DNA from: a virus | Virus record (IMG/VR): IMGVR_UViG_3300024239_000016 | Location: 49,678 to 113,677 of that record | DNA: 64,000 nt | Direction: 5' to 3' (one strand) | Shown here: piece after piece, positions 1-64,000 of the stretch | Numbering within the stretch: the stretch's first letter is position 1 | How the letters are laid out: each line of letters opens with the position of its first letter | The notes under the pieces: generated by a model | Seen by the model: the letters and a program-made list of their open reading frames with translations, nothing else | Told to the model about the DNA's origin: nothing | The model's database searches: none | Made by a program: the position numbers and the translations under genes

Positions 1-89
1 CGTTGAGGATAATTTGAAATTCAGGGAAGCCAGAGCTTTTAAAAGACAGATTGCAAATCTTCGACCGAGACAAACTGGGAGGTAAGAGT

Positions 90-710
90 ATGTTGAACTA
101 TAGCGACTTCGATCCGGTCTACTATATACGGGCCATCAAAGAGGCCTATAGAGAACGCTGGGTTTTAAACGACCCTGCCCACAGAGAAGATCACTTCGAC
201 AATGTCTATGCAACGGCACTGAAGATCAATGATGATCTGCAGCTTGGGTATGATGAGAAGAGGATTGCAATTTTCGCCTATTTCCACGATTTGTTTGCAT
301 GGTCTCGTATCAACCACCATCAGCTCAGCTGTGCGTTCGTCCTAACTACAGACGACAAATTGATCTCAGACGTCGTTGGTCCACCAGACGTTCCGTTACT
401 TGACAGATCGATTATTGCCTACGGATGTCTGGAGCACCGAGCCACGTTTAAGGGTAAATATTCTCATCATTTTTCCGAGCTGTGCTCAGCAGCCGATCGG
501 GGCCTACCAACGGATGTACAGACCTTAGTAGATCGAGCGATCAAATATAGAGCGCGCGATGGGGAGGTCACCAGCAGCATCGTGAGCGATGCGATCGCTC
601 ATGTGAAAGAGAAATTTGGCCGCCACGGCTATGCCAGGTACCCAAAACTGTACCATGATGCATTTGGCGACACTATCGAGAAACGCTATCAGGATATTGA
701 CAATCTTTGA
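90..710 (+). CDS. HD-domain metal-dependent phosphohydrolase
   Basis: H...HD...H...D pattern (HREDH, YFHDLF, LEHRA, AADRG); ATG at 90 follows GGAGG. Confidence 0.75.
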   Translation: MLNYSDFDPVYYIRAIKEAYRERWVLNDPAHREDHFDNVYATALKINDDLQLGYDEKRIAIFAYFHDLFAWSRINHHQLSCAFVLTTDDKLISDVVGPPDVPLLDRSIIAYGCLEHRATFKGKYSHHFSELCSAADRGLPTDVQTLVDRAIKYRARDGEVTSSIVSDAIAHVKEKFGRHGYARYPKLYHDAFGDTIEKRYQDIDNL

Positions 711-711
711 T

Positions 712-1218
712 ATGCCGGAAGTTCAAATGAAAAAATTACTGGCTCTTAACAAAGGTAGCAAGATGCGAGAAAGCATGCTCGCTTCTGTAATTCGCTCAGC
801 GGTTGCTCTATCTATGAGTTCCGTAAAAAAGAAATTTTTTCTGTCGCTTAAGTACGGGGAAGAGTTACGTTGGTCAAATGACCTAGCACTGAATATCCGA
901 GCGGAAATCGTCTTTAATCCATTAGAAAAATCAATTCAGATACATTCCCCATCGATAGATGGGGAATGTATCCCTGTTAAACTTGACATCGGTATCAATA
1001 CCAGGGGCTTAAATCCATCGTCGATCAAAGACGCTCTCTTTGCCGAGTGTATAAATCACGTCATTAAGGTGATTTTTCCAAAAGCCGAAATAAATCTAAC
1101 CAAAGATAATCTAACTGATTTTCTTATTCAGCAAATAGAGCACACCTCCCCAGCGAAAATGAGAGAGGATCTTTACATTCGTTTAAGATGGATCAGTAGT
1201 AACTGTACATTTTTCTAA
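712..1218 (+). CDS. hypothetical protein
   Basis: ORF in a co-directional gene run; start uncertain (712 or 727). Confidence 0.5.
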   Translation: MPEVQMKKLLALNKGSKMRESMLASVIRSAVALSMSSVKKKFFLSLKYGEELRWSNDLALNIRAEIVFNPLEKSIQIHSPSIDGECIPVKLDIGINTRGLNPSSIKDALFAECINHVIKVIFPKAEINLTKDNLTDFLIQQIEHTSPAKMREDLYIRLRWISSNCTFF

Positions 1219-1240
1219 ATACCCAACCTGGAGTAAAGAT

Positions 1241-1630
1241 ATGTCTGATTCCTTGAAAATCTCGATTGTAAGGCTTCTGGTTTTGAGACCAGATTTGCAC
1301 ATCGAAGACATAAAAGTAACTCGTAACAATCTGGATAACGGCATTGAAGTGTGCGTGAATCAATCAGTACAAGTTGTTATACTGCCTGATGATGGAGTAT
1401 GCTTGGCGCAAGTAAACAAAACCACCTACTGCGGAAACATTGTCAATCCGATTGACCAAACAGTTGAGTATTATATCACAGCAACTGTAGATATCTCGAC
1501 TGGAGCGATATCTACCGTCAGCAATACCAGAATAAACGGATCTATCCAAGAGATCAATCACGTGATTGATGTTTATTTTGACATTTCCGCTACTCGCTCT
1601 AATAAGAGAAGCAAAAGGAGGACCCAATGA
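1241..1630 (+). CDS. hypothetical protein
   Basis: GGAG RBS; ATGA overlap with the next gene. Confidence 0.65.
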   Translation: MSDSLKISIVRLLVLRPDLHIEDIKVTRNNLDNGIEVCVNQSVQVVILPDDGVCLAQVNKTTYCGNIVNPIDQTVEYYITATVDISTGAISTVSNTRINGSIQEINHVIDVYFDISATRSNKRSKRRTQ

Positions 1631-2022
1631 ACATTGGCTTTAATATCAATACAACCCAAACAACGGAAGAGATTAAAGAGCTCCTCCGTAAGCGCATGCT
1701 GGACTTTGCGAAAAAGGAAATTGATAACATGCTTATCACTCCTACTCAGATTGCAAATATGTCATCCAGGGAACTAAAAGAGCTGAACAATCAGACTGGA
1801 ATGCTGCACGCTCTCATCAGCGATAAGTTGAATAACTTTGCGCTAGAATACGCGGCTTCCGGTAAAATTGAAGCTTACATCGAGCGTAACGTTGATCACG
1901 CCATGGAGGTCGCAGTCAATAAAGCACTCGAACATAAAGCCAATGCGCTTGCTTTCAAAGCCATAAAGGATAGGAAATTCCCGATACCACTGGGCATCCC
2001 TGATATCCCTTTGATGGGTTAG
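1627..2022 (+). CDS. hypothetical protein
   Basis: AGGAGG RBS; coupled start. Confidence 0.7.
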   Translation: MNIGFNINTTQTTEEIKELLRKRMLDFAKKEIDNMLITPTQIANMSSRELKELNNQTGMLHALISDKLNNFALEYAASGKIEAYIERNVDHAMEVAVNKALEHKANALAFKAIKDRKFPIPLGIPDIPLMG

Positions 2023-2096
2023 CTGCATCTATAGGTAGGCTAGCATAGTTTGTTAGCCTACCAGTATATAGTGGCTTAATTAATTGGTAAAACGTC

Positions 2097-2665
2097 ATGA
2101 GCTCAAAGATCACGTATCAAAAAAGAAATGAACTTCTGCATGAGAAAATAAAAGATATCTGGAAGGATTGGTTGGGCTCTGAAGCAAAGCTTTTCAATGC
2201 GGTAATATCCGCCAACAAACAGTTGCTCAAGCCAATTCCAGGATCAAATGGATTATCGGTTTTAGTCATCGCGCACCCACGGGCCGATCAAGTATCGCTA
2301 ATTGAAGACGTAACCGATGCTGATTGGTGTTACGACCACGATGATCGGCTGCAAAATTTCCAGCTATCATTTTTTGGCAGGCTCTCGCGATCAGTGGTCA
2401 AAGAAAACACTCTTTCTATATAAAGAAATCAATCGATGTATGTTCCAACTATGTACATCTGGAAGACTGCTTAGCGTTTAAGGTCTATATTCGCTGTATG
2501 CTAATGGCGCTCTACATCCATGATGTTAGCGAACAAGATGGCTGGAGTGTCTGGTTTAGCTTCAATAAGAAAAGAATTAAGAATTTTCCAGAGCACGACA
2601 AAATAAAAGAATTTCGTCGCTTCCTGAATCAGCAGTCGATCGCCAAGATAATTGAATTAAAATAG
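2097..2665 (+). pseudogene. hypothetical protein apparently split by a frameshift at a T6 run
   Basis: ORF 2097-2423 plus a second frame open 2345-2665; one extra T at 2370-2375 would fuse them. Confidence 0.4.
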
Positions 2666-2674
2666 GGGAAGGCA

Positions 2675-2914
2675 ATGAGATTTTTCAAATGGTTAGAAGA
2701 TCTGTTCTGCTCAATGTTTGAAACTGACCTCGATTACGAACCAATCAGCACCCGTGAATCTCAAAACGAGGCAAAAGAGCCCCTGGAATTCACCAATGTC
2801 GAAGATCTCAGTCCCCAAGTAAAACACGAATTGGCTACAGAACTAATTAGCCGGACCAAATCGGAATTTACCTGGCGCAAAGCCAACCCATTACAAAATA
2901 AAACTGGAGAGTGA
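2675..2914 (+). CDS. hypothetical protein
   Basis: purine-rich RBS; tightly packed ORF. Confidence 0.6.
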   Translation: MRFFKWLEDLFCSMFETDLDYEPISTRESQNEAKEPLEFTNVEDLSPQVKHELATELISRTKSEFTWRKANPLQNKTGE

Positions 2915-2915
2915 T

Positions 2916-3626
2916 ATGTCAGATAGCGATAAGGTTAACATTGAGGATTTTTTCTTCGATGGAAAAATAGCCATTATGGCAGCTGAGTGGAACGTCAGTG
3001 AATGCGATTCGTTTATTTACTCGCATGGCCTAACAACCGCTGTTGTTAGCGATTCTTCTTCAGCGATACAGGCCGCGGTTGAAAAGCTCACCAAAGAAAC
3101 TGGATTCAAGCACGACTTCAGCATGTCAGCTGGCCGAGCTATTATCAAGCGTGCCCCAGTTAAGATCGGTACCGTAGTTTGGTTCAACAAAGCAAACTGG
3201 TTCCCAATTTCAGATCTGAAGCATCTTGAAGAAATGCAAGCTAAGTTTGTGCTTGAAATTTCCAAGTTGAAAAAGAATCTGCGTGAGTCAGAGCTGGCAG
3301 AAGTAATACTCAACTGCCAAGATATCGATTGCATCGATATTGATCGTAAATACAGCTTTACGGCAATCAATCCGTGTAGCGGCAATGTGCATTCAGAAAG
3401 AGACGCGGTTTTGTTCCTAGCAAAGGACAAAGCGTTTCTAGAGGGAGCGCTGCCAGGATATCGTGCTAAGTGTATCGAACTTGGTGCCAATCCCGCACAT
3501 ATTGAATCGATAGATTTGCTGATTGCGCGTGTCGCCGATTATCAGAAGAAGATTGAGTCCAAAATCCCAGATACGGACCTACCATGTGAGATTCGTCGAT
3601 GCGTGGATGGTGAAGGAGTCCAATGA
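2916..3626 (+). CDS. hypothetical phage protein
   Basis: GGAG RBS; ATGA overlap with the ligase-like gene. Confidence 0.7.
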   Translation: MSDSDKVNIEDFFFDGKIAIMAAEWNVSECDSFIYSHGLTTAVVSDSSSAIQAAVEKLTKETGFKHDFSMSAGRAIIKRAPVKIGTVVWFNKANWFPISDLKHLEEMQAKFVLEISKLKKNLRESELAEVILNCQDIDCIDIDRKYSFTAINPCSGNVHSERDAVLFLAKDKAFLEGALPGYRAKCIELGANPAHIESIDLLIARVADYQKKIESKIPDTDLPCEIRRCVDGEGVQ

Positions 3627-5041
3627 ACTCGGATAAAGTAATGTGGCTGCTTGAAAAAATAGCAGCCACTGAATCGACCAGACAAAAAGAATCGATGCTG
3701 TCAAAATACGCAGAGCATCTTGAGCTACGCAGAGTGCTGGATTATGCATATAACCCGTACAAGCACTATGGCATCATCGATTTTGATTCTTTGGTTAGCG
3801 CGATAGAATCTGGTACATCGATTGGCTTCAAGCCATTCACTCCGCTAACTTGGTCGGTTCTGAATAAGATCATCGGTAAAAATGTACGTGGTATAACCGT
3901 GGATCAGTTATTACTACGGACTATCGAGAGCATGACAAAAGAATCCGCATTGTTGTTAGTGCGAATCCTTAAAAAGAATCTACAAGCCGGCATCTCAGCG
4001 GCCGTTATTAATAAAGCAATACCAGAACTGATTCCTATTTTCCCGTATATGCGTTGTTCTGTTGCCAGCAGCAATTTATTGGATAGATACGACTTTGCAA
4101 ATGGGGTGTTTGTTCAAAATCAAATTGATGGCATGTATGTGGCGGTCTCTAAGCACTCGCACGATGACTGGTGTGTCACTACCAAAAATGGCGATGTAAT
4201 TCCTAACGTCGTGATGAAGCCTATTTTTACGTCGCTGAACAAGATGCCAGTTGGTTATCAGTTACATGGGGCTATAACTGTCAGTCAGGATGGAAAGCAG
4301 TTAGGTCGTGTAGCTGCTGAAAGTATTTTGAACGATCTAATGAGTACGTATAGCGATACCAGCTCAATCATTGACCTTGATGATCATGTAGAGCTAGTGT
4401 TTCATATATGGGACGTTATCAATCACAGCGATTTAACCGCTGGTCGATGTGACCTCATGTACGGGATCCGTTACAAAATGCTTAGCGATTGCATCTCTAA
4501 GCGACCCAGGTATGTTAAGTTAGTAAAGTCAGAGATCTGCCACTCCCTCGATGAAGTATTAAAAGTGACTGGTAGAAATGTTAAAAATGGTTTTGAAGGG
4601 ACTATAATCAAAAATTGGTTTGGTCCATGGACAGATGGCATCAGTCCAGATCAGGCGAAGATAAAACCAACATTCGAAACTAATCTTAAAATCGTAGGCA
4701 TTCTTCACGGCTTACCTGGTACGAGGTTAGAGAATAAACCGGCGTCATGTATTTGCGAAACTGAGGACGGCTCGTTAACATCTGTAATCCCCATTGAAGA
4801 AATAGGAATGCAAAAATCCATCCAGCGCAATCAGGATCGTTGGTTAGGTCGAGTAATTAAGGTAGCTGCAAGTAACGTAACTACCAATTCGCTCGACGGT
4901 ATGAAATCGCACTCACTCTTACACGCTTACTTTAGCGCACCTCATTTTCGAACGGATTCAGATGTAGCGGATTCGATCGAACAAGTGTTTGCTCAATGTA
5001 AAGTCATGCTCAAAGGTAACATAGAACTAAAACCAGAATAG
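3623..5041 (+). CDS. ATP-dependent DNA ligase homologue, probably catalytically inactive
   Basis: T4-like ligase architecture (YAYNP N-terminal domain, FHIWD motif IIIa, EGTIIK motif IV, KIK motif V, OB domain), but motif I reads QIDG instead of KxDG. Confidence 0.8.
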   Translation: MNSDKVMWLLEKIAATESTRQKESMLSKYAEHLELRRVLDYAYNPYKHYGIIDFDSLVSAIESGTSIGFKPFTPLTWSVLNKIIGKNVRGITVDQLLLRTIESMTKESALLLVRILKKNLQAGISAAVINKAIPELIPIFPYMRCSVASSNLLDRYDFANGVFVQNQIDGMYVAVSKHSHDDWCVTTKNGDVIPNVVMKPIFTSLNKMPVGYQLHGAITVSQDGKQLGRVAAESILNDLMSTYSDTSSIIDLDDHVELVFHIWDVINHSDLTAGRCDLMYGIRYKMLSDCISKRPRYVKLVKSEICHSLDEVLKVTGRNVKNGFEGTIIKNWFGPWTDGISPDQAKIKPTFETNLKIVGILHGLPGTRLENKPASCICETEDGSLTSVIPIEEIGMQKSIQRNQDRWLGRVIKVAASNVTTNSLDGMKSHSLLHAYFSAPHFRTDSDVADSIEQVFAQCKVMLKGNIELKPE

Positions 5042-5060
5042 GCCCCTCGGGGCCTATTCT
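5035..5060 (+). terminator. stem-loop, putative terminator
   Basis: AGAATAGGCCC-CTCG-GGGCCTATTCT inverted repeat at the gene end. Confidence 0.55.
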
Positions 5061-5110
5061 GTCCTCATTATTTATGGTGGCGATAACAGTTTAACTTTAG
5101 GATCCAACAA

Positions 5111-5800
5111 ATGACAACATTAATTTCAAACGGTAATGTTTTCCTTGCTGATAAACGCACTAGCAGAAGCTCTGGCGATCAAAATAAACGCATGATTTGC
5201 CATAACTGCGGCGAATCAAAAGGAGCGTTCACTGACAATAAATCAAAAATTATTATACCGTCAGATGATGAACCTATGTATATCAATGGTGAGCGAGTTT
5301 TGGTAATCGGTTTTACCGGCTCAGTCATACCTTGTCTAGAGCTTCAGCTATTTATGTTAAAAGACAATGATATTGGTCTTTTCATGAAATCTTCGATAGC
5401 TGTACCAAATGCGATATCTAACCCATGGCCACTGAAGCAATTTAAGGGCACCGGATTTTTAGCAATCACAACAGATAATACTGGTAAGCGACAAACGCAT
5501 AAGGTTAGTATTACTGACAGTCTCTTTTCCACCAGCCACTACGTCACCAAGAGCGGGATTGTTATTGGTCATGGGAGTGGGAATAAGTACGCACAAGCTA
5601 TTTCAACGCTAGCCGGCGGAGACATAGGTGATCCAATTGCACACATGCGAATTGCCGCGTTCTTTGATAAAAGCACATCGGATAATTCATTTGATATCGC
5701 CACCATAAATAACGACAATAGTGTTAGTGTCCAAAAAAATTGTCACTATAAATCAACAAGCAGCGATTTAAAAGAATTTATAATGAGCAAACTTTTCTGA
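5111..5800 (+). CDS. HslV/proteasome-beta-like Ntn-hydrolase peptidase
   Basis: N-terminal MTT, ADKRTS, SKI, GFTGS and HGSG motifs. Confidence 0.65.
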   Translation: MTTLISNGNVFLADKRTSRSSGDQNKRMICHNCGESKGAFTDNKSKIIIPSDDEPMYINGERVLVIGFTGSVIPCLELQLFMLKDNDIGLFMKSSIAVPNAISNPWPLKQFKGTGFLAITTDNTGKRQTHKVSITDSLFSTSHYVTKSGIVIGHGSGNKYAQAISTLAGGDIGDPIAHMRIAAFFDKSTSDNSFDIATINNDNSVSVQKNCHYKSTSSDLKEFIMSKLF

Positions 5801-5854
5801 TCGCATTAAGTAAACTAAGTAGCTATTTATTTAATTTTAAGGAAAATAACCACA

Positions 5855-6772
5855 ATGTTTTCATTTGAAAAATGGCATACCTCAAAAGAGGTAAATGAGC
5901 GTAGCGCAACACAAGTGGTCGGAGTATCCTCGATAGTTTTTCGCAACTGCAAGAAGCACATCACTTTTTCGCAACAGCTGAACAGCAGTCATTTTGTGCT
6001 CCCATTTGTGGATGAAATACCAAATGACCTACCGCTAATTAGCGAGCGGATCATCAATGTTTCGATTCCAATGGAAACTGGGGTTTTTAAAAGAACCAGG
6101 ATTAGTGAGATTGGTATCCAGATGAGAGGTTGTATCCTTCGTGAGACAGGGAAATTTTACATCGAAAAACCAAAGCTGTCTTTCATTGATGTTGATTTAT
6201 CTGGGCATCAGTTAGTTGAGTTCCTGGAAGCGATGACTGGTTACCTCAAGCCAATGGAATTCACGTTGCGTTGTATTGTCGCGGCTGCGTCAAGTGGCTT
6301 GGAGCTATCTGTAGATGAAGCTTTGCAAAATACCGATCCACTGATAACAGCTGTCATCTGGGATCCTAAGCGCGCTGATCAGGATCCCGGCCTCTATTTG
6401 TTTGGCAATGAGCACAACGAGCAGGTTGAACTGGCTATGGCCCGTTTTATTAAGCGTAATAATGGAAGATGCCCGGTCATGATTGGTTCGCCTAATATGG
6501 GCTCGTTAGAAAAGTTTACCTCGATTAACGATGAAAAAGTAATAGGACATTTTACAGATGTGCGCAAAGAAGGAAATGTATTCCTTGGTGAGTTAGTAAA
6601 ATCAAAGGGCACACTAGCGGCGGCATTACTCGATAAACCACTGCAATCGGAATTTGGTCTACGCACACTATGCAGGCATGTGCTTAACACCAATACAGGT
6701 GAAATGGAAAAGCAATTAGTCGAGATTTTATCAATTGGACTAATTGCCCCACCGAATGAAAAAGGGAATTAA
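5855..6772 (+). CDS. hypothetical protein with possible degenerate prohead-protease-like C-terminal domain
   Basis: C-terminal INDEKVIGHF...FGLRT resembles phiKZ gp175/T4 gp21-type protease motifs. Confidence 0.4.
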   Translation: MFSFEKWHTSKEVNERSATQVVGVSSIVFRNCKKHITFSQQLNSSHFVLPFVDEIPNDLPLISERIINVSIPMETGVFKRTRISEIGIQMRGCILRETGKFYIEKPKLSFIDVDLSGHQLVEFLEAMTGYLKPMEFTLRCIVAAASSGLELSVDEALQNTDPLITAVIWDPKRADQDPGLYLFGNEHNEQVELAMARFIKRNNGRCPVMIGSPNMGSLEKFTSINDEKVIGHFTDVRKEGNVFLGELVKSKGTLAAALLDKPLQSEFGLRTLCRHVLNTNTGEMEKQLVEILSIGLIAPPNEKGN

Positions 6773-6831
6773 AGTACGTTCCATCAAAGCAGCAATCGAC
6801 GATCTACAATCTACCATGAGGAGATGTTATC

Positions 6832-7401
6832 ATGAAAGCACAACAAGATTTAATCCGTATCCGTCCGCAAGATCCAGAAAAGCAATATCTAGAGATAGAC
6901 GAAATGCGCTCTCTGATCAGCACCAGTATAATCTCCAAAGACGAAAATTCGTCAGATAGCGACAATATCGCCGATTATCCTCGTGTATTTATCGACGAGT
7001 TGTTTTTCATGATCGGTAGCAGTGTGGTTTGTATGGACGCCGAGATAGAGCTGCCATTGCTATCTGAGCCAACTAATCCACCCGGATTAATGATACCCGT
7101 GGCGCACGAGCCATTGGTTGTCTGTAATCTTACAACAGACGAAGGGTATTCATTTAAAGTGACGTTACAATTCCATTTGTACGTAAATATACCGAAGTGG
7201 TTTGGTGGTAAACAGAAACACAATGATTGTGATAATTTCTTTGGTATTTCCAGCTCTCCGGTTTGGATTCATCGAGTAGAAGTGATTGGTCCTGTTTTGG
7301 AAACAGCGGCGATTGATCTCAGCTGTCAAATTCTTGGCTATAATCTAGCAGTATTGCGAACACCCAAGAAATCCAATACTGCGCTCATCGCCGACGAGTA
7401 G
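6832..7401 (+). CDS. hypothetical protein
   Basis: GAGGAG RBS; 189 aa ORF. Confidence 0.7.
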   Translation: MKAQQDLIRIRPQDPEKQYLEIDEMRSLISTSIISKDENSSDSDNIADYPRVFIDELFFMIGSSVVCMDAEIELPLLSEPTNPPGLMIPVAHEPLVVCNLTTDEGYSFKVTLQFHLYVNIPKWFGGKQKHNDCDNFFGISSSPVWIHRVEVIGPVLETAAIDLSCQILGYNLAVLRTPKKSNTALIADE

Positions 7402-7405
7402 TGAG

Positions 7406-7969
7406 ATGAAACTATCATTTGCGATCGTTCCAGCAACAGGAGCTCCATTCGAGTTTACCGAGGATTCCATCTCTTGGCTGATTGGTGTTATACCAGACCA
7501 AGGGGGTATGCGAGCAAATCAGCTTTCGTGCCATGCTGAGGAATTTACTCTTTCTTTAGATTCCGCTGGTCTAGATACCAACGCCATCAAAGTTTTTGTA
7601 CTGGATTTTGGGGATGTAGAGATTCAGGAGATGAGCGAGAGCTCATTATACCTTTTCATTGAGCTCAATAATAAACGCTGGATGGATCCAGAATTGTTAA
7701 GAGCCGATACCGTTGGTTCTGACGCTAGATTTTCGAAGTTTTACGAAGAGCATCAACCGTTGTTAAAAGCTATTCTCAAATCTATCAAAGATGGATTTTT
7801 GAATTGTTCCATCGATGGGATTGAAGATCCTTTCATCCCTCTGATGAGCGGCGATATGATCATTGAGTTACCGCAGACCCAAAACAAATCCGTTGCCGAT
7901 CTGATATCTTCGAGATTGGAAGATAAACCATTACTTGAACTGGAAATACCATCAAGAACGATGCACTAA
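7406..7969 (+). CDS. hypothetical protein
   Basis: 187 aa ORF followed by a stem-loop. Confidence 0.65.
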   Translation: MKLSFAIVPATGAPFEFTEDSISWLIGVIPDQGGMRANQLSCHAEEFTLSLDSAGLDTNAIKVFVLDFGDVEIQEMSESSLYLFIELNNKRWMDPELLRADTVGSDARFSKFYEEHQPLLKAILKSIKDGFLNCSIDGIEDPFIPLMSGDMIIELPQTQNKSVADLISSRLEDKPLLELEIPSRTMH

Positions 7970-7974
7970 ACTAG

Positions 7975-8004
7975 ATACCGATCCGGCTTAAGCCGGATCG
8001 GTAT
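7975..8004 (+). terminator. perfect stem-loop
   Basis: ATACCGATCCGGC-TTAA-GCCGGATCGGTAT. Confidence 0.6.
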
Positions 8005-8060
8005 TAGATGATAGCAGCAGGGGATTTTTTCTTTTTATAAATTGCGCAAAGGAAAGCAAA

Positions 8061-9563
8061 ATGCTTCAACAGAATTTACAGGTCCTGGCAAGTGCTCTTG
8101 GTCTTGATATTCATTATCTTCGTGAAAACGGCGGCGATCTCTCACAGCTGAGTGATGGTGACAAGACAAGCCTAGTAGCAGCACTGAACTCATTAAAAGA
8201 ATACGCAAATTCTTACTTGGATGGCGTCATTCATGACGCATCTCAGTCGTCAGATCACGCGTACTCATCCAACAAGATTGAAGCCACTATTCAGTCAGCG
8301 ATTGACCTGATCAAGGTAGGCGCTCCCGAGGCATACGACACGCTGAAGGAAATCGCTGACTACATCGCTCAAGATCAGACACAGATGTCAGGTATTTTGA
8401 CATCGATGGAAAAGCTTGTGCGCTACGATCAGACCATGTCTTTGACTGAGCCGGAAAAGGCAAACCTTCACAACACTCTTGCCCTGGCCATCAGTCAGAT
8501 TGGCATCGAGAGCATCTACGCCGGCTTCCAGCCCAAGCAATTCAAAGATGTGGAATTCTACGTTCCTCACTCTCTAGGCGGACGTATCTTCCAGATCATT
8601 GGCGATGATGTCTCGCAGGTAGCTATCGCCAACACATCGACACGTGCCCCGTATCCACCGAATCAGTTCATCAGCACTGAGTTCAGTAGCGATGGCGAGT
8701 TCTTCCTCTCGCATGAAGGTTACCTGTCCGGTTATCCGAAGGTTCGTGTTGTGGCCCACAAGCGCAATGCCAATGGCACATTTGCAGAAACTGGCTATTA
8801 CGATAACGTCCTTGCTCAATCCATGCTGGCAAGTAAGCAGTATCCAAAGGTCGTCTACAAGCAGACTGCAAATCAAACTCAAAACTGGGCTCAGATCCTC
8901 GGCGTTAATGCGATTGATCGCAGCGATCCAGTTCAGCCTGTTGCAGCCGCCATCCATGGCAAAATGGCAGAAACTCGCGATGGTAGTAAACTAGCTGTCG
9001 CTATGGCTAATGGCAGTCTGCATATCCTCAGTGTTACGGATGGCAATCCGATGTCTTTTGCTCAGGCTGGTTCTGTGCCGGCTTCGCAATTCACAAATGC
9101 GATTTGCAATAACAGTATGGCATTTAGCCCGGATGGCAAGATCCTAGCAGGCGCTTCGCGATACAATGCAACGAAGCAACTGGCTATTGTGGCTACTAGC
9201 GGTGGCGATTTTACTCAGCGCGTTTTACATGCGTTTGATACCGAGCAGGCGCTCCAGCCACGACTCTTCTGGGTTGACTCCAACACCATCGTTGTACAAC
9301 AGAATACCAACTTGCAATTCTACCGTATTCTGTTCGATGGAGTGAATGTCAGCGTGAGTCTCGTCAAGACGCTACCAGTGCCAGTCGGTATGATCATCGA
9401 CGGCGTGACCGATGACGGCCGGCATATCTTCATGCGTACTTTGGCAGGAGGAATGCGAATTCTTCGCCATGTCAGTGATTACCAGTACGATGTTCTTGCC
9501 AATATCACCACTGGTCCGACCACACTGGAATTGTCGCACACAAACTCTCGCCTTCTCGATTAA
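8061..9563 (+). CDS. putative fibre/receptor-binding protein with C-terminal beta-propeller
   Basis: phage fibre N-terminal motifs KTSLVAALN and GAPEAYDTLKEIADYI; WD40-like repeats FSSDGEF and FSPDGKILA. Confidence 0.65.
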   Translation: MLQQNLQVLASALGLDIHYLRENGGDLSQLSDGDKTSLVAALNSLKEYANSYLDGVIHDASQSSDHAYSSNKIEATIQSAIDLIKVGAPEAYDTLKEIADYIAQDQTQMSGILTSMEKLVRYDQTMSLTEPEKANLHNTLALAISQIGIESIYAGFQPKQFKDVEFYVPHSLGGRIFQIIGDDVSQVAIANTSTRAPYPPNQFISTEFSSDGEFFLSHEGYLSGYPKVRVVAHKRNANGTFAETGYYDNVLAQSMLASKQYPKVVYKQTANQTQNWAQILGVNAIDRSDPVQPVAAAIHGKMAETRDGSKLAVAMANGSLHILSVTDGNPMSFAQAGSVPASQFTNAICNNSMAFSPDGKILAGASRYNATKQLAIVATSGGDFTQRVLHAFDTEQALQPRLFWVDSNTIVVQQNTNLQFYRILFDGVNVSVSLVKTLPVPVGMIIDGVTDDGRHIFMRTLAGGMRILRHVSDYQYDVLANITTGPTTLELSHTNSRLLD

Positions 9564-9574
9564 GTCGATATTCT

Positions 9575-9617
9575 ATACATCACTACCGGGCAATGCCCGG
9601 TAGTGATGTATTTTTTT
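9575..9617 (+). terminator. rho-independent terminator
   Basis: 17 bp perfect stem, AAT loop, T-tract. Confidence 0.75.
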
Positions 9618-9624
9618 ATAAAAA

Positions 9625-9632
9625 CATATTAC
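9625..9632 (+). promoter_or_regulatory. phiKZ-type early promoter motif (YATATTAC)
   Basis: CATATTAC after an AT-rich tract; the same motif recurs in several intergenic regions. Confidence 0.55.
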
Positions 9633-9675
9633 TTTACTGATTTCCTACCATTGTTAATTTGGGAGAAGCAAATAC

Positions 9676-10056
9676 ATGAACAACCGACGCATTCGTCTCA
9701 AATCAATTCGCGCGAAGCTTTATAAAGAGAACTGTATTATTCCGACCATAATCAGGAATGGTAAAGTCCTACGCAGAGCTCAACTGCGTTACGCCTACAT
9801 CGAAAGCCGCCCACGTAAAAACAATAAATCAAAACACAAATACGATACCTTTGCACATATCACATGCCCAAGTTGCGATGGCTTTGCTAGTCAGTACCGC
9901 TATGCCGAAACCGAAGAAGAACAAGCATATGAAGAAAAACAAATGTTGAAGCGCGGAGGCATTTTTCCGTATGCTGACATGTACGCATGTCGTGCAAAAA
10001 TCGGCAATGGTGTATGTAGTAGCGGTTATAGCAACAAGCGCTATCGGTTTTCTTAG
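9676..10056 (+). CDS. basic hypothetical protein with Cys motifs
   Basis: GGGAG RBS; CPSC and C-terminal Cys residues. Confidence 0.65.
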   Translation: MNNRRIRLKSIRAKLYKENCIIPTIIRNGKVLRRAQLRYAYIESRPRKNNKSKHKYDTFAHITCPSCDGFASQYRYAETEEEQAYEEKQMLKRGGIFPYADMYACRAKIGNGVCSSGYSNKRYRFS

Positions 10057-10102
10057 TGATTTAATTCGCAGCACATTTATGTGATGTAAAGTAACAAACA
10101 AA

Positions 10103-10821
10103 GGGCACCTGCTAATAAACTATCGGTAGTCAACGTGGCTGGCTATTAGAAATAATACCACGCTGCGATGGCGTAACGATAGAGTCGAAAGAAGCATAAA
10201 ACATCTATTCATTTTGGCACGCGTAAAACCTTAAAAAGATAGATGGGTGAATCTGTTCAAAGTCGGCGAATGCTGCGTCCGTTAGGACACGCTAACGCCG
10301 AGCCAAAACAAGTTGTCCTATTCAGCCTAACCTACCTTTAGTCGGATGTACTTGACCGGTAGTATGGCGGGGATGTAAATGCTAGTTCAGGTAAAACACT
10401 ACGGTGTAACTAGAATCTCGGGAGAGATCTAAAGACAGGCATTCTTGTGAGGTGTAGAGAGATGATGGACAGGACCTAAGTCTGCTGGCGATGATGTTTG
10501 TCGTTAAAACGAAGTTAACTCGATAGTGATATGGATAAATTGCCTATCATGATGACCGTGTTAGCGTAAGGAAGCAGATATGGTAAAGGCGATCTCCGGA
10601 CTACAACAATAGATGGACATGACGCGTGCGTTGCGAGACAGCACAAATCACATACATCTCTGATCGTCGTAAGACGATGTAGTGAGTTTCCTTAAACTAA
10701 AAGTGCATCCCAGTGCTGGCCTTATTAGCATTGCGTAGCCTGACAGCGTAACAGGTTAATTCTAGTTAAAGAAGAAAGTGCTCATGGATTAATACTAGGT
10801 AATCGCATCCATGACAGATGT
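10103..10821 (+). ncRNA. large ncRNA containing a group I intron catalytic core (copy 1; core about 10202-10686)
   Basis: P3 TCTGTTC(10252-58)/GGACAGG(10467-73); P4 TCGGCG/CGCCGA; P6 GCC/GGT; P7 G-A-GAGAT(10459-63)/ATCTC-C(10592-97); P9 ACTACA/TGTAGT; candidate omega-G at 10686. Confidence 0.75.
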
Positions 10822-10906
10822 GCCCAGGTGGCGAAATTGGTAGACGCACCAGATTTAGGTTCTGGCGCCTTCGGGTGTAGGGGTTCGATTCCCCTCTTGG
10901 GCACCA
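10822..10906 (+). tRNA. tRNA-Leu(TAG)
   Basis: cloverleaf; CCAGA-TTTAGGT-TCTGG anticodon arm, variable arm, GTTCGA, CCA end. Confidence 0.95.
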
Positions 10907-10908
10907 AA

Positions 10909-10996
10909 GGAGATATGGCTGAGTGACTTAAGGTACTCCCCTGCTAAGGGAGCGTACAGAAATGTATCGTTGGCTCGAATCCAACTATCTCCGCCA
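10909..10996 (+). tRNA. tRNA-Ser(GCT)
   Basis: GGAGATA/TATCTCC acceptor, CTGCTAA loop, long variable arm, GCCA end; atypical T loop CTCGAAT. Confidence 0.9.
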
Positions 10997-11019
10997 AGAA
11001 TTCAATAGTTGTTTTCATT

Positions 11020-11544
11020 GTGAGGGATCGAATGAAAAATCGTGTCAGTAAATACTTGACTAAGAAGTGCGCTCTGGAACTGCGTATCGTAATTGAGAAT
11101 TTCAATTACGATAAAATCACCGATGTTCAGCACATGACCGGTGTGACCGGTAGGCTTTGGCAAGCAGTTGGCTCGGAATTTGATGCACTCCAGTTAATTT
11201 TAATTGATTTTGAGCTGCTCCCAGATAACAAAACCGAAGCTACCTGCTATATTTTCGTGAGTATCGGCTACAATCCATCTGATGCTCTGCCCGCGTTACA
11301 TCAGCTCCAGTTGTTTATTGACAAATACTCAGCGCGACTTGCCGATACAGACGTAACTCCCGCTAAGCTTCGTATGGATGGGGTATCAAAAGCATTTCGC
11401 TTACAAGCATCAAAGCGCGCCGAATTTTTAGGTGATAAACTTGACGCCTCTATTTTCTTCAATCCTTTGCGTAAGAAAGTGTTGCGTGTCATTGCGGATG
11501 TGCACGAAAACTGCACAGGAACTCTGTGCATTGAGCTAAAGTAA
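11020..11544 (+). CDS. hypothetical protein
   Basis: 174 aa ORF between tRNAs; start may be ATG 11032. Confidence 0.65.
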   Translation: MRDRMKNRVSKYLTKKCALELRIVIENFNYDKITDVQHMTGVTGRLWQAVGSEFDALQLILIDFELLPDNKTEATCYIFVSIGYNPSDALPALHQLQLFIDKYSARLADTDVTPAKLRMDGVSKAFRLQASKRAEFLGDKLDASIFFNPLRKKVLRVIADVHENCTGTLCIELK

Positions 11545-11549
11545 AGACC

Positions 11550-11623
11550 GCCCCCGTAGCATGAAGGTCGTGCAGTTGATTTGTAATCATCAGGTGACAG
11601 TTCGATTCTGTCCGGGAGCACCA
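11550..11623 (+). tRNA. tRNA-Thr(TGT)
   Basis: TTTGTAA anticodon loop, GTTCGATT T loop, ACCA end; mismatches in acceptor and anticodon stems. Confidence 0.85.
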
Positions 11624-11651
11624 ATTTAAAATTTCAATCAGGAGAATTACC

Positions 11652-11840
11652 ATGTGGCCAGATCCAGCATGGTACTTCGATGATTTAAGTATTTTCAAAT
11701 ACTGGGTAGATCAATTCTATTCGATGGCTTGCAAACTCCGCTCCATCTTTAGCTGGCAGGCTGAAGAGGACCCATCCGTTACTGCCATGACGGAAGACGG
11801 TAGCAAGCTCGATTGGAAATTACCGCCCCTTCGGGGGTAA
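11652..11840 (+). CDS. small Trp/Asp-rich hypothetical protein
   Basis: AGGAG RBS; 62 aa. Confidence 0.55.
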   Translation: MWPDPAWYFDDLSIFKYWVDQFYSMACKLRSIFSWQAEEDPSVTAMTEDGSKLDWKLPPLRG

Positions 11841-11859
11841 TCATCAGAGTACCACACAA

Positions 11860-12110
11860 ACCGGAACCAGTTCCTGTACCGGTAGCTTTAAGCTCAATAG
11901 CCTCGTAGGAGGGTGAGGGATAGTTAATGGGCGCTATATCGACTTTGTCGTGATACCCATGAAATCGGTTAGCAGAGCCGATGGGCGACTTCTGTTAGTA
12001 TCAAGCGTTGAGGCTATGTTCAGGATTGTATTTGGGCATTCGACCATCTGTTTTAGATGTCTGGTTCGACTCCAGTAATGATACGATCTAGGGATCCCTT
12101 GGGTCCCTAT
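11860..12110 (+). ncRNA. putative structured ncRNA with tRNA-like T-arm
   Basis: ORF-free; ATAGCCTC/GAGGCTAT enclosing stem; CTGG-TTCGACT-CCAG T-arm; terminal hairpin. Confidence 0.4.
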
Positions 12111-12157
12111 TCTAAAGTGATTTATTTTACAATTATTTTAGAATAGTAAACTTTAAT

Positions 12158-12242
12158 CCGCGGGTGGCGAAATTGGTAGACGCATGAGACTTAAAATCTC
12201 ACACCGAAAGGTATATGGGTTCGACTCCCATACCGCGGACCA
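12158..12242 (+). tRNA. tRNA-Leu(TAA)
   Basis: TGAGA-CTTAAAA-TCTCA anticodon arm, GTTCGAC, ACCA end. Confidence 0.92.
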
Positions 12243-12273
12243 TATCTTCTTAATCAACGAAAGAAAGAAAATT

Positions 12274-12621
12274 ATGTCACGTAAAGAACATAAAGGTCAA
12301 AAATTCGATCTTGCTTACGGCGTAGATCGCTATAGTGGGGCTTTCGTTCAGCTCTTCCAATCTCCGATGGACGATCAAGATGGCGCTTTCCTCAACGTGG
12401 ATTCCCACGGAGTGCGTCTCGATGAAGATCATCCCGAACTGCCCACTGAGCTCACCAAAGTGATCTCGGGGCTGAAATTGGCTTTCTGCCGTTATAAGGA
12501 AGCTCACAACGATAATCCGAATCTCTCGGTCGATCATGTGCTGCATGTTGCCCGCGCAGCTGATCAATTCGATACCTTCTCGGAAAAAGAAGTGTATCAG
12601 GTCTTTGGCGATAACGCTTGA
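12274..12621 (+). CDS. hypothetical protein
   Basis: ATG at 12274; the longer ORF call overlaps the tRNA. Confidence 0.65.
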   Translation: MSRKEHKGQKFDLAYGVDRYSGAFVQLFQSPMDDQDGAFLNVDSHGVRLDEDHPELPTELTKVISGLKLAFCRYKEAHNDNPNLSVDHVLHVARAADQFDTFSEKEVYQVFGDNA

Positions 12622-12632
12622 AAAAAAAAAAG

Positions 12633-13200
12633 CATGTGCTCGCTATTGTCTGAATAGTAAAGAAAGCACGGACTTACTGAGTCCGATAGTGAGGCAGTCC
12701 TGCATTGTCGTCAGATCAAGGCCTATTCATGATAGGTACAGTTTGACATCAGACTCTGGCAGTTAGGCTGATCAGAAGTGGAGCCGTGATAGTTCCGGAT
12801 TTCGCAAAACCCTCAGATTACTTCTGTGGTCAGATGCGAGAGATGATGGAGTACCAGTGTCGAAGAGTGTGCGAGGGTGAACCTAGCGCTCTTAAACGGT
12901 CGACTAAATCAGAACTGATATTTGGCTATCGGCGATGAGGATTGGTTTAGAATCATGCCAATGTTCGAAATCCAAGTTCAAGGAGTTTATTGGGTAGTGA
13001 TGAGAGAACTATCCTAGATACGTTTTCTCATCACTAGAACAGACGACATCCAGGCGAAACTGGGTTAAGTGAACTAGACCCACCAATCCATAGCACATAG
13101 GTGAATACGCACTCCCTTAGGTCTAGAGTGTCAGTAGTTCGCGCGGACTACCTCGACAGCATCGCCCTTGCAAAGCGGTGCTGTCCTGGAAGTGCGCATG
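12633..13200 (+). ncRNA. large multistem ncRNA of about 570 nt (ROOL/GOLLD-like candidate)
   Basis: closing stem CATGTGC/GCGCATG, long-range TGTCGTC/GACGACA, many internal hairpins; ends 7 nt before tRNA-Pro. Confidence 0.6.
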
Positions 13201-13207
13201 AAATTGT

Positions 13208-13284
13208 CCGTTCGTAGCGCAGCCTGGTAGCGCATCTGTTTTGGGAACAGAGGGTCGCAAGTTCGAATTTTGCCGGGCGGACCA
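13208..13284 (+). tRNA. tRNA-Pro(TGG)
   Basis: TCTGT-TTTGGGA-ACAGA anticodon arm, GTTCGAAT, ACCA end. Confidence 0.93.
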
Positions 13285-13308
13285 TTCTTATTTTACCAAG
13301 AGGTAATC

Positions 13309-13551
13309 ATGCAATCAAACCATAAAAAAGATGGCGTTGAAGCAATAAAAGAGCTGATCAAAGAAGTATGGAATACGCTCAAACGGCTTATCGAAGACTG
13401 TTTCATTAAACTGATGCAAAAGCACATCAGGTGCTCTAGCAAAAAGAATTGGGTAGCGCGCAGCTCAAGTATTTTTTCTTTGGGCGACCGCAAATTACTT
13501 GGCATCAGGCGACATACCCCTGATCGTTGGCTAGGTTATATTCGGAATTAG
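13309..13551 (+). CDS. small basic hypothetical protein
   Basis: GAGGT RBS before ATG 13309. Confidence 0.55.
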   Translation: MQSNHKKDGVEAIKELIKEVWNTLKRLIEDCFIKLMQKHIRCSSKKNWVARSSSIFSLGDRKLLGIRRHTPDRWLGYIRN

Positions 13552-13572
13552 TAACATTGGGAGCGGTGTAAC

Positions 13573-13998
13573 ATGAATCTTCATTTCACATCCCCTAGCG
13601 TTGGGAGCGATGTATGGATTGTCAAGGAGGATAAAATCCTTGGCACTGGCGCTGTAGTGGGATTTGATGGACAAGATCGACTGAGTGTGATGTTAAAAGA
13701 CGCTGCAGCGAACGATCTACTTCCTCTGACTACCGATGACTTAAAAAGCATTGGTTATGGTTATTTATTTATCGGCTATGATGCGAATACGTGCGATTTA
13801 CATCGTAATCAGGCAATAGTCGATCTTATCAAAGATGACAGCCCTCTAATTGGCACTTCCATTGTTGATAAATTTAAACTCCGCTATGGTCTTGTTAACG
13901 ACCGTTTCAAAAATGTCCCTGGTTATCGCGAAGCGTGCATCATGGAAGTCGGCCAGTCATTGACTGAACTACCCCAGAGGTCCTGTGATGGTGCGTAG
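13573..13998 (+). CDS. hypothetical protein
   Basis: GGGAG RBS; 141 aa. Confidence 0.65.
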   Translation: MNLHFTSPSVGSDVWIVKEDKILGTGAVVGFDGQDRLSVMLKDAAANDLLPLTTDDLKSIGYGYLFIGYDANTCDLHRNQAIVDLIKDDSPLIGTSIVDKFKLRYGLVNDRFKNVPGYREACIMEVGQSLTELPQRSCDGA

Positions 13999-14542
13999 AA
14001 TATTTCAGAGCAGGGATTTACCGTGGCGTCAGCGTGTTACAATTGTTGTTGTCAACGATAACGGGAATGTCCTCATCGCTAATCAGCCCCCGTTACCGCC
14101 TTATAACGAAAAAATGCTGACCCTACCTGGAGGCGGCATTGAGCCAGGACAGACTCCAGAAGAGGCAGTAGCAGCTGAGCTTCTTGAAGAGGTTGGCGTC
14201 AAAGTAAGCGGCATTCAGGTACTTGACTGTCATACATTCGAAGAGCCGTTTACCGTGCTAAAGCCAGGAGAAGGTACCCCAGTTCAAATCGAGCGTCGCA
14301 AGTTGTTTAAAGGCGTACAATCTGTTGCTTATTTTGCCAAGTTCGAACGCACCATCAATGGTGGTAAAGGCACTGGCAATGATGCAATGGAATGGGAATG
14401 GTATCCGTTCCATAGGGCTACTGGAATAATGCTCGCTCAGCGTGCCCTGGCAATTAAAACTGGAAGAAATGGAAAGCTCCATATGTTCATGGCAGACGCG
14501 ATCAGGGTCGCTAAAGACCATTTTTATAAAATAGAAAGCTAA
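13988..14542 (+). CDS. Nudix hydrolase
   Basis: Nudix box LPGGGIEPGQTPEEAVAAELLEEVGV. Confidence 0.85.
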   Translation: MVRRIFQSRDLPWRQRVTIVVVNDNGNVLIANQPPLPPYNEKMLTLPGGGIEPGQTPEEAVAAELLEEVGVKVSGIQVLDCHTFEEPFTVLKPGEGTPVQIERRKLFKGVQSVAYFAKFERTINGGKGTGNDAMEWEWYPFHRATGIMLAQRALAIKTGRNGKLHMFMADAIRVAKDHFYKIES

Positions 14543-14559
14543 ACTGCTCGCTAGTATGA

Positions 14560-15560
14560 GCGGGTGAAGCTTCAATTAGGGCATTACCGAAAAATACGCT
14601 GGTAGTAGTGAAGAGATTCTTGTATCGATGACAGATAGCTGTCGGTATTTCCGTGTCATGGCGGATAGATCAGCGAGTACTTTACACGGAACAGCGTAAC
14701 CGAAAGGCGGTAAAACAACACCATGAAAGCGGACATCCGCGCGCACATGTGTAGTACCGGTCATACAGACCGGAACGAGCTACTCTGACGCGATGGAAAA
14801 AATGGGCTGCCATAGTGGAGAACTCTTAGTAGTGTTTAGGATAGCTGTGAGACAATGAAGCTCAGTCGCCAGGTTGAGTGGAGTCATCCTTGAAATAGCA
14901 GCCATAAACGGAGTTCAGTTGAATGCAGTGTGATGAATCGTACGCCGCGTGGCCAGGCGATGAAATCACATTCCTCGGAAAGTCGGCGAATGTTTGATGT
15001 GTAAGGCCGTTGGGTCTCCGTGAGAGCGGAGACTGGAACAAGGTGAAACGGCGTTGAGTCGTCAGTGCTAAACTAACGAACAACGAGGCTGGGTCGAAAG
15101 ATGCCGCTTACTGGATGTTCGAATCGTCCCACAATACTAACGCCGAGCCAAGTCTGTGTGATCCGTAATGGGAAAATCGCCTCTGTAAAAAAGTCCAGTG
15201 TGCGAGGATGCTGTTGCGAACTATCAGAAAGGTGTAGAGAGTAGACCCGAGGGACCTAAAACAATTTGTCGATAATAGCTATTGGATCACTTCATCGCGC
15301 GCCGCGGGGTGTTGGTCTAGTAACAGGTAGCTTAGATGGGTTGTCATGGTAGAGGCGTATTCCAGACCACAAACAAAATCAGGGCTCCTAAAGAAAGAGT
15401 AACGCCTGTTTCTGGTAGTGAAAACTATAGTGGTAGGCTTCCTAAGCCTGTATCTCCTGTTCTAGACATAGGGGATGGTTTCTTCAATAGAAGCAGTACC
15501 ACGAGATAATATCGGTATTCTTAGATACTATCGTAAAACTCGTGCACAAAGAGTTCAGTA
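14560..15560 (+). ncRNA. large ncRNA containing a group I intron catalytic core (copy 2; core about 14928-15436)
   Basis: P3 TCCTCGG(14972-78)/CCGAGGG(15247-53); P4 TCGGCG/CGCCGA; P7 G-A-GAGTA(15239-43)/TATTC-C(15358-63); P9 ACCAC/GTGGT with GGTAG-TGAAAA-CTAT hairpin; candidate omega-G at 15436. Confidence 0.75.
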
Positions 15561-15648
15561 GGGGGTTTGGCAGAGCGGTCGATTGCACTGGTCTTGAAAA
15601 CCAGCGATGGGAAACCATCCGTGAGTTCGAATCTCACAGCCCCCGCCA
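15561..15648 (+). tRNA. tRNA-Ser(TGA)
   Basis: CTGGT-CTTGAAA-ACCAG anticodon arm, long variable arm, GCCA end. Confidence 0.95.
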
Positions 15649-15658
15649 ACAAAGGAGA

Positions 15659-16119
15659 TCTGATTGCGAAGTCTTGGTCGTAAAGTTTTAATTCTTACGG
15701 CCTCGTGTCTTTTGGCAGCTACGTTTCCTCTTATCGTTTTTGGATTAAGCAACAAAGCTCAATCTGTCGTATGCTTACCGTCCCAGTTAGTAGGACTGGA
15801 TAACAGTAGTTCAGTACGGAAAGCAGATAGCTGGTTAAGTGATGTTGATGAACAATCGGCACGCCTTGCCGATCCGCAGCGCCCTATCAGCGCATATAAC
15901 CCAAATCGCCTAAGAGCTAATGCAAGACATGGTAAGGGACCATGAGTCTGCACCCAAACTACACCAGGTCACGTGTAAACACTCACAAACAAATACCACT
16001 CGTGTGGTAGAGCGTTAGAAGCTAAAGCTATGGTAGCCGAAGATGATTGTGGATCGTACATCGAACATAATTCCTGATCAGAGTTACGATCGATAAGATG
16101 CGACCATTGAAGACTCAGA
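15659..16119 (+). ncRNA. putative structured ncRNA of about 460 nt
   Basis: nested long-range stems AGTCTT/AAGACT, GGTCGTA/TGCGACC and TCTTATCG/CGATAAGA, plus internal hairpins. Confidence 0.55.
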
Positions 16120-16298
16120 GCCAACCAACGATTACGCTATAAAGAAGCAAAGGATTTATCCGAGCGCACTGTGTCGCATTAAAGGTGGATCCGACAGTTT
16201 CAATTGCAGACTGAGAAAGCTCTCAGTCTGCAATCCAGTTTGTATCTTACCGTGTACCAACTGGATTGCACGACTGTGTAAAAGTTAGATAGAGATAA

Positions 16299-16508
16299 AT
16301 GCCAAAATTTACTTTACATCAGTATAAATTAGTCAATTGCTCTTTAGCTAAAGCTCTTGGCGACAACAGCGCTAAAACCGTAATTGACCTTGCAAGAGGT
16401 CGAGTGTGCCCAATTTGCCATAATTATAAAAATGGCGGATGCGCGGCTTCTCGTAAATTGTTGGAGTTAAGAATGAACAAAAAAATTAACGACGAGATCC
16501 CACTGTAG
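16299..16508 (+). CDS. small protein with CPIC motif
   Basis: 69 aa ORF; purine-rich upstream sequence. Confidence 0.5.
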   Translation: MPKFTLHQYKLVNCSLAKALGDNSAKTVIDLARGRVCPICHNYKNGGCAASRKLLELRMNKKINDEIPL

Positions 16509-16564
16509 CGTTCAGCGAGAATGCCAAAAGATAGTCTTTTGGACGCTGAGCGCGGGAGAGAATC

Positions 16565-16819
16565 TTGTCCAGATCACTGCGTGTGTATAAAACCAAAGTT
16601 AAGAAATTGGCTAGGTTAAAAAGGATTACTGCCAAGAGTTACGCTGCCATCGGTTTTGTAAAGGTAAACGTTCTGTTACAGACTCCTAAAATCTGTAGTT
16701 GTCATATGTGCGGCAATGCAAGAAAGCACTATAGGCGCCGCACGCTTAAAGAAGAGCGCGACCTTGTTGATTACAAGGAGCAGCTTAAGAGCCTTTCGTT
16801 GATCCCTTCCTACAGGTAG
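16565..16819 (+). CDS. small basic Zn-finger-like protein (CSCHMCGN)
   Basis: GGGAG RBS, TTG start; CSCxxCGN motif seen in small phage proteins. Confidence 0.6.
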   Translation: MSRSLRVYKTKVKKLARLKRITAKSYAAIGFVKVNVLLQTPKICSCHMCGNARKHYRRRTLKEERDLVDYKEQLKSLSLIPSYR

Positions 16820-16824
16820 ACTAA

Positions 16825-17170
16825 CTTGGGTGATTGTAGGAGTAGCCCAAAAATAAGCCGTAACAAGCTGGGAAGAAAACCCAGTACCATTTTAGCGAAT
16901 GGTGAGGAGTGTTACGGAGCCATGATGAGTTATTTTAACCAACGACCAATCAGGATTCTCGAATCTAAATGCGACATATGGCCTTAGTGACATCATAGCG
17001 GCTGACCACTCGGCAATATATGGCTGGCCGGCCCGGTCCCTGGCGCGATCCGCGAGTGCTCGCGGATATCCGCCGCTGCCGACTTGTTGCAAATAGATGG
17101 ATCCAGATGTAACTCAATATTGGTGTACCGCAGCACGCCCCTAGGGGCGTGCTGTAGTTAATTTATTTTT
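16825..17170 (+). ncRNA. putative structured ncRNA ending in a terminator
   Basis: CCGTAACA/TGTTACGG multiway junction, GC-rich hairpins, terminator stem 17130-17155. Confidence 0.45.
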
Positions 17171-17234
17171 TATTTATTTTAGAAAATTCTTTTATTAATT
17201 TTTAATAAAAGAATCTTTTATAAGGAACAAAATC

Positions 17235-18080
17235 ATGGGAAAAGAAGCTAATGTGACTAAGCCACTAGCTGTTATAATTAAAGGTAACCCAAAGTACCTT
17301 GATAAGAAAGAAATCAAACCAATCGCCGATGAATTTTACAAGACAGTAAAAAATCTTCTTGAAGAACAAGGCTTCCATGTAACCTTTGACAGTGGCGAGG
17401 ATTTCACCAAACCGGATATTGCTGCCAAGGTATGGGTAGCGCATTCGCGTGGAATTGGAAGATTACAATATGCACCGGATCATATCAAAACCGTAGCTTT
17501 AGATACCAAAAATGGAAAAGATGGCACTGACCCAAAGCATTATCAGCTTTCTTCTAAGGATATAAAAAACCTCAATAGTTTAAAAGAAGAACCCTCGTCC
17601 GGTACGGTGCCATTGACATTAAATCTTCTCGACGAATACATCAAGTTCAGGCAACAATCGCATAAAGAGAGCGATTATGTGAACGCTCTCTCGAAAAATG
17701 ATGCTGTGAAACAAATCAGTGAGCAAAACAAGGACAACAAAACAGCTCTAGTTGCTCTGAAGGACGGAGAAATTGTCGGTCAGCTATTTGTTACTGCGCC
17801 GACTAAAAAACGCAATATAGCGATCATCAATCTGATCTCGGTTCTAGAATCTGAGCAAGGAACCGGATTAGCGCATCGTTTGATGAAGAAAGCTATCTGG
17901 ATCGCGGAAGACGCTGATTGCGACAAACTTCAGCTGATTGTCAATAATAAAAATGAAAAGGCAATCAAGTTTTACAAAAAACACAATTTCAAGCCAATTA
18001 ACAATTACTCAACTCGCGCCACTACTTATGAACTCGATCTTCCTTATGATCGAGACTTAGGCGATCACGAATACAGATAA
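17235..18080 (+). CDS. fusion of an alpha/beta-hydrolase-like N-terminal domain and a GNAT acetyltransferase
   Basis: VWVAHSRG elbow; acetyl-CoA motif EQGTGLA and N..AIKFYKKHNF. Confidence 0.7.
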   Translation: MGKEANVTKPLAVIIKGNPKYLDKKEIKPIADEFYKTVKNLLEEQGFHVTFDSGEDFTKPDIAAKVWVAHSRGIGRLQYAPDHIKTVALDTKNGKDGTDPKHYQLSSKDIKNLNSLKEEPSSGTVPLTLNLLDEYIKFRQQSHKESDYVNALSKNDAVKQISEQNKDNKTALVALKDGEIVGQLFVTAPTKKRNIAIINLISVLESEQGTGLAHRLMKKAIWIAEDADCDKLQLIVNNKNEKAIKFYKKHNFKPINNYSTRATTYELDLPYDRDLGDHEYR

Positions 18081-18083
18081 GCT

Positions 18084-18398
18084 ATGAAAAACGCACAGAA
18101 AATACACACGACAACAGCTGAAGAAATAAAAGCAGCTGTAATAGCGGCAGGGGTAAGTTCAACCAAATTAAGGGAATGTAGCATCTGTGGAACGAAGTTA
18201 TTTTATTCGTTTGATCAAGAAGTAATTAGAAACTCCGATGAGAAGGGAGTCTTCTTCACATCAGAATGTGAGTGCACTTCTTTCGGAGTTGCTCCGCAGC
18301 CAAGAACGTGGGAAGATATCGCGTTTTTGATTAATTTACAAATCACCACCGAGAACTACAATAAGGCTCGCCAACTCTTTTTCTTAGATCCAATCTAA
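18084..18398 (+). CDS. hypothetical Cys-rich protein
   Basis: CSICG...CEC. Confidence 0.6.
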   Translation: MKNAQKIHTTTAEEIKAAVIAAGVSSTKLRECSICGTKLFYSFDQEVIRNSDEKGVFFTSECECTSFGVAPQPRTWEDIAFLINLQITTENYNKARQLFFLDPI

Positions 18399-18476
18399 AC
18401 TCACCATCATGAAAATCAAATTCTATCAAAACTACGACTCGGATTAAATATTTTAATTAATCCGGGGAGTATCCAG

Positions 18477-18851
18477 ATGTCCAGAACCGTTCGTAGGAAG
18501 AACTTGGCTTATTTGTACAATCGTTATGTCGAAAACATCGATTGCATTTATGTTATCGGTAACGTTATTTACATTAAGCGCGACTGGCGGTTTGAGCTGT
18601 GTGAGGTCATGAAGCTCAATCGCATCAACATGTCCGATCCGGATGCCTACGTCGCGTGCGAGCGCGCTCGCTTTCATTCGGACGCCAGGCGTATCAGCAG
18701 TCGCGAAAAGCCCAATAAATTTGGTCGCAAATACCTGCAACGCAGTTATCGTAACTATGTCAAAAATGCTATTCGCAATGCCGTTAAAACTGATCTGGAG
18801 AACTATCCTGTCATTCCGCGACGCTACATCTGCGCTGGCTACTTTGACTGA
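18477..18851 (+). CDS. small basic protein (MSRTVRRK type)
   Basis: GGGGAG RBS; Arg-rich. Confidence 0.65.
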   Translation: MSRTVRRKNLAYLYNRYVENIDCIYVIGNVIYIKRDWRFELCEVMKLNRINMSDPDAYVACERARFHSDARRISSREKPNKFGRKYLQRSYRNYVKNAIRNAVKTDLENYPVIPRRYICAGYFD

Positions 18852-18886
18852 CAGTAAAGGAAATGTGTTTAAGATTTTTTTGAACA

Positions 18887-18894
18887 TATATTTC
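18887..18894 (+). promoter_or_regulatory. early promoter-like motif TATATTTC
   Basis: one mismatch to TATATTAC, preceded by a T-tract like the other copies. Confidence 0.4.
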
Positions 18895-18899
18895 TATTA

Positions 18900-19595
18900 T
18901 GAGTTCGGCCAAGTTTCATAGTCTGAATTCATTCCCGGTACTAACTTACCGTGAGATCGTAACGATCGGGTTGGAGTCGTATAATCGAGCACCTGTACCG
19001 CGCCGGGGAATCCTCTCGAGGATATACTCGCCGCATCGACATAATCGGCGCCTTGTAGTATTGGCCCCGACAGTCTGAGAAACACATCCGCGTAACTTCG
19101 GGTGGAGTTTACTTTACGTGGTTTTTTACTCGATGAATGCTTGTAGAATTGATGCGTTGTAAAGGACAAATCTTTTTAAACGATTACAAGCTCGACGGAG
19201 TCGGTTGCCCTACACTGACTCCGAGACAATAGATGCAGTAGGGATGGCTAGTTTCGCTAGGTCTGATTAAGGCGAGCGAAAGGTGGAGTGCAGATTTTTA
19301 GCAGATAGGTGTCGCGACCGACCCGTTAAATTTTTGCGCGTAGAAGCCCATAGTCAGCACCGCCGCCATCCGGGTGATGGCAAAAGTTAGATTGCAATTT
19401 TATCGAAAACACGCTCGTAGGCTGACATCACGTCGATCTGCTCTGCGTCGGTGTAAACAGCCGTGCAATCAGTTAGTAGCTCGCGATAGCTACCGTCTGG
19501 GTCGTGTGTGGAAACACGATCCTTTCGATAGTTCTTGCGTAAGGGGTACATCCCCTGTTTTACACACCTCCCTTCGGGGAGGTGTGTATTTTTTT
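18900..19595 (+). ncRNA. putative large structured ncRNA of about 700 nt
   Basis: promoter-to-terminator unit with no credible ORF; many stems and a candidate pseudoknot CCCTAC/GTAGGG. Confidence 0.55.
19561..19595 (+). terminator. rho-independent terminator
   Basis: TACACACCTCCC-TTCG-GGGAGGTGTGTA plus T-tract. Confidence 0.8.
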
Positions 19596-19620
19596 ATGCT
19601 GTTTAATTTAAGGAGACAAA

Positions 19621-19887
19621 ATGAGCAGCGACAATGTAGATGACGATTTAAATAGTCGTCGTATGGCTAAACAGTTACTAGCGATGGAATTAGCTAGTCA
19701 TTTTCACCAGCAGGCCATACGACTGCGTGCAAAATCCATGCATGCAAAAGCAATAGCGGATATGCCTGAAGGGGCAATTGATGCGGATGAGCTGTCCGAA
19801 GTTGTCCGTATGGCCGGTAACTATGCTGCGTCCACTATAACTCTCGGTATGGATATCTACATTGATCCAACTGGTGAGTCATTGTGA
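19621..19887 (+). CDS. hypothetical protein
   Basis: AAGGAG RBS. Confidence 0.65.
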   Translation: MSSDNVDDDLNSRRMAKQLLAMELASHFHQQAIRLRAKSMHAKAIADMPEGAIDADELSEVVRMAGNYAASTITLGMDIYIDPTGESL

Positions 19888-20013
19888 AAACGGTTTTCTT
19901 TATCCTGGTATCCGGAGCCGCATGGCTCTGGATATTTTCAAAAATTGAACCTATGTGGTTAGCTGTCTTGCGAGCAGCCTACATAGGTTATTCTTTTATA
20001 TAGGAGTTTAGCT

Positions 20014-20247
20014 GTGCCTTATGGAATCGATCAGCTGCGTGTACCAACCACCAAGTCCGAGCGAGAGGACAAAAAGTACGACATGAACGACGTAATGCGA
20101 GCGGCGCGCCTCCGTATGGAAGGCAATGGCATTTGCATAAACGCCATCAGTCGCCGTCGCCTAAACAAAAATTCGCGATTTACCATGATTGAGTTGAATC
20201 AAATAGTTGACGAAGTTGTCGACGATTCCAACTTCTACAACCAATGA
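20014..20247 (+). CDS. hypothetical protein
   Basis: AGGAG RBS, GTG start. Confidence 0.6.
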   Translation: MPYGIDQLRVPTTKSEREDKKYDMNDVMRAARLRMEGNGICINAISRRRLNKNSRFTMIELNQIVDEVVDDSNFYNQ

Positions 20248-20256
20248 GGAAATGCC

Positions 20257-21048
20257 ATGAAATTCAGCTACGCGCACTTTCCGAAGGGAACAGTGTTTGA
20301 GATCGGTGAGCTCGCTACCAGATTAACGGATAGTCAGACGCAACACGAGGTGGAGAGTTTATATTCGGTTTATCCTGGCACATATGTGATCAATACAACC
20401 AGCTTTATTGAACGGGAATACCCGATCTACAATGACGATAACACACCGTCTGGCGAGACTCGAAAAGAGCGCACTCAGGTATGCCTGAATATCGATCACG
20501 TTACAAAAATAATCAAACGTGGTGCTGGCAGTGTTGTATTTGAGGCAGAACCTGAGCCTCTAGCCAAATGGTCTATTCCCGTCAGTAAGCCCTCGAGAAG
20601 CAGCTATATCGGCTATGAAAACGTTTGTCCTTTCAGTGATGTAATTCTATCATTAGTCGAGAAGCAGTTACATACCAAGCACGATTCCTGGGTTGATATG
20701 AATCGATTGACCTTGTATGTACTCGCTCATGGTGCGATCAGACGGAAGGCTAACGGCATAAATGATCCTTTTACGGGTGACCAAATGGCCATTCGCAAAA
20801 GGAAATTGAAAAGCATAATTCGCCGAAATCTTAATCGATTTTTAATCCCGATAAGAGAAGCTGAAGCCGAATATTTGCGAGAAAGAGATAACGACTATGC
20901 CCGTGATGATCTTTTCTGGTTTCAGCATGATGTAGTCGATGAAGTTGATCAGGACGACTCAGCTGATGATGGACTGTTCGGTCATGCTCTGGATGAAAGA
21001 TTCGCTCTCTCTAGCGATGATCTCCATGAGGATGAACGTAAAATCTAA
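20257..21048 (+). CDS. hypothetical protein with acidic C-terminus
   Basis: GAGGA RBS; 263 aa. Confidence 0.7.
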   Translation: MKFSYAHFPKGTVFEIGELATRLTDSQTQHEVESLYSVYPGTYVINTTSFIEREYPIYNDDNTPSGETRKERTQVCLNIDHVTKIIKRGAGSVVFEAEPEPLAKWSIPVSKPSRSSYIGYENVCPFSDVILSLVEKQLHTKHDSWVDMNRLTLYVLAHGAIRRKANGINDPFTGDQMAIRKRKLKSIIRRNLNRFLIPIREAEAEYLRERDNDYARDDLFWFQHDVVDEVDQDDSADDGLFGHALDERFALSSDDLHEDERKI

Positions 21049-21085
21049 TTAGTTAAGCCAGAGATGCCCGTGTATTGTCTAGTCT

Positions 21086-21118
21086 AAAAATAGCCCCATT
21101 TGGGGCTATTTTTTTTTT
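21086..21118 (+). terminator. rho-independent terminator (possibly bidirectional)
   Basis: AAAAATAGCCCCA-TT-TGGGGCTATTTTT. Confidence 0.75.
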
Positions 21119-21196
21119 ATGTGTCGGCCCCATTGCAAATCTGATGACATGTTTATAAACTTTTTTCTTCCCAATAAATATACAGGAGATTAGCTC

Positions 21197-21550
21197 ATGA
21201 GCGGCGATCTGCTTACCGAAATTCGTGATGTTTTGCAAAACATCGGTATCGATATCCACACGATCTCATCTGCACTAATGCAAGTTCGAGAATTTGGTGA
21301 AGACTTAATGAGCGTTGAACGTAGCGATCGCGATGAGAATGATGTTTTTCGCATTGTGAAACACTTCCGCGATGATGGGACTCTCTATCGCAAATCGACG
21401 CTATCAGGCGGTACATCGCCAGAATACACGTCGTATGTCATTGAGTACTATGATGCAACAGGATTGACTGTTGTACAAACTCGAGCATACACCATGACGT
21501 ACAGCAATGGCGAGATGGTTTCTCGCACCTACGTGCCACCGCAGCCATAA
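21197..21550 (+). CDS. small putative virion protein, paralogue of 48319-48639
   Basis: AGGAG RBS; heads the fibre cassette. Confidence 0.6.
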   Translation: MSGDLLTEIRDVLQNIGIDIHTISSALMQVREFGEDLMSVERSDRDENDVFRIVKHFRDDGTLYRKSTLSGGTSPEYTSYVIEYYDATGLTVVQTRAYTMTYSNGEMVSRTYVPPQP

Positions 21551-21562
21551 AGGAAACACAAA

Positions 21563-22855
21563 ATGCTGCAAGATTTCAGACACGGTACAGCAGTCTCCAA
21601 GAGACATATGTCAGCTCATCTAACCACTTATTTGAAGTTAGATGAAATTGGTCAGACAATACCGCCAGTGGTTGATGGTCTAATTCCAACTGAATTCATT
21701 CCGACACCAGCTGGTACTACTGCGTTTACTATTTTAGATAAACAGAAGCTAGATGGTATCCAGGCCGAAGCTCAAAAGAACGTCGCCACTAATCTGTCAC
21801 TAGGTGGTACGGACGATGTAGTCCATGTACAGAGTAGCACTGGTAATTTTGTTACTCTTCCAATAGTCTCGAATTTGCGCGCTGGTCTCATGACCAGATC
21901 TATGTTTGAGAAACTAGTTGGCATTGAGGAGGGTGCTCAGAAGTGGCGATTGCCGACACTTACCGAACTCAATCTAGATCAGGTGGACAACACACCAGAT
22001 TCGAATAAGCCAGTTAGCGTATCGCAGCAAGCGGCGTTAGATCTCAAAGAACCATCGATCACTGCTGGTACAATTGCCCAGTATTTTTCAGGTACTAAGA
22101 CATGGCGTAACCTTGCCGCAGATGTCCGTAATGTAGTTCTCACTGGACTATCGGCAGGTGTGGCTAGCGCGATTATAGCTACTGATACATTGCTGGAAGC
22201 TTTGGCTAAGTTGCAAAAACAGCTAGATGCAAAAGAGAACGCACTAAGCCCAGGTAACGCCACGCAATATTTCAAAGGGGATAAAACCCTGGGTAGTTTT
22301 GTAGATGATGTAAAAACTGCAGCAATTCAATCTGTCCTGACAGGTATCTCGTTCATTTCCGGAACAGCTGTAGTTGAAACAGATTCCATTCTGGTAGCTA
22401 TTGGAAAGCTACAGAACAGAATCAATCATTTCACGACTGTCACCAATGCCCTAATGGCCGAGCTGATCAACAAAGCGTCACTGGCGCAGGCCAATGATTT
22501 TCAGCAAAAGATGTCAGTAGCCGGTACACTGACCGTTTACGCTGGAGCGTTCACTCCGTCTGTACCTTTGCAGTTCAGTGCGGCTGGGATAAATATTGAC
22601 CCTGCGGCATCAAACTCATTTGAGGTGGGTACGCTCACTGCCAATACATCTCTTGTAATAGACTCAGGCGTCACTGGCCAAACCATCCAAATTCGGTTTC
22701 AGCAGGATGGAATCGGCAATAGGACTGTATCGTTGCCGGCTGACGTAAAAGCATCAGGTACTTTGTTAGCGACAGCAAATAGAGCCAGCTGGTTGTGTGT
22801 TACTAAAGCAGCCAATGGTAATTGGGAAGGAAACTGGTTCCAGGTACCTTCCTGA
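21563..22855 (+). CDS. tail fibre protein
   Basis: fibre motifs LDQVDNTPDSNKPVS and KLDGI; duplicated TDTLLEALAKLQ/TDSILVAIGKLQ repeats. Confidence 0.75.
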   Translation: MLQDFRHGTAVSKRHMSAHLTTYLKLDEIGQTIPPVVDGLIPTEFIPTPAGTTAFTILDKQKLDGIQAEAQKNVATNLSLGGTDDVVHVQSSTGNFVTLPIVSNLRAGLMTRSMFEKLVGIEEGAQKWRLPTLTELNLDQVDNTPDSNKPVSVSQQAALDLKEPSITAGTIAQYFSGTKTWRNLAADVRNVVLTGLSAGVASAIIATDTLLEALAKLQKQLDAKENALSPGNATQYFKGDKTLGSFVDDVKTAAIQSVLTGISFISGTAVVETDSILVAIGKLQNRINHFTTVTNALMAELINKASLAQANDFQQKMSVAGTLTVYAGAFTPSVPLQFSAAGINIDPAASNSFEVGTLTANTSLVIDSGVTGQTIQIRFQQDGIGNRTVSLPADVKASGTLLATANRASWLCVTKAANGNWEGNWFQVPS

Positions 22856-22918
22856 AAATCTAATGATTTTATACATCCAGGGCAGTGCCCTGGATGTATT
22901 GTTTCGGAGATATAAATC

Positions 22919-23902
22919 ATGAGTTTTGCAGTAAGATCTTTATTCGGAATGGCAGATAGCGGACCGGTATATCCACCAAACAAATATATAGCGAAGATAA
23001 TTCCGGACGCTCCGATCGATACAAATCGAAAGGTGACGTTAAGTTTTATTAGCGTTGGAGAAAAGTTAATTGACTGGGGCGACGGTCAGACCTCAATTGC
23101 TCCTTCAGGATCAGTTAATGTATCGCATTCGTATGCGCAATCTTCGAATGAGCTCACTCTGACCATAGAAGGCGGAACAATATCCGCTATAGTTTTTCAG
23201 GGTACCGAAGCACTTCGATCAGTGGAGTCATACGGAAATTACCAATTATCTCAGCACCTCTTCACATCATCTAGAAAACTCATACGAGTGCCAGTACCTC
23301 CCGCATCATTTAGATCGATGTTAAACATGTTTAACTCGTGTAGCGAATTTAATCAAGATATTGGTGACTGGGATACCTCGCTCATAACTAACATGCGAGG
23401 TATGTTCTCTGGAGCATCTGCATTTAACCAGGATATAGGTGGCTGGAATACCGGATCAGTTACTACGATGGAGAGCATGTTTCAAAATGCAATCTCTTTC
23501 AATCAGGATCTAAGTATGTGGGATGTGAGATTGATACCCCAGGCAGCGCCGGCGTTTGATCTGAACACACCGGCCTGGAATAAGCTAAATCGCCAGCCGA
23601 TTTGGGGAACGGCCGGCAATCAACCAATTGAATTAGATTGGATAAATCGAGATCCAGCCAGCGGTGAACATTACCAAATAAACGTATCGCATTGGGCGGA
23701 AAATCGTCCAATATTATCGGAATACAATAATTACTCTGTTCTATGGAATGGCACTACAATCTATACCCAGAATACACCAAATCAACTACCTCCTGATTAC
23801 GTAGATGTAGGAGGGTATCGATACTTTAAAGGAACGTATCGAGAAGGTGATCCTGGCTTTGGTGCGTATTTTCACGGAATCTATAGAGTACCAATTGTCT
23901 AA
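22919..23902 (+). CDS. BspA/DUF285-repeat protein with PKD-like N-terminus
   Basis: IDWGDG; tandem FNQDIGDWDTS..TNM..MF repeats. Confidence 0.8.
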   Translation: MSFAVRSLFGMADSGPVYPPNKYIAKIIPDAPIDTNRKVTLSFISVGEKLIDWGDGQTSIAPSGSVNVSHSYAQSSNELTLTIEGGTISAIVFQGTEALRSVESYGNYQLSQHLFTSSRKLIRVPVPPASFRSMLNMFNSCSEFNQDIGDWDTSLITNMRGMFSGASAFNQDIGGWNTGSVTTMESMFQNAISFNQDLSMWDVRLIPQAAPAFDLNTPAWNKLNRQPIWGTAGNQPIELDWINRDPASGEHYQINVSHWAENRPILSEYNNYSVLWNGTTIYTQNTPNQLPPDYVDVGGYRYFKGTYREGDPGFGAYFHGIYRVPIV

Positions 23903-23935
23903 AGTTTCTTTTTAACTTAATCAGGGATATGTAAA

Positions 23936-25063
23936 ATGGCTGGTTTCTTAGAGCTGCATAATTTACGGAGGGTGATCGCTAATCCCAATATTCAAAGACC
24001 GTGGGTGCGATCCCCTCTTTACTTACATTTACCAGAGATTCAAGCGCAAGACCAGCGATTCGTTGGTCTATACGCTATTTTTCCAACAAATAGCTATCTT
24101 GCCTTCAGATGCCACGGCAACTATGTCGTCGATTGGGGCGATGGTCAGATTCAATCATTTTGGGGCGGTCAGGCTGCTGAGCATTTTTATAATTTCAGCA
24201 GCATACCGACATCTACAATTGAAGATCGGGGTTTCAAACAAGTCATTGTTCAAATCTACCCTCAGTCAAATCAGAATCTTACATCTATTGATTTGAATGT
24301 CAAGCACAGCTCAGCAACTGGTCCAGCCTCTTTAATGACCGGATGGACTGATATCGAAGTCAATGCTCCTCAGCTGACTTCTCTGCAGATTGGTGGTAGT
24401 TGGTCGGCTATTCAGCATAGATTGCTCGAGCAATTTGCACTCACTAGTTCTAAACTAGCCGATTTTAGTTACTTCTTTAATCAGTGTTCAGCTCTGAGAA
24501 AAGTAGTAGCTCTAGAAACATCAGTGTCAATCACGACAATTGAAGGCATGTATCGTAATTGTCACTCCCTTGATGAAATTGTTACGATGGATGGGGCCAA
24601 CGTATCTAGTTTCAGATACCTATTTGAGAATTGCTATAAACTCAGAAAGTTACCGGAGTTAAATTACAGCAATGTAACAAACATGAGCTACATGTGTGCA
24701 GGCTGCGTATCGCTCGAATCGACTCCAGTTATCCCATCAGCTAAAGCCACTAATGCTGCTTATATGTTCAGCGGTTGCGCTAACTTAAATCAGATCACAG
24801 ACATCAATATGTCTAAAGTCACAAGTGCCGGATCGATGTTTGCCGACTGCGTGTCGCTCAAAAAGGCCATTCTGAGCGGCGCTAAAACTGACCTAGATCT
24901 AAGCGATGCTAAGCTGTCTATCATCGATCTACTTGCTCTCTTCGGTAGTCTTGGGTCTACCAGTAACAAGATTATTAACGTCTCAGGTAGTTGGGGGTCA
25001 GCGGCCCTAACAGCAGCTCAACGTAACATAGCTCTGAATAAGGGCTGGACAATCATTGGTTAA
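23936..25063 (+). CDS. BspA-like leucine-rich-repeat protein, putative adhesin
   Basis: VDWGDG; repeated MF.gC.sL motifs; C-terminal IALNKGWTI. Confidence 0.75.
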   Translation: MAGFLELHNLRRVIANPNIQRPWVRSPLYLHLPEIQAQDQRFVGLYAIFPTNSYLAFRCHGNYVVDWGDGQIQSFWGGQAAEHFYNFSSIPTSTIEDRGFKQVIVQIYPQSNQNLTSIDLNVKHSSATGPASLMTGWTDIEVNAPQLTSLQIGGSWSAIQHRLLEQFALTSSKLADFSYFFNQCSALRKVVALETSVSITTIEGMYRNCHSLDEIVTMDGANVSSFRYLFENCYKLRKLPELNYSNVTNMSYMCAGCVSLESTPVIPSAKATNAAYMFSGCANLNQITDINMSKVTSAGSMFADCVSLKKAILSGAKTDLDLSDAKLSIIDLLALFGSLGSTSNKIINVSGSWGSAALTAAQRNIALNKGWTIIG

Positions 25064-25072
25064 GGAAACAAC

Positions 25073-25504
25073 ATGGCTTTCTATAAAAAGTTAGATACCG
25101 GAGAAATCGCAAGTGCTGGATTATTCGTTTACGGTATTAATTACACGCTCACTGCTGACAATTTAGCTAATCTCAATTTACCAATCGACGGATGGCATTG
25201 GTTTGAAACTCGGACTGAGGCCGAGACTAAGCTCAATCGTGTCACCAGACTCATGAAGAGTCAGGCTAAGTTAGCTTTAGCTGCGACTCCGTCAGCCCAG
25301 TACCCTGGCAAGAGTTTGTACGATCTGATCGAGATCTACATGTCTCAGCCAACAACTCCAGCCCAGCACAAAATCGCTTGGTACGATACACAGATATTCG
25401 AAAGGGATTCGCCGTCTCTTCTCCTTATCGCGCAGATGTTCCAACTGACTGATGAACAAATAGATGAACTATTTGCTCTCGGTGCGACGTTTGAAACTTT
25501 CTAA
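25073..25504 (+). CDS. putative fibre-associated protein
   Basis: C-terminal FERDSP...LTDEQIDELF motif common next to fibre genes. Confidence 0.55.
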   Translation: MAFYKKLDTGEIASAGLFVYGINYTLTADNLANLNLPIDGWHWFETRTEAETKLNRVTRLMKSQAKLALAATPSAQYPGKSLYDLIEIYMSQPTTPAQHKIAWYDTQIFERDSPSLLLIAQMFQLTDEQIDELFALGATFETF

Positions 25505-25557
25505 AATATACATACCAGGCCAATGGGCCTGGTATGTATTTAAATTTATTGTACTTA

Positions 25558-25565
25558 CATATTAC
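25558..25565 (+). promoter_or_regulatory. early promoter motif CATATTAC
   Basis: recurrent motif directly after a stem-loop. Confidence 0.55.
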
Positions 25566-25624
25566 GACCATGAGAGCAATGTATTCTCTCATATTCTTTT
25601 AATTTCTCTAGGAAACTAGCCGTC

Positions 25625-26095
25625 ATGGAAACAGTACCAGAAGTAGAAGAAGTTCCAAAAGTAGCAAAACCGATGCCGTGGGACTGGATGGACCTGACAG
25701 AAAATGCTCTTAATCGAGCATTGACTGGATTCAATCTTTCCTGTCAAAAGAAAATCAGCGCGCCGTTCGAATCGGTCGAAGAAGAAAAATTCTATTACTA
25801 TCTCCTCGGCCGCAACAGCGTCCAATCGTGGGATTTGCGCAAACCCTACATCATCACCTCTGGGCTACTGACTGATCAGACTCTGGCTTCAAGTCCAGCC
25901 CAGCATCGGCGTGTACCCGATGCAAGGAAGGAAGCAGAGCGTCTTTCCAAGAAGCACAAAGACACTCCCTTCTATATCTGGGGTGCAGTCGGTGCGTATG
26001 TCAATGGCCAAGCCGTGCAGTTCTCACCAGCACTACATCAGTTCCAGCTTCAATCAACGACCAACCAGGACGATGACAATGAGACCAATCTTTGA
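25625..26095 (+). CDS. hypothetical protein
   Basis: AGGA RBS; 156 aa. Confidence 0.65.
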   Translation: METVPEVEEVPKVAKPMPWDWMDLTENALNRALTGFNLSCQKKISAPFESVEEEKFYYYLLGRNSVQSWDLRKPYIITSGLLTDQTLASSPAQHRRVPDARKEAERLSKKHKDTPFYIWGAVGAYVNGQAVQFSPALHQFQLQSTTNQDDDNETNL

Positions 26096-26492
26096 ACGCA
26101 TTGTGGGCGCTGAAAATAATACCAGCAGCTCTTACAACCGCAATACACCTGAACGCATTTCTACGCCAGCATCGCGACCACTGCCGGATGAAGCAACAGT
26201 CTGGCAATTTGTGGCCATCGGTAAGCCGAACATCGCTATGACGCTACCTGAGCTGAAGGAATCCACCATTCGCAATACAGCGATCAAGTACGCCACCAAG
26301 CTCATGGAAAACATGTTTGTCGGCCAGAACAACAAAGATGTTTGCGTTGTGGCTTATGCTCGTGTGGGCCTGGCAATTTGGCGAGAGCAGTTTCATATCG
26401 GCTACAATCACGAACTGAATCGTATTGAAGTTGTTCCGTACACCATTCCGGGCGTCTTCAAAGAAGCAATCAAAATGCTTCGGGTTTATTAA
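26079..26492 (+). CDS. hypothetical protein, paralogue of 26555-26887
   Basis: ATG at 26073/26079 after AGGA; shared WQFV...WR motifs. Confidence 0.6.
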   Translation: MRPIFERIVGAENNTSSSYNRNTPERISTPASRPLPDEATVWQFVAIGKPNIAMTLPELKESTIRNTAIKYATKLMENMFVGQNNKDVCVVAYARVGLAIWREQFHIGYNHELNRIEVVPYTIPGVFKEAIKMLRVY

Positions 26493-26554
26493 ACTCCAGC
26501 ATATATGCCCGGCAATGCCGGGCATATATGCTTAACGACAGAAGGTAGATACCC

Positions 26555-26887
26555 ATGAAAAAAGCCGCGATTCGCGATTTCACCAAGATACCTACTAATT
26601 GGCAGTTTGTTGTTATTGCCAATGATGGTAATGCCATTGCATTACCAGTTAACAGAACTCCAATGATTTTAGCAGGCGCTATTCATTTAACAGAACAGCG
26701 AATGAAGTCGGACATTACCGCTGGCGCCCTGCAGCCATATGTCATCTACGGTATAGCGTTGATTGGCATTGGCAACTGGCGCATTGTGTTTGCCAGGCAA
26801 TATAGCGACGGTAACATCACCCCTCGGCTGGTCGATCTCACCGAAGAGACAAATGCAAAAATAATGCGGTGCATCTACCCATTTTGA
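26555..26887 (+). CDS. hypothetical protein
   Basis: GAAGGT RBS; flanked by hairpins. Confidence 0.65.
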   Translation: MKKAAIRDFTKIPTNWQFVVIANDGNAIALPVNRTPMILAGAIHLTEQRMKSDITAGALQPYVIYGIALIGIGNWRIVFARQYSDGNITPRLVDLTEETNAKIMRCIYPF

Positions 26888-27025
26888 TGTAGAGCACGCG
26901 GCCAAGATCTCCTGGCCGCGTGCTCCTTTTTTTTTATGTGCTTTAGCCATTTATATTTACATATAACAGCATTGATAAGCTTTAGCAACATCGCTAAAGA
27001 GATCATCCATGCCAAGGAGAAAATC

Positions 27026-27484
27026 ATGGAAAAGCAAATTGCTCGTCGCGCCAAGCGTTTTACAGAAGTGTATGAGGCTGCCGAACAGATTCCATTCAAA
27101 ACGGAATGGTCCAATGGCACCGGCTATTTCAACTTCGCAGTTGGCGCCAGTCGCCGCCCATCGCCGCATGCCCCGGTAATTCCGGTTGGCGAGGTTCGTG
27201 CATCAGCGACACCGACCGGCCGCCGGTTGTTGTTCATCTCGACCTATCTCGGTCTGATGGTGATCTTTGATCGCTATGACGATCGTAAAGATGTCTTCAC
27301 TTACAATGAAGACGACCGAATTCGGTCGGGACGCTGGGTATCGGAGCGTGCTATTTCGGACGACGACATGGAGTTCCTTCTTGGGCTCCAAGGCGCATCT
27401 ACGATCCGGGGTGGTATCGCTGATGTGATTCGTGAAGTTCGCGAGCACATCATCACAGACCTCAAGAAAGGAAAGGGGGCGTGA
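27026..27484 (+). CDS. hypothetical protein
   Basis: AAGGAG RBS before ATG 27026. Confidence 0.7.
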   Translation: MEKQIARRAKRFTEVYEAAEQIPFKTEWSNGTGYFNFAVGASRRPSPHAPVIPVGEVRASATPTGRRLLFISTYLGLMVIFDRYDDRKDVFTYNEDDRIRSGRWVSERAISDDDMEFLLGLQGASTIRGGIADVIREVREHIITDLKKGKGA

Positions 27485-27485
27485 G

Positions 27486-27845
27486 ATGAAAATCAAGTTT
27501 AACAGCTCCTTGCCCGATGCCCCAGGTTTCTCCAAGGAGACTTCGACTGAAGAATTGCTGGCAATCTTCTTGTCAATCTCTCAGCTGGTCAAGGATTGTC
27601 ATAGCGATCCAGTCATTCATCAGTGGGTATTTCTCAACGGATACATTTTCATCCTTGGCAACTTCGGCAAACTGGCGTTCAATAGAACGTTTACCGCTAA
27701 GCTGTCAACCGCAACATCCGTGTGGATTGGAGACCACAATGGCCAAAAGATCCGAATGGATTCGCCAAATGAGTTTGGTATATCGACCCTGCTAACACTT
27801 TTGGGTCGCGCGCCATATGGCGTGTATCAGATCGACGAGGAATGA
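27486..27845 (+). CDS. hypothetical protein
   Basis: ATG directly after the previous stop. Confidence 0.6.
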   Translation: MKIKFNSSLPDAPGFSKETSTEELLAIFLSISQLVKDCHSDPVIHQWVFLNGYIFILGNFGKLAFNRTFTAKLSTATSVWIGDHNGQKIRMDSPNEFGISTLLTLLGRAPYGVYQIDEE

Positions 27846-27942
27846 AGATGGACAGTGCTGAATTGTGTTTTGTAGCGTCATTGGTTGGTCTGGCTGTATT
27901 TTCTATCTACCAGATCAGTAAACTTTTTTGAAGGAGAAAATC

Positions 27943-28458
27943 GTGTTGAACCAAATCAAAGCAGTGGTGTTTTGGGCAGTTGTCGCAGTTACTGCTCTTG
28001 TTCTCACTGGTTGCAGTGATGAAGCCAAGACGACTGATACCAAGTCGCCGACCGGCGTAGTTGTTGCCGCTGTGGATGAGAATCCCGGCTGGCTCAGCTC
28101 TTTTGGCCAGGGCGTGCATGAGTACAGCGCGGCCAGTTCTACCGGTCAGCTGACAATCGCTTGTATGGATGGTGACAATGTCCATGCCATTGCCACTATC
28201 TCCGGCCAGGATTACTCATCCCTGACCTATGAAAGCCAGTTTGACGTTGAACTGGATGGTGTTGTGATCGAAGCCCCGTTTGCTCTCCCGAGTCGTGGTG
28301 ATGGCGAAAAGGCTGATGTCTTCTGGGCTGCTATGCGCAACGCAAAAACCATAGCAGTGATCAAAAATGGGCAACGTGCTGAGATTCCCACCAAGGGAAT
28401 CAAGGAGACAGTTCCCGAGTTGAATAGCGCCGCTAGCGCTTGCCAGCTCACGTGGTGA
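27943..28458 (+). CDS. lipoprotein
   Basis: AAGGAG RBS, GTG start; signal peptide with lipobox LTGC. Confidence 0.75.
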   Translation: MLNQIKAVVFWAVVAVTALVLTGCSDEAKTTDTKSPTGVVVAAVDENPGWLSSFGQGVHEYSAASSTGQLTIACMDGDNVHAIATISGQDYSSLTYESQFDVELDGVVIEAPFALPSRGDGEKADVFWAAMRNAKTIAVIKNGQRAEIPTKGIKETVPELNSAASACQLTW

Positions 28459-28514
28459 TTAAGAGCCCCCTGAACGGGGGGCTTTTTTTTTTACTTTAAA
28501 AAAAATAATAAGTG

Positions 28515-28522
28515 TATATTAC
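28515..28522 (+). promoter_or_regulatory. early promoter motif TATATTAC
   Basis: exact phiKZ early consensus after an AT-rich tract. Confidence 0.6.
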
Positions 28523-28553
28523 TAAAGTGTTACAACCTACGGAGTGACTTAAA

Positions 28554-28868
28554 ATGGAAATCGAAATTGGTGATCGTTCTGTCAGCCACTTACGAGTCTG
28601 CGACGAATGTGAGGGTGTGTATTCCAAGAGCATTGAACCGAACCAAGAGGAGTGGGAAGATATTCTGAGAAAGGCAGAATTAGGACTACTCATCATTACC
28701 GAATCGGCAGATGATATCGATGTTCGTGAATCGTATTTCGTTTGTGCCGATTGCAATAATTCCACCCACATAGATGATACTAGCGGAGAAGATCTCCGTA
28801 AACCGGAAGATGACGAAATCATCTTTCCCCACCCGTTTTTCAAAGCTGATTTTACCAAGCCAAAATAA
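28554..28868 (+). CDS. acidic Zn-ribbon protein
   Basis: CDEC...CADC; GGAG RBS. Confidence 0.65.
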   Translation: MEIEIGDRSVSHLRVCDECEGVYSKSIEPNQEEWEDILRKAELGLLIITESADDIDVRESYFVCADCNNSTHIDDTSGEDLRKPEDDEIIFPHPFFKADFTKPK

Positions 28869-28922
28869 TGTTTACAAAAAAACAGGCCTTGGCTCAGCTA
28901 TTTCCAAATGTAAAGGAAAATC

Positions 28923-29666
28923 ATGACCAAGTTTGCCATTGTCTCTACCAAGCTGGTAGATCCGAAACACGATGAGATTTTGCAACTCAGTAGCCTAGTC
29001 AATGAAATTAAGCTGCTGAGAAACCCCGAAGAAAAGATTGAATTACTCGATCTGGATACCGATAGCCGTTCATGGGAAGACCCAATAACTATCCAGATTG
29101 ACCCATTCACCTACAACTACCAACATCACTTTGTTTATAAGCTGACAAATCAGCTCGGTAAAACATGGTATTTTGGTGGTCGCGATATCAGCTTTCTAGC
29201 TCTGGTCGCGCTTGCTGTTCAGCGCAATGTGTCTTTTGTACCTGGCGAAGGTAGCGAGTATTTCTGGTTACTGAATAAGCATGTGGCTGTTTCCAGAACG
29301 ATCGACCGAGTAGATCATGGGTCAAGAAGGATCTACGCGCAGACTGTTATTTCCGATCTCATCGGAAGTGATGAAGTCATCGAAAACTTCTTACGTGGCA
29401 GGACGTTGAGCTCTGTTGCAGCCCAAGCACAAGAAGTTTTTGAGCAGTTGCTGATTCAACGCAATAGTCAGCAGTGCGGTTGTATTCCACAGCACCATCT
29501 TTTCTATATGGTACTTGAGGATCACGTACTGGGAGTAAACAACGACGACTATACTGAGAAGCGCTACTTTGAGCAATTCAAAGATCGCCTAAACTTGCGC
29601 GATAAAGATCGCCTGAACTCGATCAATGAAGCGTGGGAAAAGTATTGGTTGAAATCTGGAATTTAA
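28923..29666 (+). CDS. hypothetical protein
   Basis: AAGGA RBS; 247 aa. Confidence 0.7.
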   Translation: MTKFAIVSTKLVDPKHDEILQLSSLVNEIKLLRNPEEKIELLDLDTDSRSWEDPITIQIDPFTYNYQHHFVYKLTNQLGKTWYFGGRDISFLALVALAVQRNVSFVPGEGSEYFWLLNKHVAVSRTIDRVDHGSRRIYAQTVISDLIGSDEVIENFLRGRTLSSVAAQAQEVFEQLLIQRNSQQCGCIPQHHLFYMVLEDHVLGVNNDDYTEKRYFEQFKDRLNLRDKDRLNSINEAWEKYWLKSGI

Positions 29667-29704
29667 TACATGGCGCCCTAAGGGCGCCATGTATTTTTAT
29701 TTTA

Positions 29705-30184
29705 TTAAAATTTACGCTTTTCCAATTCCCATTTAAGGGCATTTACTATTGGGCGCTTAGGATTAGTAGCAAGCCTATAAGCTGTAACTCCAGCCATGAT
29801 AAGCTTATGCCGCCATTTCTCAACACCCAGAACTTTCATCGCCTCATCGAAAATTTCATCGATCTCTTTACGATCGATTGTTTCCACAGAAACCACACCA
29901 TCGCGAATACGCGTGCACATATATCGCTCGCACAAATAATCATGCAGAACAGTAGCTTGTCCGTAAGATCCCCAAGCTGGGATCAGAGTGTTCACTGGAA
30001 AGAAAACACTAGCGCCATCGGATAAAAATCCAGCCGGTACATCTACCCAGCGGGCCGATCCTAGCGCACCAATGTAATAACGAAAAGCATGCGCTGTCCG
30101 CCAATAATCCTTACCCAGTGCGACAGATGCTTCTTTATCGTAAATCATCGCAGATGGACTATCGAAAAGTGTAAAGCTGCTCAT
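29705..30184 (-). CDS. DUF1353 family protein
   Basis: VPAGFLSDGAS...ATVLHDYL...F.EAM..LGV signature. Confidence 0.8.
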   Translation of the reverse strand: MSSFTLFDSPSAMIYDKEASVALGKDYWRTAHAFRYYIGALGSARWVDVPAGFLSDGASVFFPVNTLIPAWGSYGQATVLHDYLCERYMCTRIRDGVVSVETIDRKEIDEIFDEAMKVLGVEKWRHKLIMAGVTAYRLATNPKRPIVNALKWELEKRKF

Positions 30185-30268
30185 TAGCGCCCCCTAAATG
30201 TTTTTAATGCTCATTAAATACAGTAAAAAATAGTAGCAGCTATAACTGAGATGACCGGAGGATAGTAA

Positions 30269-30826
30269 GTGATCGATTCCCTTCTAAAGAATTTTAACGA
30301 GCCATCATTTGCATTGTTAAAAGCGATTGCTAATAAACCAATGCAAGTATCGTATATTTCATTTAAACAAGAGGTAGGATTCTACGCAGCTGTTGTAAGT
30401 GGATTTTCACTTAAGTCATTAATTAGAGATTTGGAAGGGCTAACTGGAGATGAGTTAGAGAACTTTATAACTACAATCTCATTGATCGTTGGCGAGTTTC
30501 TGTACGAGTATATCACCATTGGAATGGATGTAATTCTTGCGACTTGCTCTAATCCAAGTAAAAACAACTACAATCATTTCAGTCAATCTTCTACCAATGA
30601 ACTTACAAAAACAATCCTAAGAAAATACATAGAAGAAAGAATAAAAACCAAAAGCACTGATTTTGATAAATTAACGTTTACCCTAATCGCTGAGACAGAT
30701 AGCGAACAGAATTACGGCAAAGATGTAACTGGATTTGTTTTTAAAGCATCAGTGATAAATCCTGATAACCCTAATAAAGAAACGCGCAAGCTAATCTCTT
30801 GCGAGCTAAGATATCGATGCAATTAA
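30269..30826 (+). CDS. hypothetical protein
   Basis: GGAGG RBS, GTG start. Confidence 0.6.
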   Translation: MIDSLLKNFNEPSFALLKAIANKPMQVSYISFKQEVGFYAAVVSGFSLKSLIRDLEGLTGDELENFITTISLIVGEFLYEYITIGMDVILATCSNPSKNNYNHFSQSSTNELTKTILRKYIEERIKTKSTDFDKLTFTLIAETDSEQNYGKDVTGFVFKASVINPDNPNKETRKLISCELRYRCN

Positions 30827-30842
30827 ATAACAAGGAGCGCTA

Positions 30843-32123
30843 ATGCCTTATTACACCTCAGAAGGTAAGATCAGCCTGATTCCGTCATCGGCTGAAATCG
30901 CCAGCAAATTAAAAGTTGGCACCTACACTGTCGTGCAAGATCGAGATAATAAAACCTACTATCTCGAAATAACAGCAGATATGGAAAACTCCGAAGGTCT
31001 CTTCGGCCTGAAGGAACGAGCCGAACGAGTCGTGAGGACATTCCTCGATCGCAAGCGCAGCACTGGCGTTCTTGCAAAAGGACCGCAAGGTACCGGCAAG
31101 ACTGAACTGGTGCGCTGTATTTCCTACACCTTGCGCCAAATGGGCATTCCGACCATTTTGGTCAATGGTTCGTTTCGTGGACCAGAGTTTATTCAGTTCA
31201 TGACCGACATTACGGATATCTGTTTTGTTGTTTTTGATGAGTTCGAAAAGAATTTCTCGATGTCAGAACAAAATCAACTACTTACGCTCTTCTCCGGAGT
31301 AAGCAGTGGTAAGAAGTTGTTTCTGCTGACTGCCAATGACGGCAATGCCATCAGTAAGTACTTTAACAGCAGACCAGGGCGTTTGCTGTATTCGTTTACA
31401 ATGACTGGTCTTTCGCCTGAAGACATCCGTGCTTACAGCGAAAAGCACCTGAAGAATAAAGATCATCTGGAAGACCTGATAGCTTTTGCGCAAGCTAAGG
31501 TTGTTTTCACTGTCGATATGCTTGAGTCTGTGATCGAGGAAATGAACAGATACAACGAATCGATCGAGGATATCAAGGACTTCATCAATATCGCCGATAT
31601 TGCGGATTACGCTTGCTATGTTGGTTTGTTGACTGATAAAGACGGGTTAGTCGTCTGTACTCAGTCTGTTTCTCTGAACTCAACTCCACCACAGCTGAGT
31701 AATCGCCAACTGAACTTCCGTGTTTTGGTAAACGAATACACGGATCACGAAGGTAAAGTAGTGCCGCTCGAGAAGCCGCAAGAAACCATGGAGCAGCACG
31801 TAATCAAGCAAAGCAATTTGCTCGCGCTCAATCGGCAAAACAAAACGTATGTGTATAGATCAACAAATGGCCGGATGATTGCTCTTCTGCAATCATCTTT
31901 GTTTGGGAGTAATGCTGATCCAGATGACTGGCAATCACGAAACGTCATCTCCGATGATCAGCAAACGGAAATCTTTGAAACCATTCGCAATCACCCGTGG
32001 TACAACGATGAAAAATCAATCACCACATCCGTTTCATCAGGCCTTGCGAAAGCTGTTACCGCAGCAATGGCCCCTAAAACAGATAGTACCAAGATGCTCA
32101 CAGCGTCAATCACAGGGCTATGA
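30843..32123 (+). CDS. AAA-family ATPase
   Basis: Walker A GPQGTGKT, Walker B VVFDEFEK, sensor-1 TAN, RPGR arginine finger. Confidence 0.85.
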   Translation: MPYYTSEGKISLIPSSAEIASKLKVGTYTVVQDRDNKTYYLEITADMENSEGLFGLKERAERVVRTFLDRKRSTGVLAKGPQGTGKTELVRCISYTLRQMGIPTILVNGSFRGPEFIQFMTDITDICFVVFDEFEKNFSMSEQNQLLTLFSGVSSGKKLFLLTANDGNAISKYFNSRPGRLLYSFTMTGLSPEDIRAYSEKHLKNKDHLEDLIAFAQAKVVFTVDMLESVIEEMNRYNESIEDIKDFINIADIADYACYVGLLTDKDGLVVCTQSVSLNSTPPQLSNRQLNFRVLVNEYTDHEGKVVPLEKPQETMEQHVIKQSNLLALNRQNKTYVYRSTNGRMIALLQSSLFGSNADPDDWQSRNVISDDQQTEIFETIRNHPWYNDEKSITTSVSSGLAKAVTAAMAPKTDSTKMLTASITGL

Positions 32124-32254
32124 GGTCGGTTATATCTGTGGATTTGCAAAAGGCATAAGTAGTGCCATAGTTTTCGTTAGTCTAATTCTGATTTTAATTT
32201 GAGATTACAGGTGGGGATCCCCACCTGTAATCTCGTCTTTTATGGAGTAAGTGA

Positions 32255-32689
32255 ATGTCTGCTTCAATGTCGGCTGATGTTTGTATCCCGGTTGTGATCC
32301 GTATCGCTCGTATCAATGGTGGTCGCGATATGGTGCCTGCTGTACTCGCAATTCCGGAGGATGTGTTTGATGCAACCAATGAGAATCAGCGTCTCTTGTT
32401 GGTCTCCCAATACGCTTTTGATGACATGAAAAAAGTCAATGACAATCAAAACAATAGCGGTACATTGATATCAGTCAGCGGCCCTGACAAGATCGAACGA
32501 CTCTTTTTCATCGAATCGTTCAGTGATCACTTGGATAGCTCGACGGAAAAACTGGTACGCATGGTTGCCGCCACATCGCCCAAGCCCGTGACCGCTACTG
32601 GCTCTACGGCAAAGGTAATACGCCGCATGTTGCGCGACCAAGCAATCGAGCGCGTTGGAAAAGGAGAAATAAATAAATGCGCAGCTTAA
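32255..32689 (+). CDS. hypothetical protein
   Basis: GGAG RBS. Confidence 0.6.
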   Translation: MSASMSADVCIPVVIRIARINGGRDMVPAVLAIPEDVFDATNENQRLLLVSQYAFDDMKKVNDNQNNSGTLISVSGPDKIERLFFIESFSDHLDSSTEKLVRMVAATSPKPVTATGSTAKVIRRMLRDQAIERVGKGEINKCAA

Positions 32690-33453
32690 TCACTTTACTT
32701 AAGTGGCGAGCTTTAGGTGGGATCCCAACTTTCCTTGTCATCGAAGGATTGGACGGATCTGGTAAATCTACACTCTGTAAGCAAATAGCTTGCGAGCTGC
32801 TAGACCCTGAGATGGACATACCGACAATCATGTTACGCGAACCAGGCGGAACTACTGGCGGTGAGATACTTCGTAGACTGATTATGGAGAATCCCCTCAA
32901 TCAGTCCACTACGGCATTAGCTATGACGCTTTCGCGTGCTCTGTTAAACTCAGAGGTAATTCTTCCTGTCATGAGAGCCGACTACACCGGTAAAACAGCT
33001 CCAGTGATCATTTGTGATCGGTACATTCGTTCTACTTTTGCTTACCAAATAGCAAATGACGATTCGCAAATTGCTGACGCCAATCGCAAGATGGTGAGCC
33101 GGTTACACGATCATTATGTCTCGGCTAAGGAAATGGCGCTACCGGATTTCGAGATCGTTTTAGACGTAGATTTCAGCACGTCTATACGCAGGTTAAGCTT
33201 TCGCAACTCTGCTGAGATTAACCGGCTAGATATTGTGATCGAAACAGACGATAAGAGCCAATACGAGGAAAAAAGAAAGCTATTTGAAGCTCGTCGCGCT
33301 GCCATGATCGGCGATTACGAAATATGGCTTAAACAAGTCAGGGATAAATGCCCTGCTACTCTCGCTAAGGAAAAGCATTCGTACTTTAACGCGAGTACAG
33401 AGTTCTCCGATCTACTTAGAATGATAGATTTTCATTTCTTGCAGTTTCTGTAA
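32677..33453 (+). CDS. tmk: thymidylate kinase
   Basis: EGLDGSGKST P-loop, REPGGT, DRY, YQ and PD motifs. Confidence 0.85.
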   Translation: MRSLITLLKWRALGGIPTFLVIEGLDGSGKSTLCKQIACELLDPEMDIPTIMLREPGGTTGGEILRRLIMENPLNQSTTALAMTLSRALLNSEVILPVMRADYTGKTAPVIICDRYIRSTFAYQIANDDSQIADANRKMVSRLHDHYVSAKEMALPDFEIVLDVDFSTSIRRLSFRNSAEINRLDIVIETDDKSQYEEKRKLFEARRAAMIGDYEIWLKQVRDKCPATLAKEKHSYFNASTEFSDLLRMIDFHFLQFL

Positions 33454-33516
33454 TTGAGTGAGCGGTAAATTCAAGAGCCTACCCAGGCTCTTTTTTTTTA
33501 ATTCAAGGAGAATATC

Positions 33517-34278
33517 GTGGCTCTATTGAAATTAGGTTCCAAAGGTTTTGAAGTTGGTGCAGTTCAAGGCGCGCTTGGCTTGCCTGTAACAAACGTCTAT
33601 GACAAACCAACCATGGAGAAAGTGCGCGAGTTCCAAGCCAAATCTGGTCTTCTGAATGATGGCATCTTCGGGCCAACGACCCGTAACCAATTGTTTGGTA
33701 TGACCAAAAACGTCATTACCGAACAAGCCTATACAGAGTGCGCAAAACGCCTTGATGTAGAGCCAGCAATTCTGAAAGCGTTCGCCACTGTCGAGTCCCG
33801 CGGTGATGGATTCCTGACTGACGGACGAGCAAAGATTCTGTATGAGCGCCATTGGGCCTACAAGCTCCTCGAACAAAAGGGCATGGATGTTGAGAACATG
33901 CAGCTTCTCATTCCTCGGCTGGTGAATAAAACACCGGGCGATTACCTGGATGGTGCCGGCTCGTGGGAAAAATTCGAGATCATGGAAATGATCGATATGG
34001 ACGTCGCGATCCAGTGCTGCTCGTGGGGTACCTTCCAGATCATGGGCTTTCACTGGAAAGAGCAAGAGTGCAGTTCACCGCTTGAGTTCATGCAGAAAGC
34101 GATGACTAACTCTACAGCTCATCTTGAAATGTTAGCTGAGTTTATCCGCGACAATGCCAAGTTACACAAGGCTATCCGTGAAAAGAACTTCTTGTTAATG
34201 GCGCAAATCTACAATGGTCCAAATCAAAAGGGCTACGACAAAGCCATGGCCGAGGCTTTCTCTCGTTACTCAAAGTAA
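33517..34278 (+). CDS. modular endolysin: peptidoglycan-binding domain plus N-acetylmuramidase (DUF3380 type)
   Basis: LKLGSKG...FQ...GL..DGIFGPTT binding domain; VES, ILYERH, SWGTFQIMGFH and YNG motifs. Confidence 0.9.
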   Translation: MALLKLGSKGFEVGAVQGALGLPVTNVYDKPTMEKVREFQAKSGLLNDGIFGPTTRNQLFGMTKNVITEQAYTECAKRLDVEPAILKAFATVESRGDGFLTDGRAKILYERHWAYKLLEQKGMDVENMQLLIPRLVNKTPGDYLDGAGSWEKFEIMEMIDMDVAIQCCSWGTFQIMGFHWKEQECSSPLEFMQKAMTNSTAHLEMLAEFIRDNAKLHKAIREKNFLLMAQIYNGPNQKGYDKAMAEAFSRYSK

Positions 34279-34293
34279 ACAATTTTTTAACGA

Positions 34294-34301
34294 TATATTA
34301 C
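34294..34301 (+). promoter_or_regulatory. early promoter motif TATATTAC
   Basis: exact consensus. Confidence 0.6.
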
Positions 34302-34307
34302 TGTAAT

Positions 34308-34625
34308 GAGCATAGTCGTAAGTGTCCTACTCACTTCCTATGTTCCACTCCGTTCTGACTAGCGCAAGATGGTTAGAATGCGAGTCGTTTGTTTGGTGGT
34401 AGTCGATGCACCCGGAGCCTGCTTCTTAACCGCAGGTACTGGCTCTCTCGATGCGGACCCACTAAGCAAATTAACGCCGTCCAAATGCAACACCGGTGTA
34501 AGCGTTTGGATGTGCTGCTGAGAGCGCAGCTGTTAGCCCAACTGGGCTAACAGATGTCTTTTCATCAATCTCTTAATACAGGCGTTAAGAGACGTAGGGA
34601 GTTCTGGTGAGCAGCCTGATCGCCA
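34308..34625 (+). ncRNA. structured leader or sRNA
   Basis: about seven consecutive hairpins between the promoter and gene 34656. Confidence 0.4.
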
Positions 34626-34655
34626 AAATACTTTTCAATCAAGAGGAAACAACTC

Positions 34656-35135
34656 ATGACCACCGTTACCGCCGAAGTCGATGTCAAAGGTCACAAGGAC
34701 TCGACACAACTGATCATCACCAAAATCAACGACCTCAAGGGCATCGTGCTGGAATCCACCGGCTCATCCGTGATCGCCGATGGCGTTTTCGAAAAGACCC
34801 TGCCCGAAGGCATGACCGCCGATACCGTCGCCAGCGTCCTGTCGCACATCAATGACTTCAATGCCGCCGCCGCCGATGTCGCCACTTCCCAGGCCGTCCC
34901 GTTCATCGTCTCGAATCCCGAATTCACTGCCGAACTCTCCGTTCCCCTGGTCAAGGGCAGCGCAATCAATCTGCTGATCGAAGGTACCAAGGAAACCTCG
35001 GATGGCAAGGGCGGGCGTCAAACCGTTCATGGCAGCGTTGCCAGCAAGCTGACCGTTCGTGGTTGGAAGGCCGGCGGCTTCGGTATCGTCAAGTCCCAGT
35101 TCCGTGCGGCTTGCACTGCCGGTCTGAACAAGTAA
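34656..35135 (+). CDS. hypothetical protein, probably highly expressed
   Basis: GAGGA RBS; strong C-ending codon bias like chimallin. Confidence 0.75.
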   Translation: MTTVTAEVDVKGHKDSTQLIITKINDLKGIVLESTGSSVIADGVFEKTLPEGMTADTVASVLSHINDFNAAAADVATSQAVPFIVSNPEFTAELSVPLVKGSAINLLIEGTKETSDGKGGRQTVHGSVASKLTVRGWKAGGFGIVKSQFRAACTAGLNK

Positions 35136-35225
35136 CAACAACCAGGCTTAAGTACTGACCTCCCCATATGGGGAGGTCAGTTACTACCTTGTATGTTGTG
35201 ATTAGTCTTTTTTTTTAAGGGGAGC

Positions 35226-35591
35226 ATGATGAACAATCTGTCGCCGGAGAAAGCTAGGCTTAGCAAGCTACTCAGAGCTCGCTTACGCGCACGATCGCGG
35301 TTAGTTGAGATGCTCCTATTAGACGGAGCTGAAAACGAACCTGTGTCGATTATAGCATAGCTGCAAGCACTAATAGCTGAGATCAATTTCTTTCAGATTC
35401 AGATATTCGAATTAAATCAAGAAACATCCGATGAGCTATCCAAACAAGCTGGCCATCATCTTTATGTAGAGCTATCTACATCTGGTCTAAGTAGAGGCAC
35501 TGACGATATTTTAAAGTTGTCTCAAGCTATGCGCGCTAGTAAAACATCATCGCTCATATGTCAGGTAGAGCCGATCAGGAGAGTTAAATGA
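35226..35591 (+). pseudogene. gene with an internal in-frame amber codon
   Basis: GGGGAG RBS, ATG 35226, TAG 35358-60; frame stays open to TGA 35589-91, which overlaps the next ATG. Confidence 0.55.
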
Positions 35592-36799
35592 ATTCAATCA
35601 AAGAGGTATTTGATACGCTTTGCGGCGACCTCAAAATCGATACCCGCCTTATGAATCTAATCAAAGCCTTTCGCATTGGCTTTGTAAATAAGAACAGCGA
35701 CCACATTGACTTCTTCGGTGGACATCTGACAGGAGTCCACTCGATCAAGTTTACCAATGCGGACTACTTCCGCTGGTTTACCGAGATTGTGCAAGTGGAT
35801 GAAGCTGAGTTAAAGGCAGCCTTACATAGTCTCCCGACTATTGATAAGACACGTAAGGTTTCGTCAAATCCACTTTACCTATCATGTCTGTGGCTTGCTC
35901 ATAAATTCCATAATTCGCCACTTTTAAAAGAAGACAAGAAACACGAAGCAATCGTAGAAACTTTCTTAGTGATGAATTTCCGTTTCATCACGCAGCTGCA
36001 TAGAAAATATTTTCCTTTTCCAGCTAGGCGCGAAGTAGCTGAAGCAGCCCACGCTGAACTCTCGATGAAGTTTCGTTTGAAAGCCGATGGCAACTGGCTA
36101 AATTCTCTTGAAATTCGCTCTACTCACATCTATGAGAAATACAGCGACGTAATCGCTAAATTCAACGATGATAAGAAAATTACAGATTGCCTAAGTGATG
36201 CTCAAGGTCGTATTAATAATCGCCTCAAGAACATTACTGGTGTATTCCGAGATATTCACCGCGCTGGTAAGACAATGAGATCCGTGTCTGATACAGTCGG
36301 TTTCGATGGCGCTAATATACTTCGCGATAAGGTGAATAGCGTCACGCTGTATAAACAGTATATCTTGTCAGCTCTCATCGATGAGCGTACATTTATCAAG
36401 GAAGAAATTCTGGACGTAGTGATGCGTATTCTGCCCGCTGTCCCAGAGAAACATTTCCGTACAACTCTTATCTGGATGGTAAAGAATTTTGGTAATGCTA
36501 AAAGTGGCATTATCGAAACCGTTGTAGATGAGCTGCTGACTCACTCGTTTACGTATCTGTCAAAGAACAAATCCTTAGTGACAGGGTCTGTTGATTTGGT
36601 CTCCCTGCTTTCGAATCTACGAGGTATCTATACGTCATCCAGAACGAAAGAAGATGCTCTTATTAAGTTACGCGATGACATCGAAGGAATTGTAGAGACC
36701 GCTACTGGTATCCATAATCGTAACAACTTAGCTGCAATTCGTACAGCGGTTATGTTGTATATCGTTACACGAGCCTACACTCGTAACCACTATGCATAA
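35588..36799 (+). CDS. conserved phiKZ-like virion structural protein (gp32-like)
   Basis: NKN.DH..FFGG.LTGV..F motif; synteny next to tube/sheath genes. Confidence 0.65.
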   Translation: MNSIKEVFDTLCGDLKIDTRLMNLIKAFRIGFVNKNSDHIDFFGGHLTGVHSIKFTNADYFRWFTEIVQVDEAELKAALHSLPTIDKTRKVSSNPLYLSCLWLAHKFHNSPLLKEDKKHEAIVETFLVMNFRFITQLHRKYFPFPARREVAEAAHAELSMKFRLKADGNWLNSLEIRSTHIYEKYSDVIAKFNDDKKITDCLSDAQGRINNRLKNITGVFRDIHRAGKTMRSVSDTVGFDGANILRDKVNSVTLYKQYILSALIDERTFIKEEILDVVMRILPAVPEKHFRTTLIWMVKNFGNAKSGIIETVVDELLTHSFTYLSKNKSLVTGSVDLVSLLSNLRGIYTSSRTKEDALIKLRDDIEGIVETATGIHNRNNLAAIRTAVMLYIVTRAYTRNHYA

Positions 36800-36849
36800 G
36801 GCATAATAATACAGCCCGCCATTGGCGGGCTGTATTAGAATTTATGACG

Positions 36850-37380
36850 TTATTTCTTGAATATATCAACCGGGCTGTTGACCACGGTACCACCTTTGCT
36901 AACAACAAAGGCTTCCATTGAATCGATCATCCGCGATTTGGTCATGTGCTCACCAATAGCCAATTCACGCACACCGCCATCAGCGTTTGCATCATTCACC
37001 ATCACGTAGCGGACAGCTTCCTTGTCGTTTTCAAACTCATCGACATTGGCGACTAAATCATCCATGCTACTTGGTGTAACAAGATCCAGACGAGTAGCCC
37101 AGACATACGTTTTTGGTACCTCTGTGGTGTACTCGATCGAGTTTTCCGACAGAGCACCAATCAGCTGTTTGGCCAGATGTGAATCATTGGCTTGGGATTC
37201 GGTAGACGGAGCGCCCATCTTGCTCTCCCCTGTAACAGGATCATCGACCGCATAGATTTGGTTTAGTGCCTGAGTATAAATCTCGGACAATGGACCATTC
37301 ACGACGATTGGTTTTTCCTGTTCTGGCGGAGGAGAAGTATTAGGTAAACCAGCACTAACAATTTTGCTAAATATCCGCAT
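36850..37380 (-). CDS. putative head protein
   Basis: GPLSEIYTQALN motif and S-x-E (STES) potential prohead-protease cleavage site. Confidence 0.5.
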   Translation of the reverse strand: MRIFSKIVSAGLPNTSPPPEQEKPIVVNGPLSEIYTQALNQIYAVDDPVTGESKMGAPSTESQANDSHLAKQLIGALSENSIEYTTEVPKTYVWATRLDLVTPSSMDDLVANVDEFENDKEAVRYVMVNDANADGGVRELAIGEHMTKSRMIDSMEAFVVSKGGTVVNSPVDIFKK

Positions 37381-37530
37381 TTTGTTTCCAATCTCAGTAT
37401 CAAAAAAGAAGTCCCATGTACTCCATAGCTACCAGCAGGGAGGGGCTCGTATTTTTCTCGCTATCTCATACATGGGACCTAGAAAAAAGGCCGTTATCCG
37501 CTTAGGCCTTTAAGGAGATACTGAAACCTA

Positions 37531-38397
37531 TCAGACTTGCTGGTTGACCAGAGACTGAACGTTGTTACGCAGGCCGACATCAAGAGCATCGATGTTAGCT
37601 GCGATGCCAGTCATACCGGCAGCGCGACGTGCAGGATTGGCACCGACGATCGAAATGGTGTCCATGACCTGCTTCGCAAGTTGCTTGACGCCACTGCTAA
37701 CCTGCTGAGTCATCGTGAACGGAATATCGTAAACGATCTGCTCAAGACCATTGGTGATCTCACGACGGCCAATGATTTCGCCAGATGTCTTCGGCGTGAT
37801 GTTGAAACCAAGCCAGGCTTCGACCGGGTACTTATTGGTCGGATCGGGTTCGTACGCCAAGATCGTAGCAGCGTAGTTGTCCATCAGCGTGTCATCGACA
37901 TCCAGGCCTGCGGTGGTGATGAGCGGAGCACCGAAGTCAGGATCCATCAAGCAGTACTGAGTCCAGAACTTGTTGAATTCCACGATCGGCTTGCCGTAGC
38001 GTTCAGGAATACGAAGAACCGGATTGGAACGCTGACGAGTCGAATGACTGACCTGCTCAATGACTTCACCAGAACGGCCATACGGAGTTGACTCGTGTTC
38101 GAGATCAATCGTTTGGTTGAAGCCATCAATAGACAGCGGCAGGAGTTCGAACATTGCTTTCAGGACACCGTAGTAGTACTTCGGATTGTCCGTCTTCTTG
38201 AAGAACTCAGGTCCCTTCAAAACAATGACGTTCAGATTACGGCGCAGATGCAACTGAGAAGAGCACAGCTCGACATATGACGTAGCTTGACCCATCTGAC
38301 CACCACGGCGAGGATCCAGCATGGGTGCCAAGCGACCACCATCCCAGCCGTTTCCTTGACCATGATGCATGAGCGCATCGGTTAGGCGAGTTACCAT
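37531..38397 (-). CDS. tail tube / major virion protein (phiKZ gp30-like)
   Basis: 288 aa directly downstream of the sheath gene; GGQMG and ERYGKP motifs. Confidence 0.75.
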   Translation of the reverse strand: MVTRLTDALMHHGQGNGWDGGRLAPMLDPRRGGQMGQATSYVELCSSQLHLRRNLNVIVLKGPEFFKKTDNPKYYYGVLKAMFELLPLSIDGFNQTIDLEHESTPYGRSGEVIEQVSHSTRQRSNPVLRIPERYGKPIVEFNKFWTQYCLMDPDFGAPLITTAGLDVDDTLMDNYAATILAYEPDPTNKYPVEAWLGFNITPKTSGEIIGRREITNGLEQIVYDIPFTMTQQVSSGVKQLAKQVMDTISIVGANPARRAAGMTGIAANIDALDVGLRNNVQSLVNQQV

Positions 38398-38468
38398 TTT
38401 ATAAAATCTCCAAAACGGATTAAGTTAATAGGGAGAGCTTTCACTCTCCCTACCAAGCGGGGATGGAA

Positions 38469-40568
38469 TTAGTTCGAGCGACGTACCGCGCGAACATCCA
38501 GAGTCATGACGGTCCGTGCAGGATCGCCAGCAACAATCACCTGATTATGCCATGCATAACCAAGCAACCTGTCACGACCTTCGATGTTGGTTACAACTGA
38601 AGTATCGAAGATGCCGGCAAACTTGCGGTCCAGCAAACGCTCGTATTCCTTGGTCACTTCTTCCTTGAATTCGTCTGCAGTGAGTGTCACATTACCAGAG
38701 TAGGTAGCATGAACTCGAGCGCCGAGGTACTGAACTTCGGCACAGGCAAACGCCGCAAAGACGGAATTGAGGATGGAGGTATCGTCCGGATAGACGGTTT
38801 GCAGAGACGGCATGTACAGGCTACCGGCCTGATCCCATGCAGCGACCCAGTTCATGCCGTTGTTCCAATCAACAGCTTGGGCGCTACCTGGCACGAACGT
38901 AGCGTTCACATCAGTAAACAGCTTGATCATGTTGCGCGGATTGCGATCCGGAATGAACTCAGACTTCCAGCGACCATTACCAGCGCCCATCATCTGGGAG
39001 AACCAGTCCGCAACTTCAACGATGAGCGGAAGCTCGCCCTTGAAGACACTGTCGATCTTGGTACCGTGACGACCGATGATGAAGCAGCGGTTCGTTGAAG
39101 TACCGTGGAAGGTTGATTCAGGATACAGGCGAGCCAAGCTCTGAAGAACAAGAGCGCGCGATGATTCCTGAGATGCAGTCAGCCGAGGCTCACCAACCGT
39201 GTATGTCGTCAGACCAAGGACCAGGTCCTTTCGCGAGCCGATGAACGGAATGAGCTTCTTCTTGTTATCCATCGTGAACCCGGTGTCGTAGAAGACACGA
39301 ACCGGATACTTCAGGACTTCGGAGTACGGATGATTGGGATTGGCCCAGTTAGCAATTTCGCTAACCACAGCAGCTTCGTAGTTTTCCTGATTCATCTGAC
39401 CATCAGAACCACCGACCATGTAATGCTGAGATTCTTTCACCAGCAAAATGGAATCGGCATCTTCGGTATTGATCTGTACGGTCAAGTACGGAGCACCAGA
39501 CAGGCTGCGACCACTGATCATGTTCATCAGGTACGGCTTATCGGCTTTGCCAATCAGCTCCTCAGCAAAATGCTGATCGGACGACTGAGCTTGCTCAGCG
39601 GCCATCAATAGGCCCAGGATGGTGCGAACATTGTCGTCGTAGACATAGAAGTCTTCGAACTGACCATAGATCGGCGCCTCACCAGTTGTTTGAACCGGTT
39701 TGAACATTTTGAGGAAATCCTCACCGACGTAAACGTCCTGCTCAACACGACTGTTGTAGGAACCAGGCTTGAGAGTTAGCTCCAGCGAGTCTTCATTCCA
39801 GTTGGTCTTGACGTTCTTGCCAGTGGAATTGGCTGTTTCGCGGTAGAACTGAGCGATACGGAACGGGAAAGCCTCTGCCTTCGGGTCGCTCAGGAGAGCA
39901 ACGTCAGGAGTCAGCTCATCCATCTCGGTGTTTGCCCAGATGGAAATACCACGCGAGTTGCCATCTTCGCCCGGATCAGGCGGCAGGATGTCGAAAATCG
40001 GATAACGACGCGACTGCAGAGTCTCGCCATTTTGATCGATAGCCTGATTGCCATTGGACTGAGCCATACGACGGAAAGTCGTTAGGTTATTGCTATCCAG
40101 GGTGATCGGACCACTGACCCATTTCAGTTTGTAACCGGTACGAACAGCACCAGTCGGGATTTTTTCGCCCTGCTCAGTCAGAACAAAGAGACCTTGTTCA
40201 TCGCGTTGAAATTGCGGAACATCAAACGGACCAAGCAGATCAACGCTGATGCGCAGCGAGGCCATTGCGGCGCCAGGTGCGAAGAGACGCTCGATTGCCA
40301 TTGTGTTTGCGCGATGGGCAAAAACAGCATACAGCGGAGTCGCATGAGTGGCATACTTGCCATTTTCATAAAACGACTCATCGCCGTAAACAAGATTGGC
40401 ACGGTTCGGACTCATGAACTGCAAGCCACCCTTACCTTTCTTGGCGTATGTATAGATAACCGGCATGTGCTGCGGTCGCTCAGCTACAGCGACAGGAGCG
40501 GTCCGACCAGAGTCATCCTCGACTCCACGCAGAATTAACCGCGGTGAAGCATTGTCGTAGAGGTTCAT
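38469..40568 (-). CDS. tail sheath protein (phiKZ gp29-like)
   Basis: about 700 aa; GGSDG, YDTGF and YPES..HGT motifs; GGAG RBS. Confidence 0.85.
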   Translation of the reverse strand: MNLYDNASPRLILRGVEDDSGRTAPVAVAERPQHMPVIYTYAKKGKGGLQFMSPNRANLVYGDESFYENGKYATHATPLYAVFAHRANTMAIERLFAPGAAMASLRISVDLLGPFDVPQFQRDEQGLFVLTEQGEKIPTGAVRTGYKLKWVSGPITLDSNNLTTFRRMAQSNGNQAIDQNGETLQSRRYPIFDILPPDPGEDGNSRGISIWANTEMDELTPDVALLSDPKAEAFPFRIAQFYRETANSTGKNVKTNWNEDSLELTLKPGSYNSRVEQDVYVGEDFLKMFKPVQTTGEAPIYGQFEDFYVYDDNVRTILGLLMAAEQAQSSDQHFAEELIGKADKPYLMNMISGRSLSGAPYLTVQINTEDADSILLVKESQHYMVGGSDGQMNQENYEAAVVSEIANWANPNHPYSEVLKYPVRVFYDTGFTMDNKKKLIPFIGSRKDLVLGLTTYTVGEPRLTASQESSRALVLQSLARLYPESTFHGTSTNRCFIIGRHGTKIDSVFKGELPLIVEVADWFSQMMGAGNGRWKSEFIPDRNPRNMIKLFTDVNATFVPGSAQAVDWNNGMNWVAAWDQAGSLYMPSLQTVYPDDTSILNSVFAAFACAEVQYLGARVHATYSGNVTLTADEFKEEVTKEYERLLDRKFAGIFDTSVVTNIEGRDRLLGYAWHNQVIVAGDPARTVMTLDVRAVRRSN

Positions 40569-40836
40569 TATTAAAATCTCCTGGATCAAAAGAAAACAAT
40601 TAATCGACGTAGCATAAATGACTTAAGACGTCTAGCTAGGTCACATCCTAAATTACTAAGCTACAGCCCCAAAGAATTGTATGGTAAAGCGATGAAACTC
40701 CTTACAGGCTGCTCACCGATCAATTGTTGATTACGATCATCAACTAACCTATATTACGGCTCGTTGAATGCTCATATCAGTTAGTTTGGAATGGCCTGAT
40801 TAGGGTGATTTAAAAATTTAATTTTGGAGTCAAAAC

Positions 40837-41796
40837 ATGTCAGTTTTTCAATCCGCATATCACACCGAAGCCATGGCCGGGCATGAAACCAAGATCAAAC
40901 GCCTGACCGATAAGCTGCAACAGCTGCGCATGAACGACTACATCACTCCCCTCACCAAGGAGCTAGTCGAAAAGGCCGGCTCCTTAGAGATGAGCGATAA
41001 CCTCAATTTGGGAGTGATTCGCCTGATCGTTGGAACTGCAAATGAGAGCAGTATCGAAAGCTTCGATCAGCCAGTCATTCTGTTTACGAGCGCAGGCGAA
41101 GTCGCAGCAGTGGTAATTGATGTTCGTCCTTTCATCAAACACACGAACTCAGTCGGTGAGTGGGTCATTCGCGTTCCTTACGAATTCAATTTTGCTGTTC
41201 TTCGTGCTACGCTCGCATACCTTTGGGCGAGTGGCGATCAGCGGCACATCCAGTCGCTTTCTCGTCTACCTTGCATGCTCTTTGCACGATGGATCGCTGA
41301 TAGCATTTCTCGCCGCTTCGGCCTCAACCCCGAAACTCAAATGAAGATCGCTGTAGTTGCAGCTATCCATTACATCAAACTTTTCAGCGATGACGATATC
41401 GCCACTGTGGATAAAGTCCGCACAATCGGCATCATCGCAGCAGCCACTGACATGAGCTCGTCGAATATCGAAACGATCATGCAACAGATCGATGGCACAG
41501 GAACTTCTCTAGAAGATCTGTCTGAAAACATCATCAATGTAGCAGACACTCCGCGTTTGGAAGGCTTCAATAAAGACATCCTTCTTACGGCAGTAACTGG
41601 TGTTTGGTATGGCGCTAACGGTCGGACTGTAGCGGCCGTAGCTCTGCAATATCCTCCAGTATGGATCTCTATGCTGCTGGCTGCATCTATTATCCGTGGT
41701 TTTGCACAAAGTGGCATTGCAAAACTCTTTTATAAAACAGAGAATAAAGAAGTCGCGCAACTGCTAGCTTCCGTCTTTGGCCTACTGCGTGAATGA
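40837..41796 (+). CDS. conserved virion protein (phiKZ gp28-like)
   Basis: divergent from the sheath gene; synteny. Confidence 0.6.
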   Translation: MSVFQSAYHTEAMAGHETKIKRLTDKLQQLRMNDYITPLTKELVEKAGSLEMSDNLNLGVIRLIVGTANESSIESFDQPVILFTSAGEVAAVVIDVRPFIKHTNSVGEWVIRVPYEFNFAVLRATLAYLWASGDQRHIQSLSRLPCMLFARWIADSISRRFGLNPETQMKIAVVAAIHYIKLFSDDDIATVDKVRTIGIIAAATDMSSSNIETIMQQIDGTGTSLEDLSENIINVADTPRLEGFNKDILLTAVTGVWYGANGRTVAAVALQYPPVWISMLLAASIIRGFAQSGIAKLFYKTENKEVAQLLASVFGLLRE

Positions 41797-41805
41797 GGAA
41801 CAAAT

Positions 41806-44358
41806 ATGCTCGAGAATTTTCTCCAGGCGCACGTCAGAAAGAATCTCTGGTGTAGCCCAGCTCAGGATAAGCAAGCGATCTTCAGCCCAGCCAGACTATC
41901 GATGTTTCCTGGAGATCTGAGCTATTTTTACCTGAACTACAAAAAGTACGATTTACCTGATCAGTCGAATCGTTATTTTGTTTACATGATTGGCAAGCTG
42001 CATGCTGATCGTCTTGGTATCGCTCCAGTTACTGGTTCTTGGAAGAAGCTTAGCGATGCCTGTAACGAACAGCAGATGATCATTCATGTCTACACGACAA
42101 ATGGTGTATCGTATCCGCTCCATCGTTGCTTCTACCGGTACAACTCCGATGGTAACTTGTTATTTGCAATTCCCAGCATTTCAAAATTTGGTATCAATCT
42201 AGAGGTAGAGCCGATCTACATCAAGTTTTATACCAATGCCTATTTCTTCACCGATGAGAGTAGTTCCATCCCTGACGAGATAAAAGTAATTGGTCAGACA
42301 GCCGGCGATATCAATGACATTGTTGCTTTTCAGAATGCAACCGATCCTTACAGGAATAATGCACTTGGTAAAGCGGTGTTTTATGTTAACGGATATCGCG
42401 TTGATCGCGTGCATCCTGGGAACGCTAAGTCCGGTGATTCGATCGAGATGGTCTACGACGGTACTGTTCGGACAGAGTTTGTAGTTCCGATATCTGAACT
42501 GAAAGATTTTGTCAGCATCGTCGATAATGAACCAAAGTACCTGGTGATGAATCCAGAACGTCGTGAGATGATCGATTACGTGGATGACTTGGAATTCTAC
42601 ATTTCATCGCACATCGATATTCGTCGGGCTGTCTATTACCATAAGAACATGGGTAACCCGAGATCAGCGCGGATGGTGACGCATCAGGATTATTCGATCC
42701 GTGTAGCATCTGTGCTGAGCCTGTGCCAGGCGCTGGGTATCGAAAACGCAGCTGATGCTTTTCTTACGGTAGTGATTCGTAAGGGCGGCTATGTGCGCGA
42801 TCTGAAGACAAACGCCAATCGGACACACGAGTTATTTAAGCTACCGTTTGCTAAACGAATGGCAGCGATGGTTGGTGTAGAGTCAACGGTCGATGTTTGG
42901 CGCGCTGCAAATCTTGAAGCATCTGCTTACACTGAGGTGATGGGCTTGCTACGAATGCCTGTTTCCCTTCAGCTCACAGAGGATGCACTCGGATACAACA
43001 GTATATCCACTATTCTCGGCGAAAGCCCGCTTACGCCATTCCTCCAAAGCGGAATCAAGAGTGTGCATCTTCCGTATGGTTTGGTAGATCGCGCTACGGT
43101 TTACAACTATGACATCAATGGTAAGCTGATCAATCACTCAGTTCATCATGGATTAGGGGAAGATGTTGTAGTCCCAGCCAATACAGATTTAGTTCAAGCT
43201 TTCAGCGGCATTGCCGACACCATGTTTGACGATCAGTACGGTCAGACATTTGTTATTCAGCCGTTCAACGAGTATCGTTTTTATAAAGCCAAGAAAGTCG
43301 GCGATGAAAGCAAGCTTGTTTGGGAAGATGTAACAGGCAGTAATGATTATCTGGCTGGCCCTACCGGTGGTGCTTGGAACATTGATCTGAGTCAGTATTC
43401 TGTTATCGTCAGAAGCGATGCTAAATTTGTGCATCGTGAGATTCAGCACAGTTCTTTATTTGGCACAATTGAAGTCTTGCTAAATGAAGTTGAGGGCAAT
43501 CTGCAGACAAGAATGCAGGTACCACCAGGTACCGTAGATGTTTTCTTGAACGATTACCTATTGACAAAGAACATCGATTACCGTTACACATTCCCTCGTG
43601 TCACGGTTCTGAACAAGAAGCATCTGATCAATCCTGGTGTAGCTACGCAAAAGATAACAATTCGCTGCATGGCTTTCCCGAGAAAAGATCTAACGAGCGA
43701 ATCTCTGGAAGATATCGGATTCATTGTCGCTGGTCGCTTGTCAAATAACAGCCGCTACGATCTTCGCGATGATAAAGTGCAGCAAATCGTAATTGGTGGC
43801 TGCGTTCACCGCGTAAATGAGATTCCATTTGCTGAGAATCTGGAATTTTCACCGTATCTGGACTCTATGAACGGCACGCCGTATCATGTAAAAGATATCA
43901 TTGTTCCAACTCGTGGTCTGACCGTTAGTAATACTGTCGATTTACGTGATCGGAGTTTGATCGTCGATAAACAGATTAGCAACTACATGTCTGTTAAGTT
44001 ACCGGATAATCTTGGGGATGAGTTTTACACGATCCCTGATAAATATCCTGTCGTTTCCCCATTCTTTGCTCGAATGACAGTTATCGCTAAGGCGGGCATC
44101 ATTCCTCGCGAGGACATCAGCGGACACCTTACTGATGAGCGGGTCATCGAACTATGTAATCCATACGTGGAATTTCTCGAACACGATCCAACTCAAGCTG
44201 GTAAAGAGATTGACGATCGTTTTGTTATTGTGATTCCGCACATGTACGATTACGTAGTCGATCTTACACCGGAGCAATATCGTTTCCTCAGTCGAGTCAA
44301 TAAGCTGATTTGTAACAGCGTGCTTGATATGAGTCACTTTTACACCATTTCCTCCTAG
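41806..44358 (+). CDS. virion structural/baseplate protein (phiKZ gp27-like)
   Basis: N-terminal WCSP.QD.Q, MVTHQDYS and RDDKV motifs; 850 aa. Confidence 0.75.
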   Translation: MLENFLQAHVRKNLWCSPAQDKQAIFSPARLSMFPGDLSYFYLNYKKYDLPDQSNRYFVYMIGKLHADRLGIAPVTGSWKKLSDACNEQQMIIHVYTTNGVSYPLHRCFYRYNSDGNLLFAIPSISKFGINLEVEPIYIKFYTNAYFFTDESSSIPDEIKVIGQTAGDINDIVAFQNATDPYRNNALGKAVFYVNGYRVDRVHPGNAKSGDSIEMVYDGTVRTEFVVPISELKDFVSIVDNEPKYLVMNPERREMIDYVDDLEFYISSHIDIRRAVYYHKNMGNPRSARMVTHQDYSIRVASVLSLCQALGIENAADAFLTVVIRKGGYVRDLKTNANRTHELFKLPFAKRMAAMVGVESTVDVWRAANLEASAYTEVMGLLRMPVSLQLTEDALGYNSISTILGESPLTPFLQSGIKSVHLPYGLVDRATVYNYDINGKLINHSVHHGLGEDVVVPANTDLVQAFSGIADTMFDDQYGQTFVIQPFNEYRFYKAKKVGDESKLVWEDVTGSNDYLAGPTGGAWNIDLSQYSVIVRSDAKFVHREIQHSSLFGTIEVLLNEVEGNLQTRMQVPPGTVDVFLNDYLLTKNIDYRYTFPRVTVLNKKHLINPGVATQKITIRCMAFPRKDLTSESLEDIGFIVAGRLSNNSRYDLRDDKVQQIVIGGCVHRVNEIPFAENLEFSPYLDSMNGTPYHVKDIIVPTRGLTVSNTVDLRDRSLIVDKQISNYMSVKLPDNLGDEFYTIPDKYPVVSPFFARMTVIAKAGIIPREDISGHLTDERVIELCNPYVEFLEHDPTQAGKEIDDRFVIVIPHMYDYVVDLTPEQYRFLSRVNKLICNSVLDMSHFYTISS

Positions 44359-44369
44359 GGAGAAAATCA

Positions 44370-46082
44370 ATGGCAGACAATAACGAACAGAGCGTGGATC
44401 CGGGTGTCGTCGGCACTGATGGATTCCCGCCTGTTTACCAGCCCCATCGTCGCTTCACTACGTTCCGTGAAGAAGAGCTGTTCATGGGACTAGCTGGTAA
44501 TAAAAAATACGTTGGCAACGTGGGTGATATCGTCTACTCTGTTGTCGGTAATCGGATCTATCACAAAGAGATTGTTTACGTTGATGAATCCACAAAGATT
44601 CCGACGTTACGCAAGCTCGAAGAGCCAGACGAAGACACGACGCTCACAGATGAAGAGCTTCTCCTTGGTCGTGGCCCCGGCACCGATTCGGATACGTACC
44701 GGATCTTCATTGACAAATCAGTTCGTCCTTTCTATGCAGCAATCGATGCTCGGTTGGACATCCGTGGCAGCATGGCTAGCATTGGCCGTCTGTACAAAGG
44801 CGCTGATGTCTATGACGAAACTGGTCGTATCAGTCTCCTCTATGATGCCAGCGGTAACTTCTTAGGGAACGATATCCCTTTGCAGTTAGTGGATCGCCAA
44901 GATAATGTGGCGGTGAAAATCATGCCGCCGTTCAATACGTTGGCTGATCTGGACGATGGTGAGCGAGTCACTGCCCTTTTCCTGAGCGACGAAGGCGGAA
45001 TGATCTCTACCCGGCAGCTGACAGTTGTTAACTCTGGATTCATTTTCAAGAGCGATCGCCATCTCCGCTATGTAACAGGCATTTCGTTGCGCACGGACTA
45101 TTTGTCCTCATCTGACCCAAGCATCATCGATTTCCCAATCGGAACCACTCAACTCAGTATGAACTTACGAGGTGTGGTGCATTACTCGAATGGCGATGAA
45201 GTCGAGATGCCAGTAGATGGTACGAAGTTTGAGTTCATCGGACTGGATAACTTTCTGGCTACCTCACCAGGTAAGCGGTTCAAGGGTTTCCTGAAATACA
45301 AGCTCTCGGATGAAGAGGTTCATTTTGGCGGAAGCGTAGTTGGTGCTGAGCGTTTCTTCCAGAGCGAATACACTATCCGCACTCTTGTTCAGGATGGAGC
45401 ATATTCGGTTAAGTTGTTCGCATATCCGAATTGGATCGATCAGACCAACGGCTATCGGATGGAATATTTCCTGATGAACCTAGATCGCAGCATTTGTCAG
45501 CGCGTTACACCTCATGTGCGCCTTGGCGAAAACTCACCTGCATTCGAGCCATTGTCACTGGGCATCAAGCAGAATCTGAATGTACAGCTGGACCTCAACA
45601 AGGCCTTGCCGTCATTCAAGAGCCATCTGCACGCACAGGTCATTGGCATCTCTCTCATTACTGCTGGTGGTGAGTCAGGTACTAACTGGCGCGTTGAGTA
45701 CGAGCCTGGTCAGAATCCTCAGTTTGGAACTGGTAACTATGGAGAGATGGTCTTCATTAATGCCAATCTGAAACGAGTGAAGCTCGATATGGGTCTCACA
45801 GAGCAGAGCGAATGGCTGGAACGACTCTATCGTACCAGCAAGCCTCTGATGAATGTGGTCACTGAAGCCGACGCTCCATCGCCCACTCATTTTGCCATCA
45901 TCACCAATGCATTCAGGACGGAGCATCTTCTGAGCGAATGGCGCGATGTGTTTGATCTTGGCCAGGAGATCTACCATGGCCACACCCTGTACGTTGAGTT
46001 CTTCCGGCGTACGGTAAACAACGATCTGCACTTAGCGATTGCTGGTATCCCTCTGCGGCAAGTAGCCGCTTTTACCTCATAA
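44370..46082 (+). CDS. virion structural protein (phiKZ gp26-like)
   Basis: GTDG.PP.Y.P, PVDGTKF and YSVKLF.YP.W motifs; synteny before terminase. Confidence 0.7.
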   Translation: MADNNEQSVDPGVVGTDGFPPVYQPHRRFTTFREEELFMGLAGNKKYVGNVGDIVYSVVGNRIYHKEIVYVDESTKIPTLRKLEEPDEDTTLTDEELLLGRGPGTDSDTYRIFIDKSVRPFYAAIDARLDIRGSMASIGRLYKGADVYDETGRISLLYDASGNFLGNDIPLQLVDRQDNVAVKIMPPFNTLADLDDGERVTALFLSDEGGMISTRQLTVVNSGFIFKSDRHLRYVTGISLRTDYLSSSDPSIIDFPIGTTQLSMNLRGVVHYSNGDEVEMPVDGTKFEFIGLDNFLATSPGKRFKGFLKYKLSDEEVHFGGSVVGAERFFQSEYTIRTLVQDGAYSVKLFAYPNWIDQTNGYRMEYFLMNLDRSICQRVTPHVRLGENSPAFEPLSLGIKQNLNVQLDLNKALPSFKSHLHAQVIGISLITAGGESGTNWRVEYEPGQNPQFGTGNYGEMVFINANLKRVKLDMGLTEQSEWLERLYRTSKPLMNVVTEADAPSPTHFAIITNAFRTEHLLSEWRDVFDLGQEIYHGHTLYVEFFRRTVNNDLHLAIAGIPLRQVAAFTS

Positions 46083-46172
46083 GTAAGCATATATTCCTAC
46101 CGCCAATGGCGGTAGGAATATCTATTTTTGGTTGATAGAATGACTATAAATAAATAATGGAGCTAGTCCGCG

Positions 46173-48314
46173 ATGATTCTTTTTTTAGAAGATTGGGGAC
46201 GTTACCCTACAGCCTTACCTGATTTCGATACGCCGAACAGATCTTTTGTTGAGCTGTGTGCTAAGTACAAGCTCATGGGAGTTAAAAATCATTTATTCCC
46301 TTTGGCGCTAGTAAATCAGAAACTAAAGGGAGTGGATCCTTTCTCTGAGCAAGTCTTACAGTCCAGAGAGTTAATGGACATGATTGCTCTAGAGTGCCGT
46401 ATTAATCCATGGTACTATTTCCGCGAATGTATGCGAGTACCAGGTCAAGCTGGTCAGGCTCCTATTCATCTGAGAGCCAATCGCGGCAACATTGCATTAT
46501 TTTGGGCATTCTTTAATCACGCTCTTTTCTTATTGATGCAAATTCGTCAGACTGGTAAGAGTTTGAATCTTGACGGATTAAATGTTGGTTTGTTGAATAT
46601 CTGGTGTAATAAATCCACGATTGGTCTTCTGACAAAAGACGAAGGTCTAAGAGCGCGCAATATTCAGCGTCTCAAAGACATCATGGATGAACTACCTCCG
46701 TATCTGGATCGTCGTCAAAAAGGCGATGCGAACAATACAGAAGAAATCACCATCAATGCACTGGGTAATCGTTTAAAAGCTTTCTTACCACAGATGAGTC
46801 CAAAGATGGCGCTCAACTCTGGTCGCGGTTACACAATGGAAATCTTCGAGAATGACGAAGGTCCATTCCAACCAAATTGCCACATCAGTATTCCAGCAGC
46901 TCTAGCTGCAGGCGGCGCTGCTCGTGAAATGGCCGAAGCAGCTGGCGCTCCATATGGGACTATCTTCACCACAACCGCTGGTGTAAAGAGCACTAAAGAA
47001 GGGGCGTATATCTACAACCTCTTCCAATCAGCAGCTCCATGGACGGAGTCGTTCCTGGATTGTAAGAATAATGCTGATCTTAGAAATGTCGTTGGTAAAG
47101 CAGCAGGTGGTGAGTTCCGAATCGCTGGTGTATTCAACCACACAATGCTGGGCTACAATGATGAATGGTTGCGTAAGCGAATATCTGAAGCTCTAGCTGA
47201 AGGCGAAAATGCAGCCGCAGACTTCTTGAACAGATGGGCGGATAGTAGCGGTGATAATCCAATCCCAAAAGAATATCTGGATCTGATTGAAGGATCTAGA
47301 AAAGAAGTCAAGTTTACGGAATTCAATTCAGAGGGATACACAATCCGCTGGTATGTAGATTCCGATGTCGTTTATAACGTCTTACCAGATCGAGGATTCA
47401 TCATCAGTATGGATACCTCCAGCGCGTCTGGTCGTGACGATATAGCTATCACTTTTATGGATCCAGAGGATCTCGGTATTCTTGGTGTTGCTACTATCTC
47501 AGAAACAAGTTTGTTTATGTTTAGTATCTGGGTCGGTAAGCTACTACTTAGATTTAGAAGATCAGTCTTGATGATTGAATACAAGAGCAGCGGCGTAGCT
47601 ATTGTGGATTATCTATGCGACTATCTGCCCGCTAAGGGCCAGGATCCATTTAAGCGTCTGTTTAATCGAGCAATCAACGAACCAGAAGCTGACTCGGTGC
47701 GAACGGAAGAAATTCGCAAGCCTTTAAATAGACGTAGAAGCGATGTATATGTCAAATACAAGAATACCTTTGGTTTCAACACCTCAGGTACCGGCCTAAC
47801 CAGTCGTAAAGATCTGTACTCAACCACATTGATGGATGGTCTGAAGAAAGCAGCTAGTCGTATCTTCGATGCGCAGCTTATCGATCAATTCCATACATTG
47901 AAAACCATCAATAACAGAACAGATCACGCTCAGGGTAAGAAAGACGATATCGTCATTAGTTGGCTTTTGTCAATTTGGATGCTAACGAACGGTCGGAATT
48001 TGGTAGAGTATGGTTTAGATGTTACAAAGATAATGTCGAGACTGACTAGCGTTCTTCCAGATACCGCATCGCCACATGAGCGCAGAGAGGCAGCTTTACA
48101 GAAGAGGATTCGCGATAGGATCTATGAGCTCTATGAGACCATGGTCAGAGAAACAAATCAGCTAATCCTCAGGAAGTATGAAATCGAGCTGCGTCAACTT
48201 GAGAGTAAATTAATTCTCGGTAATGAGGAATTCTTCAATATCGATTCTTTCTTACAAAGAGTTGGTGAAGAACGTAAACGTAACGCCCGCAACAATCGAC
48301 TTAACCACAGGTGA
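46173..48314 (+). CDS. terL: terminase large subunit (phiKZ gp25-like)
   Basis: NPWYYFRE, Walker A RQTGKS, TTTAG, nuclease MDTS and DH...KDD motifs. Confidence 0.9.
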   Translation: MILFLEDWGRYPTALPDFDTPNRSFVELCAKYKLMGVKNHLFPLALVNQKLKGVDPFSEQVLQSRELMDMIALECRINPWYYFRECMRVPGQAGQAPIHLRANRGNIALFWAFFNHALFLLMQIRQTGKSLNLDGLNVGLLNIWCNKSTIGLLTKDEGLRARNIQRLKDIMDELPPYLDRRQKGDANNTEEITINALGNRLKAFLPQMSPKMALNSGRGYTMEIFENDEGPFQPNCHISIPAALAAGGAAREMAEAAGAPYGTIFTTTAGVKSTKEGAYIYNLFQSAAPWTESFLDCKNNADLRNVVGKAAGGEFRIAGVFNHTMLGYNDEWLRKRISEALAEGENAAADFLNRWADSSGDNPIPKEYLDLIEGSRKEVKFTEFNSEGYTIRWYVDSDVVYNVLPDRGFIISMDTSSASGRDDIAITFMDPEDLGILGVATISETSLFMFSIWVGKLLLRFRRSVLMIEYKSSGVAIVDYLCDYLPAKGQDPFKRLFNRAINEPEADSVRTEEIRKPLNRRRSDVYVKYKNTFGFNTSGTGLTSRKDLYSTTLMDGLKKAASRIFDAQLIDQFHTLKTINNRTDHAQGKKDDIVISWLLSIWMLTNGRNLVEYGLDVTKIMSRLTSVLPDTASPHERREAALQKRIRDRIYELYETMVRETNQLILRKYEIELRQLESKLILGNEEFFNIDSFLQRVGEERKRNARNNRLNHR

Positions 48315-48318
48315 TCCC

Positions 48319-48639
48319 ATGAGCAATGCAACATTACGTGAAAGTATGAAACAGCTGGTAACTTCCCCAGCACTTATCGTCCCGGAAAATTACGGGTTTA
48401 CTCGGTCGAATCCAGATTCGGACGATCCGACTCTCTTCACTCGCGTTGTGTATCTTCGACGAAACGGTACGCGTATTCTGCAGGCTGATTTGCAGAATAA
48501 GGTTGATGGCAAATACCTGCGTGAAGTCGTGAAGTACTTCGAAGACGACGGTGCCACCATTCGCGACGAGATCACCTGGGAATACTCCTACGAAGGTGAT
48601 GTCATCAAGTCGAAAATCGCTGTGCCGAATACGCCATAA
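48319..48639 (+). CDS. small putative virion protein, paralogue of 21197-21550
   Basis: AGGTG RBS before ATG 48319. Confidence 0.6.
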   Translation: MSNATLRESMKQLVTSPALIVPENYGFTRSNPDSDDPTLFTRVVYLRRNGTRILQADLQNKVDGKYLREVVKYFEDDGATIRDEITWEYSYEGDVIKSKIAVPNTP

Positions 48640-49355
48640 TGACAATGTCAAAACTGAAAATGCCAGTGGGACGCTCTTTGTGTCTCTGGGCAAATAAAAC
48701 ACAATCCACTTACACGGCAAAAATAACTTTGCACAATCCCAAGCCATTGCCAGCAACAGTACAATACTGGGCTGGCCAATGGGCTGAGAAAGTAAGTGGA
48801 AAACCTAGCGTTAAGATTCCGGCAAAGCAAGATAGTCGGATCATCGAGCTTGAGGTCCTACCCGGTGAGTCGCTTTGTGTCTTTACAGATAATCGCGACA
48901 TCGTGGCTGAACTCGAGCTGTTTATCGTTCACATCGATAAACCGAATATCGATATCAGTAAAACACGTGAGGCTGTAGTTCGAGTTAGTGTAGCTGGCGC
49001 AAAATCACCAGTTACAATTGGGCCAGCGTCTGTTGCTAAGGGACTGACAGTAACTCCCAAAGAAATAACAGTTAAGCCACGTGAGCAGGCATCATTCAAG
49101 ATCGAAGCTAGCGATGCCACGGACAGTATCCGCAAAGTTCGTTTTGGCATTCTGGATCGGGCCACTTCAGCATCAGGTACCGTTGTTGCTGATTGTCGTA
49201 AGATGATTCGTGAGACGTATCGGGCCGCTCGTGATGAATCTACGATTGAACCTACCGCTCATGCGGTTCAGCAAACACCCGCGCCTGAAAACGACATCAT
49301 TGCAGGTATGAAGAGTAGCTATTTCAAAACTCATCCTGCTTTTGTTAAAAAGTAA
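48639..49355 (+). CDS. hypothetical beta-rich (Ig-like) protein
   Basis: overlapping stop/start; VTPKEITVKP strand pattern. Confidence 0.55.
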   Translation: MTMSKLKMPVGRSLCLWANKTQSTYTAKITLHNPKPLPATVQYWAGQWAEKVSGKPSVKIPAKQDSRIIELEVLPGESLCVFTDNRDIVAELELFIVHIDKPNIDISKTREAVVRVSVAGAKSPVTIGPASVAKGLTVTPKEITVKPREQASFKIEASDATDSIRKVRFGILDRATSASGTVVADCRKMIRETYRAARDESTIEPTAHAVQQTPAPENDIIAGMKSSYFKTHPAFVKK

Positions 49356-49401
49356 TACCACATAGATACATTCCTCCCCATTCGGGGAGGAATGTATTGT
49401 T

Positions 49402-50202
49402 TTATCTATGCGCACTTATCAAAGAACGGATTGTACGAGATTTACTTTCGCGATCATTCAGAATGAGGATCTTGGCCCATTTAACCACCATCTCATCGTA
49501 CATCTCGTAATCGTCAGCGTAGCCATCAATCAAGCTCGAGATAATGCCCAATTCATGACCACCCTTCATTGCTCCTTCATCGAGATCTACCCTTGTATGG
49601 TTGTAGATGTATCCCTTAACAGCATGCAAGACCATCTTCGCAAAGATCGTGTAATAGCGAGGACGAATTTTTGTAAGATTGGTATCATGTGTGATAATAC
49701 AACGTAGATAAGAAGTGCGCGGTAAGAACACGTTATCCTTCACCATTACGGTGTTTTCAGCAATGAGTTCGATGTTTGCCGTTGACATCACTGGCAGCAT
49801 TGCTAGGGCATCAGTGATGCCCTGGGTAAGACGCAGCATTGCGTTACCAGATAGCGCGCCAGCTAAGCTCTGCTGAAGCTGCTTAGTGGGATCTACGTGC
49901 AGGACATGTAAGAGAGACATAATGGATTGTCCATTAGTGATCTCCTTCGGTACTCGGAATACATAGGTCACGTCATCAGTACGTTCACTTGGTACGCGAC
50001 TCAGATCGATCAGTACCTCAGTACCGCCTACCAGATTGCAATCGACCATGACCATTGGTCTGATCACCAGATCCATGATCTGGCTATCGATTGTTTTTGG
50101 GGTGAATCCATATCCGCGGCTATTAGACATGAATGCGTATCTGAGAACTTGTGGCGGGATTCTTGCCTTGACATGGTCAATGGCTTTATTCGCAATGTTC
50201 AT
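49402..50202 (-). CDS. conserved phiKZ-like protein, putative virion component
   Basis: IPPQVL, DCNLVGG and K.YIYN motifs; GGGAG RBS. Confidence 0.65.
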   Translation of the reverse strand: MNIANKAIDHVKARIPPQVLRYAFMSNSRGYGFTPKTIDSQIMDLVIRPMVMVDCNLVGGTEVLIDLSRVPSERTDDVTYVFRVPKEITNGQSIMSLLHVLHVDPTKQLQQSLAGALSGNAMLRLTQGITDALAMLPVMSTANIELIAENTVMVKDNVFLPRTSYLRCIITHDTNLTKIRPRYYTIFAKMVLHAVKGYIYNHTRVDLDEGAMKGGHELGIISSLIDGYADDYEMYDEMVVKWAKILILNDRESKSRTIRSLISAHR

Positions 50203-50233
50203 GTTCACTCCCACATGAAAAATTTTTCAACAA

Positions 50234-50241
50234 TATATTAC
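50234..50241 (+). promoter_or_regulatory. early promoter motif TATATTAC
   Basis: exact consensus at the start of the dcd-PhuZ gene run. Confidence 0.6.
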
Positions 50242-50295
50242 AAGATTGATGCTCTATCAGACAATTTCCGTTAATGCCAATTGTAAAGGACCGAC

Positions 50296-50673
50296 ATGGA
50301 AGACGAAGTAGCGATTAAAAGACGCCGCAAGATGTCATTAGGAGTTATGTCATTAATGGCAGCCCGTCGGGCTCTTGATGATGCTTTGATGTTTATCAAC
50401 GATGACACAAAGCAGTTCTTTGGTATGTCCGCGTTTGCTGAACGTGACATCACGATGTATGACGGCCGATATGCTTTTGTAAGCGGCCTGAATAGTGTTG
50501 AGGAGATTACGTATTTTCTCGATACTCTGTTAAATCCCGCTAGCGAGTACCTGAAAGGAATAGCCAAACTGAAAAATACCGAAACCCTATACAAGATCGG
50601 TACAGCCAGTCGTAAACGTGTCTTTCAACACTACATTCAACAAGCAAAAGAAAATCAAGGGACAGAAGCATGA
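50296..50673 (+). CDS. hypothetical protein
   Basis: AAGGA RBS. Confidence 0.65.
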
Positions 50674-51266
50674 GTATTTTGAACGATCGTCGTATCCGCG
50701 AGTATGCCTGGAATCAAGGCATGATTGAGCCGTTTGAGCCGGACCTGGTCCGTGAGATACCGGTAAGACTATCTGCTGGCGACGGGTTTCTGGAAAAAGT
50801 AATTTCCTACGGCACATCTAGCTATGGCTACGATATTCGTTGCGGTCGTGAATTCAAAGTTTTCACAAACATCAACAGTACCGTAATTGATCCGAAGAAT
50901 TTCGACGAACGCAATTATGTAAATGTGGTGGATGATTTCTGTATCATTCCTCCAAACTCATTTGCTCTGGCTCGCTCAGTGGAGCGCTTCAAGATTCCTC
51001 GTAACATGCTGACTGTATGTCTTGGTAAGTCGACGTACGCTCGCTGCGGCATCATTGTTAACGTGACTCCGTTTGAACCTGAATGGGAAGGTTACGTGAC
51101 CCTGGAATTCTCCAACACCACTCCGCTGCCAGCGAAGATCTATGCCAATGAAGGCTGCGCTCAAGTCCTCTTCTTTGAAGCTGACGAAGAGTGCGAGACT
51201 TCCTATAAGGATCGTAACGGCAAGTACATGGGGCAGCCAGCCGTTCCGGTTATCCCGAAGGTTTAG
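50670..51266 (+). CDS. dcd: dCTP deaminase
   Basis: [30 protein letters not shown] and YANEG motifs. Confidence 0.95.
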
Positions 51267-51268
51267 CA

Positions 51269-51664
51269 ATGGAGATGCTACATTTTTATCAATCGGTAGC
51301 CGTAGCATTGCTGATCATGGCAGTTGGTGCGCTGGTTCTTTGGTTGCTTAATCAACCTCCGAAAAAATCATCTGCCACTGCTGAAGACATCCTCAAACTC
51401 TTTGATTTGTATGAAAAATTAAGAGTACAAGAATCCGGGCTACATAAAAAAATCATTGAGCTACGTGGTATTGTAGTCGCGAATGCCATTACTCAGAATC
51501 ACAACAACAAAGGCATGATTGATGGTTTTCGAAATCATAGCCGCGAGATAAGAGTGATCAAAAGGATAATTAATCCTAAGATCAATCGAGCACGGTTGCT
51601 TGTAATGGCTAATGCGCTTCAAGCGAGAAATAAAAAACATCTACGTAAGCCCAAACTCCTTTAA
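51269..51664 (+). CDS. membrane-anchored hypothetical protein
   Basis: N-terminal hydrophobic helix. Confidence 0.6.
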   Translation: MEMLHFYQSVAVALLIMAVGALVLWLLNQPPKKSSATAEDILKLFDLYEKLRVQESGLHKKIIELRGIVVANAITQNHNNKGMIDGFRNHSREIRVIKRIINPKINRARLLVMANALQARNKKHLRKPKLL

Positions 51665-51689
51665 TCCTATATTTAAGATAGGAGCTAAT

Positions 51690-51872
51690 GTGAAAGCAAA
51701 AATGTCCGAGTATTTAGGAGCCATAGCGTTTATTGTGGCTTCGGTAATCTGGAAGATCTTTGTATCGGTACTCAGTTTTTTGGGTAGCGTCTTTTCTATA
51801 GTTTTAGGATTTGCTTTTTTAATTGGTATTCTGGTTATTGTTGAGACCATCATGTTTGATCTAAGGATGTGA
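51690..51872 (+). CDS. small membrane protein
   Basis: hydrophobic throughout; GGAG RBS. Confidence 0.5.
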   Translation: MKAKMSEYLGAIAFIVASVIWKIFVSVLSFLGSVFSIVLGFAFLIGILVIVETIMFDLRM

Positions 51873-51873
51873 G

Positions 51874-52098
51874 ATGAAACTCCCATCACAAATCAAACTA
51901 CGGGCCTCTTTGACCACACCTACCATCGGCTATAAGTTTTTCACTGATCTCAGTAATTGGTTCGCTGAAAAAAGCTCAACTGCTAAATTAATACTGGTAG
52001 CAGTGACATCGTTTGTTACACTCTTTTTCCTGATGTTCTTAGCTATTGCAGCTGGGAATGTTTTCGCTCTTTACCTTATTTATCGTAGTATTTTGTAA
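51874..52098 (+). CDS. small membrane protein
   Basis: C-terminal hydrophobic segment. Confidence 0.5.
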   Translation: MKLPSQIKLRASLTTPTIGYKFFTDLSNWFAEKSSTAKLILVAVTSFVTLFFLMFLAIAAGNVFALYLIYRSIL

Positions 52099-52110
52099 GA
52101 GAGGTTTTAC

Positions 52111-53109
52111 ATGTCGAAACAAAAGAAAATGCTGATCATCGGCTGTGGTGGCGCTGGTGTTGTTACTGCCAGTGAGTTCGAAGCAACTCGCGGCGTCCCG
52201 GAAGAACTGACCACTCTGTTCGATGTCTGTTACGTCGATACCTCGCGGGCAAACATTCCCGTGACGGTGGAAGTCGATCGTGCTTTCACAATCCCTGGTC
52301 TTGATGGTGCTGGCGGTAACCGCGCTCTTTACGCCGATCCCATTCGCCAGGCAATGCCCAACATTGTGTCGTTCGTCAAGCCTGCAGACATCCATGTCAT
52401 CATCTACTCTGCCTCTGGCGGCTCTGGTTCAACGATCGGCCCAATGCTGGCATCCCAGTTGCTGAAGCGCGGTATGAATGTCGTGTGTGTTGTTATTGGC
52501 GACACCACTACCATCGAAGCCACCAAGAACACGATCGGCACTCTGCGCAGTATCGACGGTGTTGCTCGTGCAAACCAAGTCACGATGCCGATCATCTACG
52601 CGTTCAACTCGGTGAACAAAACAATCGCCGAAGTGAATCGTGAGATTCGCAGCAACATCGTTCTCCTGGCCACTCTGTTCTCTGGCAATCACGAATACAT
52701 CGACAGTCGTGACCTGTACAGCTGGTTGCACTTCCATGAAACCACTGAATACGATCCTGGTTTGGCCATGCTGGAAATCATGACGTGTGATCGCTCCGAT
52801 CTTTCCGAACTGAAGAGCAAGCTGCCGATCGCATCCATGATCACTCTCGGTCAGTCGCTCGATGAACGGGCAATCCTCGGCGATGATGCCCCGGAATACC
52901 AGAAGGTTGGTCTGCTGTACGTTGGCGATGGCTCGAAGTATTCCAACAATGTCTCCATTTTCTACGCACTGCATACCCACGGCATTGCAAGGATTGTTGG
53001 CGAATACACTGATCGCCTGGTGCGTTTGCGTGAGCGTGCTAATGCCAGCCGTGAACAGATCGCAATCGCTGATCCCAATACCGTTGCCGATGACGGTATG
53101 TTTTACTGA
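52111..53109 (+). CDS. phuZ: phage tubulin PhuZ
   Basis: IGCGGAG, DTS..N, GAGG, SASGGSGS tubulin signature, ID..DL T7 loop, C-terminal DDGMFY tail. Confidence 0.92.
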   Translation: MSKQKKMLIIGCGGAGVVTASEFEATRGVPEELTTLFDVCYVDTSRANIPVTVEVDRAFTIPGLDGAGGNRALYADPIRQAMPNIVSFVKPADIHVIIYSASGGSGSTIGPMLASQLLKRGMNVVCVVIGDTTTIEATKNTIGTLRSIDGVARANQVTMPIIYAFNSVNKTIAEVNREIRSNIVLLATLFSGNHEYIDSRDLYSWLHFHETTEYDPGLAMLEIMTCDRSDLSELKSKLPIASMITLGQSLDERAILGDDAPEYQKVGLLYVGDGSKYSNNVSIFYALHTHGIARIVGEYTDRLVRLRERANASREQIAIADPNTVADDGMFY

Positions 53110-53221
53110 CATCAGTTTGTCATAATTCACATACAGCCGGGGAAACCCGGCTGTATGTCTATGACCTCAGTAAATTATAGCAGTTGCTGGAGATTTGATG
53201 ACAAATACGGACTAAAGTCTT

Positions 53222-53551
53222 ATGAATGAATTAGTAATTGACTTGAAAGAACCGATTTTGCAGCTTTTTACGGCATTGCAAAATAGCGATCGATTCCGTG
53301 AAGATTTTGCAGTATCCATCGAAAAGTGTGTGCAGTCGGCCGCCGAGCGGATTCTGTATTTTGAGAAAACCAACAATAACCATATGTGGAAGCTGCTAGA
53401 TGGTAACGGCTACCGCTTGTTGAATTACGCTCTATGGAACCACGTTCTGCGCTGTCAGTCTAAAGATGGATCTTTTGTATGTAGCGAGAAAAACACTGTT
53501 GTAGTTAAGATACGTGGTACGCTCGCTTATTTCTCTTTTGAAAAAATATAA
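53222..53551 (+). CDS. hypothetical protein
   Basis: first gene of the small-gene block between phuZ and DNA polymerase. Confidence 0.55.
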   Translation: MNELVIDLKEPILQLFTALQNSDRFREDFAVSIEKCVQSAAERILYFEKTNNNHMWKLLDGNGYRLLNYALWNHVLRCQSKDGSFVCSEKNTVVVKIRGTLAYFSFEKI

Positions 53552-53563
53552 ATGGAGTAATCA

Positions 53564-53905
53564 ATGTTAGCTATTGACCTACGTGAGGTCTTGGTGCTCC
53601 TGTTTCAGAAGAGCATCAAACTCAAAAAAGAAAACCAAAAATCATTAAGTGAAGTTACGGTCGGAATAATAATGCAGCACCTCTATAGCGTTATTGTTTT
53701 TGGCTTGGTTAATAAACAGCTTCCGATGGATTGCTACGCTGGCATCGATGTGCTCGATCAGTTAACTTTGAATGACATCTTTTCACCAGCTGAGCTAAAG
53801 TGGTTTCTATCGCGAACATTAGCCCATACTTTATTACAGAAATGTGAAGTGATTGATACGATCATCGTAGGACAGCATGCTGTAATAAGTTATAAAAATG
53901 ATTAA
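53564..53905 (+). CDS. hypothetical protein
   Basis: GGAG RBS. Confidence 0.6.
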   Translation: MLAIDLREVLVLLFQKSIKLKKENQKSLSEVTVGIIMQHLYSVIVFGLVNKQLPMDCYAGIDVLDQLTLNDIFSPAELKWFLSRTLAHTLLQKCEVIDTIIVGQHAVISYKND

Positions 53906-53914
53906 GGATAGTAA

Positions 53915-54523
53915 ATGTCATCTAAGCGTTTAAAAAGATCTGACGTAGAACATCTTTCGTCACTTACAGTGCTAACCGTAACCTCAGTTACAGAGGATGC
54001 TCTCGGGATAGAGGAGCTACTTTCCAAATATTTGGAAATCGATAAAGATGAGCCGCTCTCGCTTTTTAATACAAGCGGCTTTCTGCGCAAAGGCCTACAG
54101 AGACAAGATGCAACAGTTGGCTATAAGTTGCTGCTGGCTTACGTGAACGAATCGATTGATTGTCGCTCTAAGTGGTCTAATCGATATAACCGGCGAGAGA
54201 GTTACTCTTACCGGCAGATGGCTGAAGTATTTGTTAGTCATCTCAGAACAGAATATGCAATCAAAGCGGTCTCTATCGAAAAATGGGGAGAGCTGCTTTA
54301 TTCGAGTGAACCTTTGTTTTCGATCTTAAGGCGTATCGAAAACATAATCAAAGATGCTTTACTGCCTACAAACGAATGGGGAATCATCTTCGCAGAGATT
54401 GATAACGGTTTTTTAAAACTGACCGACTACGGAGATTTTCGCATTCATCAATGGGAGTCTGGTGATGGAGTTAATTTTAGGAAACGGAAGGGGCTCAAAC
54501 CGGCCAGAGGTATTTTACGTTAA
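53915..54523 (+). CDS. conserved hypothetical protein
   Basis: AAGGA RBS; GDFRI..W motif. Confidence 0.65.
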   Translation: MSSKRLKRSDVEHLSSLTVLTVTSVTEDALGIEELLSKYLEIDKDEPLSLFNTSGFLRKGLQRQDATVGYKLLLAYVNESIDCRSKWSNRYNRRESYSYRQMAEVFVSHLRTEYAIKAVSIEKWGELLYSSEPLFSILRRIENIIKDALLPTNEWGIIFAEIDNGFLKLTDYGDFRIHQWESGDGVNFRKRKGLKPARGILR

Positions 54524-54917
54524 CCTACAGCCTGCCCTAGATGTGCTGCAGCAATACGAGATGTGGATAGGCGGTGGCATTGATTACGAAGAGTACTTGC
54601 GTGCTCTCGGCTGGCATATTTTCAGCAATGACCAAGATCCGTTTGAACTAACCATCTGTCGCAAGATGCTAGCTCAGCGCGGATTACCGACTGAGCGCAT
54701 TGAGCAAATCGAACACGATGTAATTAGCGCAGTGGCTCCAGCTATCGATGAATTGATGCTGGAATACGATCGCATCAATGCATTGTTTCATGGTCAGATT
54801 CAAGGCTATCGGTGTTACATGATCAGGTCGCTTTTCACTGTTTTTATTCAGTGGAATACTCCTAACAATGACATCGTATCAGAGATCAGCAATAGACTGA
54901 AAGAGTTAACTAAATGA
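54462..54917 (+). CDS. hypothetical protein
   Basis: GGGAG RBS; ATGA coupling to the next gene. Confidence 0.6.
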   Translation: MMELILGNGRGSNRPEVFYVNLQPALDVLQQYEMWIGGGIDYEEYLRALGWHIFSNDQDPFELTICRKMLAQRGLPTERIEQIEHDVISAVAPAIDELMLEYDRINALFHGQIQGYRCYMIRSLFTVFIQWNTPNNDIVSEISNRLKELTK

Positions 54918-55360
54918 TCGATATCGATGATATCTCTGGAAAAGCGAGCATTAGCGTAATCGGCTATGTCATTAACGGTTATGCAATCCTTAGCAAGATC
55001 AGCTGCAAGATTCCAAACATGTACTGGTATCCGGATAATTTCATGAAGGTTACCATGCTGGTCATTGACCGAGTGTTGCGTCCCCAAATAATCGAGGAAG
55101 TCATTCACAGTGGTCGGGCATCTGACTTCACCATGGAGATTACAGCCAAAGTACTGGAAGATATGCGTCGCTTCCATCGCTTTTCTCCAGATGTTAAAAA
55201 GGACCCGGATATCGATACGGATACTGAGCTTTTCATAGACGCCCTTGTTATGGAGGTAAGTATGTTTGCTGAGCAGGAATGCATACCGCCAGCTAACAGT
55301 AAAGTTACTCGGGTATATCTAGATGGAGGGCTTCTTTGTGTCGATTTCGAAGTTACCTGA
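54914..55360 (+). CDS. hypothetical protein
   Basis: coupled ORF. Confidence 0.6.
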   Translation: MIDIDDISGKASISVIGYVINGYAILSKISCKIPNMYWYPDNFMKVTMLVIDRVLRPQIIEEVIHSGRASDFTMEITAKVLEDMRRFHRFSPDVKKDPDIDTDTELFIDALVMEVSMFAEQECIPPANSKVTRVYLDGGLLCVDFEVT

Positions 55361-55802
55361 AGGGCTGATCTCGTTGGAGCCAGACAAGATCAGTCTATCT
55401 CTGGAAGATGAGCTACGTGAGTTACTCGTAGCCAGTAGTAGCCCTGAGTTCAATCTGTCTGTACGCAATTACGAATGGGTTGTCAGTGCTGCGTTTGATG
55501 CATTGAGGGTTGATTCCGACCAATCTTTTAAGCAAGCTGATTTTGTAGTTTCGGTGATCAACACTCTCTTTCCAACAATAAAGCTACTAGGAGGATATGG
55601 TACGTACGATGTAATTAGTGGGATTCTCGATAGAACTATAAAAAGACTCCATGAACGACTCATCGATGATCGGCTGTACATAGAACATCGATTCCCGTAC
55701 GTACCAGTCACATATTTGTCCGCAACGACAATTGTTTTCAATTATCAACCAAATGACCTCCCATTCGTATTCAAGGGAGTCAATATGGTTGTAAGAGGGT
55801 AA
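55323..55802 (+). CDS. hypothetical protein
   Basis: overlapping ORF; FPY motif. Confidence 0.55.
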   Translation: MEGFFVSISKLPEGLISLEPDKISLSLEDELRELLVASSSPEFNLSVRNYEWVVSAAFDALRVDSDQSFKQADFVVSVINTLFPTIKLLGGYGTYDVISGILDRTIKRLHERLIDDRLYIEHRFPYVPVTYLSATTIVFNYQPNDLPFVFKGVNMVVRG

Positions 55803-55832
55803 TTGCCCTCTTTTTTTTTTCAAGGTGAAGTC

Positions 55833-56237
55833 ATGGAACTCGAACGCCAAAAATCGTATACGTTTGACAGCTACAGTCTGGCATCTGGTCGTCGCGCAAT
55901 TGGTTGGTCGTTAGCCGATGTGGTTGGTTACCCTACCGCTGTGCGTCTTGGCTTTGATGTGGATGCCACTCATGCTCGCGTGATTGGCTCGCTGCCCCCT
56001 GGTGTCTCCAAAGATCCCACAAAACTAACGTACTACATCTTCCGTAGCCAGGATAGCCGCGAAGAATGCATTGCCAAAGAATGGATCCGTGAAGATTCGA
56101 TCGAGGAATTTTCTAATGCAGAAGTGCATGTTGTGGTACGAGGAGAACTGATCAGCGTGTCTGATAAAGAGCGCATTCAGCTCATCCTTGCAGAGAATGG
56201 ATATTCCGATTTCACAATCACTTTGGTAGGAACGTGA
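55833..56237 (+). CDS. conserved small protein (SH3-like) upstream of DNA polymerase
   Basis: H..V..SLP.G...DP....Y...WI...SI pattern; synteny. Confidence 0.55.
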   Translation: MELERQKSYTFDSYSLASGRRAIGWSLADVVGYPTAVRLGFDVDATHARVIGSLPPGVSKDPTKLTYYIFRSQDSREECIAKEWIREDSIEEFSNAEVHVVVRGELISVSDKERIQLILAENGYSDFTITLVGT

Positions 56238-56257
56238 GATCGAGTTAAGGAGACTCG

Positions 56258-58450
56258 ATGGATCCGAATTTGATTTTCTGCCGTCCAACGGCAGATTACA
56301 AACGCGACCTGAATCCAGTCCGCTCATACGTGGAGGACATGTCCTTCTACTTAAAAAAGATGACGGGTTGTAGCGCGCAATACGCTCGTGAGTTTGTGGT
56401 TACGCATATCAAACCAACAGGTCGCCTACCTCTACATAATCCAACAGTGGTTTATGCAGAGCGTGAGAATTACGCAGATCGATTTGAGAAAACTGGTACG
56501 CTAATGCAGTATCTTGGCGAAACTATTAGGGATAGGAACATTCTTGCTCCAACGCTTACGACGTACGTACATCCGTCAGAGCGCGAAGCTATCCCGAGTA
56601 AATCGATCCGAGCCGGTCTGCAAAGCCGCAGTAAAAAGAAGAAGGCTAAATTTGTTCATGAGCAGCTGCGCAACCAGTACTTAAAAGCAAATGATGCAAT
56701 AGAGGCCCAGAAAGAAAACTTCCTCTATCTGTTAAATGACGCACTTGAAAAAGTGGAGAAGATTCGTAATAACTCCTATTCTGGTGCGTATATATCGAAG
56801 TCTACTCCGCTCACAAACAAAACATCACATGCAGCCCTGACGTCAACGTGTCGTATGACAAGTGGCTGCGCTAACTCTAACAATGAAAAGTTTGTGGCTG
56901 GTAACAGACACTACTTCCATCCATCGTTAGTTTTAGACAATCTGATTACTATCTCACGCCTGACTGATCTTGTCAAACTTGAGGCAGTAATGGAAAAGTA
57001 CAGACTTCATTACCCAACGGTCGAAGAGACTCTGGATGTCATTAAGTATAGCGCTAGGCTATATTGGAATCCTAGTCAGAATACGAACTGGATGCAACAG
57101 ATTAAAGATCTAATCGCCAAACTGCTGCCTATTGAGCGGGCCGCATTTTGCTACGTTAGCGATATGCACCACATTCGTAAATTTAACGATGATTTTGCAA
57201 GAAAGCTTCTAGGTAGGCTGTCGGCACATGTCGAAGATCCGACAATGACTGAAGCCGAAGCTACTGAGATTACAAATAAAGTACCTGAGTCTTATCTTTA
57301 TTTGGGTATGAGTATTTGTTCCAGTGAATCCGTTGGCGCTAAGAATTTCAAAAGTTTAAAAGGTACGCCAGCATATATCACAATTGCTGCTACTGTCCGA
57401 AACATATATCAGACGCTGGTCGATTATTCTGACTTCATCGCTGCGATGTTTGTTACGGATAACATGCCTTTATCAGTAGCGCATTTTCCAGACTCAATGC
57501 GACGCATTGCTCTGGTTTCAGATACCGACTCAACAATCTTTACAGTGCAGGAGTGGGTAAAGTGGTTTACTGGGAGTTATGATGTTACTCCCGTTGCTGA
57601 CGCTATTGAGAGTACATTAATCTTTCTAACATCTGAGACCATTACTCATATCTTGGCTACCATGTCTAAAAATATGGGGGTCGACGATGCTGAGCTTAAA
57701 CTTATCGCAATGAAAAATGAGTTTAAGTTTGTTACGTTTACGCCGACTTTGCTCGCTAAGCACTATTTCGCTAACATCATTATCCAAGAGGGTAATGTTT
57801 ACGAAGTAACCAAAACCGAAATTAAGGGCGTTAATCTGAAAACCTTGCGGATTCCTGCTGAGGTACTCAACGACGCTACTAACTTAATGAACGAATTGAT
57901 GGATGCTTTAGCGACAAATAAACAGCTGTATCTGCGAGATATTCTTAAGCGTGTAGCGAACATGGAGCGATCCGTGTATCAGTCACTTCTCAAAGGCGAT
58001 ACTCGATTCTTCCGAGCTAGCCGAGTTAGCGATAAGAGCGGATATACGAAAGGACCGACCGAGTCTCCTTACCAGCACTATCTGTTCTGGAACGAAGTAT
58101 TCGGACCGTCGTACTCAATATGTCCGCCGCCGCCTTTCATGTCAATCAATGCTACTTTGGATTTATCATCGCCTGGAAAAATTAAGGCATGGACTGATAC
58201 TTTCGAAGACAGGGCACTTGCCGAGCGTTTACTGAACTACATGCGAAAAAATGGCAAGAAAGCGCTTGGTACGTTTGTAATTCCGCGACCCATGCTGGAT
58301 GCCCATGGGTTACCTAAAGAGTGTATTGGTCAGCTGCAATTGCGCGAGTTAGTGTATCGTGCATCTAGCGTCTACTACTACATTCTGGATTCGTTAGGCG
58401 TTCACCTCATCAATAACAAGCTCACTCGTTTGGCTATGGATGAATTCTAG
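56258..58450 (+). CDS. family B DNA polymerase catalytic subunit (phiKZ gp50-like)
   Basis: K...NS.SG, LTSTCR, SDTDST, MKNEF, KHY and EIKGV motifs. Confidence 0.85.
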   Translation: MDPNLIFCRPTADYKRDLNPVRSYVEDMSFYLKKMTGCSAQYAREFVVTHIKPTGRLPLHNPTVVYAERENYADRFEKTGTLMQYLGETIRDRNILAPTLTTYVHPSEREAIPSKSIRAGLQSRSKKKKAKFVHEQLRNQYLKANDAIEAQKENFLYLLNDALEKVEKIRNNSYSGAYISKSTPLTNKTSHAALTSTCRMTSGCANSNNEKFVAGNRHYFHPSLVLDNLITISRLTDLVKLEAVMEKYRLHYPTVEETLDVIKYSARLYWNPSQNTNWMQQIKDLIAKLLPIERAAFCYVSDMHHIRKFNDDFARKLLGRLSAHVEDPTMTEAEATEITNKVPESYLYLGMSICSSESVGAKNFKSLKGTPAYITIAATVRNIYQTLVDYSDFIAAMFVTDNMPLSVAHFPDSMRRIALVSDTDSTIFTVQEWVKWFTGSYDVTPVADAIESTLIFLTSETITHILATMSKNMGVDDAELKLIAMKNEFKFVTFTPTLLAKHYFANIIIQEGNVYEVTKTEIKGVNLKTLRIPAEVLNDATNLMNELMDALATNKQLYLRDILKRVANMERSVYQSLLKGDTRFFRASRVSDKSGYTKGPTESPYQHYLFWNEVFGPSYSICPPPPFMSINATLDLSSPGKIKAWTDTFEDRALAERLLNYMRKNGKKALGTFVIPRPMLDAHGLPKECIGQLQLRELVYRASSVYYYILDSLGVHLINNKLTRLAMDEF

Positions 58451-58509
58451 TACCAGCACTCCGGCATTGCCGGAGTGCTGGTAGCCAACTCTTTACTCAA
58501 GGTGACAAA

Positions 58510-59592
58510 ATGTATTCTCTTCTTGGGATGGAAAAACAAACAGGTAGTCCTAGTCTGCTCGGTGGTCGTTGGTACGCCCTACAGCAGATGCTCAGTAGAA
58601 ACTTAGATGACACAATTTCTTATTATCGCACAAAGACTCGTTATATCGAGGCAGGTCACGTTCTTGAGCGACTATTGATCGCTAACCCTATCAGTTATCA
58701 ACTACCATTAAGGCAGTTTATTAATGGCGCGGAATCCGTAGCGATACGTTTGGCTCAATCTGCTCGCATCAATACGTACATTCAGACAGGACTCAGTGAA
58801 ACGAGCAGAATGTACAGCGACGATATTACAGAGTTTTACTTTGCTTGTAACTTAGGTCAGGATTTATTTAAACCTACCGTTAGTTGGAAGGATATGGAAT
58901 CCGTAAAGATCCTCCACCATCCATGTACGGATATGGGATTATATCCGCTAGTGGGTGAGAGAACATCTGTCGAAGACGGCTATGCTGTAATTGCAATAGA
59001 TATCCCTGTTTTATTCTATCAGTACAGAAGATACTTGGAGGATTCTGCTGGACTGGGTATCTCTGGTACACGATCCGATTTCATTTTTAAATACCCCCTT
59101 TTGAATGCATTGAAATCACACTACGATATCGTGATCCTAAACCGCATGTATAATCGCTTACATAAAGTTGTTAATTCTGAACCGCTACGCAAACAGCCAT
59201 TTATGTTTAGCGATTGGAGTAATCGGTTAGATCAGTTTCAGGACGAGCACATCAGACTAATCCGTGAGAGATCCTACGACATCGATTCTGTGATGTTTAA
59301 TATTCCATTAATCACCGCAACCAACATGCAGGCGATTGTAAAACTACCGAGTGTTCCAGCCACCAGACAAATTCTTTGGTTATTGGTGATTTCTCGCATC
59401 AAGATGCTGAGATTGGTATTGGAGTTGTCATCAGAAAAAGCACTGATGCGCGATACGGCAGAATTAGCTACAATTAAACGGAAGATCATTATGTACCGAA
59501 ATGATAACTCGTTCAAGAGCTTCCTGCCCGCTTACATTTATCAAAATCTAGAAATGGATTTTGATGCGTTACTGAAGATAGTTGACAATTAA
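58510..59592 (+). CDS. conserved phiKZ-like protein (gp52-like)
   Basis: synteny between polymerase and chimallin; VIAIDIP.L..QY motif. Confidence 0.6.
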   Translation: MYSLLGMEKQTGSPSLLGGRWYALQQMLSRNLDDTISYYRTKTRYIEAGHVLERLLIANPISYQLPLRQFINGAESVAIRLAQSARINTYIQTGLSETSRMYSDDITEFYFACNLGQDLFKPTVSWKDMESVKILHHPCTDMGLYPLVGERTSVEDGYAVIAIDIPVLFYQYRRYLEDSAGLGISGTRSDFIFKYPLLNALKSHYDIVILNRMYNRLHKVVNSEPLRKQPFMFSDWSNRLDQFQDEHIRLIRERSYDIDSVMFNIPLITATNMQAIVKLPSVPATRQILWLLVISRIKMLRLVLELSSEKALMRDTAELATIKRKIIMYRNDNSFKSFLPAYIYQNLEMDFDALLKIVDN

Positions 59593-59785
59593 AGCACTCA
59601 TACACTATCCTGCCATCTGGCAGGATAGTGTATATATTTTTTATTACAATATGTATAATAATGTGCACATAACCGTGAGGTTATAAAACTGGGGAAATTA
59701 CGTCTTAAACTCGTTTAGGAGAAAAAATTATAGGTTAAGAATTAATTGGACCAAATTGTTTTCAAAATGAAATTATTTTTGAATG

Positions 59786-59793
59786 CATATTAC
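59786..59793 (+). promoter_or_regulatory. early promoter motif CATATTAC upstream of chimallin
   Basis: recurrent motif in an AT-rich intergenic region. Confidence 0.55.
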
Positions 59794-59912
59794 AGTCTTG
59801 GTTCTAGGGAATTAATCCTAGAGCGTTAGGGAGATTGCATATGGTAAAGAGCTCAAACTACCATGTGCGATCAAAATTCAGCTGAAAAAAGAAACATATA
59901 CAGGAGTTTCAC

Positions 59913-61808
59913 ATGATCAATCGCAACATCGGCGGCGCTGGTAACGACACCGCATCCGCACAACAAGAAATCCACGCTGGCGCCACCGATCCCGCCGGCT
60001 CCGGACAGACCACCGAAAAGAAGTTCTCCCTGTCCCGCCTGGGCTCCATCGGCAACATGCCCATGAGCCGCCGCAGTGGTTCCGAAGTCGCTGTCGAGCT
60101 GGCCAACGCCATGGATGACCTGGCCGAGAAGTACAAGCTGACGAGCAACATCAGCACCCTGATCGTCGAACCGAAAAACGCTGACGGCCTGTTCTACTCC
60201 GCCATCGCCGTGATTTTCGCAATTCCCGAAAAGCGCATCTGTGCCTACCACCTGCTCATCGCCGCCGCCTCGAGCGAATCCAGCGGCGCGCCGCTAATCG
60301 AAAATGTTCCGAACTATGGCACCATCGAAACTCGCATCACTCCGGGCTGTGGCGTCACGGTGCGTACGATCGAATCGATCAGCAACTACATCAAGGGCCG
60401 CATGAACATGACGGCAGTCTACGCAGCCTCGTGCGTTGTGCCGGCCACCTTCGATCCGAAGGACCAGTCCAGCGTCTACCGTCTGCTCGCCAATGCCGCC
60501 ACCGCCGGCGCACACACGCTCAACGTCCGCAGCGGTCAGCCCGACCTCAATCTGGCTGAAACCGTTTTCGATGAGCAACTTTCCGTTCGCATTTCTGGTA
60601 TGGAAGATCACATTGTCGGTATCGACTCTTTGCCGATCCGGTCCGACATCTGTGTCGAAATTCTGTCACAGCCGATCGCCCGTCAGAACAGCCCGACCGA
60701 CAACATCCTCAATCGCGCTGCCAATGACGGCATCGGTTCCAAGGTCCTGACCCAGCTGATCGGCTATGTTGATTTCCTGAGCGCGCCGCCCGACAACCTG
60801 CAAGGTGGCCAAGCCTTTGGTCTGAACAAACCGACCCAAGCTCTGCGTCCGCGCATCATGATCACCGACTTCCAGGCCGTGGACTCCATCACCCAATCCA
60901 TGCAGCTGCTCGCTCTGATCAGCGCCAAGAAGCTGACCGAAGGTTACGGTTGGTCTGGTGCTTTCAGCGCTCCGCGCCGCGTCTTGGCCAAGGGCGAAAT
61001 CGATTATCGCAACATCGGCGCAATCGGCTACATGCTCGAAACTCTGCCTGGCAATGTACCTGGTCATGTCATGGTGGAAACGTCGCCGGACAAGTTCAAC
61101 GCCCAAGTTCTTCGCGTTCTCCTGAACCACGGCGTCTATCCGGATCCGGTGGTTACCATGTTGATCGATGAAGCCGGTCCCCAGACCTGGATCAATTCGA
61201 TCTTCCTGGCAGCTGCTCGTGGCGTTCCCAATGCTGTCAAGGCACTGCTCGCTGCTTGCAACCTGCTGACTGGCGGCAACTTCAACAAGTACTACGACCC
61301 GCAGAAGCCGCTGGTCACTGCCGAAGAAAACCGCATCCATGCTGGTACCTGGCGCGATGGCCAGGATCGTTTGCGCGATCTCCTGGAATTCGACATGCTG
61401 GCCGCCATGAACTTCTATGGCAATGCGGGCGACATGGACGCTGTCCATACCTTCTCCGACAGCTATGTTGACATGGCACTCCCGCTCAAGGTCCGCCTGG
61501 ATCGTCGCTGGAACCTGATCAAGAATGCTCTCGGTCCGTCGGTCCGTCACACCGGTTACAAGCGTCCGGTCAATCTGTCTCCGAATCTCCTGGTTTCTCT
61601 GGTCCGTGGCGCCGCCGATTGCGGGCTCTCCATGAACCCGATCTACAACCTGGGCGAAACGATGGGCAGCCTGCAGCGTGCAAGTCTCAACGTGACTGGC
61701 CTGACCTTCGGCAGCGACATCTCCGCCCTGTTCAGCGGCAGCAACACCTCCGGTAGCGGTGCCAACCTGGGCAACCTGGGCATGGGCAATTTCAACGTCG
61801 GTTGGTAA
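59913..61808 (+). CDS. chmA: chimallin, phage nuclear shell protein (phiKZ gp54-like)
   Basis: 631 aa; PIRSD, GYVD, GP.TW, A...LT.G.F and G...D.....RDL..FD motifs; position between DNA polymerase and nvRNAP; strong codon bias. Confidence 0.85.
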   Translation: MINRNIGGAGNDTASAQQEIHAGATDPAGSGQTTEKKFSLSRLGSIGNMPMSRRSGSEVAVELANAMDDLAEKYKLTSNISTLIVEPKNADGLFYSAIAVIFAIPEKRICAYHLLIAAASSESSGAPLIENVPNYGTIETRITPGCGVTVRTIESISNYIKGRMNMTAVYAASCVVPATFDPKDQSSVYRLLANAATAGAHTLNVRSGQPDLNLAETVFDEQLSVRISGMEDHIVGIDSLPIRSDICVEILSQPIARQNSPTDNILNRAANDGIGSKVLTQLIGYVDFLSAPPDNLQGGQAFGLNKPTQALRPRIMITDFQAVDSITQSMQLLALISAKKLTEGYGWSGAFSAPRRVLAKGEIDYRNIGAIGYMLETLPGNVPGHVMVETSPDKFNAQVLRVLLNHGVYPDPVVTMLIDEAGPQTWINSIFLAAARGVPNAVKALLAACNLLTGGNFNKYYDPQKPLVTAEENRIHAGTWRDGQDRLRDLLEFDMLAAMNFYGNAGDMDAVHTFSDSYVDMALPLKVRLDRRWNLIKNALGPSVRHTGYKRPVNLSPNLLVSLVRGAADCGLSMNPIYNLGETMGSLQRASLNVTGLTFGSDISALFSGSNTSGSGANLGNLGMGNFNVGW

Positions 61809-61834
61809 TAGCCGTTAGCAAGTAGTTCTGTACG

Positions 61835-61869
61835 TAGATACCGCCCCAAAAGGGCGGTATCTATTTTTT
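61835..61869 (+). terminator. rho-independent terminator
   Basis: TAGATACCGCCC-CAAAA-GGGCGGTATCTA plus T-tract. Confidence 0.75.
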
Positions 61870-61889
61870 CCATTAATTGGAGTGGTCAT

Positions 61890-63302
61890 GTGACAACATA
61901 CCTAGAATTAATAAATCCCGATGACCGGATACAGGAACTATCTCATCAGCCAATCATTCTGAATGATCTTTCGTATTTAACAACTGAGGATCAGGCTTAC
62001 GTCGACGGCGTAACGCTGACAAAGTTCAAAGGTGATTTGCTTGAGAATTTACCGAAGTGTGAATGTAACAAATATCGAGGTTACCCTGATCTCGGTGTCG
62101 TATGCGATGTGTGCGGACACGAAGTAACTGATCCGCATGGTGCCTTAGAGGCAATTACCTGGATCAGAGCGCCTGAGGGCGTGAAGGCCATGGTAACGCC
62201 TGAGTTCTTTTTGATGTTACGCGAAGCATTTACAGCATCGCGTTTCTCAGTAATTGATTGGTTAGTTGATCCGTACTATGTGCGGAGAGTTAGCAACTAC
62301 CCAGCGTGGATGGTCAAAATCGAGCTGATGAATCTCCCGAGAGGATGGAATCAGTTCATTGATAATTTTGACAGAGTTATCAATCAGTTAGCCACGGTGA
62401 AAGAATTCCAGAAACAATCGCTCACCGATTTCATGCAGCTGGTAAAAGAAAATCGTCATAAGTTGTTTTGTAAACATATTGCTGTTCCTAACAAGGCCAT
62501 CTTGGTTTTGGAAGAAGAAACAACAGCTACATATGTGGATGAAATCTTCATCGGCGCCACCGACGCTATTCGCAAAATGGTAGGCATCGATACCGTGCAC
62601 AGTTCGCTAACTCGCGAAGAGAAAGAAAAGCGCACGTACAGTCTGTTGAGCAATCTGGCTAATTTCTACGACGATGTAAGTCAAGCTTTTTACGCTGCCA
62701 AAAAGGGTATATTCCGGAAACATCTTTTAGGTACGCGTTGCAGCTGGTCGTTTAGAGCAGTTATCTCATCTATTGATGGGCCATCGCGTGGCGATGAAAT
62801 GCACGTTCCATGGGGTGTCGCGATCTGTGTTTTCAGGACGCATCTTACATCCCTTCTGCTCAATGAAGGATTCACTCCCAATAATGCGAAGCGACTGATT
62901 CAGGATCACGTTCATACGTACAATGAACACCTGCACAGGCTGATGCTACAGCTGATTGATGAGAGTCCTGAAAAAGGTATCCGTTGTAATTTCAATCGCA
63001 ATCCGAGTATGTCTCGTAGTTCCATTCTCAGCATGCTGATCACGTACATCAAGATCGATATGTTGGATAAGACTGTTTCTGTTCCTAACTGGATCATCAA
63101 ACTACCGAATGGCGACTTTGACGGCGATGAGTGTAACTTCACACTCGACATCGATGAATACATGTCCGGCATGATGTCTGGTTTTAAGCCGTTCATGAAC
63201 ATGTTTGACCCAAACAAAGTGCGGTCATTCAACAATCTGTTAGCACTACCGAAGCCTCAAGCAGCTATGCTTGATGCAATGTTCCAATATGAACCCGACT
63301 AA
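61890..63302 (+). CDS. non-virion RNA polymerase beta-prime N-terminal subunit (phiKZ gp55-like)
   Basis: Zn finger CEC...CDVC, KKG.FRKH..G.R, RAVI, NRNPS and catalytic NGDFDGDE. Confidence 0.9.
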   Translation: MTTYLELINPDDRIQELSHQPIILNDLSYLTTEDQAYVDGVTLTKFKGDLLENLPKCECNKYRGYPDLGVVCDVCGHEVTDPHGALEAITWIRAPEGVKAMVTPEFFLMLREAFTASRFSVIDWLVDPYYVRRVSNYPAWMVKIELMNLPRGWNQFIDNFDRVINQLATVKEFQKQSLTDFMQLVKENRHKLFCKHIAVPNKAILVLEEETTATYVDEIFIGATDAIRKMVGIDTVHSSLTREEKEKRTYSLLSNLANFYDDVSQAFYAAKKGIFRKHLLGTRCSWSFRAVISSIDGPSRGDEMHVPWGVAICVFRTHLTSLLLNEGFTPNNAKRLIQDHVHTYNEHLHRLMLQLIDESPEKGIRCNFNRNPSMSRSSILSMLITYIKIDMLDKTVSVPNWIIKLPNGDFDGDECNFTLDIDEYMSGMMSGFKPFMNMFDPNKVRSFNNLLALPKPQAAMLDAMFQYEPD

Positions 63303-63308
63303 AGGAGA

Positions 63309-63956
63309 TTGACGCCAATGGAAATCGGTGTAATCGATTGTACAGGCGGGACTGAGCTTGCGTTTACCTATGGCCTACCGCATCAAGGTACGGTAAATTA
63401 CCTGTCCAGTAGACTGGCTGAATTTGGTAACTCCATTGCGACTATTCCGAGCGCAGTCCGCGGAATGTTTGACGACGTGAAGCGATCATTTGGCGCATAC
63501 TTTAGCGACGAGGCTATTGAGGCTGCCAAAAAAGCATTACATAATAGCGGATCTGAAATCAATGTGTTTGCTGTGTCAGCTATGCTCGACTTGATCTCAA
63601 CACAGAATGCCAATCTAGCAAATCAGCGCTGGATTATGGCCGAGCCAACTCTTCGTGCGTTGTATCACAAACAGCAAGTAGATGGCTTTAGTGGATCGTA
63701 TGTAGACATGGAGCCAGGTAGTATTGGTGACAGTCACTACGATTATCGACGAGCCATTGATGGCTTGTTGATTGAGGAGCCGGATGGTGATTTTGTGTGC
63801 GACATTTTCTGTGATGATCTCGAAGAAGGGGATACTCATCTGACAATTCGAGAGCAAGTCAATATCCAACTATCCTGGGACTTCCTGCGTAGCCACCTGA
63901 AGAGTAAGGTGGAAATGCTACAAGATCCAACGGATAAATCAGGCGGGTATTTGTAA
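63309..63956 (+). CDS. conserved phiKZ-like hypothetical protein
   Basis: QRWIMA.P, HYDYRR..DG and DPT motifs; AAGGAG RBS. Confidence 0.7.
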   Translation: MTPMEIGVIDCTGGTELAFTYGLPHQGTVNYLSSRLAEFGNSIATIPSAVRGMFDDVKRSFGAYFSDEAIEAAKKALHNSGSEINVFAVSAMLDLISTQNANLANQRWIMAEPTLRALYHKQQVDGFSGSYVDMEPGSIGDSHYDYRRAIDGLLIEEPDGDFVCDIFCDDLEEGDTHLTIREQVNIQLSWDFLRSHLKSKVEMLQDPTDKSGGYL

Positions 63957-64000
63957 CATCGAAAAAGATGGGGCTCACCGCCCCATCTTTTTTTTTTCAA

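Follow-up and report, generated by a model that had tools for sequence, protein, structure and literature searches.

Non-tRNA RNAs are known companions of phage tRNA genes. Phage T4 frees the stable RNAs C and D (species 1 and 2) from its tRNA cluster by tRNA processing, and GOLLD and ROOL, large structured RNAs free of ORFs, occur in phages, often beside tRNAs. Group I introns of the IC3 subgroup usually reside in tRNA anticodon loops, and group I ribozymes are also found outside split genes, as in the c-di-GMP-gated ribozyme of a Clostridioides difficile 5' UTR and the lariat-capping GIR1. Here we analyse a 64,000-nt stretch (the window) of a 194-kb phage genome, and particularly its interval 9620-19600 (the island), where tRNAs stand next to large non-coding elements, numbered E1 to E7 (Table 1).

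A sequence-only reading of the window had seen in this island roughly 4 kb without credible ORFs in an otherwise gene-dense phage, with tRNAs interleaved among about seven structured elements. The observation is partly confirmed, and largely true. The ORF-free share amounts to ~4187 nt (42%) when 15664-15945 is taken as coding, in a genome that lies to 93.3% under ORFs of at least 70 aa; of the genome's 15 ORF-free gaps that reach 250 nt, 7 fall inside the island and comprise 3880 of 6518 nt (60%), and none of the island gaps contains an ORF as long as 70 aa. All six tRNAs are encoded on the + strand between 10822 and 15648. As to the number of elements, E1, E3, E4 and E6 are solid and E7 is moderate, but E5b and E2 are weak; we count four solid elements rather than about seven because the fold of E2 is weak and the 5' part of E5 is a probable gene. 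The Nudix and GNAT genes expected between the elements are recovered by Pfam, and the small basic Cys-rich proteins are represented by ORF126 (pI 9.9), ORF69 (pI 9.6) and ORF84 (pI 10.5). The phage had also been taken for a nucleus-forming one, and it does encode the nuclear shell protein (phrog_4795, E 3e-64, 59913-61808), as well as a phage-type beta subunit of multisubunit RNAP, which supports a nucleus-forming (chimallivirus-like) phage.

Table 1. Features of the island and its borders (window positions)
Feature	Positions	Strand	Remarks
Intrinsic terminator closing upstream unit	9575-9611	+	strong; 17-bp stem and T-run
E1, IC3 group I ribozyme without exons, 584 nt	10103-10686	+	CM R1 matches
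E1 P2	10109-13/10125-29
E1 P3	10253-58/10467-72
E1 P4	10263-68/10296-301
E1 P6	10308-12/10444-48		insert ~130 nt
E1 P7	10459-63/10592-96
E1 P8	10474-76/10582-84		insert ~105 nt
E1 P9	10663-68/10673-78
E1 tail spacer, 135 nt	10687-10821	+	reaches tRNA-Leu(TAG)
tRNA-Leu(TAG)	10822-10906	+
tRNA-Ser(GCT)	10909-10996	+
tRNA-Thr(TGT)	11550-11623	+
E2	11840-12108	+	weak candidate
tRNA-Leu(TAA)	12158-12242	+
E3, closed structured RNA, 568 nt	12633-13200	+	z -5.25; 0/100 shuffles fold as well
tRNA-Pro(TGG)	13208-13284	+
Nudix hydrolase gene	13985-14542	+	Pfam PF00293, E 4e-17
E4, IC3 group I ribozyme without exons, 864 nt	14573-15436 (with P1 strand from 14569)	+	CM R1 matches
E4 P2	14583-88/14601-06		then insert ~360 nt
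L1-stalk replica (23S H76-H78)	14833-14904	+	within E4 P2 extension
E4 P3	14972-78/15247-53
E4 P4	14983-88/15141-46		P5 insert ~150 nt
E4 P6	15153-56/15225-28
E4 P7	15239-43/15358-62
E4 P8	15254-56/15348-50		insert ~90 nt
E4 P9	15415-19/15424-28
E4 3' flank	15434-15560	+	anticodon-arm-shaped hairpin, then hairpin-rich ~124-nt spacer to tRNA-Ser
tRNA-Ser(TGA)	15561-15648	+
Probable gene, 93-aa basic protein	15664-15945	+	TTG start, AAGGAG 6 nt upstream
E5b, ORF-free, 353 nt	15946-16298	+	strong hairpins, e.g. ~16205-16240; weak candidate
E6, structured RNA, ~310 nt	16820-17155	+	z -4.33; ends in unit terminator 17130-17155
GNAT acetyltransferase gene	17235-18080	+	Pfam PF00583, E 4e-15; opens next unit
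E7, ORF-poor, structured, ~700 nt	18888-19588	+	z -3.25; ends at terminator 19561-19588

The only + strand terminators are those at 9575-9611, 17130-17155 and 19561-19588, and no strong + strand terminator lies between 9611 and 17130. The polycistronic unit suggested earlier can thus be delimited by the first two of them, both strong, and would carry the tRNAs together with E1-E6. Just after the first terminator stands CATATTAC (9626-9633), which may be regarded as a promoter-like motif; TATATTAC occurs in the genome 13 times on the + strand and never on the - strand, the copy at 9626 having one mismatch. Several elements, as had been claimed, adjoin tRNAs, with 3' ends 0-10 nt upstream of them: the E1 tail (up to 10821) and the E4 flank (up to 15560) each run directly into a tRNA, and E3 ends 7 nt upstream of tRNA-Pro. 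This arrangement makes a tRNA-punctuated release of the RNAs plausible, and our verdict on the island is a probable tRNA-punctuated stable-RNA operon.

The two ribozymes that the sequence-only reading had placed in the island are E1 and E4; each has a group I core of the IC3 subgroup, the one typical of tRNA introns. They were recognised by a covariance model (CM R1) made from 26 phage tRNA introns of IMG/VR, a family in which 97% of the cells are paired, 31 of 41 pairs have double changes and none of 500 shuffles was as good. In the window and in the entire genome CM R1 matches only E1 (10248-10348, 28.1 bits, E 4e-7; 10411-10621, 20.3 bits, E 7e-5) and E4 (15186-15397, 33 bits, E 1.6e-8, or 35.9 bits in a second run, with further matches at 14968-15175 and 15413-15428). 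Helices P3, P4, P6, P7, P8 and P9 are fully paired in both elements, which have sequence blocks in common and differ in the sequences of P3 and P7. The guanosine-binding P7 pair is retained (G10459:C10596 in E1, G15239:C15362 in E4), and the terminal G falls at ~10686 and 15436 in the alignment to the reference introns; the E4 boundaries were fixed by homology to the tRNA introns L015, L019, L027 and L098. The third P7 pair, C:G in 26/26 reference introns, is G:C in E1 and G.U in E4, and since this invariant pair is altered, catalysis of both may be weakened.

At the 5' side, GCUU (14569-72) pairs with the guide GGGC (14579-82) of E4 in four of four positions, including a U.G, and would form P1, which puts the predicted splice site after 14572, 30 nt from the Nudix stop codon. 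E1 has a guide-like GGGC at 10103-10106, and its P1 partner is missing, as no complementary 5' exon strand is found upstream. Two other P1 candidates were rejected: CTGCT/GGTAG of E1 is P2 by homology, and GAACTCT/GGAGTTC of E4 closes the L1-stalk arm described below. Neither element shows P10 complementarity. The upstream ORFs terminate 30-47 nt before the elements, and, judged from the sequence, E1 and E4 are located in neither a tRNA nor an ORF. With introns allowed, ARAGORN found tRNA exons around 54 of 68 IMG/VR introns and around neither E1 nor E4. Among spliced constructs its 80% threshold gave 788 weak calls over the E4 junction (2475 constructs) and 22 over that of E1 (2190), and at the 95% or default threshold the 2475 E4 constructs gave no tRNA. 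The 3' splice site of E4 is spanned by an anticodon-arm-shaped hairpin with a 5-bp stem (15434-38/15446-50) and a 7-nt loop, UUCCUAA; the fold z-score of 15425-15560 is -3.15, and the tail of E1, at -0.04, has no structure signal.

It can be argued that E1 and E4 are decaying relics, either leftovers of intron-bearing tRNA genes or ectopic insertions whose exons have eroded, and that the remaining gaps are spacer without a function, folded by chance. The missing exons, the absence of P10 from both elements and of the P1 strand from E1, and the changed P7 pair would all agree with such decay; the hairpin at the E4 3' junction is what a relic would leave, and the intron family is mobile, being found elsewhere in tRNA-Leu, Arg, Phe and Asn genes as well as in capsid genes. 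Against decay, no core helix is broken in either paralogue, the differences between them being compensatory, and E3, E6 and E7 are far better folded than their shuffles. Moreover, pieces of E1, E3 and E7 in X3, a relative that comes from a different study, have 14 differences in 1341 nt versus 48 in 734 on the neighbouring ORFs (Fisher p 9e-12). This is a roughly sixfold lower divergence, which holds for the core of E1 and for E3, where 2 of 494 nt differ; E7 has 5/217 and 2/278 differences. A further run (X6) pointed in the same direction (p 0.04), and mosaic recombination between strains could account for a part of this low divergence. Contigs of a compost metatranscriptome (X7) fall, tRNAs aside, on E1, E3 (12673-13090), E4 (twice) and E6 (16832-17000, 2 differences), which also speaks against relics, although this is one RNA library that may contain DNA; no transcript end, spliced junction or processing site was seen, and contigs carry no information on strand, level or ends. 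Taken together, we consider decay an unlikely explanation, albeit the strongest of the rivals.

The P2 extension of E4 contains an arm (14820-14916) closed by a 7-bp helix (14820-26/14910-16) and carrying a replica of the L1 stalk of 23S rRNA. It aligns to positions 2135-2206 of the Rfam bacterial LSU model RF02541 with 50.4 bits (cut-off 50) and E 8e-13, a filter-dependent match that goes unreported when just 1.1-1.7 kb are searched. All its pairs are canonical, all conserved unpaired bases are retained, and its stems have covaried when aligned to real 23S, with no blastn match to E. coli. A partial version occurs in one true tRNA-Leu intron, L015. From its conserved motif this module would be expected to bind uL1 or the tRNA elbow.

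The remaining elements were judged by fold z-scores against dinucleotide shuffles, to be read beside 11 ORF control segments with a mean of about -1.2 and a range of -0.3 to -3.6, so that one ORF segment folds as well as z -3.6. E3 is closed by a terminal helix with 7/7 bp (12633-39/13194-200) and matches neither Rfam nor CM R1; E6, likewise, has no Rfam match, and E7 is directly preceded by TATATTTC (18887). We suggest that at least two or three of these, E3, E6 and less strongly E7, are folded RNAs outside known families. E2 has acceptor-stem-like ends (11840-46/12076-82, 6/7 pairs) adjoining a T-arm-like hairpin (12061-12075), and a further hairpin at 12089-12108; the fold of 11860-12110 does not surpass that of shuffled sequence (z -0.61), with no Rfam match and no RNA-library contig. 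As a tRNA or tmRNA it was rejected, ARAGORN in both modes, with introns and with 3240 deletion constructs, giving nothing at default thresholds. AT-rich promoter-like repeats are seen after hairpins at 12120-43 and 17161-84.

The gaps could instead hide small genes, or consist of cis-regulatory sequence such as attenuators, promoters, terminators and long UTRs. E5 illustrates this: the whole of it (15649-16298) folds with z -4.93, yet its first 290 nt, rejected as an RNA element, coincide with an ORF for 93 aa, missed by the sequence-only reading, which has an AAGGAG Shine-Dalgarno and a signal- or lipobox-like N-terminus and is probably a gene, not RNA, although neither Pfam nor PHROG has a family for it. 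The operon terminator within E6, the promoter-like repeats just mentioned and an ORF of 54 aa in E7 (19387-19551, - strand), which looks protein-like, would point the same way. On the other side stand the absence of longer ORFs from the gaps, the lack of any Pfam or PHROG family for the ORFs in E3 and E7, the demonstrable ribozyme cores of E1 and E4, and the fact that a 568-nt element with a terminal helix adjoining a tRNA would be an atypical UTR, and we regard hidden coding or cis-regulation as improbable for the island. The sequence-only reading had also alluded to a kinship with GOLLD and ROOL, of which E3 (and E6 or E7) would then be divergent forms; their 300-700 nt, phage origin and tRNA adjacency recall these giant RNAs. 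We hold this to be very improbable, since neither RF01998 nor RF03087, nor any other of 4227 Rfam families, matches them even when filters are lax and E values as high as 5-10 are allowed, and blastn against 50,697 phage records found no homologue of E3, E6 or E7.

We propose, with fair though not high confidence, that the island is a stable-RNA operon of a nucleus-forming phage in which E1 and E4 are exon-less ribozymes. One + strand transcript of ~7.5 kb would extend from behind the terminator at 9575-9611 to that at 17130-17155. Besides the six tRNAs and a few small genes, it would include no fewer than four large structured RNAs. E1 and E4 would be descendants of tRNA anticodon-loop introns that now sit in intergenic RNA. 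E4 probably still excises itself from the transcript, because the 5' splice-site helix, the guanosine-site pair and the terminal G are kept; E1 would have kept the core, its 5' splice-site partner being no longer visible. The P2 extension of E4 would have gained the L1-stalk replica and, with it, binding of uL1 or the tRNA elbow. RNase P and the 3' processing enzymes may cut the flanking tRNAs while the ribozymes cleave themselves, leaving separate stable RNAs, and E3 and E6 in the operon and E7 in the next unit would be folded RNAs of no known class. The earlier interpretation is thus supported in part, and an undescribed RNA-based system is possible. Its boldest form, which we hold to be rather doubtful, is an RNA toolkit with preserved self-excising ribozymes, a working L1-stalk replica and new RNA classes (E3, E6, E7) freed by tRNA processing. 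If it were true, these RNAs would jointly manipulate host translation or tRNA handling, E4 would capture uL1 or tRNA elbows, and E3, E6 and E7 would found new classes of large RNAs.

Compared with the described systems, the island RNAs have no sequence or structure match to GOLLD or ROOL, and membership is rejected on present evidence. T4 also keeps non-tRNA RNAs alongside its tRNAs; co-transcription is deduced here from the terminators, and the T4 RNAs have ~120-140 nt whereas those of the island have 300-860 nt and two of them are ribozymes. With the IC3 introns of Azoarcus tRNA-Ile, Anabaena and plastid tRNA-Leu(UAA) and the IMG/VR phages, E1 and E4 share the P3-P9 core with its P3/P7 pseudoknot, the J3/4-P4, GAGCCAA, GGUGUAGAGA and CCAGACCACAAAC blocks, the GNRA-capped P9 and the terminal G, and E1 also the CCUAAG/UAUGG receptor in P8; the phage introns have the same setting, a phage tRNA cluster. 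Unlike these introns, E1 and E4 have neither tRNA or protein exons nor P10, E1 lacks the 5' splice-site strand, and both depart from the reference introns in one invariant P7 pair. Structured inserts free of ORFs make the two elements very large, at 584 and 864 nt, and E4 contains the rRNA replica. By analogy they resemble the c-di-GMP-gated and GIR1 ribozymes, with a core in non-coding RNA whose output would be cutting and not exon repair, but they belong to another subgroup, have no aptamer and create no downstream ORF start. The replica in E4 has all H76-H78 helices and conserved unpaired bases of the 23S L1 stalk and, similar to the uL1-binding mimic of the L11-operon mRNA, is an L1-stalk look-alike off the ribosome; unlike both, it is situated in a peripheral arm of a phage group I ribozyme.

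The 10-kb island at 9620-19600 is best read as an operon of stable RNAs punctuated by tRNAs. In a crude map of ORFs of at least 70 aa on both strands, which cover 93.3% of the genome, ORF-free gaps of at least 250 nt number 15 (6518 nt), and seven of them (3880 nt) lie inside the island. Once one stretch is counted as coding, 4187 nt of the island (42%) are ORF-free, in agreement with the roughly 4 kb without credible ORFs noticed in the sequence-only reading, and the tRNAs reported there proved to be six + strand genes, Leu-TAG, Ser-GCT, Thr, Leu-TAA, Pro and Ser-TGA, on which ARAGORN and Rfam concur; the genome holds no others. Further ORF-free gaps of 330-450 nt occur outside the island (window 34279-34606 and 35142-35587; genome 6852-7297 and 8722-9071).

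Strong intrinsic terminators frame most of the island (see the table), and no + strand terminator of like strength was found between the first two of them, so that the small protein gene ORF126, the candidate RNA elements E1 to E6 and the six tRNAs would most simply form a single transcription unit of ~7.5 kb. The motif TATATTAC, which we take to resemble the core of the phiKZ early promoter, occurs 13 times on the + strand of the genome and 0 times on the - strand, with ~4.7 expected per strand; a copy with one mismatch lies at 9626, and TATATTTC stands at 18887, ahead of E7, and together they may represent a phiKZ-early-like promoter motif. A 24-nt AT-rich repeat, AUUUAUUUUACAAUUAUUUUAGAA, is found at 12120-12143 and, as a variant 88% alike, at 17161-17184, after the hairpins that end E2 and E6; it could act as a phage promoter or as a signal for processing. 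Three small basic proteins (pI 9.9-10.5; 9676-10056, 16565-16819 and 18477-18851) have in common an Arg/Lys-rich N-terminus (MSRSLRVYK..., MSRTVRRKN..., MNNRRIRLK...) and Cys motifs; none matches a Pfam family, and these neighbours of the RNA elements could be paralogues that bind RNA.

Features of the island, with position in the window, strand and remarks
Strong intrinsic terminator	9575-9611	+	
Strong intrinsic terminator	17130-17155	+	ends E6
Strong intrinsic terminator	19561-19588	+	E7's own
E1	10103-10686		
E3	12633-13200		terminal helix 7/7 pairs; 3' end 7 nt before tRNA-Pro
E4	14573-15436		
Closing helix of L1-stalk arm	14820-26/14910-16	+	7 bp, within ~360-nt insert of E4 P2
L1-stalk replica	14833-14904		in E4
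E6	16820-17155		3' end is the operon terminator
E7	18888-19588		

The window covers bases 49678-113677 of one phage contig from a subsurface or soil metagenome (194,227 bp, 46% G+C, 73% complete by CheckV estimate). Among the genes of this contig are those for a nuclear shell protein, phrog_4795 (59913-61808, E 3e-64 in PHROG), a tail sheath, a terminase and the beta subunit of a phage multisubunit RNA polymerase, and it therefore represents a chimallivirus-like, nucleus-forming phage, as had been supposed. Its closest relatives are phiKZ-like phages of Burkholderia, Ralstonia and Xanthomonas in GenBank and some IMG/VR contigs, at only 28-36% identity in the conserved 850-aa virion protein used as query. 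The lineage is isolated, which limits comparative work throughout. No homologue of the Nudix protein encoded upstream of E4, or of a 174-aa ORF, turned up in IMG/VR or in a set of 5.8 billion proteins; blastn of E1, E3, E4, E5-E6 and E7 against 50,697 phage records matched tRNA and rRNA pieces only, and exact 20-mers of E3 retrieved no viral contig. With two metagenome contigs the common part is no more than a 21-nt chance match within a protein gene.

As ribozymes, E1 and E4 have group I cores of the kind found in tRNA introns. The exact blocks common to both, AAGUCGGCGAAUG, CUAACGCCGAGCCAA and AGGUGUAGAGAG...GGACCUAA, resemble the P4/P6/P7 core known from introns of the Azoarcus and Anabaena type, and this resemblance was put to the test. 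A scan of IMG/VR with two of the blocks returned 151 loci. Of the 68 with the core blocks, 54 have a tRNA gene (Leu-UAA, Arg-UCU, Phe, Asn and others) whose anticodon loop is interrupted by an intron of 160-780 nt, as found by ARAGORN with introns allowed. Twenty-six compact members of this IC3 family align into a strongly covarying textbook group I structure, P3/P7 pseudoknot included, with 97.1% of cells paired and double changes at 31 of 41 pairs (0 of 500 shuffles as good; slid controls 32-43% paired). The covariance model R1 built from them, covering P3 through the terminal G, was run over 8000-22000 with filters off and then over the whole genome, and in both it found nothing besides E4 (15186-15397, 33 bits, E 1.6e-8; further pieces 14968-15175 and 15413-15428) and E1 (10248-10348, 28.1 bits; 10411-10621, 20.3 bits). 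The Rfam group I model scores neither these two nor the true tRNA introns. A script check found complete pairing of P2, P3, P4, P6, P7, P8 and P9 in both elements, P3 being CUGUUC/GGACAG in E1 versus UCCUCGG/CCGAGGG in E4. The two ribozymes that the sequence-only reading had placed in the island are thereby identified.

Other members of the intron family split a capsid gene, so the family can move between tRNA and protein-coding targets; at L035, L067, L070, L106 and L116 the target is a phage major-capsid-like gene with the 3' exon ...LVQGDI(D/N)TFLGF(K/E)FITS...ADKSYSTQVYV. Distant chimallivirus-like contigs with 28-29% virion-protein identity (L166, L167 and L168, records G001 and G002) bear group I cores of a different, GUUCAACGACUA type, which score 18-27 bits with R1; these are not in tRNA genes and seem to sit within protein ORFs or between them. 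In the tRNA cluster of a 155-kb viral contig (L011), a permuted tmRNA (12168-12417, RF04321, 83.5 bits) adjoins an ornate tRNA intron of 703 nt with exactly the P4 block of E1 and E4. At L019 (minus strand), the P2 region of a genuine tRNA-Leu(UAA) group I intron apparently contains an entire nested tRNA-like gene, GGGAUGGCGGAACGGUAGACGC...GUUCGACUCUUACUCCC, a tRNA inside the intron of another; it lies ~200-300 nt upstream of the 2102-2116 match (~205-295 of the oriented extract).

The main rival explanation sees E1 and E4 as relics in decay, and the splice junctions speak in part for it. ARAGORN with introns up to 1200 nt reports only the intact downstream tRNAs and none around E1 or E4, and 2475 spliced E4 constructs, combining all plausible 5' and 3' ends, gave no tRNA at the default or 95% threshold; weak calls of tRNA-Arg(CCU) at 80%, gone at 95% and default, were rejected. 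The upstream ORFs stop 30 nt before E4 (Nudix) and 47 nt before E1 (ORF126). Homology to L015, L019, L027 and L098 places the E4 5' splice site after 14572 and its terminal G at 15436; in P1, GCUU pairs 4/4 with the guide GGGC, U.G pairs included, and P2 follows directly. With this pairing and the terminal G, E4 may still excise itself. Across its 3' junction (15434-15450) a hairpin (5-bp stem, 7-nt loop UUCCUAA) looks like a leftover of a tRNA-Arg(CCU) anticodon arm. E1 keeps a guide-like GGGC (10103-06) and P2, and no strand complementary to this guide was found upstream; its activity may be limited to 3'-end cleavage, if it does not work in some other way. The missing P1 of E1 and P10 complementarity, absent from both elements, favour decay, as does the third P7 pair, C:G in 26 of 26 references, G:C in E1 and G.U in E4 (P7 is GAGAU/AUCUC in E1 and GAGUA/UAUUC in E4 versus GACUA/UAGUC in the family). 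Two other P1 candidates were rejected, CUGCU/GGUAG of E1 being P2 by alignment and GAACUCU/GGAGUUC of E4 the closing helix of the L1 arm.

Against decay, the helices of E1 and E4 are intact and compensated, and the RNA elements diverge little among contigs of relatives in public runs. Among the listed pieces from X3, a second study, those on ORFs differ at 21/318, 19/214 and 8/202 positions and those on the E1 core, E3 and E7 at 5/352, 2/494, 5/217 and 2/278, that is 6.5% versus 1.0% (Fisher p 9e-12); in X6, from wastewater and probably DNA, the values are 3.0% versus 1.3% (p 0.04). The 5' part of E1, P2 loop included, has indels in X3. The third point against relics is that a compost metatranscriptome, X7, holds contigs on the elements, the listed non-tRNA pieces covering 10255-10480 (E1), 12673-13090 (E3), 14587-14761 and 14838-14988 (E4) and 16832-17000 (E6). 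As X7 is a single library, possibly containing DNA, we take them as a hint of expression only, and its lack of contigs on ORFs, E2, E5 and E7 is not counted as absence or silence. The piece on 14838-14988 is 85% identical over all 151 nt, with all 16 listed differences being transitions; it reaches well past the rRNA-like 72 nt and so comes from a more distant E4 relative, not from rRNA, which shows that a diverged relative of the L1-stalk-bearing domain exists. Deep X6 cover at 14838-14897 was rejected as a phage signal, being real rRNA of other organisms, and the joints 11623/13207, 11628/12163 and 11903/12061 were set aside as they look like foreign tRNA contigs.

The rRNA-like segment of E4 matches positions 2135-2206 of LSU_rRNA_bacteria in Rfam (50.4 bits, cut-off 50, E 8e-13), a filter-dependent match that goes unreported when the search is limited to 1.1-1.7 kb. 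All its pairs are canonical, its helix sequences differ from the consensus, with compensatory changes in the stems relative to a real 23S segment, and the highly conserved unpaired stretches UAGGAUAG, GAG, UGAA, GGAG and UUGAAAUA are all kept; blastn against E. coli genomes gave no similarity. Taken together, these features mark it as a maintained structural copy of the L1 stalk and not as host sequence captured recently. In L015, the true tRNA-Leu intron carries a shortened module in the same GCUGUGAGAC...AAAUAACAGC frame, and the module model R2 found, over 1.47 Mb of loci, only its training copies W4 and L015; two consensus patterns found no mimics of the GAC/uL11 site. In 23S rRNA, uL1 binds to H76-H78, which also stacks on the E-site tRNA at its elbow, and the interleaved T-loop device of this region is also used by RNase P and T-boxes. 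By analogy, the E4 arm may recruit uL1, perhaps as a folding cofactor or a decoy, or grip the elbow of a tRNA; such a grip would make sense for exon docking in the case of a true tRNA intron.

The sequence-only reading had counted about seven structured elements and noted that GOLLD and ROOL RNAs occur beside phage tRNA clusters. Membership of GOLLD or ROOL is rejected on present evidence, since Rfam searches, both at the gathering score and with lax E-values, returned only the tRNAs and the L1-stalk piece; E2, E3, E5, E6 and E7 match neither any Rfam family nor R1. The count holds for the ribozymes E1 and E4, for two strong folds, E3 (-202.6 kcal/mol versus -166.4 +/- 6.9 for shuffles, z -5.25) and E6 (z -4.33), and less firmly for E7 (z -3.25), 11 ORF control segments giving z from -0.3 to -3.6 with a mean of about -1.2. 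It fails for E2, thermodynamically not distinctive (z -0.61), and for the 5' part of E5. E5 folds well as a whole (z -4.93); its first 290 nt appear to be a good gene that starts with TTG, 6 nt after an AAGGAG, and whose product has a basic N-terminus and then a hydrophobic stretch of 20 residues containing a lipobox-like LTASC, which leaves just 15946-16298 as a weak RNA candidate. The ends of E2 can form an acceptor-like helix adjoining a T-arm-like hairpin; an interrupted tRNA or tmRNA was rejected, as no such model fits. A third group I copy in E3, suggested by a 13-mer common with E1, was rejected too, R1 with filters off finding nothing there. A 54-aa ORF on the - strand of E7 may be a gene, though with no - strand terminator or family match in its support. 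For now, E3, E6 and E7 stand as ORF-free, conserved, strongly folded RNAs without a family, each a singleton.

We propose that the island would co-produce with its tRNAs two exon-less IC3 ribozymes, of which one bears an L1-stalk module, together with two or more other RNAs that are structured and conserved, all presumably freed by tRNA processing and E4 also by self-cleavage. Nucleus-forming phages keep transcription apart from translation, so it would be logical to suggest that a block of stable RNAs beside tRNAs is a natural place to seek control of the host ribosome at the RNA level. An L1-stalk replica outside the ribosome offers a directly testable handle on uL1 or tRNA binding.

Group I ribozymes are nearly always described as introns that repair the gene they split. 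Our literature search found no description of exon-less tRNA-type group I ribozymes or free L1-stalk RNAs in large phages, and a 2025 review of nucleus-forming phages treats group I introns only alongside homing endonucleases in protein genes. Should E1 and E4 be maintained by selection without a gene to repair, one of them decorated with an rRNA module, they would show ribozymes reused as stand-alone phage RNAs.

Follow-up and report, generated by a model that had tools for sequence, protein, structure and literature searches.

The 64,000-nucleotide stretch of viral DNA analyzed here (the window, to which all coordinates refer unless otherwise noted) comes from a 194-kb IMG/VR virus record with an estimated completeness of 73%, and on that basis its source is a jumbo phage. 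Within a 10-kb stretch that is rich in non-coding sequence, an ORF-free span (10057-10821) lies between a 126-aa ORF (9676-10056) and a tRNA-Leu(UAG) gene, the first of six tRNAs; this span carries a large group I element that we refer to as copy 1, and a second such element, copy 2, is found farther downstream (Table 1). Neither the ORF nor the other proteins neighboring copy 1 have relatives among viral contigs or in a set of 5.8 billion proteins, and an allele lacking the element could therefore not be found by that route; a blastn search against the INPHARED phages also gave no match. Because a strong terminator (9575-9611) precedes the ORF, we consider that the ORF, copy 1, and the tRNAs probably form a single transcription unit; a scan for sigma-70 promoters gave a result no better than that for shuffled sequences. 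The tail between ribozyme and tRNA is 128 nt long in copy 1 vs 15-27 nt in three related elements that stand in front of a tRNA (L274, L276, and L421, described below). Downstream of copy 1, at 12158-12242, the window also holds an uninterrupted tRNA-Leu(UAA) gene, and such a gene likewise lies shortly downstream of the related elements L274 and L432. As a separate observation, a motif made up of a terminator plus TATTTTTTTAT is repeated at three borders of the RNA island (9600-9619, 17154-17173, and 19578-19597), possibly as transcription punctuation of the phage.

Table 1. Features of the copy 1 region and of copy 2, in window coordinates.
Feature	Position	Strand	Remarks
Guide region AAA-GGG	10100..10105	+	directly 5' of P2 strand CACC; aligned in 17 family members
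Ornate P2 domain	10106..10249	+	closed by CACC(U) 10106-10110 / (G)GGUG 10245-10249
P3-to-P7 5' core	10253..10472	+	R1 alignment 48.2 bits; pairs read directly
P3	10253-58 / 10467-72	+	CUGUUC/GGACAG; encloses J3/4 AAA, P4, J4/5 AA, P5, P6, P6a, J6/7, and P7 5' strand
P4	10262-68 / 10296-302	+	pairs read from sequence
P5	about 10272-10293	+	after J4/5 AA
P6	10303-04 / 10451-52	+	pairs read from sequence
P6a	10309-12 / 10444-47	+	with 131-nt insertion
P7	10459-63 / 10592-96	+	GAGAU/AUCUC; pairs read from sequence
P8	10473..10584	+	11-nt tetraloop receptor CCUAAG 10475-80 / UAUGG 10579-83; stem UCUGC/GCAGA; 88-nt insertion
J8/7 and P7 3' strand	10585..10599	+	J8/7 AAAGGCG 10585-91; AUCUC 10592-96
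P9 and terminal G	10600..10686	+	ACUAC 10600-04 / GUAGU 10679-83; inner hairpins; GUAA loop 10669-72; omega-G 10686
3' flank UUUCCUU	10687..10693	+	CCU 10690-92 complementary to guide GGG (C-G, C-G, U.G); U10693 pairs with A10102
Non-coding tail, 128 nt	10694..10821	+	ribozyme-to-tRNA gap; local hairpins, e.g., 10784-10814
tRNA-Leu(UAG)	10822..10906	+	ARAGORN and Rfam; opens the tRNA array 3' of copy 1
Copy 2, second free-standing IC3 ribozyme	14925..15437	+	R1 38.4 and 16.6 bits; different intron lineage (tree)

The original prediction had described an ordered series of group I core blocks in copy 1, and these are present where it placed them, both in the pairs read from the sequence and in the alignment to a covariance model (R1, below). 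All of the core helices pair when read directly (P3, P4, P6, P6a, P7, P8, and P9), and P6 and P8 do contain the long insertions that had been claimed for them. A GAAA tetraloop (10149-10152), carried by a hairpin of the P2 domain (10133-10162), and the GUAA loop of P9 sit where relatives carry docking loops, so that the motifs for tertiary contacts (L2 GAAA, the P8 receptor, and the L9 GNRA loop) are retained, with a P8 receptor motif the same as that of the aligned tRNA introns. The J8/7-P7 segment fits the consensus GAAGGCAUAGUCC of 21 tRNA introns save for a compensated P7. P9 is followed by GAG, with G10686 as the terminal G, and aligns with CCAGACCACAAAC...GUGGUA(A/C)G| of tRNA-hosted introns, in which the tRNA exon pins down the 3' splice site; G10686 thus aligns with the splice-site G. 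Judged by its sequence, the interval 10100-10693 is a complete, fold-competent group I ribozyme of the IC3 (tRNA-intron) type with an intact core, having the core signature, the L2 tetraloop–P8 receptor contact motifs, and a P9 with a GNRA loop.

In one respect the description of the core needs revision. P7 had been singled out as non-canonical; it is indeed a compensated variant in which the first two pairs of the guanosine site (G-C, and A-U next to the bulged A) are kept, but it is not special, as GAG-type P7 helices are an ordinary natural variant found in many bona fide tRNA-Leu introns. GAGCA/UGCUC is present in five of these (L009, L010, L021, L055, and L057), and the tRNA-hosted L431 has GAGUG/CACUC. 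Among soil metagenome contigs with a GAGTG P7, 66 of the 67 that could be evaluated lie in split tRNA genes, 62 of them tRNA-Leu(UAA). A metagenome search with the pattern AGGTGTAGAGAGNNGANNNNNNGGACCTAA led to a separate family of compact soil tRNA-Leu introns rather than to orthologues of copy 1.

The Rfam group I model RF00028 yields no match to copy 1 at its gathering score or at E≤10, and in this formal sense the identification is not borne out; a purpose-built model nevertheless matches strongly. The Rfam model misses copy 1 because of insertions of 90-140 nt (approximately 140 nt in P2, 131 nt in P6, and 88 nt in P8), and compact relatives with the same core blocks do match it. To build the model, viral contigs were searched with two blocks of the window (AACGCCGAGCC...GGTGTAGAGA), giving 60 loci, several of which match RF00028 and 38 of which ARAGORN in intron mode places in a tRNA anticodon loop. 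The covariance model R1 was then made from 21 non-redundant phage tRNA group I introns, with helices P2, P3, P4, P5, P6, and P8 and no window sequence; its training introns were gathered by pattern from two of the window's own blocks, but they are validated independently by the Rfam matches and the tRNA hosts. Run with filters off on the 64-kb window, R1 aligns to copy 1 at 10250-10499 with 48.2 bits (E 4.5e-14) and to copy 2 at 14973-15252 (38.4 bits) and 15324-15376 (16.6 bits), and the next best score is 8.9 bits; with default filters, the alignment to copy 1 extends over 10195-10610 at 58.2 bits. R1 finds no further copy in the whole 194-kb record, the only other match being one of 14.5 bits outside the window (minus strand, 151859-151972 of the record) that is probably due to chance. 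Over 9000-17000, Rfam at E≤10 gives no match to GOLLD, ROOL, or a riboswitch. An alignment of copy 1, copy 2, and L094 made with MAFFT was too gapped and was discarded.

Group I introns of subclass IC3 are familiar from the anticodon loops of bacterial tRNAs, as in Azoarcus tRNA-Ile and cyanobacterial tRNA-Leu(UAA). Compared with 38 phage tRNA introns, copy 1 has the same order of core elements and a near-identical core (J3/4-P4, AACGCCGAGCC, GGUGUAGAGA, J8/7, and the terminal G), as well as P9 CCAGACYACAAAC...GURGU and the contact between the L2 GAAA and P8; it presumably also resembles the Azoarcus intron itself. Unlike these introns, it has neither tRNA exons nor an upstream P1, its guide GGG being matched downstream instead, and with insertions in P2, P6, and P8 it measures about 590 nt, vs about 200 nt for IC3 tRNA introns. 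The types of tRNA group I intron have been catalogued (bioRxiv 10.1101/2020.01.27.920355).

Closer relatives are found in a set of phage elements that share an ornate P2 domain, in which the guide is followed in order by CACC-ACCGAAAAAUG, GGUAGUCA, GGCGUAAC, UCGAAAGACGGUAAAACA, GGGUGAAU, and P3 (as seen in copy 1 and in phage elements obtained by pattern searches). The 17 family members were aligned on the conserved block CACC[AU][AC]CGAAAAAUG; the blocks GGTAGTCA, GGCGTAAC, TCGAAAGA, TAAAACA, and GGGTGAAT of P2 are common to copy 1, L094, L038, L274, L276, and L273, and P2 is at the same time the most variable part among relatives, with insertions at 10131-10135. Three further patterns, AAAGTCGGCGAATG, TAGTGGTANNNTTCCTWA, and AAAGGGCACCNNCNAANAA, gave mostly chance matches, their useful yield being L094, L274, and L272. 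Seven ornate members split a tRNA gene: L094, L271, L273, and L269 (tRNA-Leu(UAA)), L428 and L268 (a CAU tRNA), and L431. With the same P2 domain and core they are clear homologues of copy 1, but they interrupt a tRNA gene and have CUU| or CAU| upstream of a GAG or GUG guide, and copy 1 does neither. Eight members are free-standing, namely copy 1 and elements from other phages and one Hyphomonas MAG contig: L274, L276, and L421 precede a tRNA; L270, L272, and L038 precede an ORF; and L429 has no annotated downstream gene. Another two, L059 and L432 (the latter from a 266-kb phage), look like conventional introns in a hairpin or unknown RNA, with upstream sites GCGU| and ACUU|, respectively, and with flanks that form a 27-bp hairpin in L059. 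In a tree of the core (short columns, for which we claim no support), copy 1 falls among the ornate free-standing members on a long branch, and copy 2 falls beside a compact tRNA intron. By this tree, the two copies are not close paralogues, and the "compensatory" differences between them reflect an old divergence between intron lineages. Taken together, the best explanation for copy 1 is descent from ornate introns that split tRNA-Leu(UAA) in other large phages, with the exons since lost.

In several ornate phage introns, P5, P6, or P8 also holds inserts that are shaped like a tRNA and have a T arm of the GGUUCGA type (L431:1490-1560; the minus strand of L432, at about 1440-1520 of the reversed locus; and the P8 insertion of L269), representing tRNA-like domains or nested tRNA genes. 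Directly after the large group I element of L432, at 1932-2255 of the reversed locus, ARAGORN reports a tRNA split by a 231-nt insert in which R1 finds no group I match.

No host gene is recognizable at copy 1, as the original prediction had held. With introns permitted, ARAGORN detects a split tRNA around neither of the two copies (as controls, it does detect those at L094, L011, L016, L044, and L005), and ORF continuity across the element does not go beyond two codons. The lack of a homing endonuclease is borne out as well: no ORF inside copy 1 exceeds 43 aa, and the ORFs beside it and beside seven related loci match no nuclease family in Pfam or PHROGs. Nor is there a clear U-G P1 upstream, where the candidates are UCU or UUU triplets with two or three wobble pairs, 24-52 nt from the guide. 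Two further candidates for flanking structure were rejected: a decayed tRNA 5' half in 10057-10099 amounts to a loose resemblance by eye in which ARAGORN finds nothing, and pairing of the 5' and 3' flanks to enclose copy 1 has a duplex energy no better than 21% of shuffles, an enclosing flank stem being found only in L059.

These observations bear directly on whether copy 1 could be a conventional self-splicing intron that sits either in the non-coding leader of the tRNA precursor or where the upstream mRNA ends, and that ligates its exons by means of a weak upstream P1. The best 5' site would be UCU|UAG (10053|10054), giving a product that ends in ...Ser-Phe-Pro-stop and then continues to the tRNA. 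Consistent with such an arrangement, the core and terminal G are intact, UCU 10051-53 is the last codon before the stop of the ORF, the 3' flank reads on in frame as UUU CCU UAA, UUU 10687-89 can form a 3-bp P10 with AAA 10100-02, and L059 and L432 look conventional. However, UCU would pair with GGG by one Watson-Crick pair and two wobbles and is 49 nt away from it; a comparable upstream candidate is lacking altogether in L274, L421, and L429; the ORF has no homologue that would show its true C-terminus; and no contig from three other samples has a joint across 10054-10686. An intron at the 3' end of an ORF, with a flank encoding Phe-Pro-stop, also fails as a general rule, since L421 has a tRNA upstream rather than an ORF and others have no ORF ending nearby. 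On balance, we regard conventional splicing of copy 1 as unlikely.

A complementary partner for the guide is instead apparent downstream of the core (Table 1). The GGG of copy 1 aligns with the P1 guide triplet of the tRNA-hosted relatives, where GAG or GUG faces a CUU| or CAU| that marks the splice site in the anticodon loop, 9-25 nt upstream, and its match to CCU begins four nucleotides past the terminal G. The same layout recurs across the free-standing members, whose guide is either GGG (copy 1, L274, L270, L272, and L421) or GCC (L276, L038, and L429): all eight have a fully complementary triplet ending in U, with at least one extension pair, 4-8 nt past the terminal G. The two sides covary, GGG occurring with CCU in five of the eight and GCC with GGU in the other three, whereas none of the seven tRNA-hosted members has a downstream complementary site within 10 nt of its terminal G. 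A match of this kind would be expected by chance in 3-14% of cases per sequence, or with a probability of about 0.015 if only the two guide types or lineages are counted as independent. In the five GGG members, YUUCCUUA is kept after the terminal G in sequences that have otherwise diverged. Three of the free-standing members (L272, L276, and L038) have a further complementary triplet 13-15 nt upstream and could be conventional introns.

Based on this arrangement, we propose that copy 1 would form a P1-type helix in which sequence 3' of the core provides the substrate strand, with no upstream 5' exon, as if the ribozyme were circularly permuted in the P1 loop; the candidate cut sites are 10692|10693 and 10686|10687. 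With this helix docked, free guanosine would attack after U10692 (U10692|U10693) in the chemistry of the first splicing step, leaving a G on the new 5' end; alternatively, if the terminal G were bound in its site, G10686|U10687 could be hydrolyzed. Either reaction would sever the ribozyme's own transcript, and no ligation would be expected, because the 6-nt segment between the cut sites is too short to circularize. The cut would part the upstream mRNA and a stable ribozyme RNA from the downstream RNA bearing the tRNAs. Among the functions that had originally been offered, the comparative data thus favor cutting of the tRNA-bearing precursor, because the guide pairs with the 3' flank, and the splicing of an unknown non-coding RNA is left with no credible 5' splice site.

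Our preferred reading, which we put forward tentatively and at somewhat less than even confidence, is that copy 1 is a retained, exon-less IC3 ribozyme predicted to cleave itself just downstream of its core. The intact core with its tertiary-contact motifs, the absence of a split tRNA, the homology to tRNA-Leu(UAA) introns (L094, L271, and L273), the free-standing homologues in other phages, the guide-flank rule obeyed by eight of eight members, and, as described below, the low divergence of the core and the compost RNA contig on it all argue for it. Set against it, the proposed helix is only 3-4 pairs long, the UUCCUU flank can alternatively pair with AAGGAA (10570-75) in the P8 insertion, the terminal G has been kept although an attack by guanosine at 10692|10693 would not require it, and no RNA end or joint is visible at 10686-10693 in the contigs from other samples described below. 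The benefit to the phage is likewise debatable, as RNase P would remove the tRNA leader anyway. In addition, among the 17 family members copy 1 has the third-lowest R1 score (58 bits, with L270 at 67 and another thirteen at 84-117), which together with its long branch could mean relaxed constraint.

That last point raises the question of whether copy 1 is instead a stranded, decaying intron copy without function, whose tRNA-Leu(UAA) host was lost or was replaced by the intact gene at 12158-12242. Uninterrupted tRNA-Leu(UAA) genes do lie downstream in the window, in L274, and in L432; copy 1, copy 2, L270, and L432 stand out by the longest branches and the lowest model scores; and no function can be named with certainty. 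To weigh this, we compared the island with contigs from three other samples: X3 (DNA), X6 (wastewater), and X7 (a compost metatranscriptome). In X3, the ORF region 9650-9937 differs at 21 of 288 positions and the P2 region (9919-10275) at 22 plus 23 gap letters, vs 5 of 352 for the core (10267-10618); X6 has 13 differences in 226 plus 6 gaps in the ORF region, vs 3 in 250 and 2 in 174 in the core; and X7, with no contig on the ORF region, has 4 in 226 in the core (10255-10480). Divergence is thus 1.1-1.8% in the core over 10210-10633, vs 5.8-7.3% over the ORF region, with 10634-10821 covered by no contig of the three samples. The core of copy 1 is therefore 4-5 times less diverged than the neighboring coding sequence, which argues against a decaying relic, and from these sequences copy 1 appears to be retained by selection. 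Further evidence against decay comes from the core helices, every one of which still pairs, and the preserved tertiary motifs; from the eight free-standing members in unrelated contigs that obey the guide-flank rule with covariation; and from the fact that this densely packed phage genome has kept two ribozymes, each from its own lineage. We accordingly consider a functionless relic highly improbable.

The metatranscriptome also bears on whether the RNA is made. The X7 pieces, at 95-99% identity, all fall on non-coding parts of the island (10255-10480, 12673-13090, 14587-14761, 14838-14988, 16832-17000, and the tRNAs), with every purely coding bin of the 10-kb island at zero depth. These contigs are of low overall depth and are blind to RNA ends; they give no more than a hint that several large stable RNAs are made from the island. 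Separately, a contig of the wastewater sample X6 joins sequence resembling 14587-14721 (the 5' domain upstream of copy 2), followed by 36 other letters, to copy 1–like sequence from 10247 onward, so that in this relative the RNA modules occur in a different combination, with 14721 joined to 10247.

The layout of copy 1 recalls that of engineered group I endoribonucleases, trans-splicing ribozymes, and permuted intron-exon constructs, in which no 5' exon is attached to the guide and the strand to be cut is supplied separately. Copy 1 shares with them this layout and the predicted guanosine attack after a U.G pair; unlike them it is natural and would act in cis on a substrate only 4 nt past the terminal G, and, in contrast to permuted constructs, its 6-nt segment is too short for an RNA circle. 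The likeness could also be taken to indicate that copy 1 acts in trans, cutting or tagging another RNA that ends in YYU, such as a host or phage tRNA or mRNA. The order of 5' guide, full core, and 3' tail is that of engineered trans-cleaving and trans-splicing ribozymes, copy 1 has no 5' exon of its own, its RNA appears to accumulate in the compost metatranscriptome, and copy 2 is preceded by a faithful mimic of the tRNA elbow–binding L1 stalk (14833-14904). Yet a 3-nt guide would give almost no specificity, all eight free-standing members have a matching substrate in cis within a few nucleotides, and no L1 stalk–like element is found at copy 1 by Rfam at E≤10. We therefore give action in trans little credence.

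Group I RNAs are textbook selfish introns, and to our knowledge very few natural ones have another job. Two that do, the GIR1 lariat-capping ribozyme and the Clostridioides difficile ribozyme controlled by c-di-GMP, are group I derived and serve to form or select the point at which a downstream RNA begins, rather than simply to excise an intron. In GIR1, P1 and the usual arrangement of the guanosine site have been lost and a lariat is made, whereas the C. difficile RNA remains a splicing RNA and contains a riboswitch. Copy 1 is unlike both, in that neither a riboswitch nor a GIR1-type fold is seen in its region (Rfam, E≤10). A functional analogy may be drawn to theta (HDV-like) ribozymes, which self-cleave beside phage tRNA genes and have been proposed to process tRNA transcripts (PMC10879173). 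The analogy is one of function only, as theta ribozymes belong to another class, are very small, lie on the other side of the tRNA, and have no relation to copy 1 in sequence or fold. A full-text literature search on phage group I RNAs returned tRNA group I introns, IStrons, and phage introns in protein genes; it returned no account of an exon-less IC3 ribozyme within a phage tRNA array.

A broader conjecture, which we consider possible but doubtful, is that there exists a natural class of exon-less, P1-permuted group I cis-endonucleases in phage tRNA arrays, in which the guide would bind YYU behind the terminal G and attack by GTP would release the tRNA or mRNA transcript that follows and give it a new 5' end bearing a G-triphosphate, or in which the same layout would be used in trans on host RNAs. 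If so, the G-triphosphate end would be an RNA-made transcript boundary or cap, and a conserved family that has dropped its exons and placed its substrate strand behind the core, in front of tRNAs or ORFs, would constitute a new natural use of the group I fold. The exon-less family spans several unrelated large phages, and copy 1 itself lies in a 10-kb island whose large non-coding RNAs appear to be stable; if real, a family of this kind would also mean that RNAs like these escape annotation based on Rfam.

Copy 2 offers a partial parallel in the same island. It lies 123 nt before a tRNA-Ser(UGA), and the counterpart of its guide GCAG (14925-28) is CUGU (15448-51, within CUGU|AU 15448-53), 11-14 nt past the terminal G at about 15437, a weaker guide-flank match than in the copy 1 family. 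About 20 nt before this guide, a 72-nt element (14833-14904) matches positions 2135-2206 of bacterial 23S rRNA, the L1 stalk (helices 76-78), with 50.4 bits and with compensated changes in its stems. Because the L1 stalk is where protein L1 and the elbow of tRNAs bind, the element may be a tRNA- or L1-binding module; a repeat of part of it at 18600-18623 was set aside, as it lies inside an ORF and has no Rfam match. Finally, a 9-nt direct repeat, GAGTTCAGT, brackets copy 2 and its tail (14911-14919 and 15551-15559), its second occurrence ending one base before the tRNA-Ser, and could represent either a target-site duplication or two alternative partners for the guide.

Follow-up and report, generated by a model that had tools for sequence, protein, structure and literature searches.

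An orphan group I ribozyme in a phage tRNA island, related to ornate tRNA introns and followed by a guide-matched hairpin

Introduction

Natural group I ribozymes are, to our knowledge, almost always introns, and only a couple of re-used cases are known. The lariat-capping (GIR1) ribozyme and the c-di-GMP-controlled group I ribozyme of Clostridioides difficile are group I-derived processing or regulatory elements located upstream of a gene. In group I ribozymes, the reactive phosphate is marked by a G·U wobble. The closest described relatives of the element analyzed here are the IC3 introns of tRNA genes, such as those of Azoarcus tRNA-Ile and cyanobacterial tRNA-Leu (RF00028). Copy 2, as we call this element, has the same core blocks, P3/P7 pseudoknot, GAAA-capped P9b and P9 end as these introns; its P1 is likewise 3 bp long and read by the triplet immediately before P2. 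In contrast, it is approximately four times larger owing to P2, P5, P6 and P8, lies outside any tRNA and has no Rfam match; its guide complements the loop of a downstream hairpin, and the orphan subgroup to which it belongs has not conserved the terminal G.

Compared with a second set of relatives, which we call ornate and which are embedded in phage tRNA genes, copy 2 has a homologous P2 domain, enlarged P5, P6 and P8, and T-arm or tRNA-like inserts. The embedded ornate introns, however, are flanked on either side by tRNA exons, their guide matches the 5' exon, and their terminal G, in ACG, never varies; copy 2 lacks these exon features. Unlike GIR1 and the c-di-GMP ribozyme, copy 2 has neither a GIR1 Rfam match (E<=10) nor a riboswitch aptamer, and the reaction proposed for it, cis cleavage of a 3' hairpin loop, is a different one. 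The literature searched described no orphan or ornate tRNA-type group I ribozymes and no mimic of the L1 stalk in an intron. Group I ribozymes themselves are known; what seems to be new relative to that literature is the topology of the orphans, their relaxed terminal G, the L1-stalk insert and the ornate form of tRNA introns.

Results

Two elements of a phage tRNA island lie outside any gene

The IMG/VR virus record carrying copy 2 is 194 kb long with an estimated completeness of 73%, and the whole 64-kb stretch of it that was analyzed is referred to as the window. At 9620-17155 on the + strand, the window contains an RNA island of six tRNAs, a few small ORFs and several long ORF-free tracts, which is flanked by strong terminator-like hairpins at 9575-9611 and 17130-17155. 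Copy 2 lies in a 1018-nt gap of this island with a NUDIX ORF on its left and a tRNA-Ser on its right, and a second locus with the same blocks, copy 1, occupies the gap preceding a tRNA-Leu at 10822. A synteny search with the NUDIX protein returned zero relatives. The main features are as follows.

13985-14542: NUDIX hydrolase ORF, complete (Pfam NUDIX, 4e-17, residues 15-145 of 185)
14579-15449, + strand: copy 2, the whole RNA element, ~870 nt
15561..15648, + strand: tRNA-Ser(UGA), intact, called by ARAGORN and the Rfam tRNA model, 111 nt past the copy 2 hairpin
10103..10698, + strand: copy 1, the sister orphan

ARAGORN, allowing introns of up to 1500 nt, called only the six intact tRNAs and none that was interrupted. 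Trial excisions at 60 x 22 = 1320 boundaries for copy 2 and 68 x 20 = 1360 boundaries for copy 1 yielded no tRNA across the junction, and past every trial junction the reading frames stayed open for at most 26 or at most 19 codons. Because the NUDIX domain and its ORF are complete and no tRNA or ORF was restored, copy 2 lies inside no gene. Removal of the core, which the earlier note had supposed might restore an ORF or a tRNA if its ribozyme reading were wrong, thus restores neither. In addition, the insertions of the element are too short to hold a homing endonuclease, and the element has no endonuclease ORF, in agreement with the earlier description of an endonuclease-free, tRNA-adjacent RNA.

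The core is that of an IC3-type group I ribozyme

Exactly two occurrences each of a 14-nt P4/J4-5 block (10259 and 14979) and a 15-nt J5-4/P4' block (10292 and 15137) are present in the 64-kb window, where 0.01-0.03 would be expected by chance for either block. The R block together with the start of P8 is likewise common to both copies, at 10450 and 15230. The P4, J4/5, J5/4, J6/7-P7 and J8/7 blocks are exact in both copies, which covary in P2, P3, P7 and P9, and P3 and P7 pair in each copy via compensatory differences. The exact shared blocks and the differing but still paired P3 and P7, both of which had been read from the sequence before, are thereby confirmed. The shared core blocks match those of the Azoarcus tRNA-Ile IC3 intron.

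A degenerate R-block pattern matched more than 119 viral contigs. Those sampled gave Rfam RF00028 matches of 190-230 nt, located in the anticodon loops of phage tRNAs called by ARAGORN, and 158 of the 170 compact introns with full flanks were called as intron-containing tRNAs by the same program; in all, about 160 phage tRNA genes proved to contain compact IC3 relatives. Model R1, a covariance model of 27 non-redundant compact phage tRNA introns aligned from P3 to the terminal G, matched only two loci in the whole 194-kb record, copy 2 with 54.4 bits (E 1e-10) and copy 1 with 31.8 bits (E 2e-5), E-values of the custom models (R1 and R2) being rough. With filters off in the window, the four best + strand matches were colinear and all fell in these two loci, copy 2 giving matches of 17.7 and 40.5 bits. 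Moreover, the 3' part of copy 2 (J8/7, P7', P9, GAAA-capped P9b and AGG) is nearly letter for letter the sequence of compact introns. The parts assigned to the core and 3' end of copy 2 and to copy 1 are listed below.

14973..15363, + strand: copy 2 catalytic core, P3-P8 and P7', from exact blocks, model R1 and block-by-block comparison with relatives
14973-78 with 15247-52: copy 2 P3
14983-88 with 15141-46: copy 2 P4
14993-15136: copy 2 P5 insert, ~144 nt
15113..15129, + strand: copy 2 T-arm mimic within the P5 insertion, 5-bp stem and 7-nt loop UUCGAAU, read from the sequence
15147-15229: copy 2 P6, with an insertion of ~78 nt
15237-43 with 15358-63: copy 2 P7
15253-15345: copy 2 P8, with an insertion of ~95 nt
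15365..15437, + strand: copy 2 P9 (15365-70 with 15430-34), GAAA-capped P9b, then AGG; the R1 alignment ends at 15437
15435..15449, + strand: copy 2 anticodon-arm-like hairpin, 6-bp stem, loop CCU at 15441-43
10103-05: copy 1 guide GGG
10106-09 with 10246-49: copy 1 P2
10253-58 with 10467-72: copy 1 P3
10457-63 with 10592-97: copy 1 P7
10599-604 with 10679-83: copy 1 P9
10685-98: copy 1 hairpin, loop CCU at 10690-92

The P7 of copy 2 has the layout of a guanosine site, with G15237, a bulged A15238, 15239-43 pairing with 15358-62 and C15363 closing. The guanosine-binding site, a G-C pair by a bulged A, is kept at the sequence level in copy 2, copy 1 and all relatives. From the exact blocks, the R1 matches and the covariation, we conclude that copies 1 and 2 are real IC3-type group I ribozymes which keep the whole P3-P9 core, and the earlier assignment of a group I core paralogous to copy 1 is supported. 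Over 10000-17000, Rfam gave no group I, GOLLD, ROOL or GIR1 match at the gathering threshold or at E<=10, and RF00028 itself matched neither copy even at E<=10. The failure of Rfam to report group I is due to the insertions of ~144 nt in P5, 78 nt in P6 and 95 nt in P8. Large insertions in P5 and P8 had been pointed out in the earlier note; both are present, and the one in P6 had gone unmentioned.

Searches for close look-alikes gave little. The exact R-block pattern of both copies had zero matches in viral contigs and 83 loci in metagenomes, all of one compact soil family unrelated to the orphan type. A pattern scan of genome contigs produced chance or unclear matches only, and blastn of copy 1, copy 2 and the related locus L208 against cultured phages found no look-alike.

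The 5' domain is an expanded P2 shared with ornate tRNA introns

Relatives of copy 2 were found by exact-pattern scans, using the core with an enlarged P8 (four contigs) and then two conserved strings of the 5' region. They comprise embedded members, which have tRNA halves on both sides, and orphans.

L209: embedded, a 613-nt intron in tRNA-Arg(UCU) of a 250-kb phage
L219 and L237: embedded in tRNA-Leu(UAA)
L253 and L231/L261: embedded in CAU-anticodon (Met/Ile-type) tRNAs
L207: an enlarged 530-nt intron in a tRNA with an Arg(UCU) loop, without the shared P2 module and left out of the family counts
L208, L210, L241, L255 and L262: five orphans beyond the window copies, making seven in all

The orphans lie close upstream of intact tRNAs (copy 1, copy 2, L208, L255 and L262) or of ORFs (L210 and L241). 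The first element of L215, together with L226 and L254, are related RNAs with diverged or lost cores.

Except for L207, the family has a common 5' order consisting of a triplet, a P2 strand with an A-rich module, a GAAA-hairpin module, the P2 return strand, a short joiner and P3, as seen in alignment A3 (copy 2 and nine relatives; consensus by RNAalifold). The P2 closing helix is paired in all ten sequences of A3, copy 2 and L210 having a compensated U-A pair. In a 7-bp long-range helix, copy 2 is changed on both strands and the pairing is still perfect. Compensatory (double) changes are found in 7 of the 18 consensus pairs, and the P2 modules are common to the window copies and L209, L219, L237, L253 and L231. 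The assigned parts in copy 2 are the following.

14579..14581, + strand: guide triplet GGG (P1 strand), directly 5' of the P2 strand; the equivalent triplet covaries with the 5' exon in embedded relatives
14582..14972, + strand: expanded P2 domain, from alignment A3 and the RNAalifold consensus
14582-87 with 14930-35: P2 closing helix
14582-97: first P2 module match
14595-601 with 14693-99: 7-bp long-range helix of P2
14701-17: conserved GAAA hairpin module of P2, by module match
14833..14904, + strand: L1-stalk mimic (23S H76-78, double T-loop module), a P2 insert

Thermodynamic folds of the 5' domains were not distinctive, that of the copy 2 upstream domain being unremarkable (z = -1.15). 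It is homology and covariation with relatives, not fold energy, that make the upstream domain real. On this alignment evidence, copy 2 descends from the ornate group I introns of phage tRNA anticodon loops, and what had been described as a 370-nt structured 5' domain is the expanded P2 domain of the ribozyme itself and not an exon. The structure claimed in the earlier note is thus genuine, and its standing as a separate domain or a 5' exon is not upheld; the stems that it listed fall in variable inserts of the P2 domain.

In the embedded members, the triplet in front of P2 covaries with the end of the 5' exon (GAG with CUU, GUG with CAU). This triplet being the guide there, the guides of copy 2 and copy 1 are set at 14579-81 and 10103-05, both GGG. 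Three other assignments were rejected. A hairpin at 14545-66, or a shared CUGCU, was considered as P1, and homology places the guides at the two triplets given above. Pairing of 14928-34 with 14965-71 as the P2 closing helix is disfavoured by the alignment, which supports 14582-87 with 14930-35. Pairing of 10113 with 10125 as P1 of copy 1 was discarded as that G lies inside a conserved P2 module in the relatives.

Orphans have a guide-matched hairpin and a relaxed terminal G

A hairpin follows P9 by 0-4 nt in all seven orphans and is absent from the embedded members. The seven stems (4-6 bp) are all different and covary, and the hairpin is thus kept by selection for pairing. The guide GGG is accompanied by a loop CCU in copy 1, copy 2, L208 and L210, and the guide GCC by a loop GGU in L241, L255 and L262; this covariation amounts to two compensatory pair changes between two classes, maybe two clades, and could go back to one evolutionary change. 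In 7 of 7 orphans, the first G of the guide stands opposite a U, forming a G·U wobble, a small sample which is biased to conserved members because it was found by exact-pattern scans. The 7-nt loop of the copy 2 hairpin, UUCCUAA, reads like the anticodon loop of tRNA-Arg(CCU), and that of L241 reads like the loop of tRNA-Thr(GGU). The 12 of 170 compact introns without a called tRNA showed no guide-matched hairpin.

The terminal G behaves differently in the three groups. Three or four nucleotides past P9, each of the 64 non-redundant compact introns has a G, and so does each of the five embedded ornate introns (ACG), whereas only four of the seven orphans, both window copies included, have one at position 3-4. 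The core residues are equally conserved in orphans and embedded members. In copy 2, the canonical terminal-G position is occupied by G15437, 124 nt before tRNA-Ser, and in copy 1 by G10686, 136 nt before the tRNA-Leu at 10822, close to the spacing of about 125-135 nt estimated previously. Upstream of the guide, no 5' exon partner is conserved across the seven orphans.

Copy 2 carries L1-stalk and T-arm mimics

A 72-nt segment of the copy 2 P2 domain, 14833-14904, matches positions 2135-2206 (H76-78) of the Rfam LSU_rRNA_bacteria model with 50.4 bits (gathering score 50, E 4.6e-12). Only these 72 nt of the model match, and the segment is embedded in the P2 domain, not in a large-subunit rRNA gene. 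In its two single-stranded T-loop strands, the segment does not differ from the rRNA consensus. [quoted passage not shown] Compared with the L1 stalk head, the T-box stem I apex and RNase P J11/12-J12/13, the insert agrees with the L1 stalk both in sequence and in structure; in contrast to it, the module here has been inserted into the P2 of a phage ribozyme.

A module 82% identical to the copy 2 mimic, with compensated pairs in H76 (the outer helix), is present in L215, just 5' of a divergent group I-like RNA, and in both carriers the module adjoins the guide and P2. Model R2, built from these two modules, detected no other convincing copy in the family loci, only a weak match at 12978-13059 (E 0.06), and the L1 mimic is accordingly regarded as a sporadic insert. 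It is absent from five of the seven orphans. The T-arm mimic of copy 2 at 15113-29 is perfect, and L209 (tRNA model 34.3 bits), L210 and L219 also have sequences resembling a T-arm or a tRNA inserted in P5 or P6. These results indicate that the L1-stalk and T-arm mimics are peripheral modules specific to certain lineages. Their probable role is to hold the P2 and P5 extensions to each other, perhaps by an elbow-like contact, or else to bind uL1 or the elbow of a tRNA.

Discussion

The reading that we favour, at about even chances of being right, is that copy 2 is a domesticated group I ribozyme which docks an anticodon-arm mimic in cis, cleavage by guanosine being its proposed reaction. The topology would have changed such that the substrate helix P1 forms with the loop of a downstream hairpin and not with an upstream exon. 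The guide GGG at 14579-81 would pair with the CCU loop at 15441-43, the G·U wobble being retained, and the hairpin may stand in for the tRNA anticodon arm recognized by the ancestral intron. A free guanosine or GTP bound in P7 would then carry out the first splicing step in cis by attacking after U15443, the equivalent site in copy 1 being after U10692. The ribozyme would be freed from the downstream leader and tRNA-Ser, and the RNA released downstream would begin with the added G. Given a loop of uninterrupted RNA and a terminal G that the family can do without, such first-step chemistry in cis is the simplest reaction. A P1 formed by guide and loop would be short, having only 3 bp, and the embedded relatives use the same length.

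Taken this way, a small family from the tRNA islands of jumbo phages has kept its catalytic core while dropping its host gene and selection on the terminal G, its intron features being replaced by a substrate-like anticodon-arm hairpin matched to the guide. If guanosine-dependent cis cleavage is true, it would be a new natural use of group I chemistry, placing a G, possibly as a triphosphate, on the downstream RNA; it would also be a clear example of intron domestication and a sequence-defined, directly testable system.

A conventional self-splicing intron in the non-coding spacer of a polycistronic tRNA precursor, selfish and without a homing endonuclease, is possible but doubtful. It would be spliced in copy 2 after U14572 and after G15437, leaving ligated exons that are non-coding. 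The complete core and the G at the canonical terminal position of both window copies are compatible with such an intron, and candidate partners are present upstream of some guides. In copy 2, GCUU at 14569-72 could pair with GGGC at 14579-82; L210 likewise has GCUU, in both cases 5-6 nt 5' of the guide, and L241 and L255, with the guide GCC, have GGU 13-15 nt upstream of it. However, the partner is missing in copy 1 and L262, L208 has only a U-run three nt before the guide, and chance alone should produce roughly 0.3-0.7 matches of an upstream triplet in each element. The downstream loop also pairs with the guide better (two G-C and one G·U) than GCUU does (one G-C and two G·U within the triplet), the terminal G is missing in three of seven orphans as opposed to none of the 64 compact and none of the five embedded introns, and the conserved hairpin would be left unexplained. 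The suggestion in the earlier note of an intron with non-coding exons therefore holds in so far as no ORF or tRNA host was found, but at the family level it is weakened by the variable terminal G, the lack of a conserved 5' partner and the pairing of the guide with the downstream loop. If copy 2 were instead a catalytically retired scaffold, closed by the guide-loop contact and displaying modules that could sequester uL1, tRNAs or host factors much as large ornate phage RNAs do, the large, lineage-specific insertions, the intact T-loop strands of the L1 mimic, the dispensable terminal G of the orphan family, and the occurrence of GOLLD and a permuted tmRNA in the same kind of tRNA island would be understandable. 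We regard this as unlikely, since true introns show no stronger conservation of the guanosine site, the G·U wobble and the joining strands with the catalytic residues (J4/5, J6/7 and J8/7), a purely structural contact would tolerate a Watson-Crick pair in place of G·U, which 0 of 7 orphans show, and the L1 mimic, confined to two elements, cannot explain the family.

Very unlikely, in our view, is a trans-acting ribozyme whose guide reads the CCU anticodon of a host tRNA-Arg while the L1-like module docks the elbow, so that the anticodon loop is cut or reverse-spliced and the cis hairpin serves as an autoinhibitory decoy. [quoted passage not shown] Nevertheless, this scheme is entirely inferential, most orphans lack the L1 mimic, a 3-nt guide gives little specificity in trans, and the cis hairpin would outcompete trans substrates. 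There is a slim chance that logic like that of the T-box or RNase P has produced a phage RNA-only anticodon nuclease or tRNA editor, with the cis hairpin as a decoy or switch. Least probable of all is that copy 2 is a functionless, decaying tRNA intron left behind when a rearrangement destroyed its host tRNA. The lost host gene, the variable terminal G of the family and the diverged or lost cores in the first element of L215, L226 and L254 agree with decay; against it, exact core blocks were kept while the periphery diverged, compensatory changes occurred in P2, P3, P7, P9 and the hairpin, and seven orphans on unrelated contigs have one architecture. The scaffold, trans-acting and remnant readings are therefore less likely than cis cleavage.

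The L1-stalk mimic and the tRNA-like inserts are cases of rRNA and tRNA modules re-used as ribozyme periphery. GOLLD and ROOL are, like copy 2, large, ORF-free, tRNA-linked and phage-borne, whereas copy 2 has no Rfam match to either of them and has a recognisable catalytic core. GOLLD itself lies in L237, in the same kind of tRNA island.

Borders and non-coding tracts of the RNA island

Two strong terminator-like hairpins enclose the entire RNA island of the window, in which six tRNAs lie among several long ORF-free tracts.

9575-9611, + strand: strong terminator-like hairpin, 17 pairs
17130-17155, + strand: strong terminator-like hairpin, 11 pairs
about 12058-12076: T-arm-like hairpin whose loop reads TTCGACT (repeat D7)

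Because the first two hairpins flank the island on both sides, their positions suggest that it is transcribed into a single long precursor RNA or a small number of them. The T-arm-like hairpin is located in a non-coding gap (11841-12157) 5' of tRNA-Leu(UAA). Neither ARAGORN nor Rfam called a tRNA at this hairpin, possibly a piece of a tRNA or else a tRNA-like module. A second long tract without ORFs, with tRNA-Pro at its end, was observed at 12633-13207. No Rfam family matched this tract, and the L1-stalk-like model built from the modules of the second window ribozyme and contig L215 gave a weak, non-significant match inside it (12978-13059; 18.3 bits, E 0.06). The tract may represent a further ornate RNA of the island.

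Related RNAs and introns in other contigs

The RNAs of contigs L215, L226 and L254 start at their 5' ends with the same P2-type module as the window copies and their ornate relatives. In L215, this module is followed by a strongly diverged group I-like core, and an L1-stalk mimic lies directly upstream of the RNA. In L226 and L254, a recognisable core is absent after the module, and the covariance model of 27 compact phage tRNA introns had no match in either record.

L215, about 2250-2790 (reverse-complement coordinates), - strand: RNA with P2-type start
L209:6921-6987: tRNA-like sequence (Rfam tRNA, 34.3 bits)
L237:2524-2979, L237:5446-5667 and L219:12168-12417: GOLLD RNA or permuted tmRNA loci

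The 250-kb phage contig L209 has a tRNA-Arg(UCU) gene interrupted by a group I intron (613 nt), and P5 of this intron contains the tRNA-like sequence.

A single compact group I intron family was found in about 80 soil metagenome contigs (L124-L203); these introns are of normal size, although their variant of the conserved R block of the core (GAGAG/GACC) is that of the window copies. Four further contigs (L027, L078, L084 and L096) carry compact tRNA-type introns with a normal tRNA 3' half downstream; upstream, the end of an HNH-like ORF abuts the intron directly at the place expected for the tRNA 5' half. Each of these loci may represent a tRNA gene that has been split or rearranged. In addition, GOLLD RNA (175.8 bits) and permuted tmRNAs were observed in phage tRNA islands bearing ornate tRNA introns.
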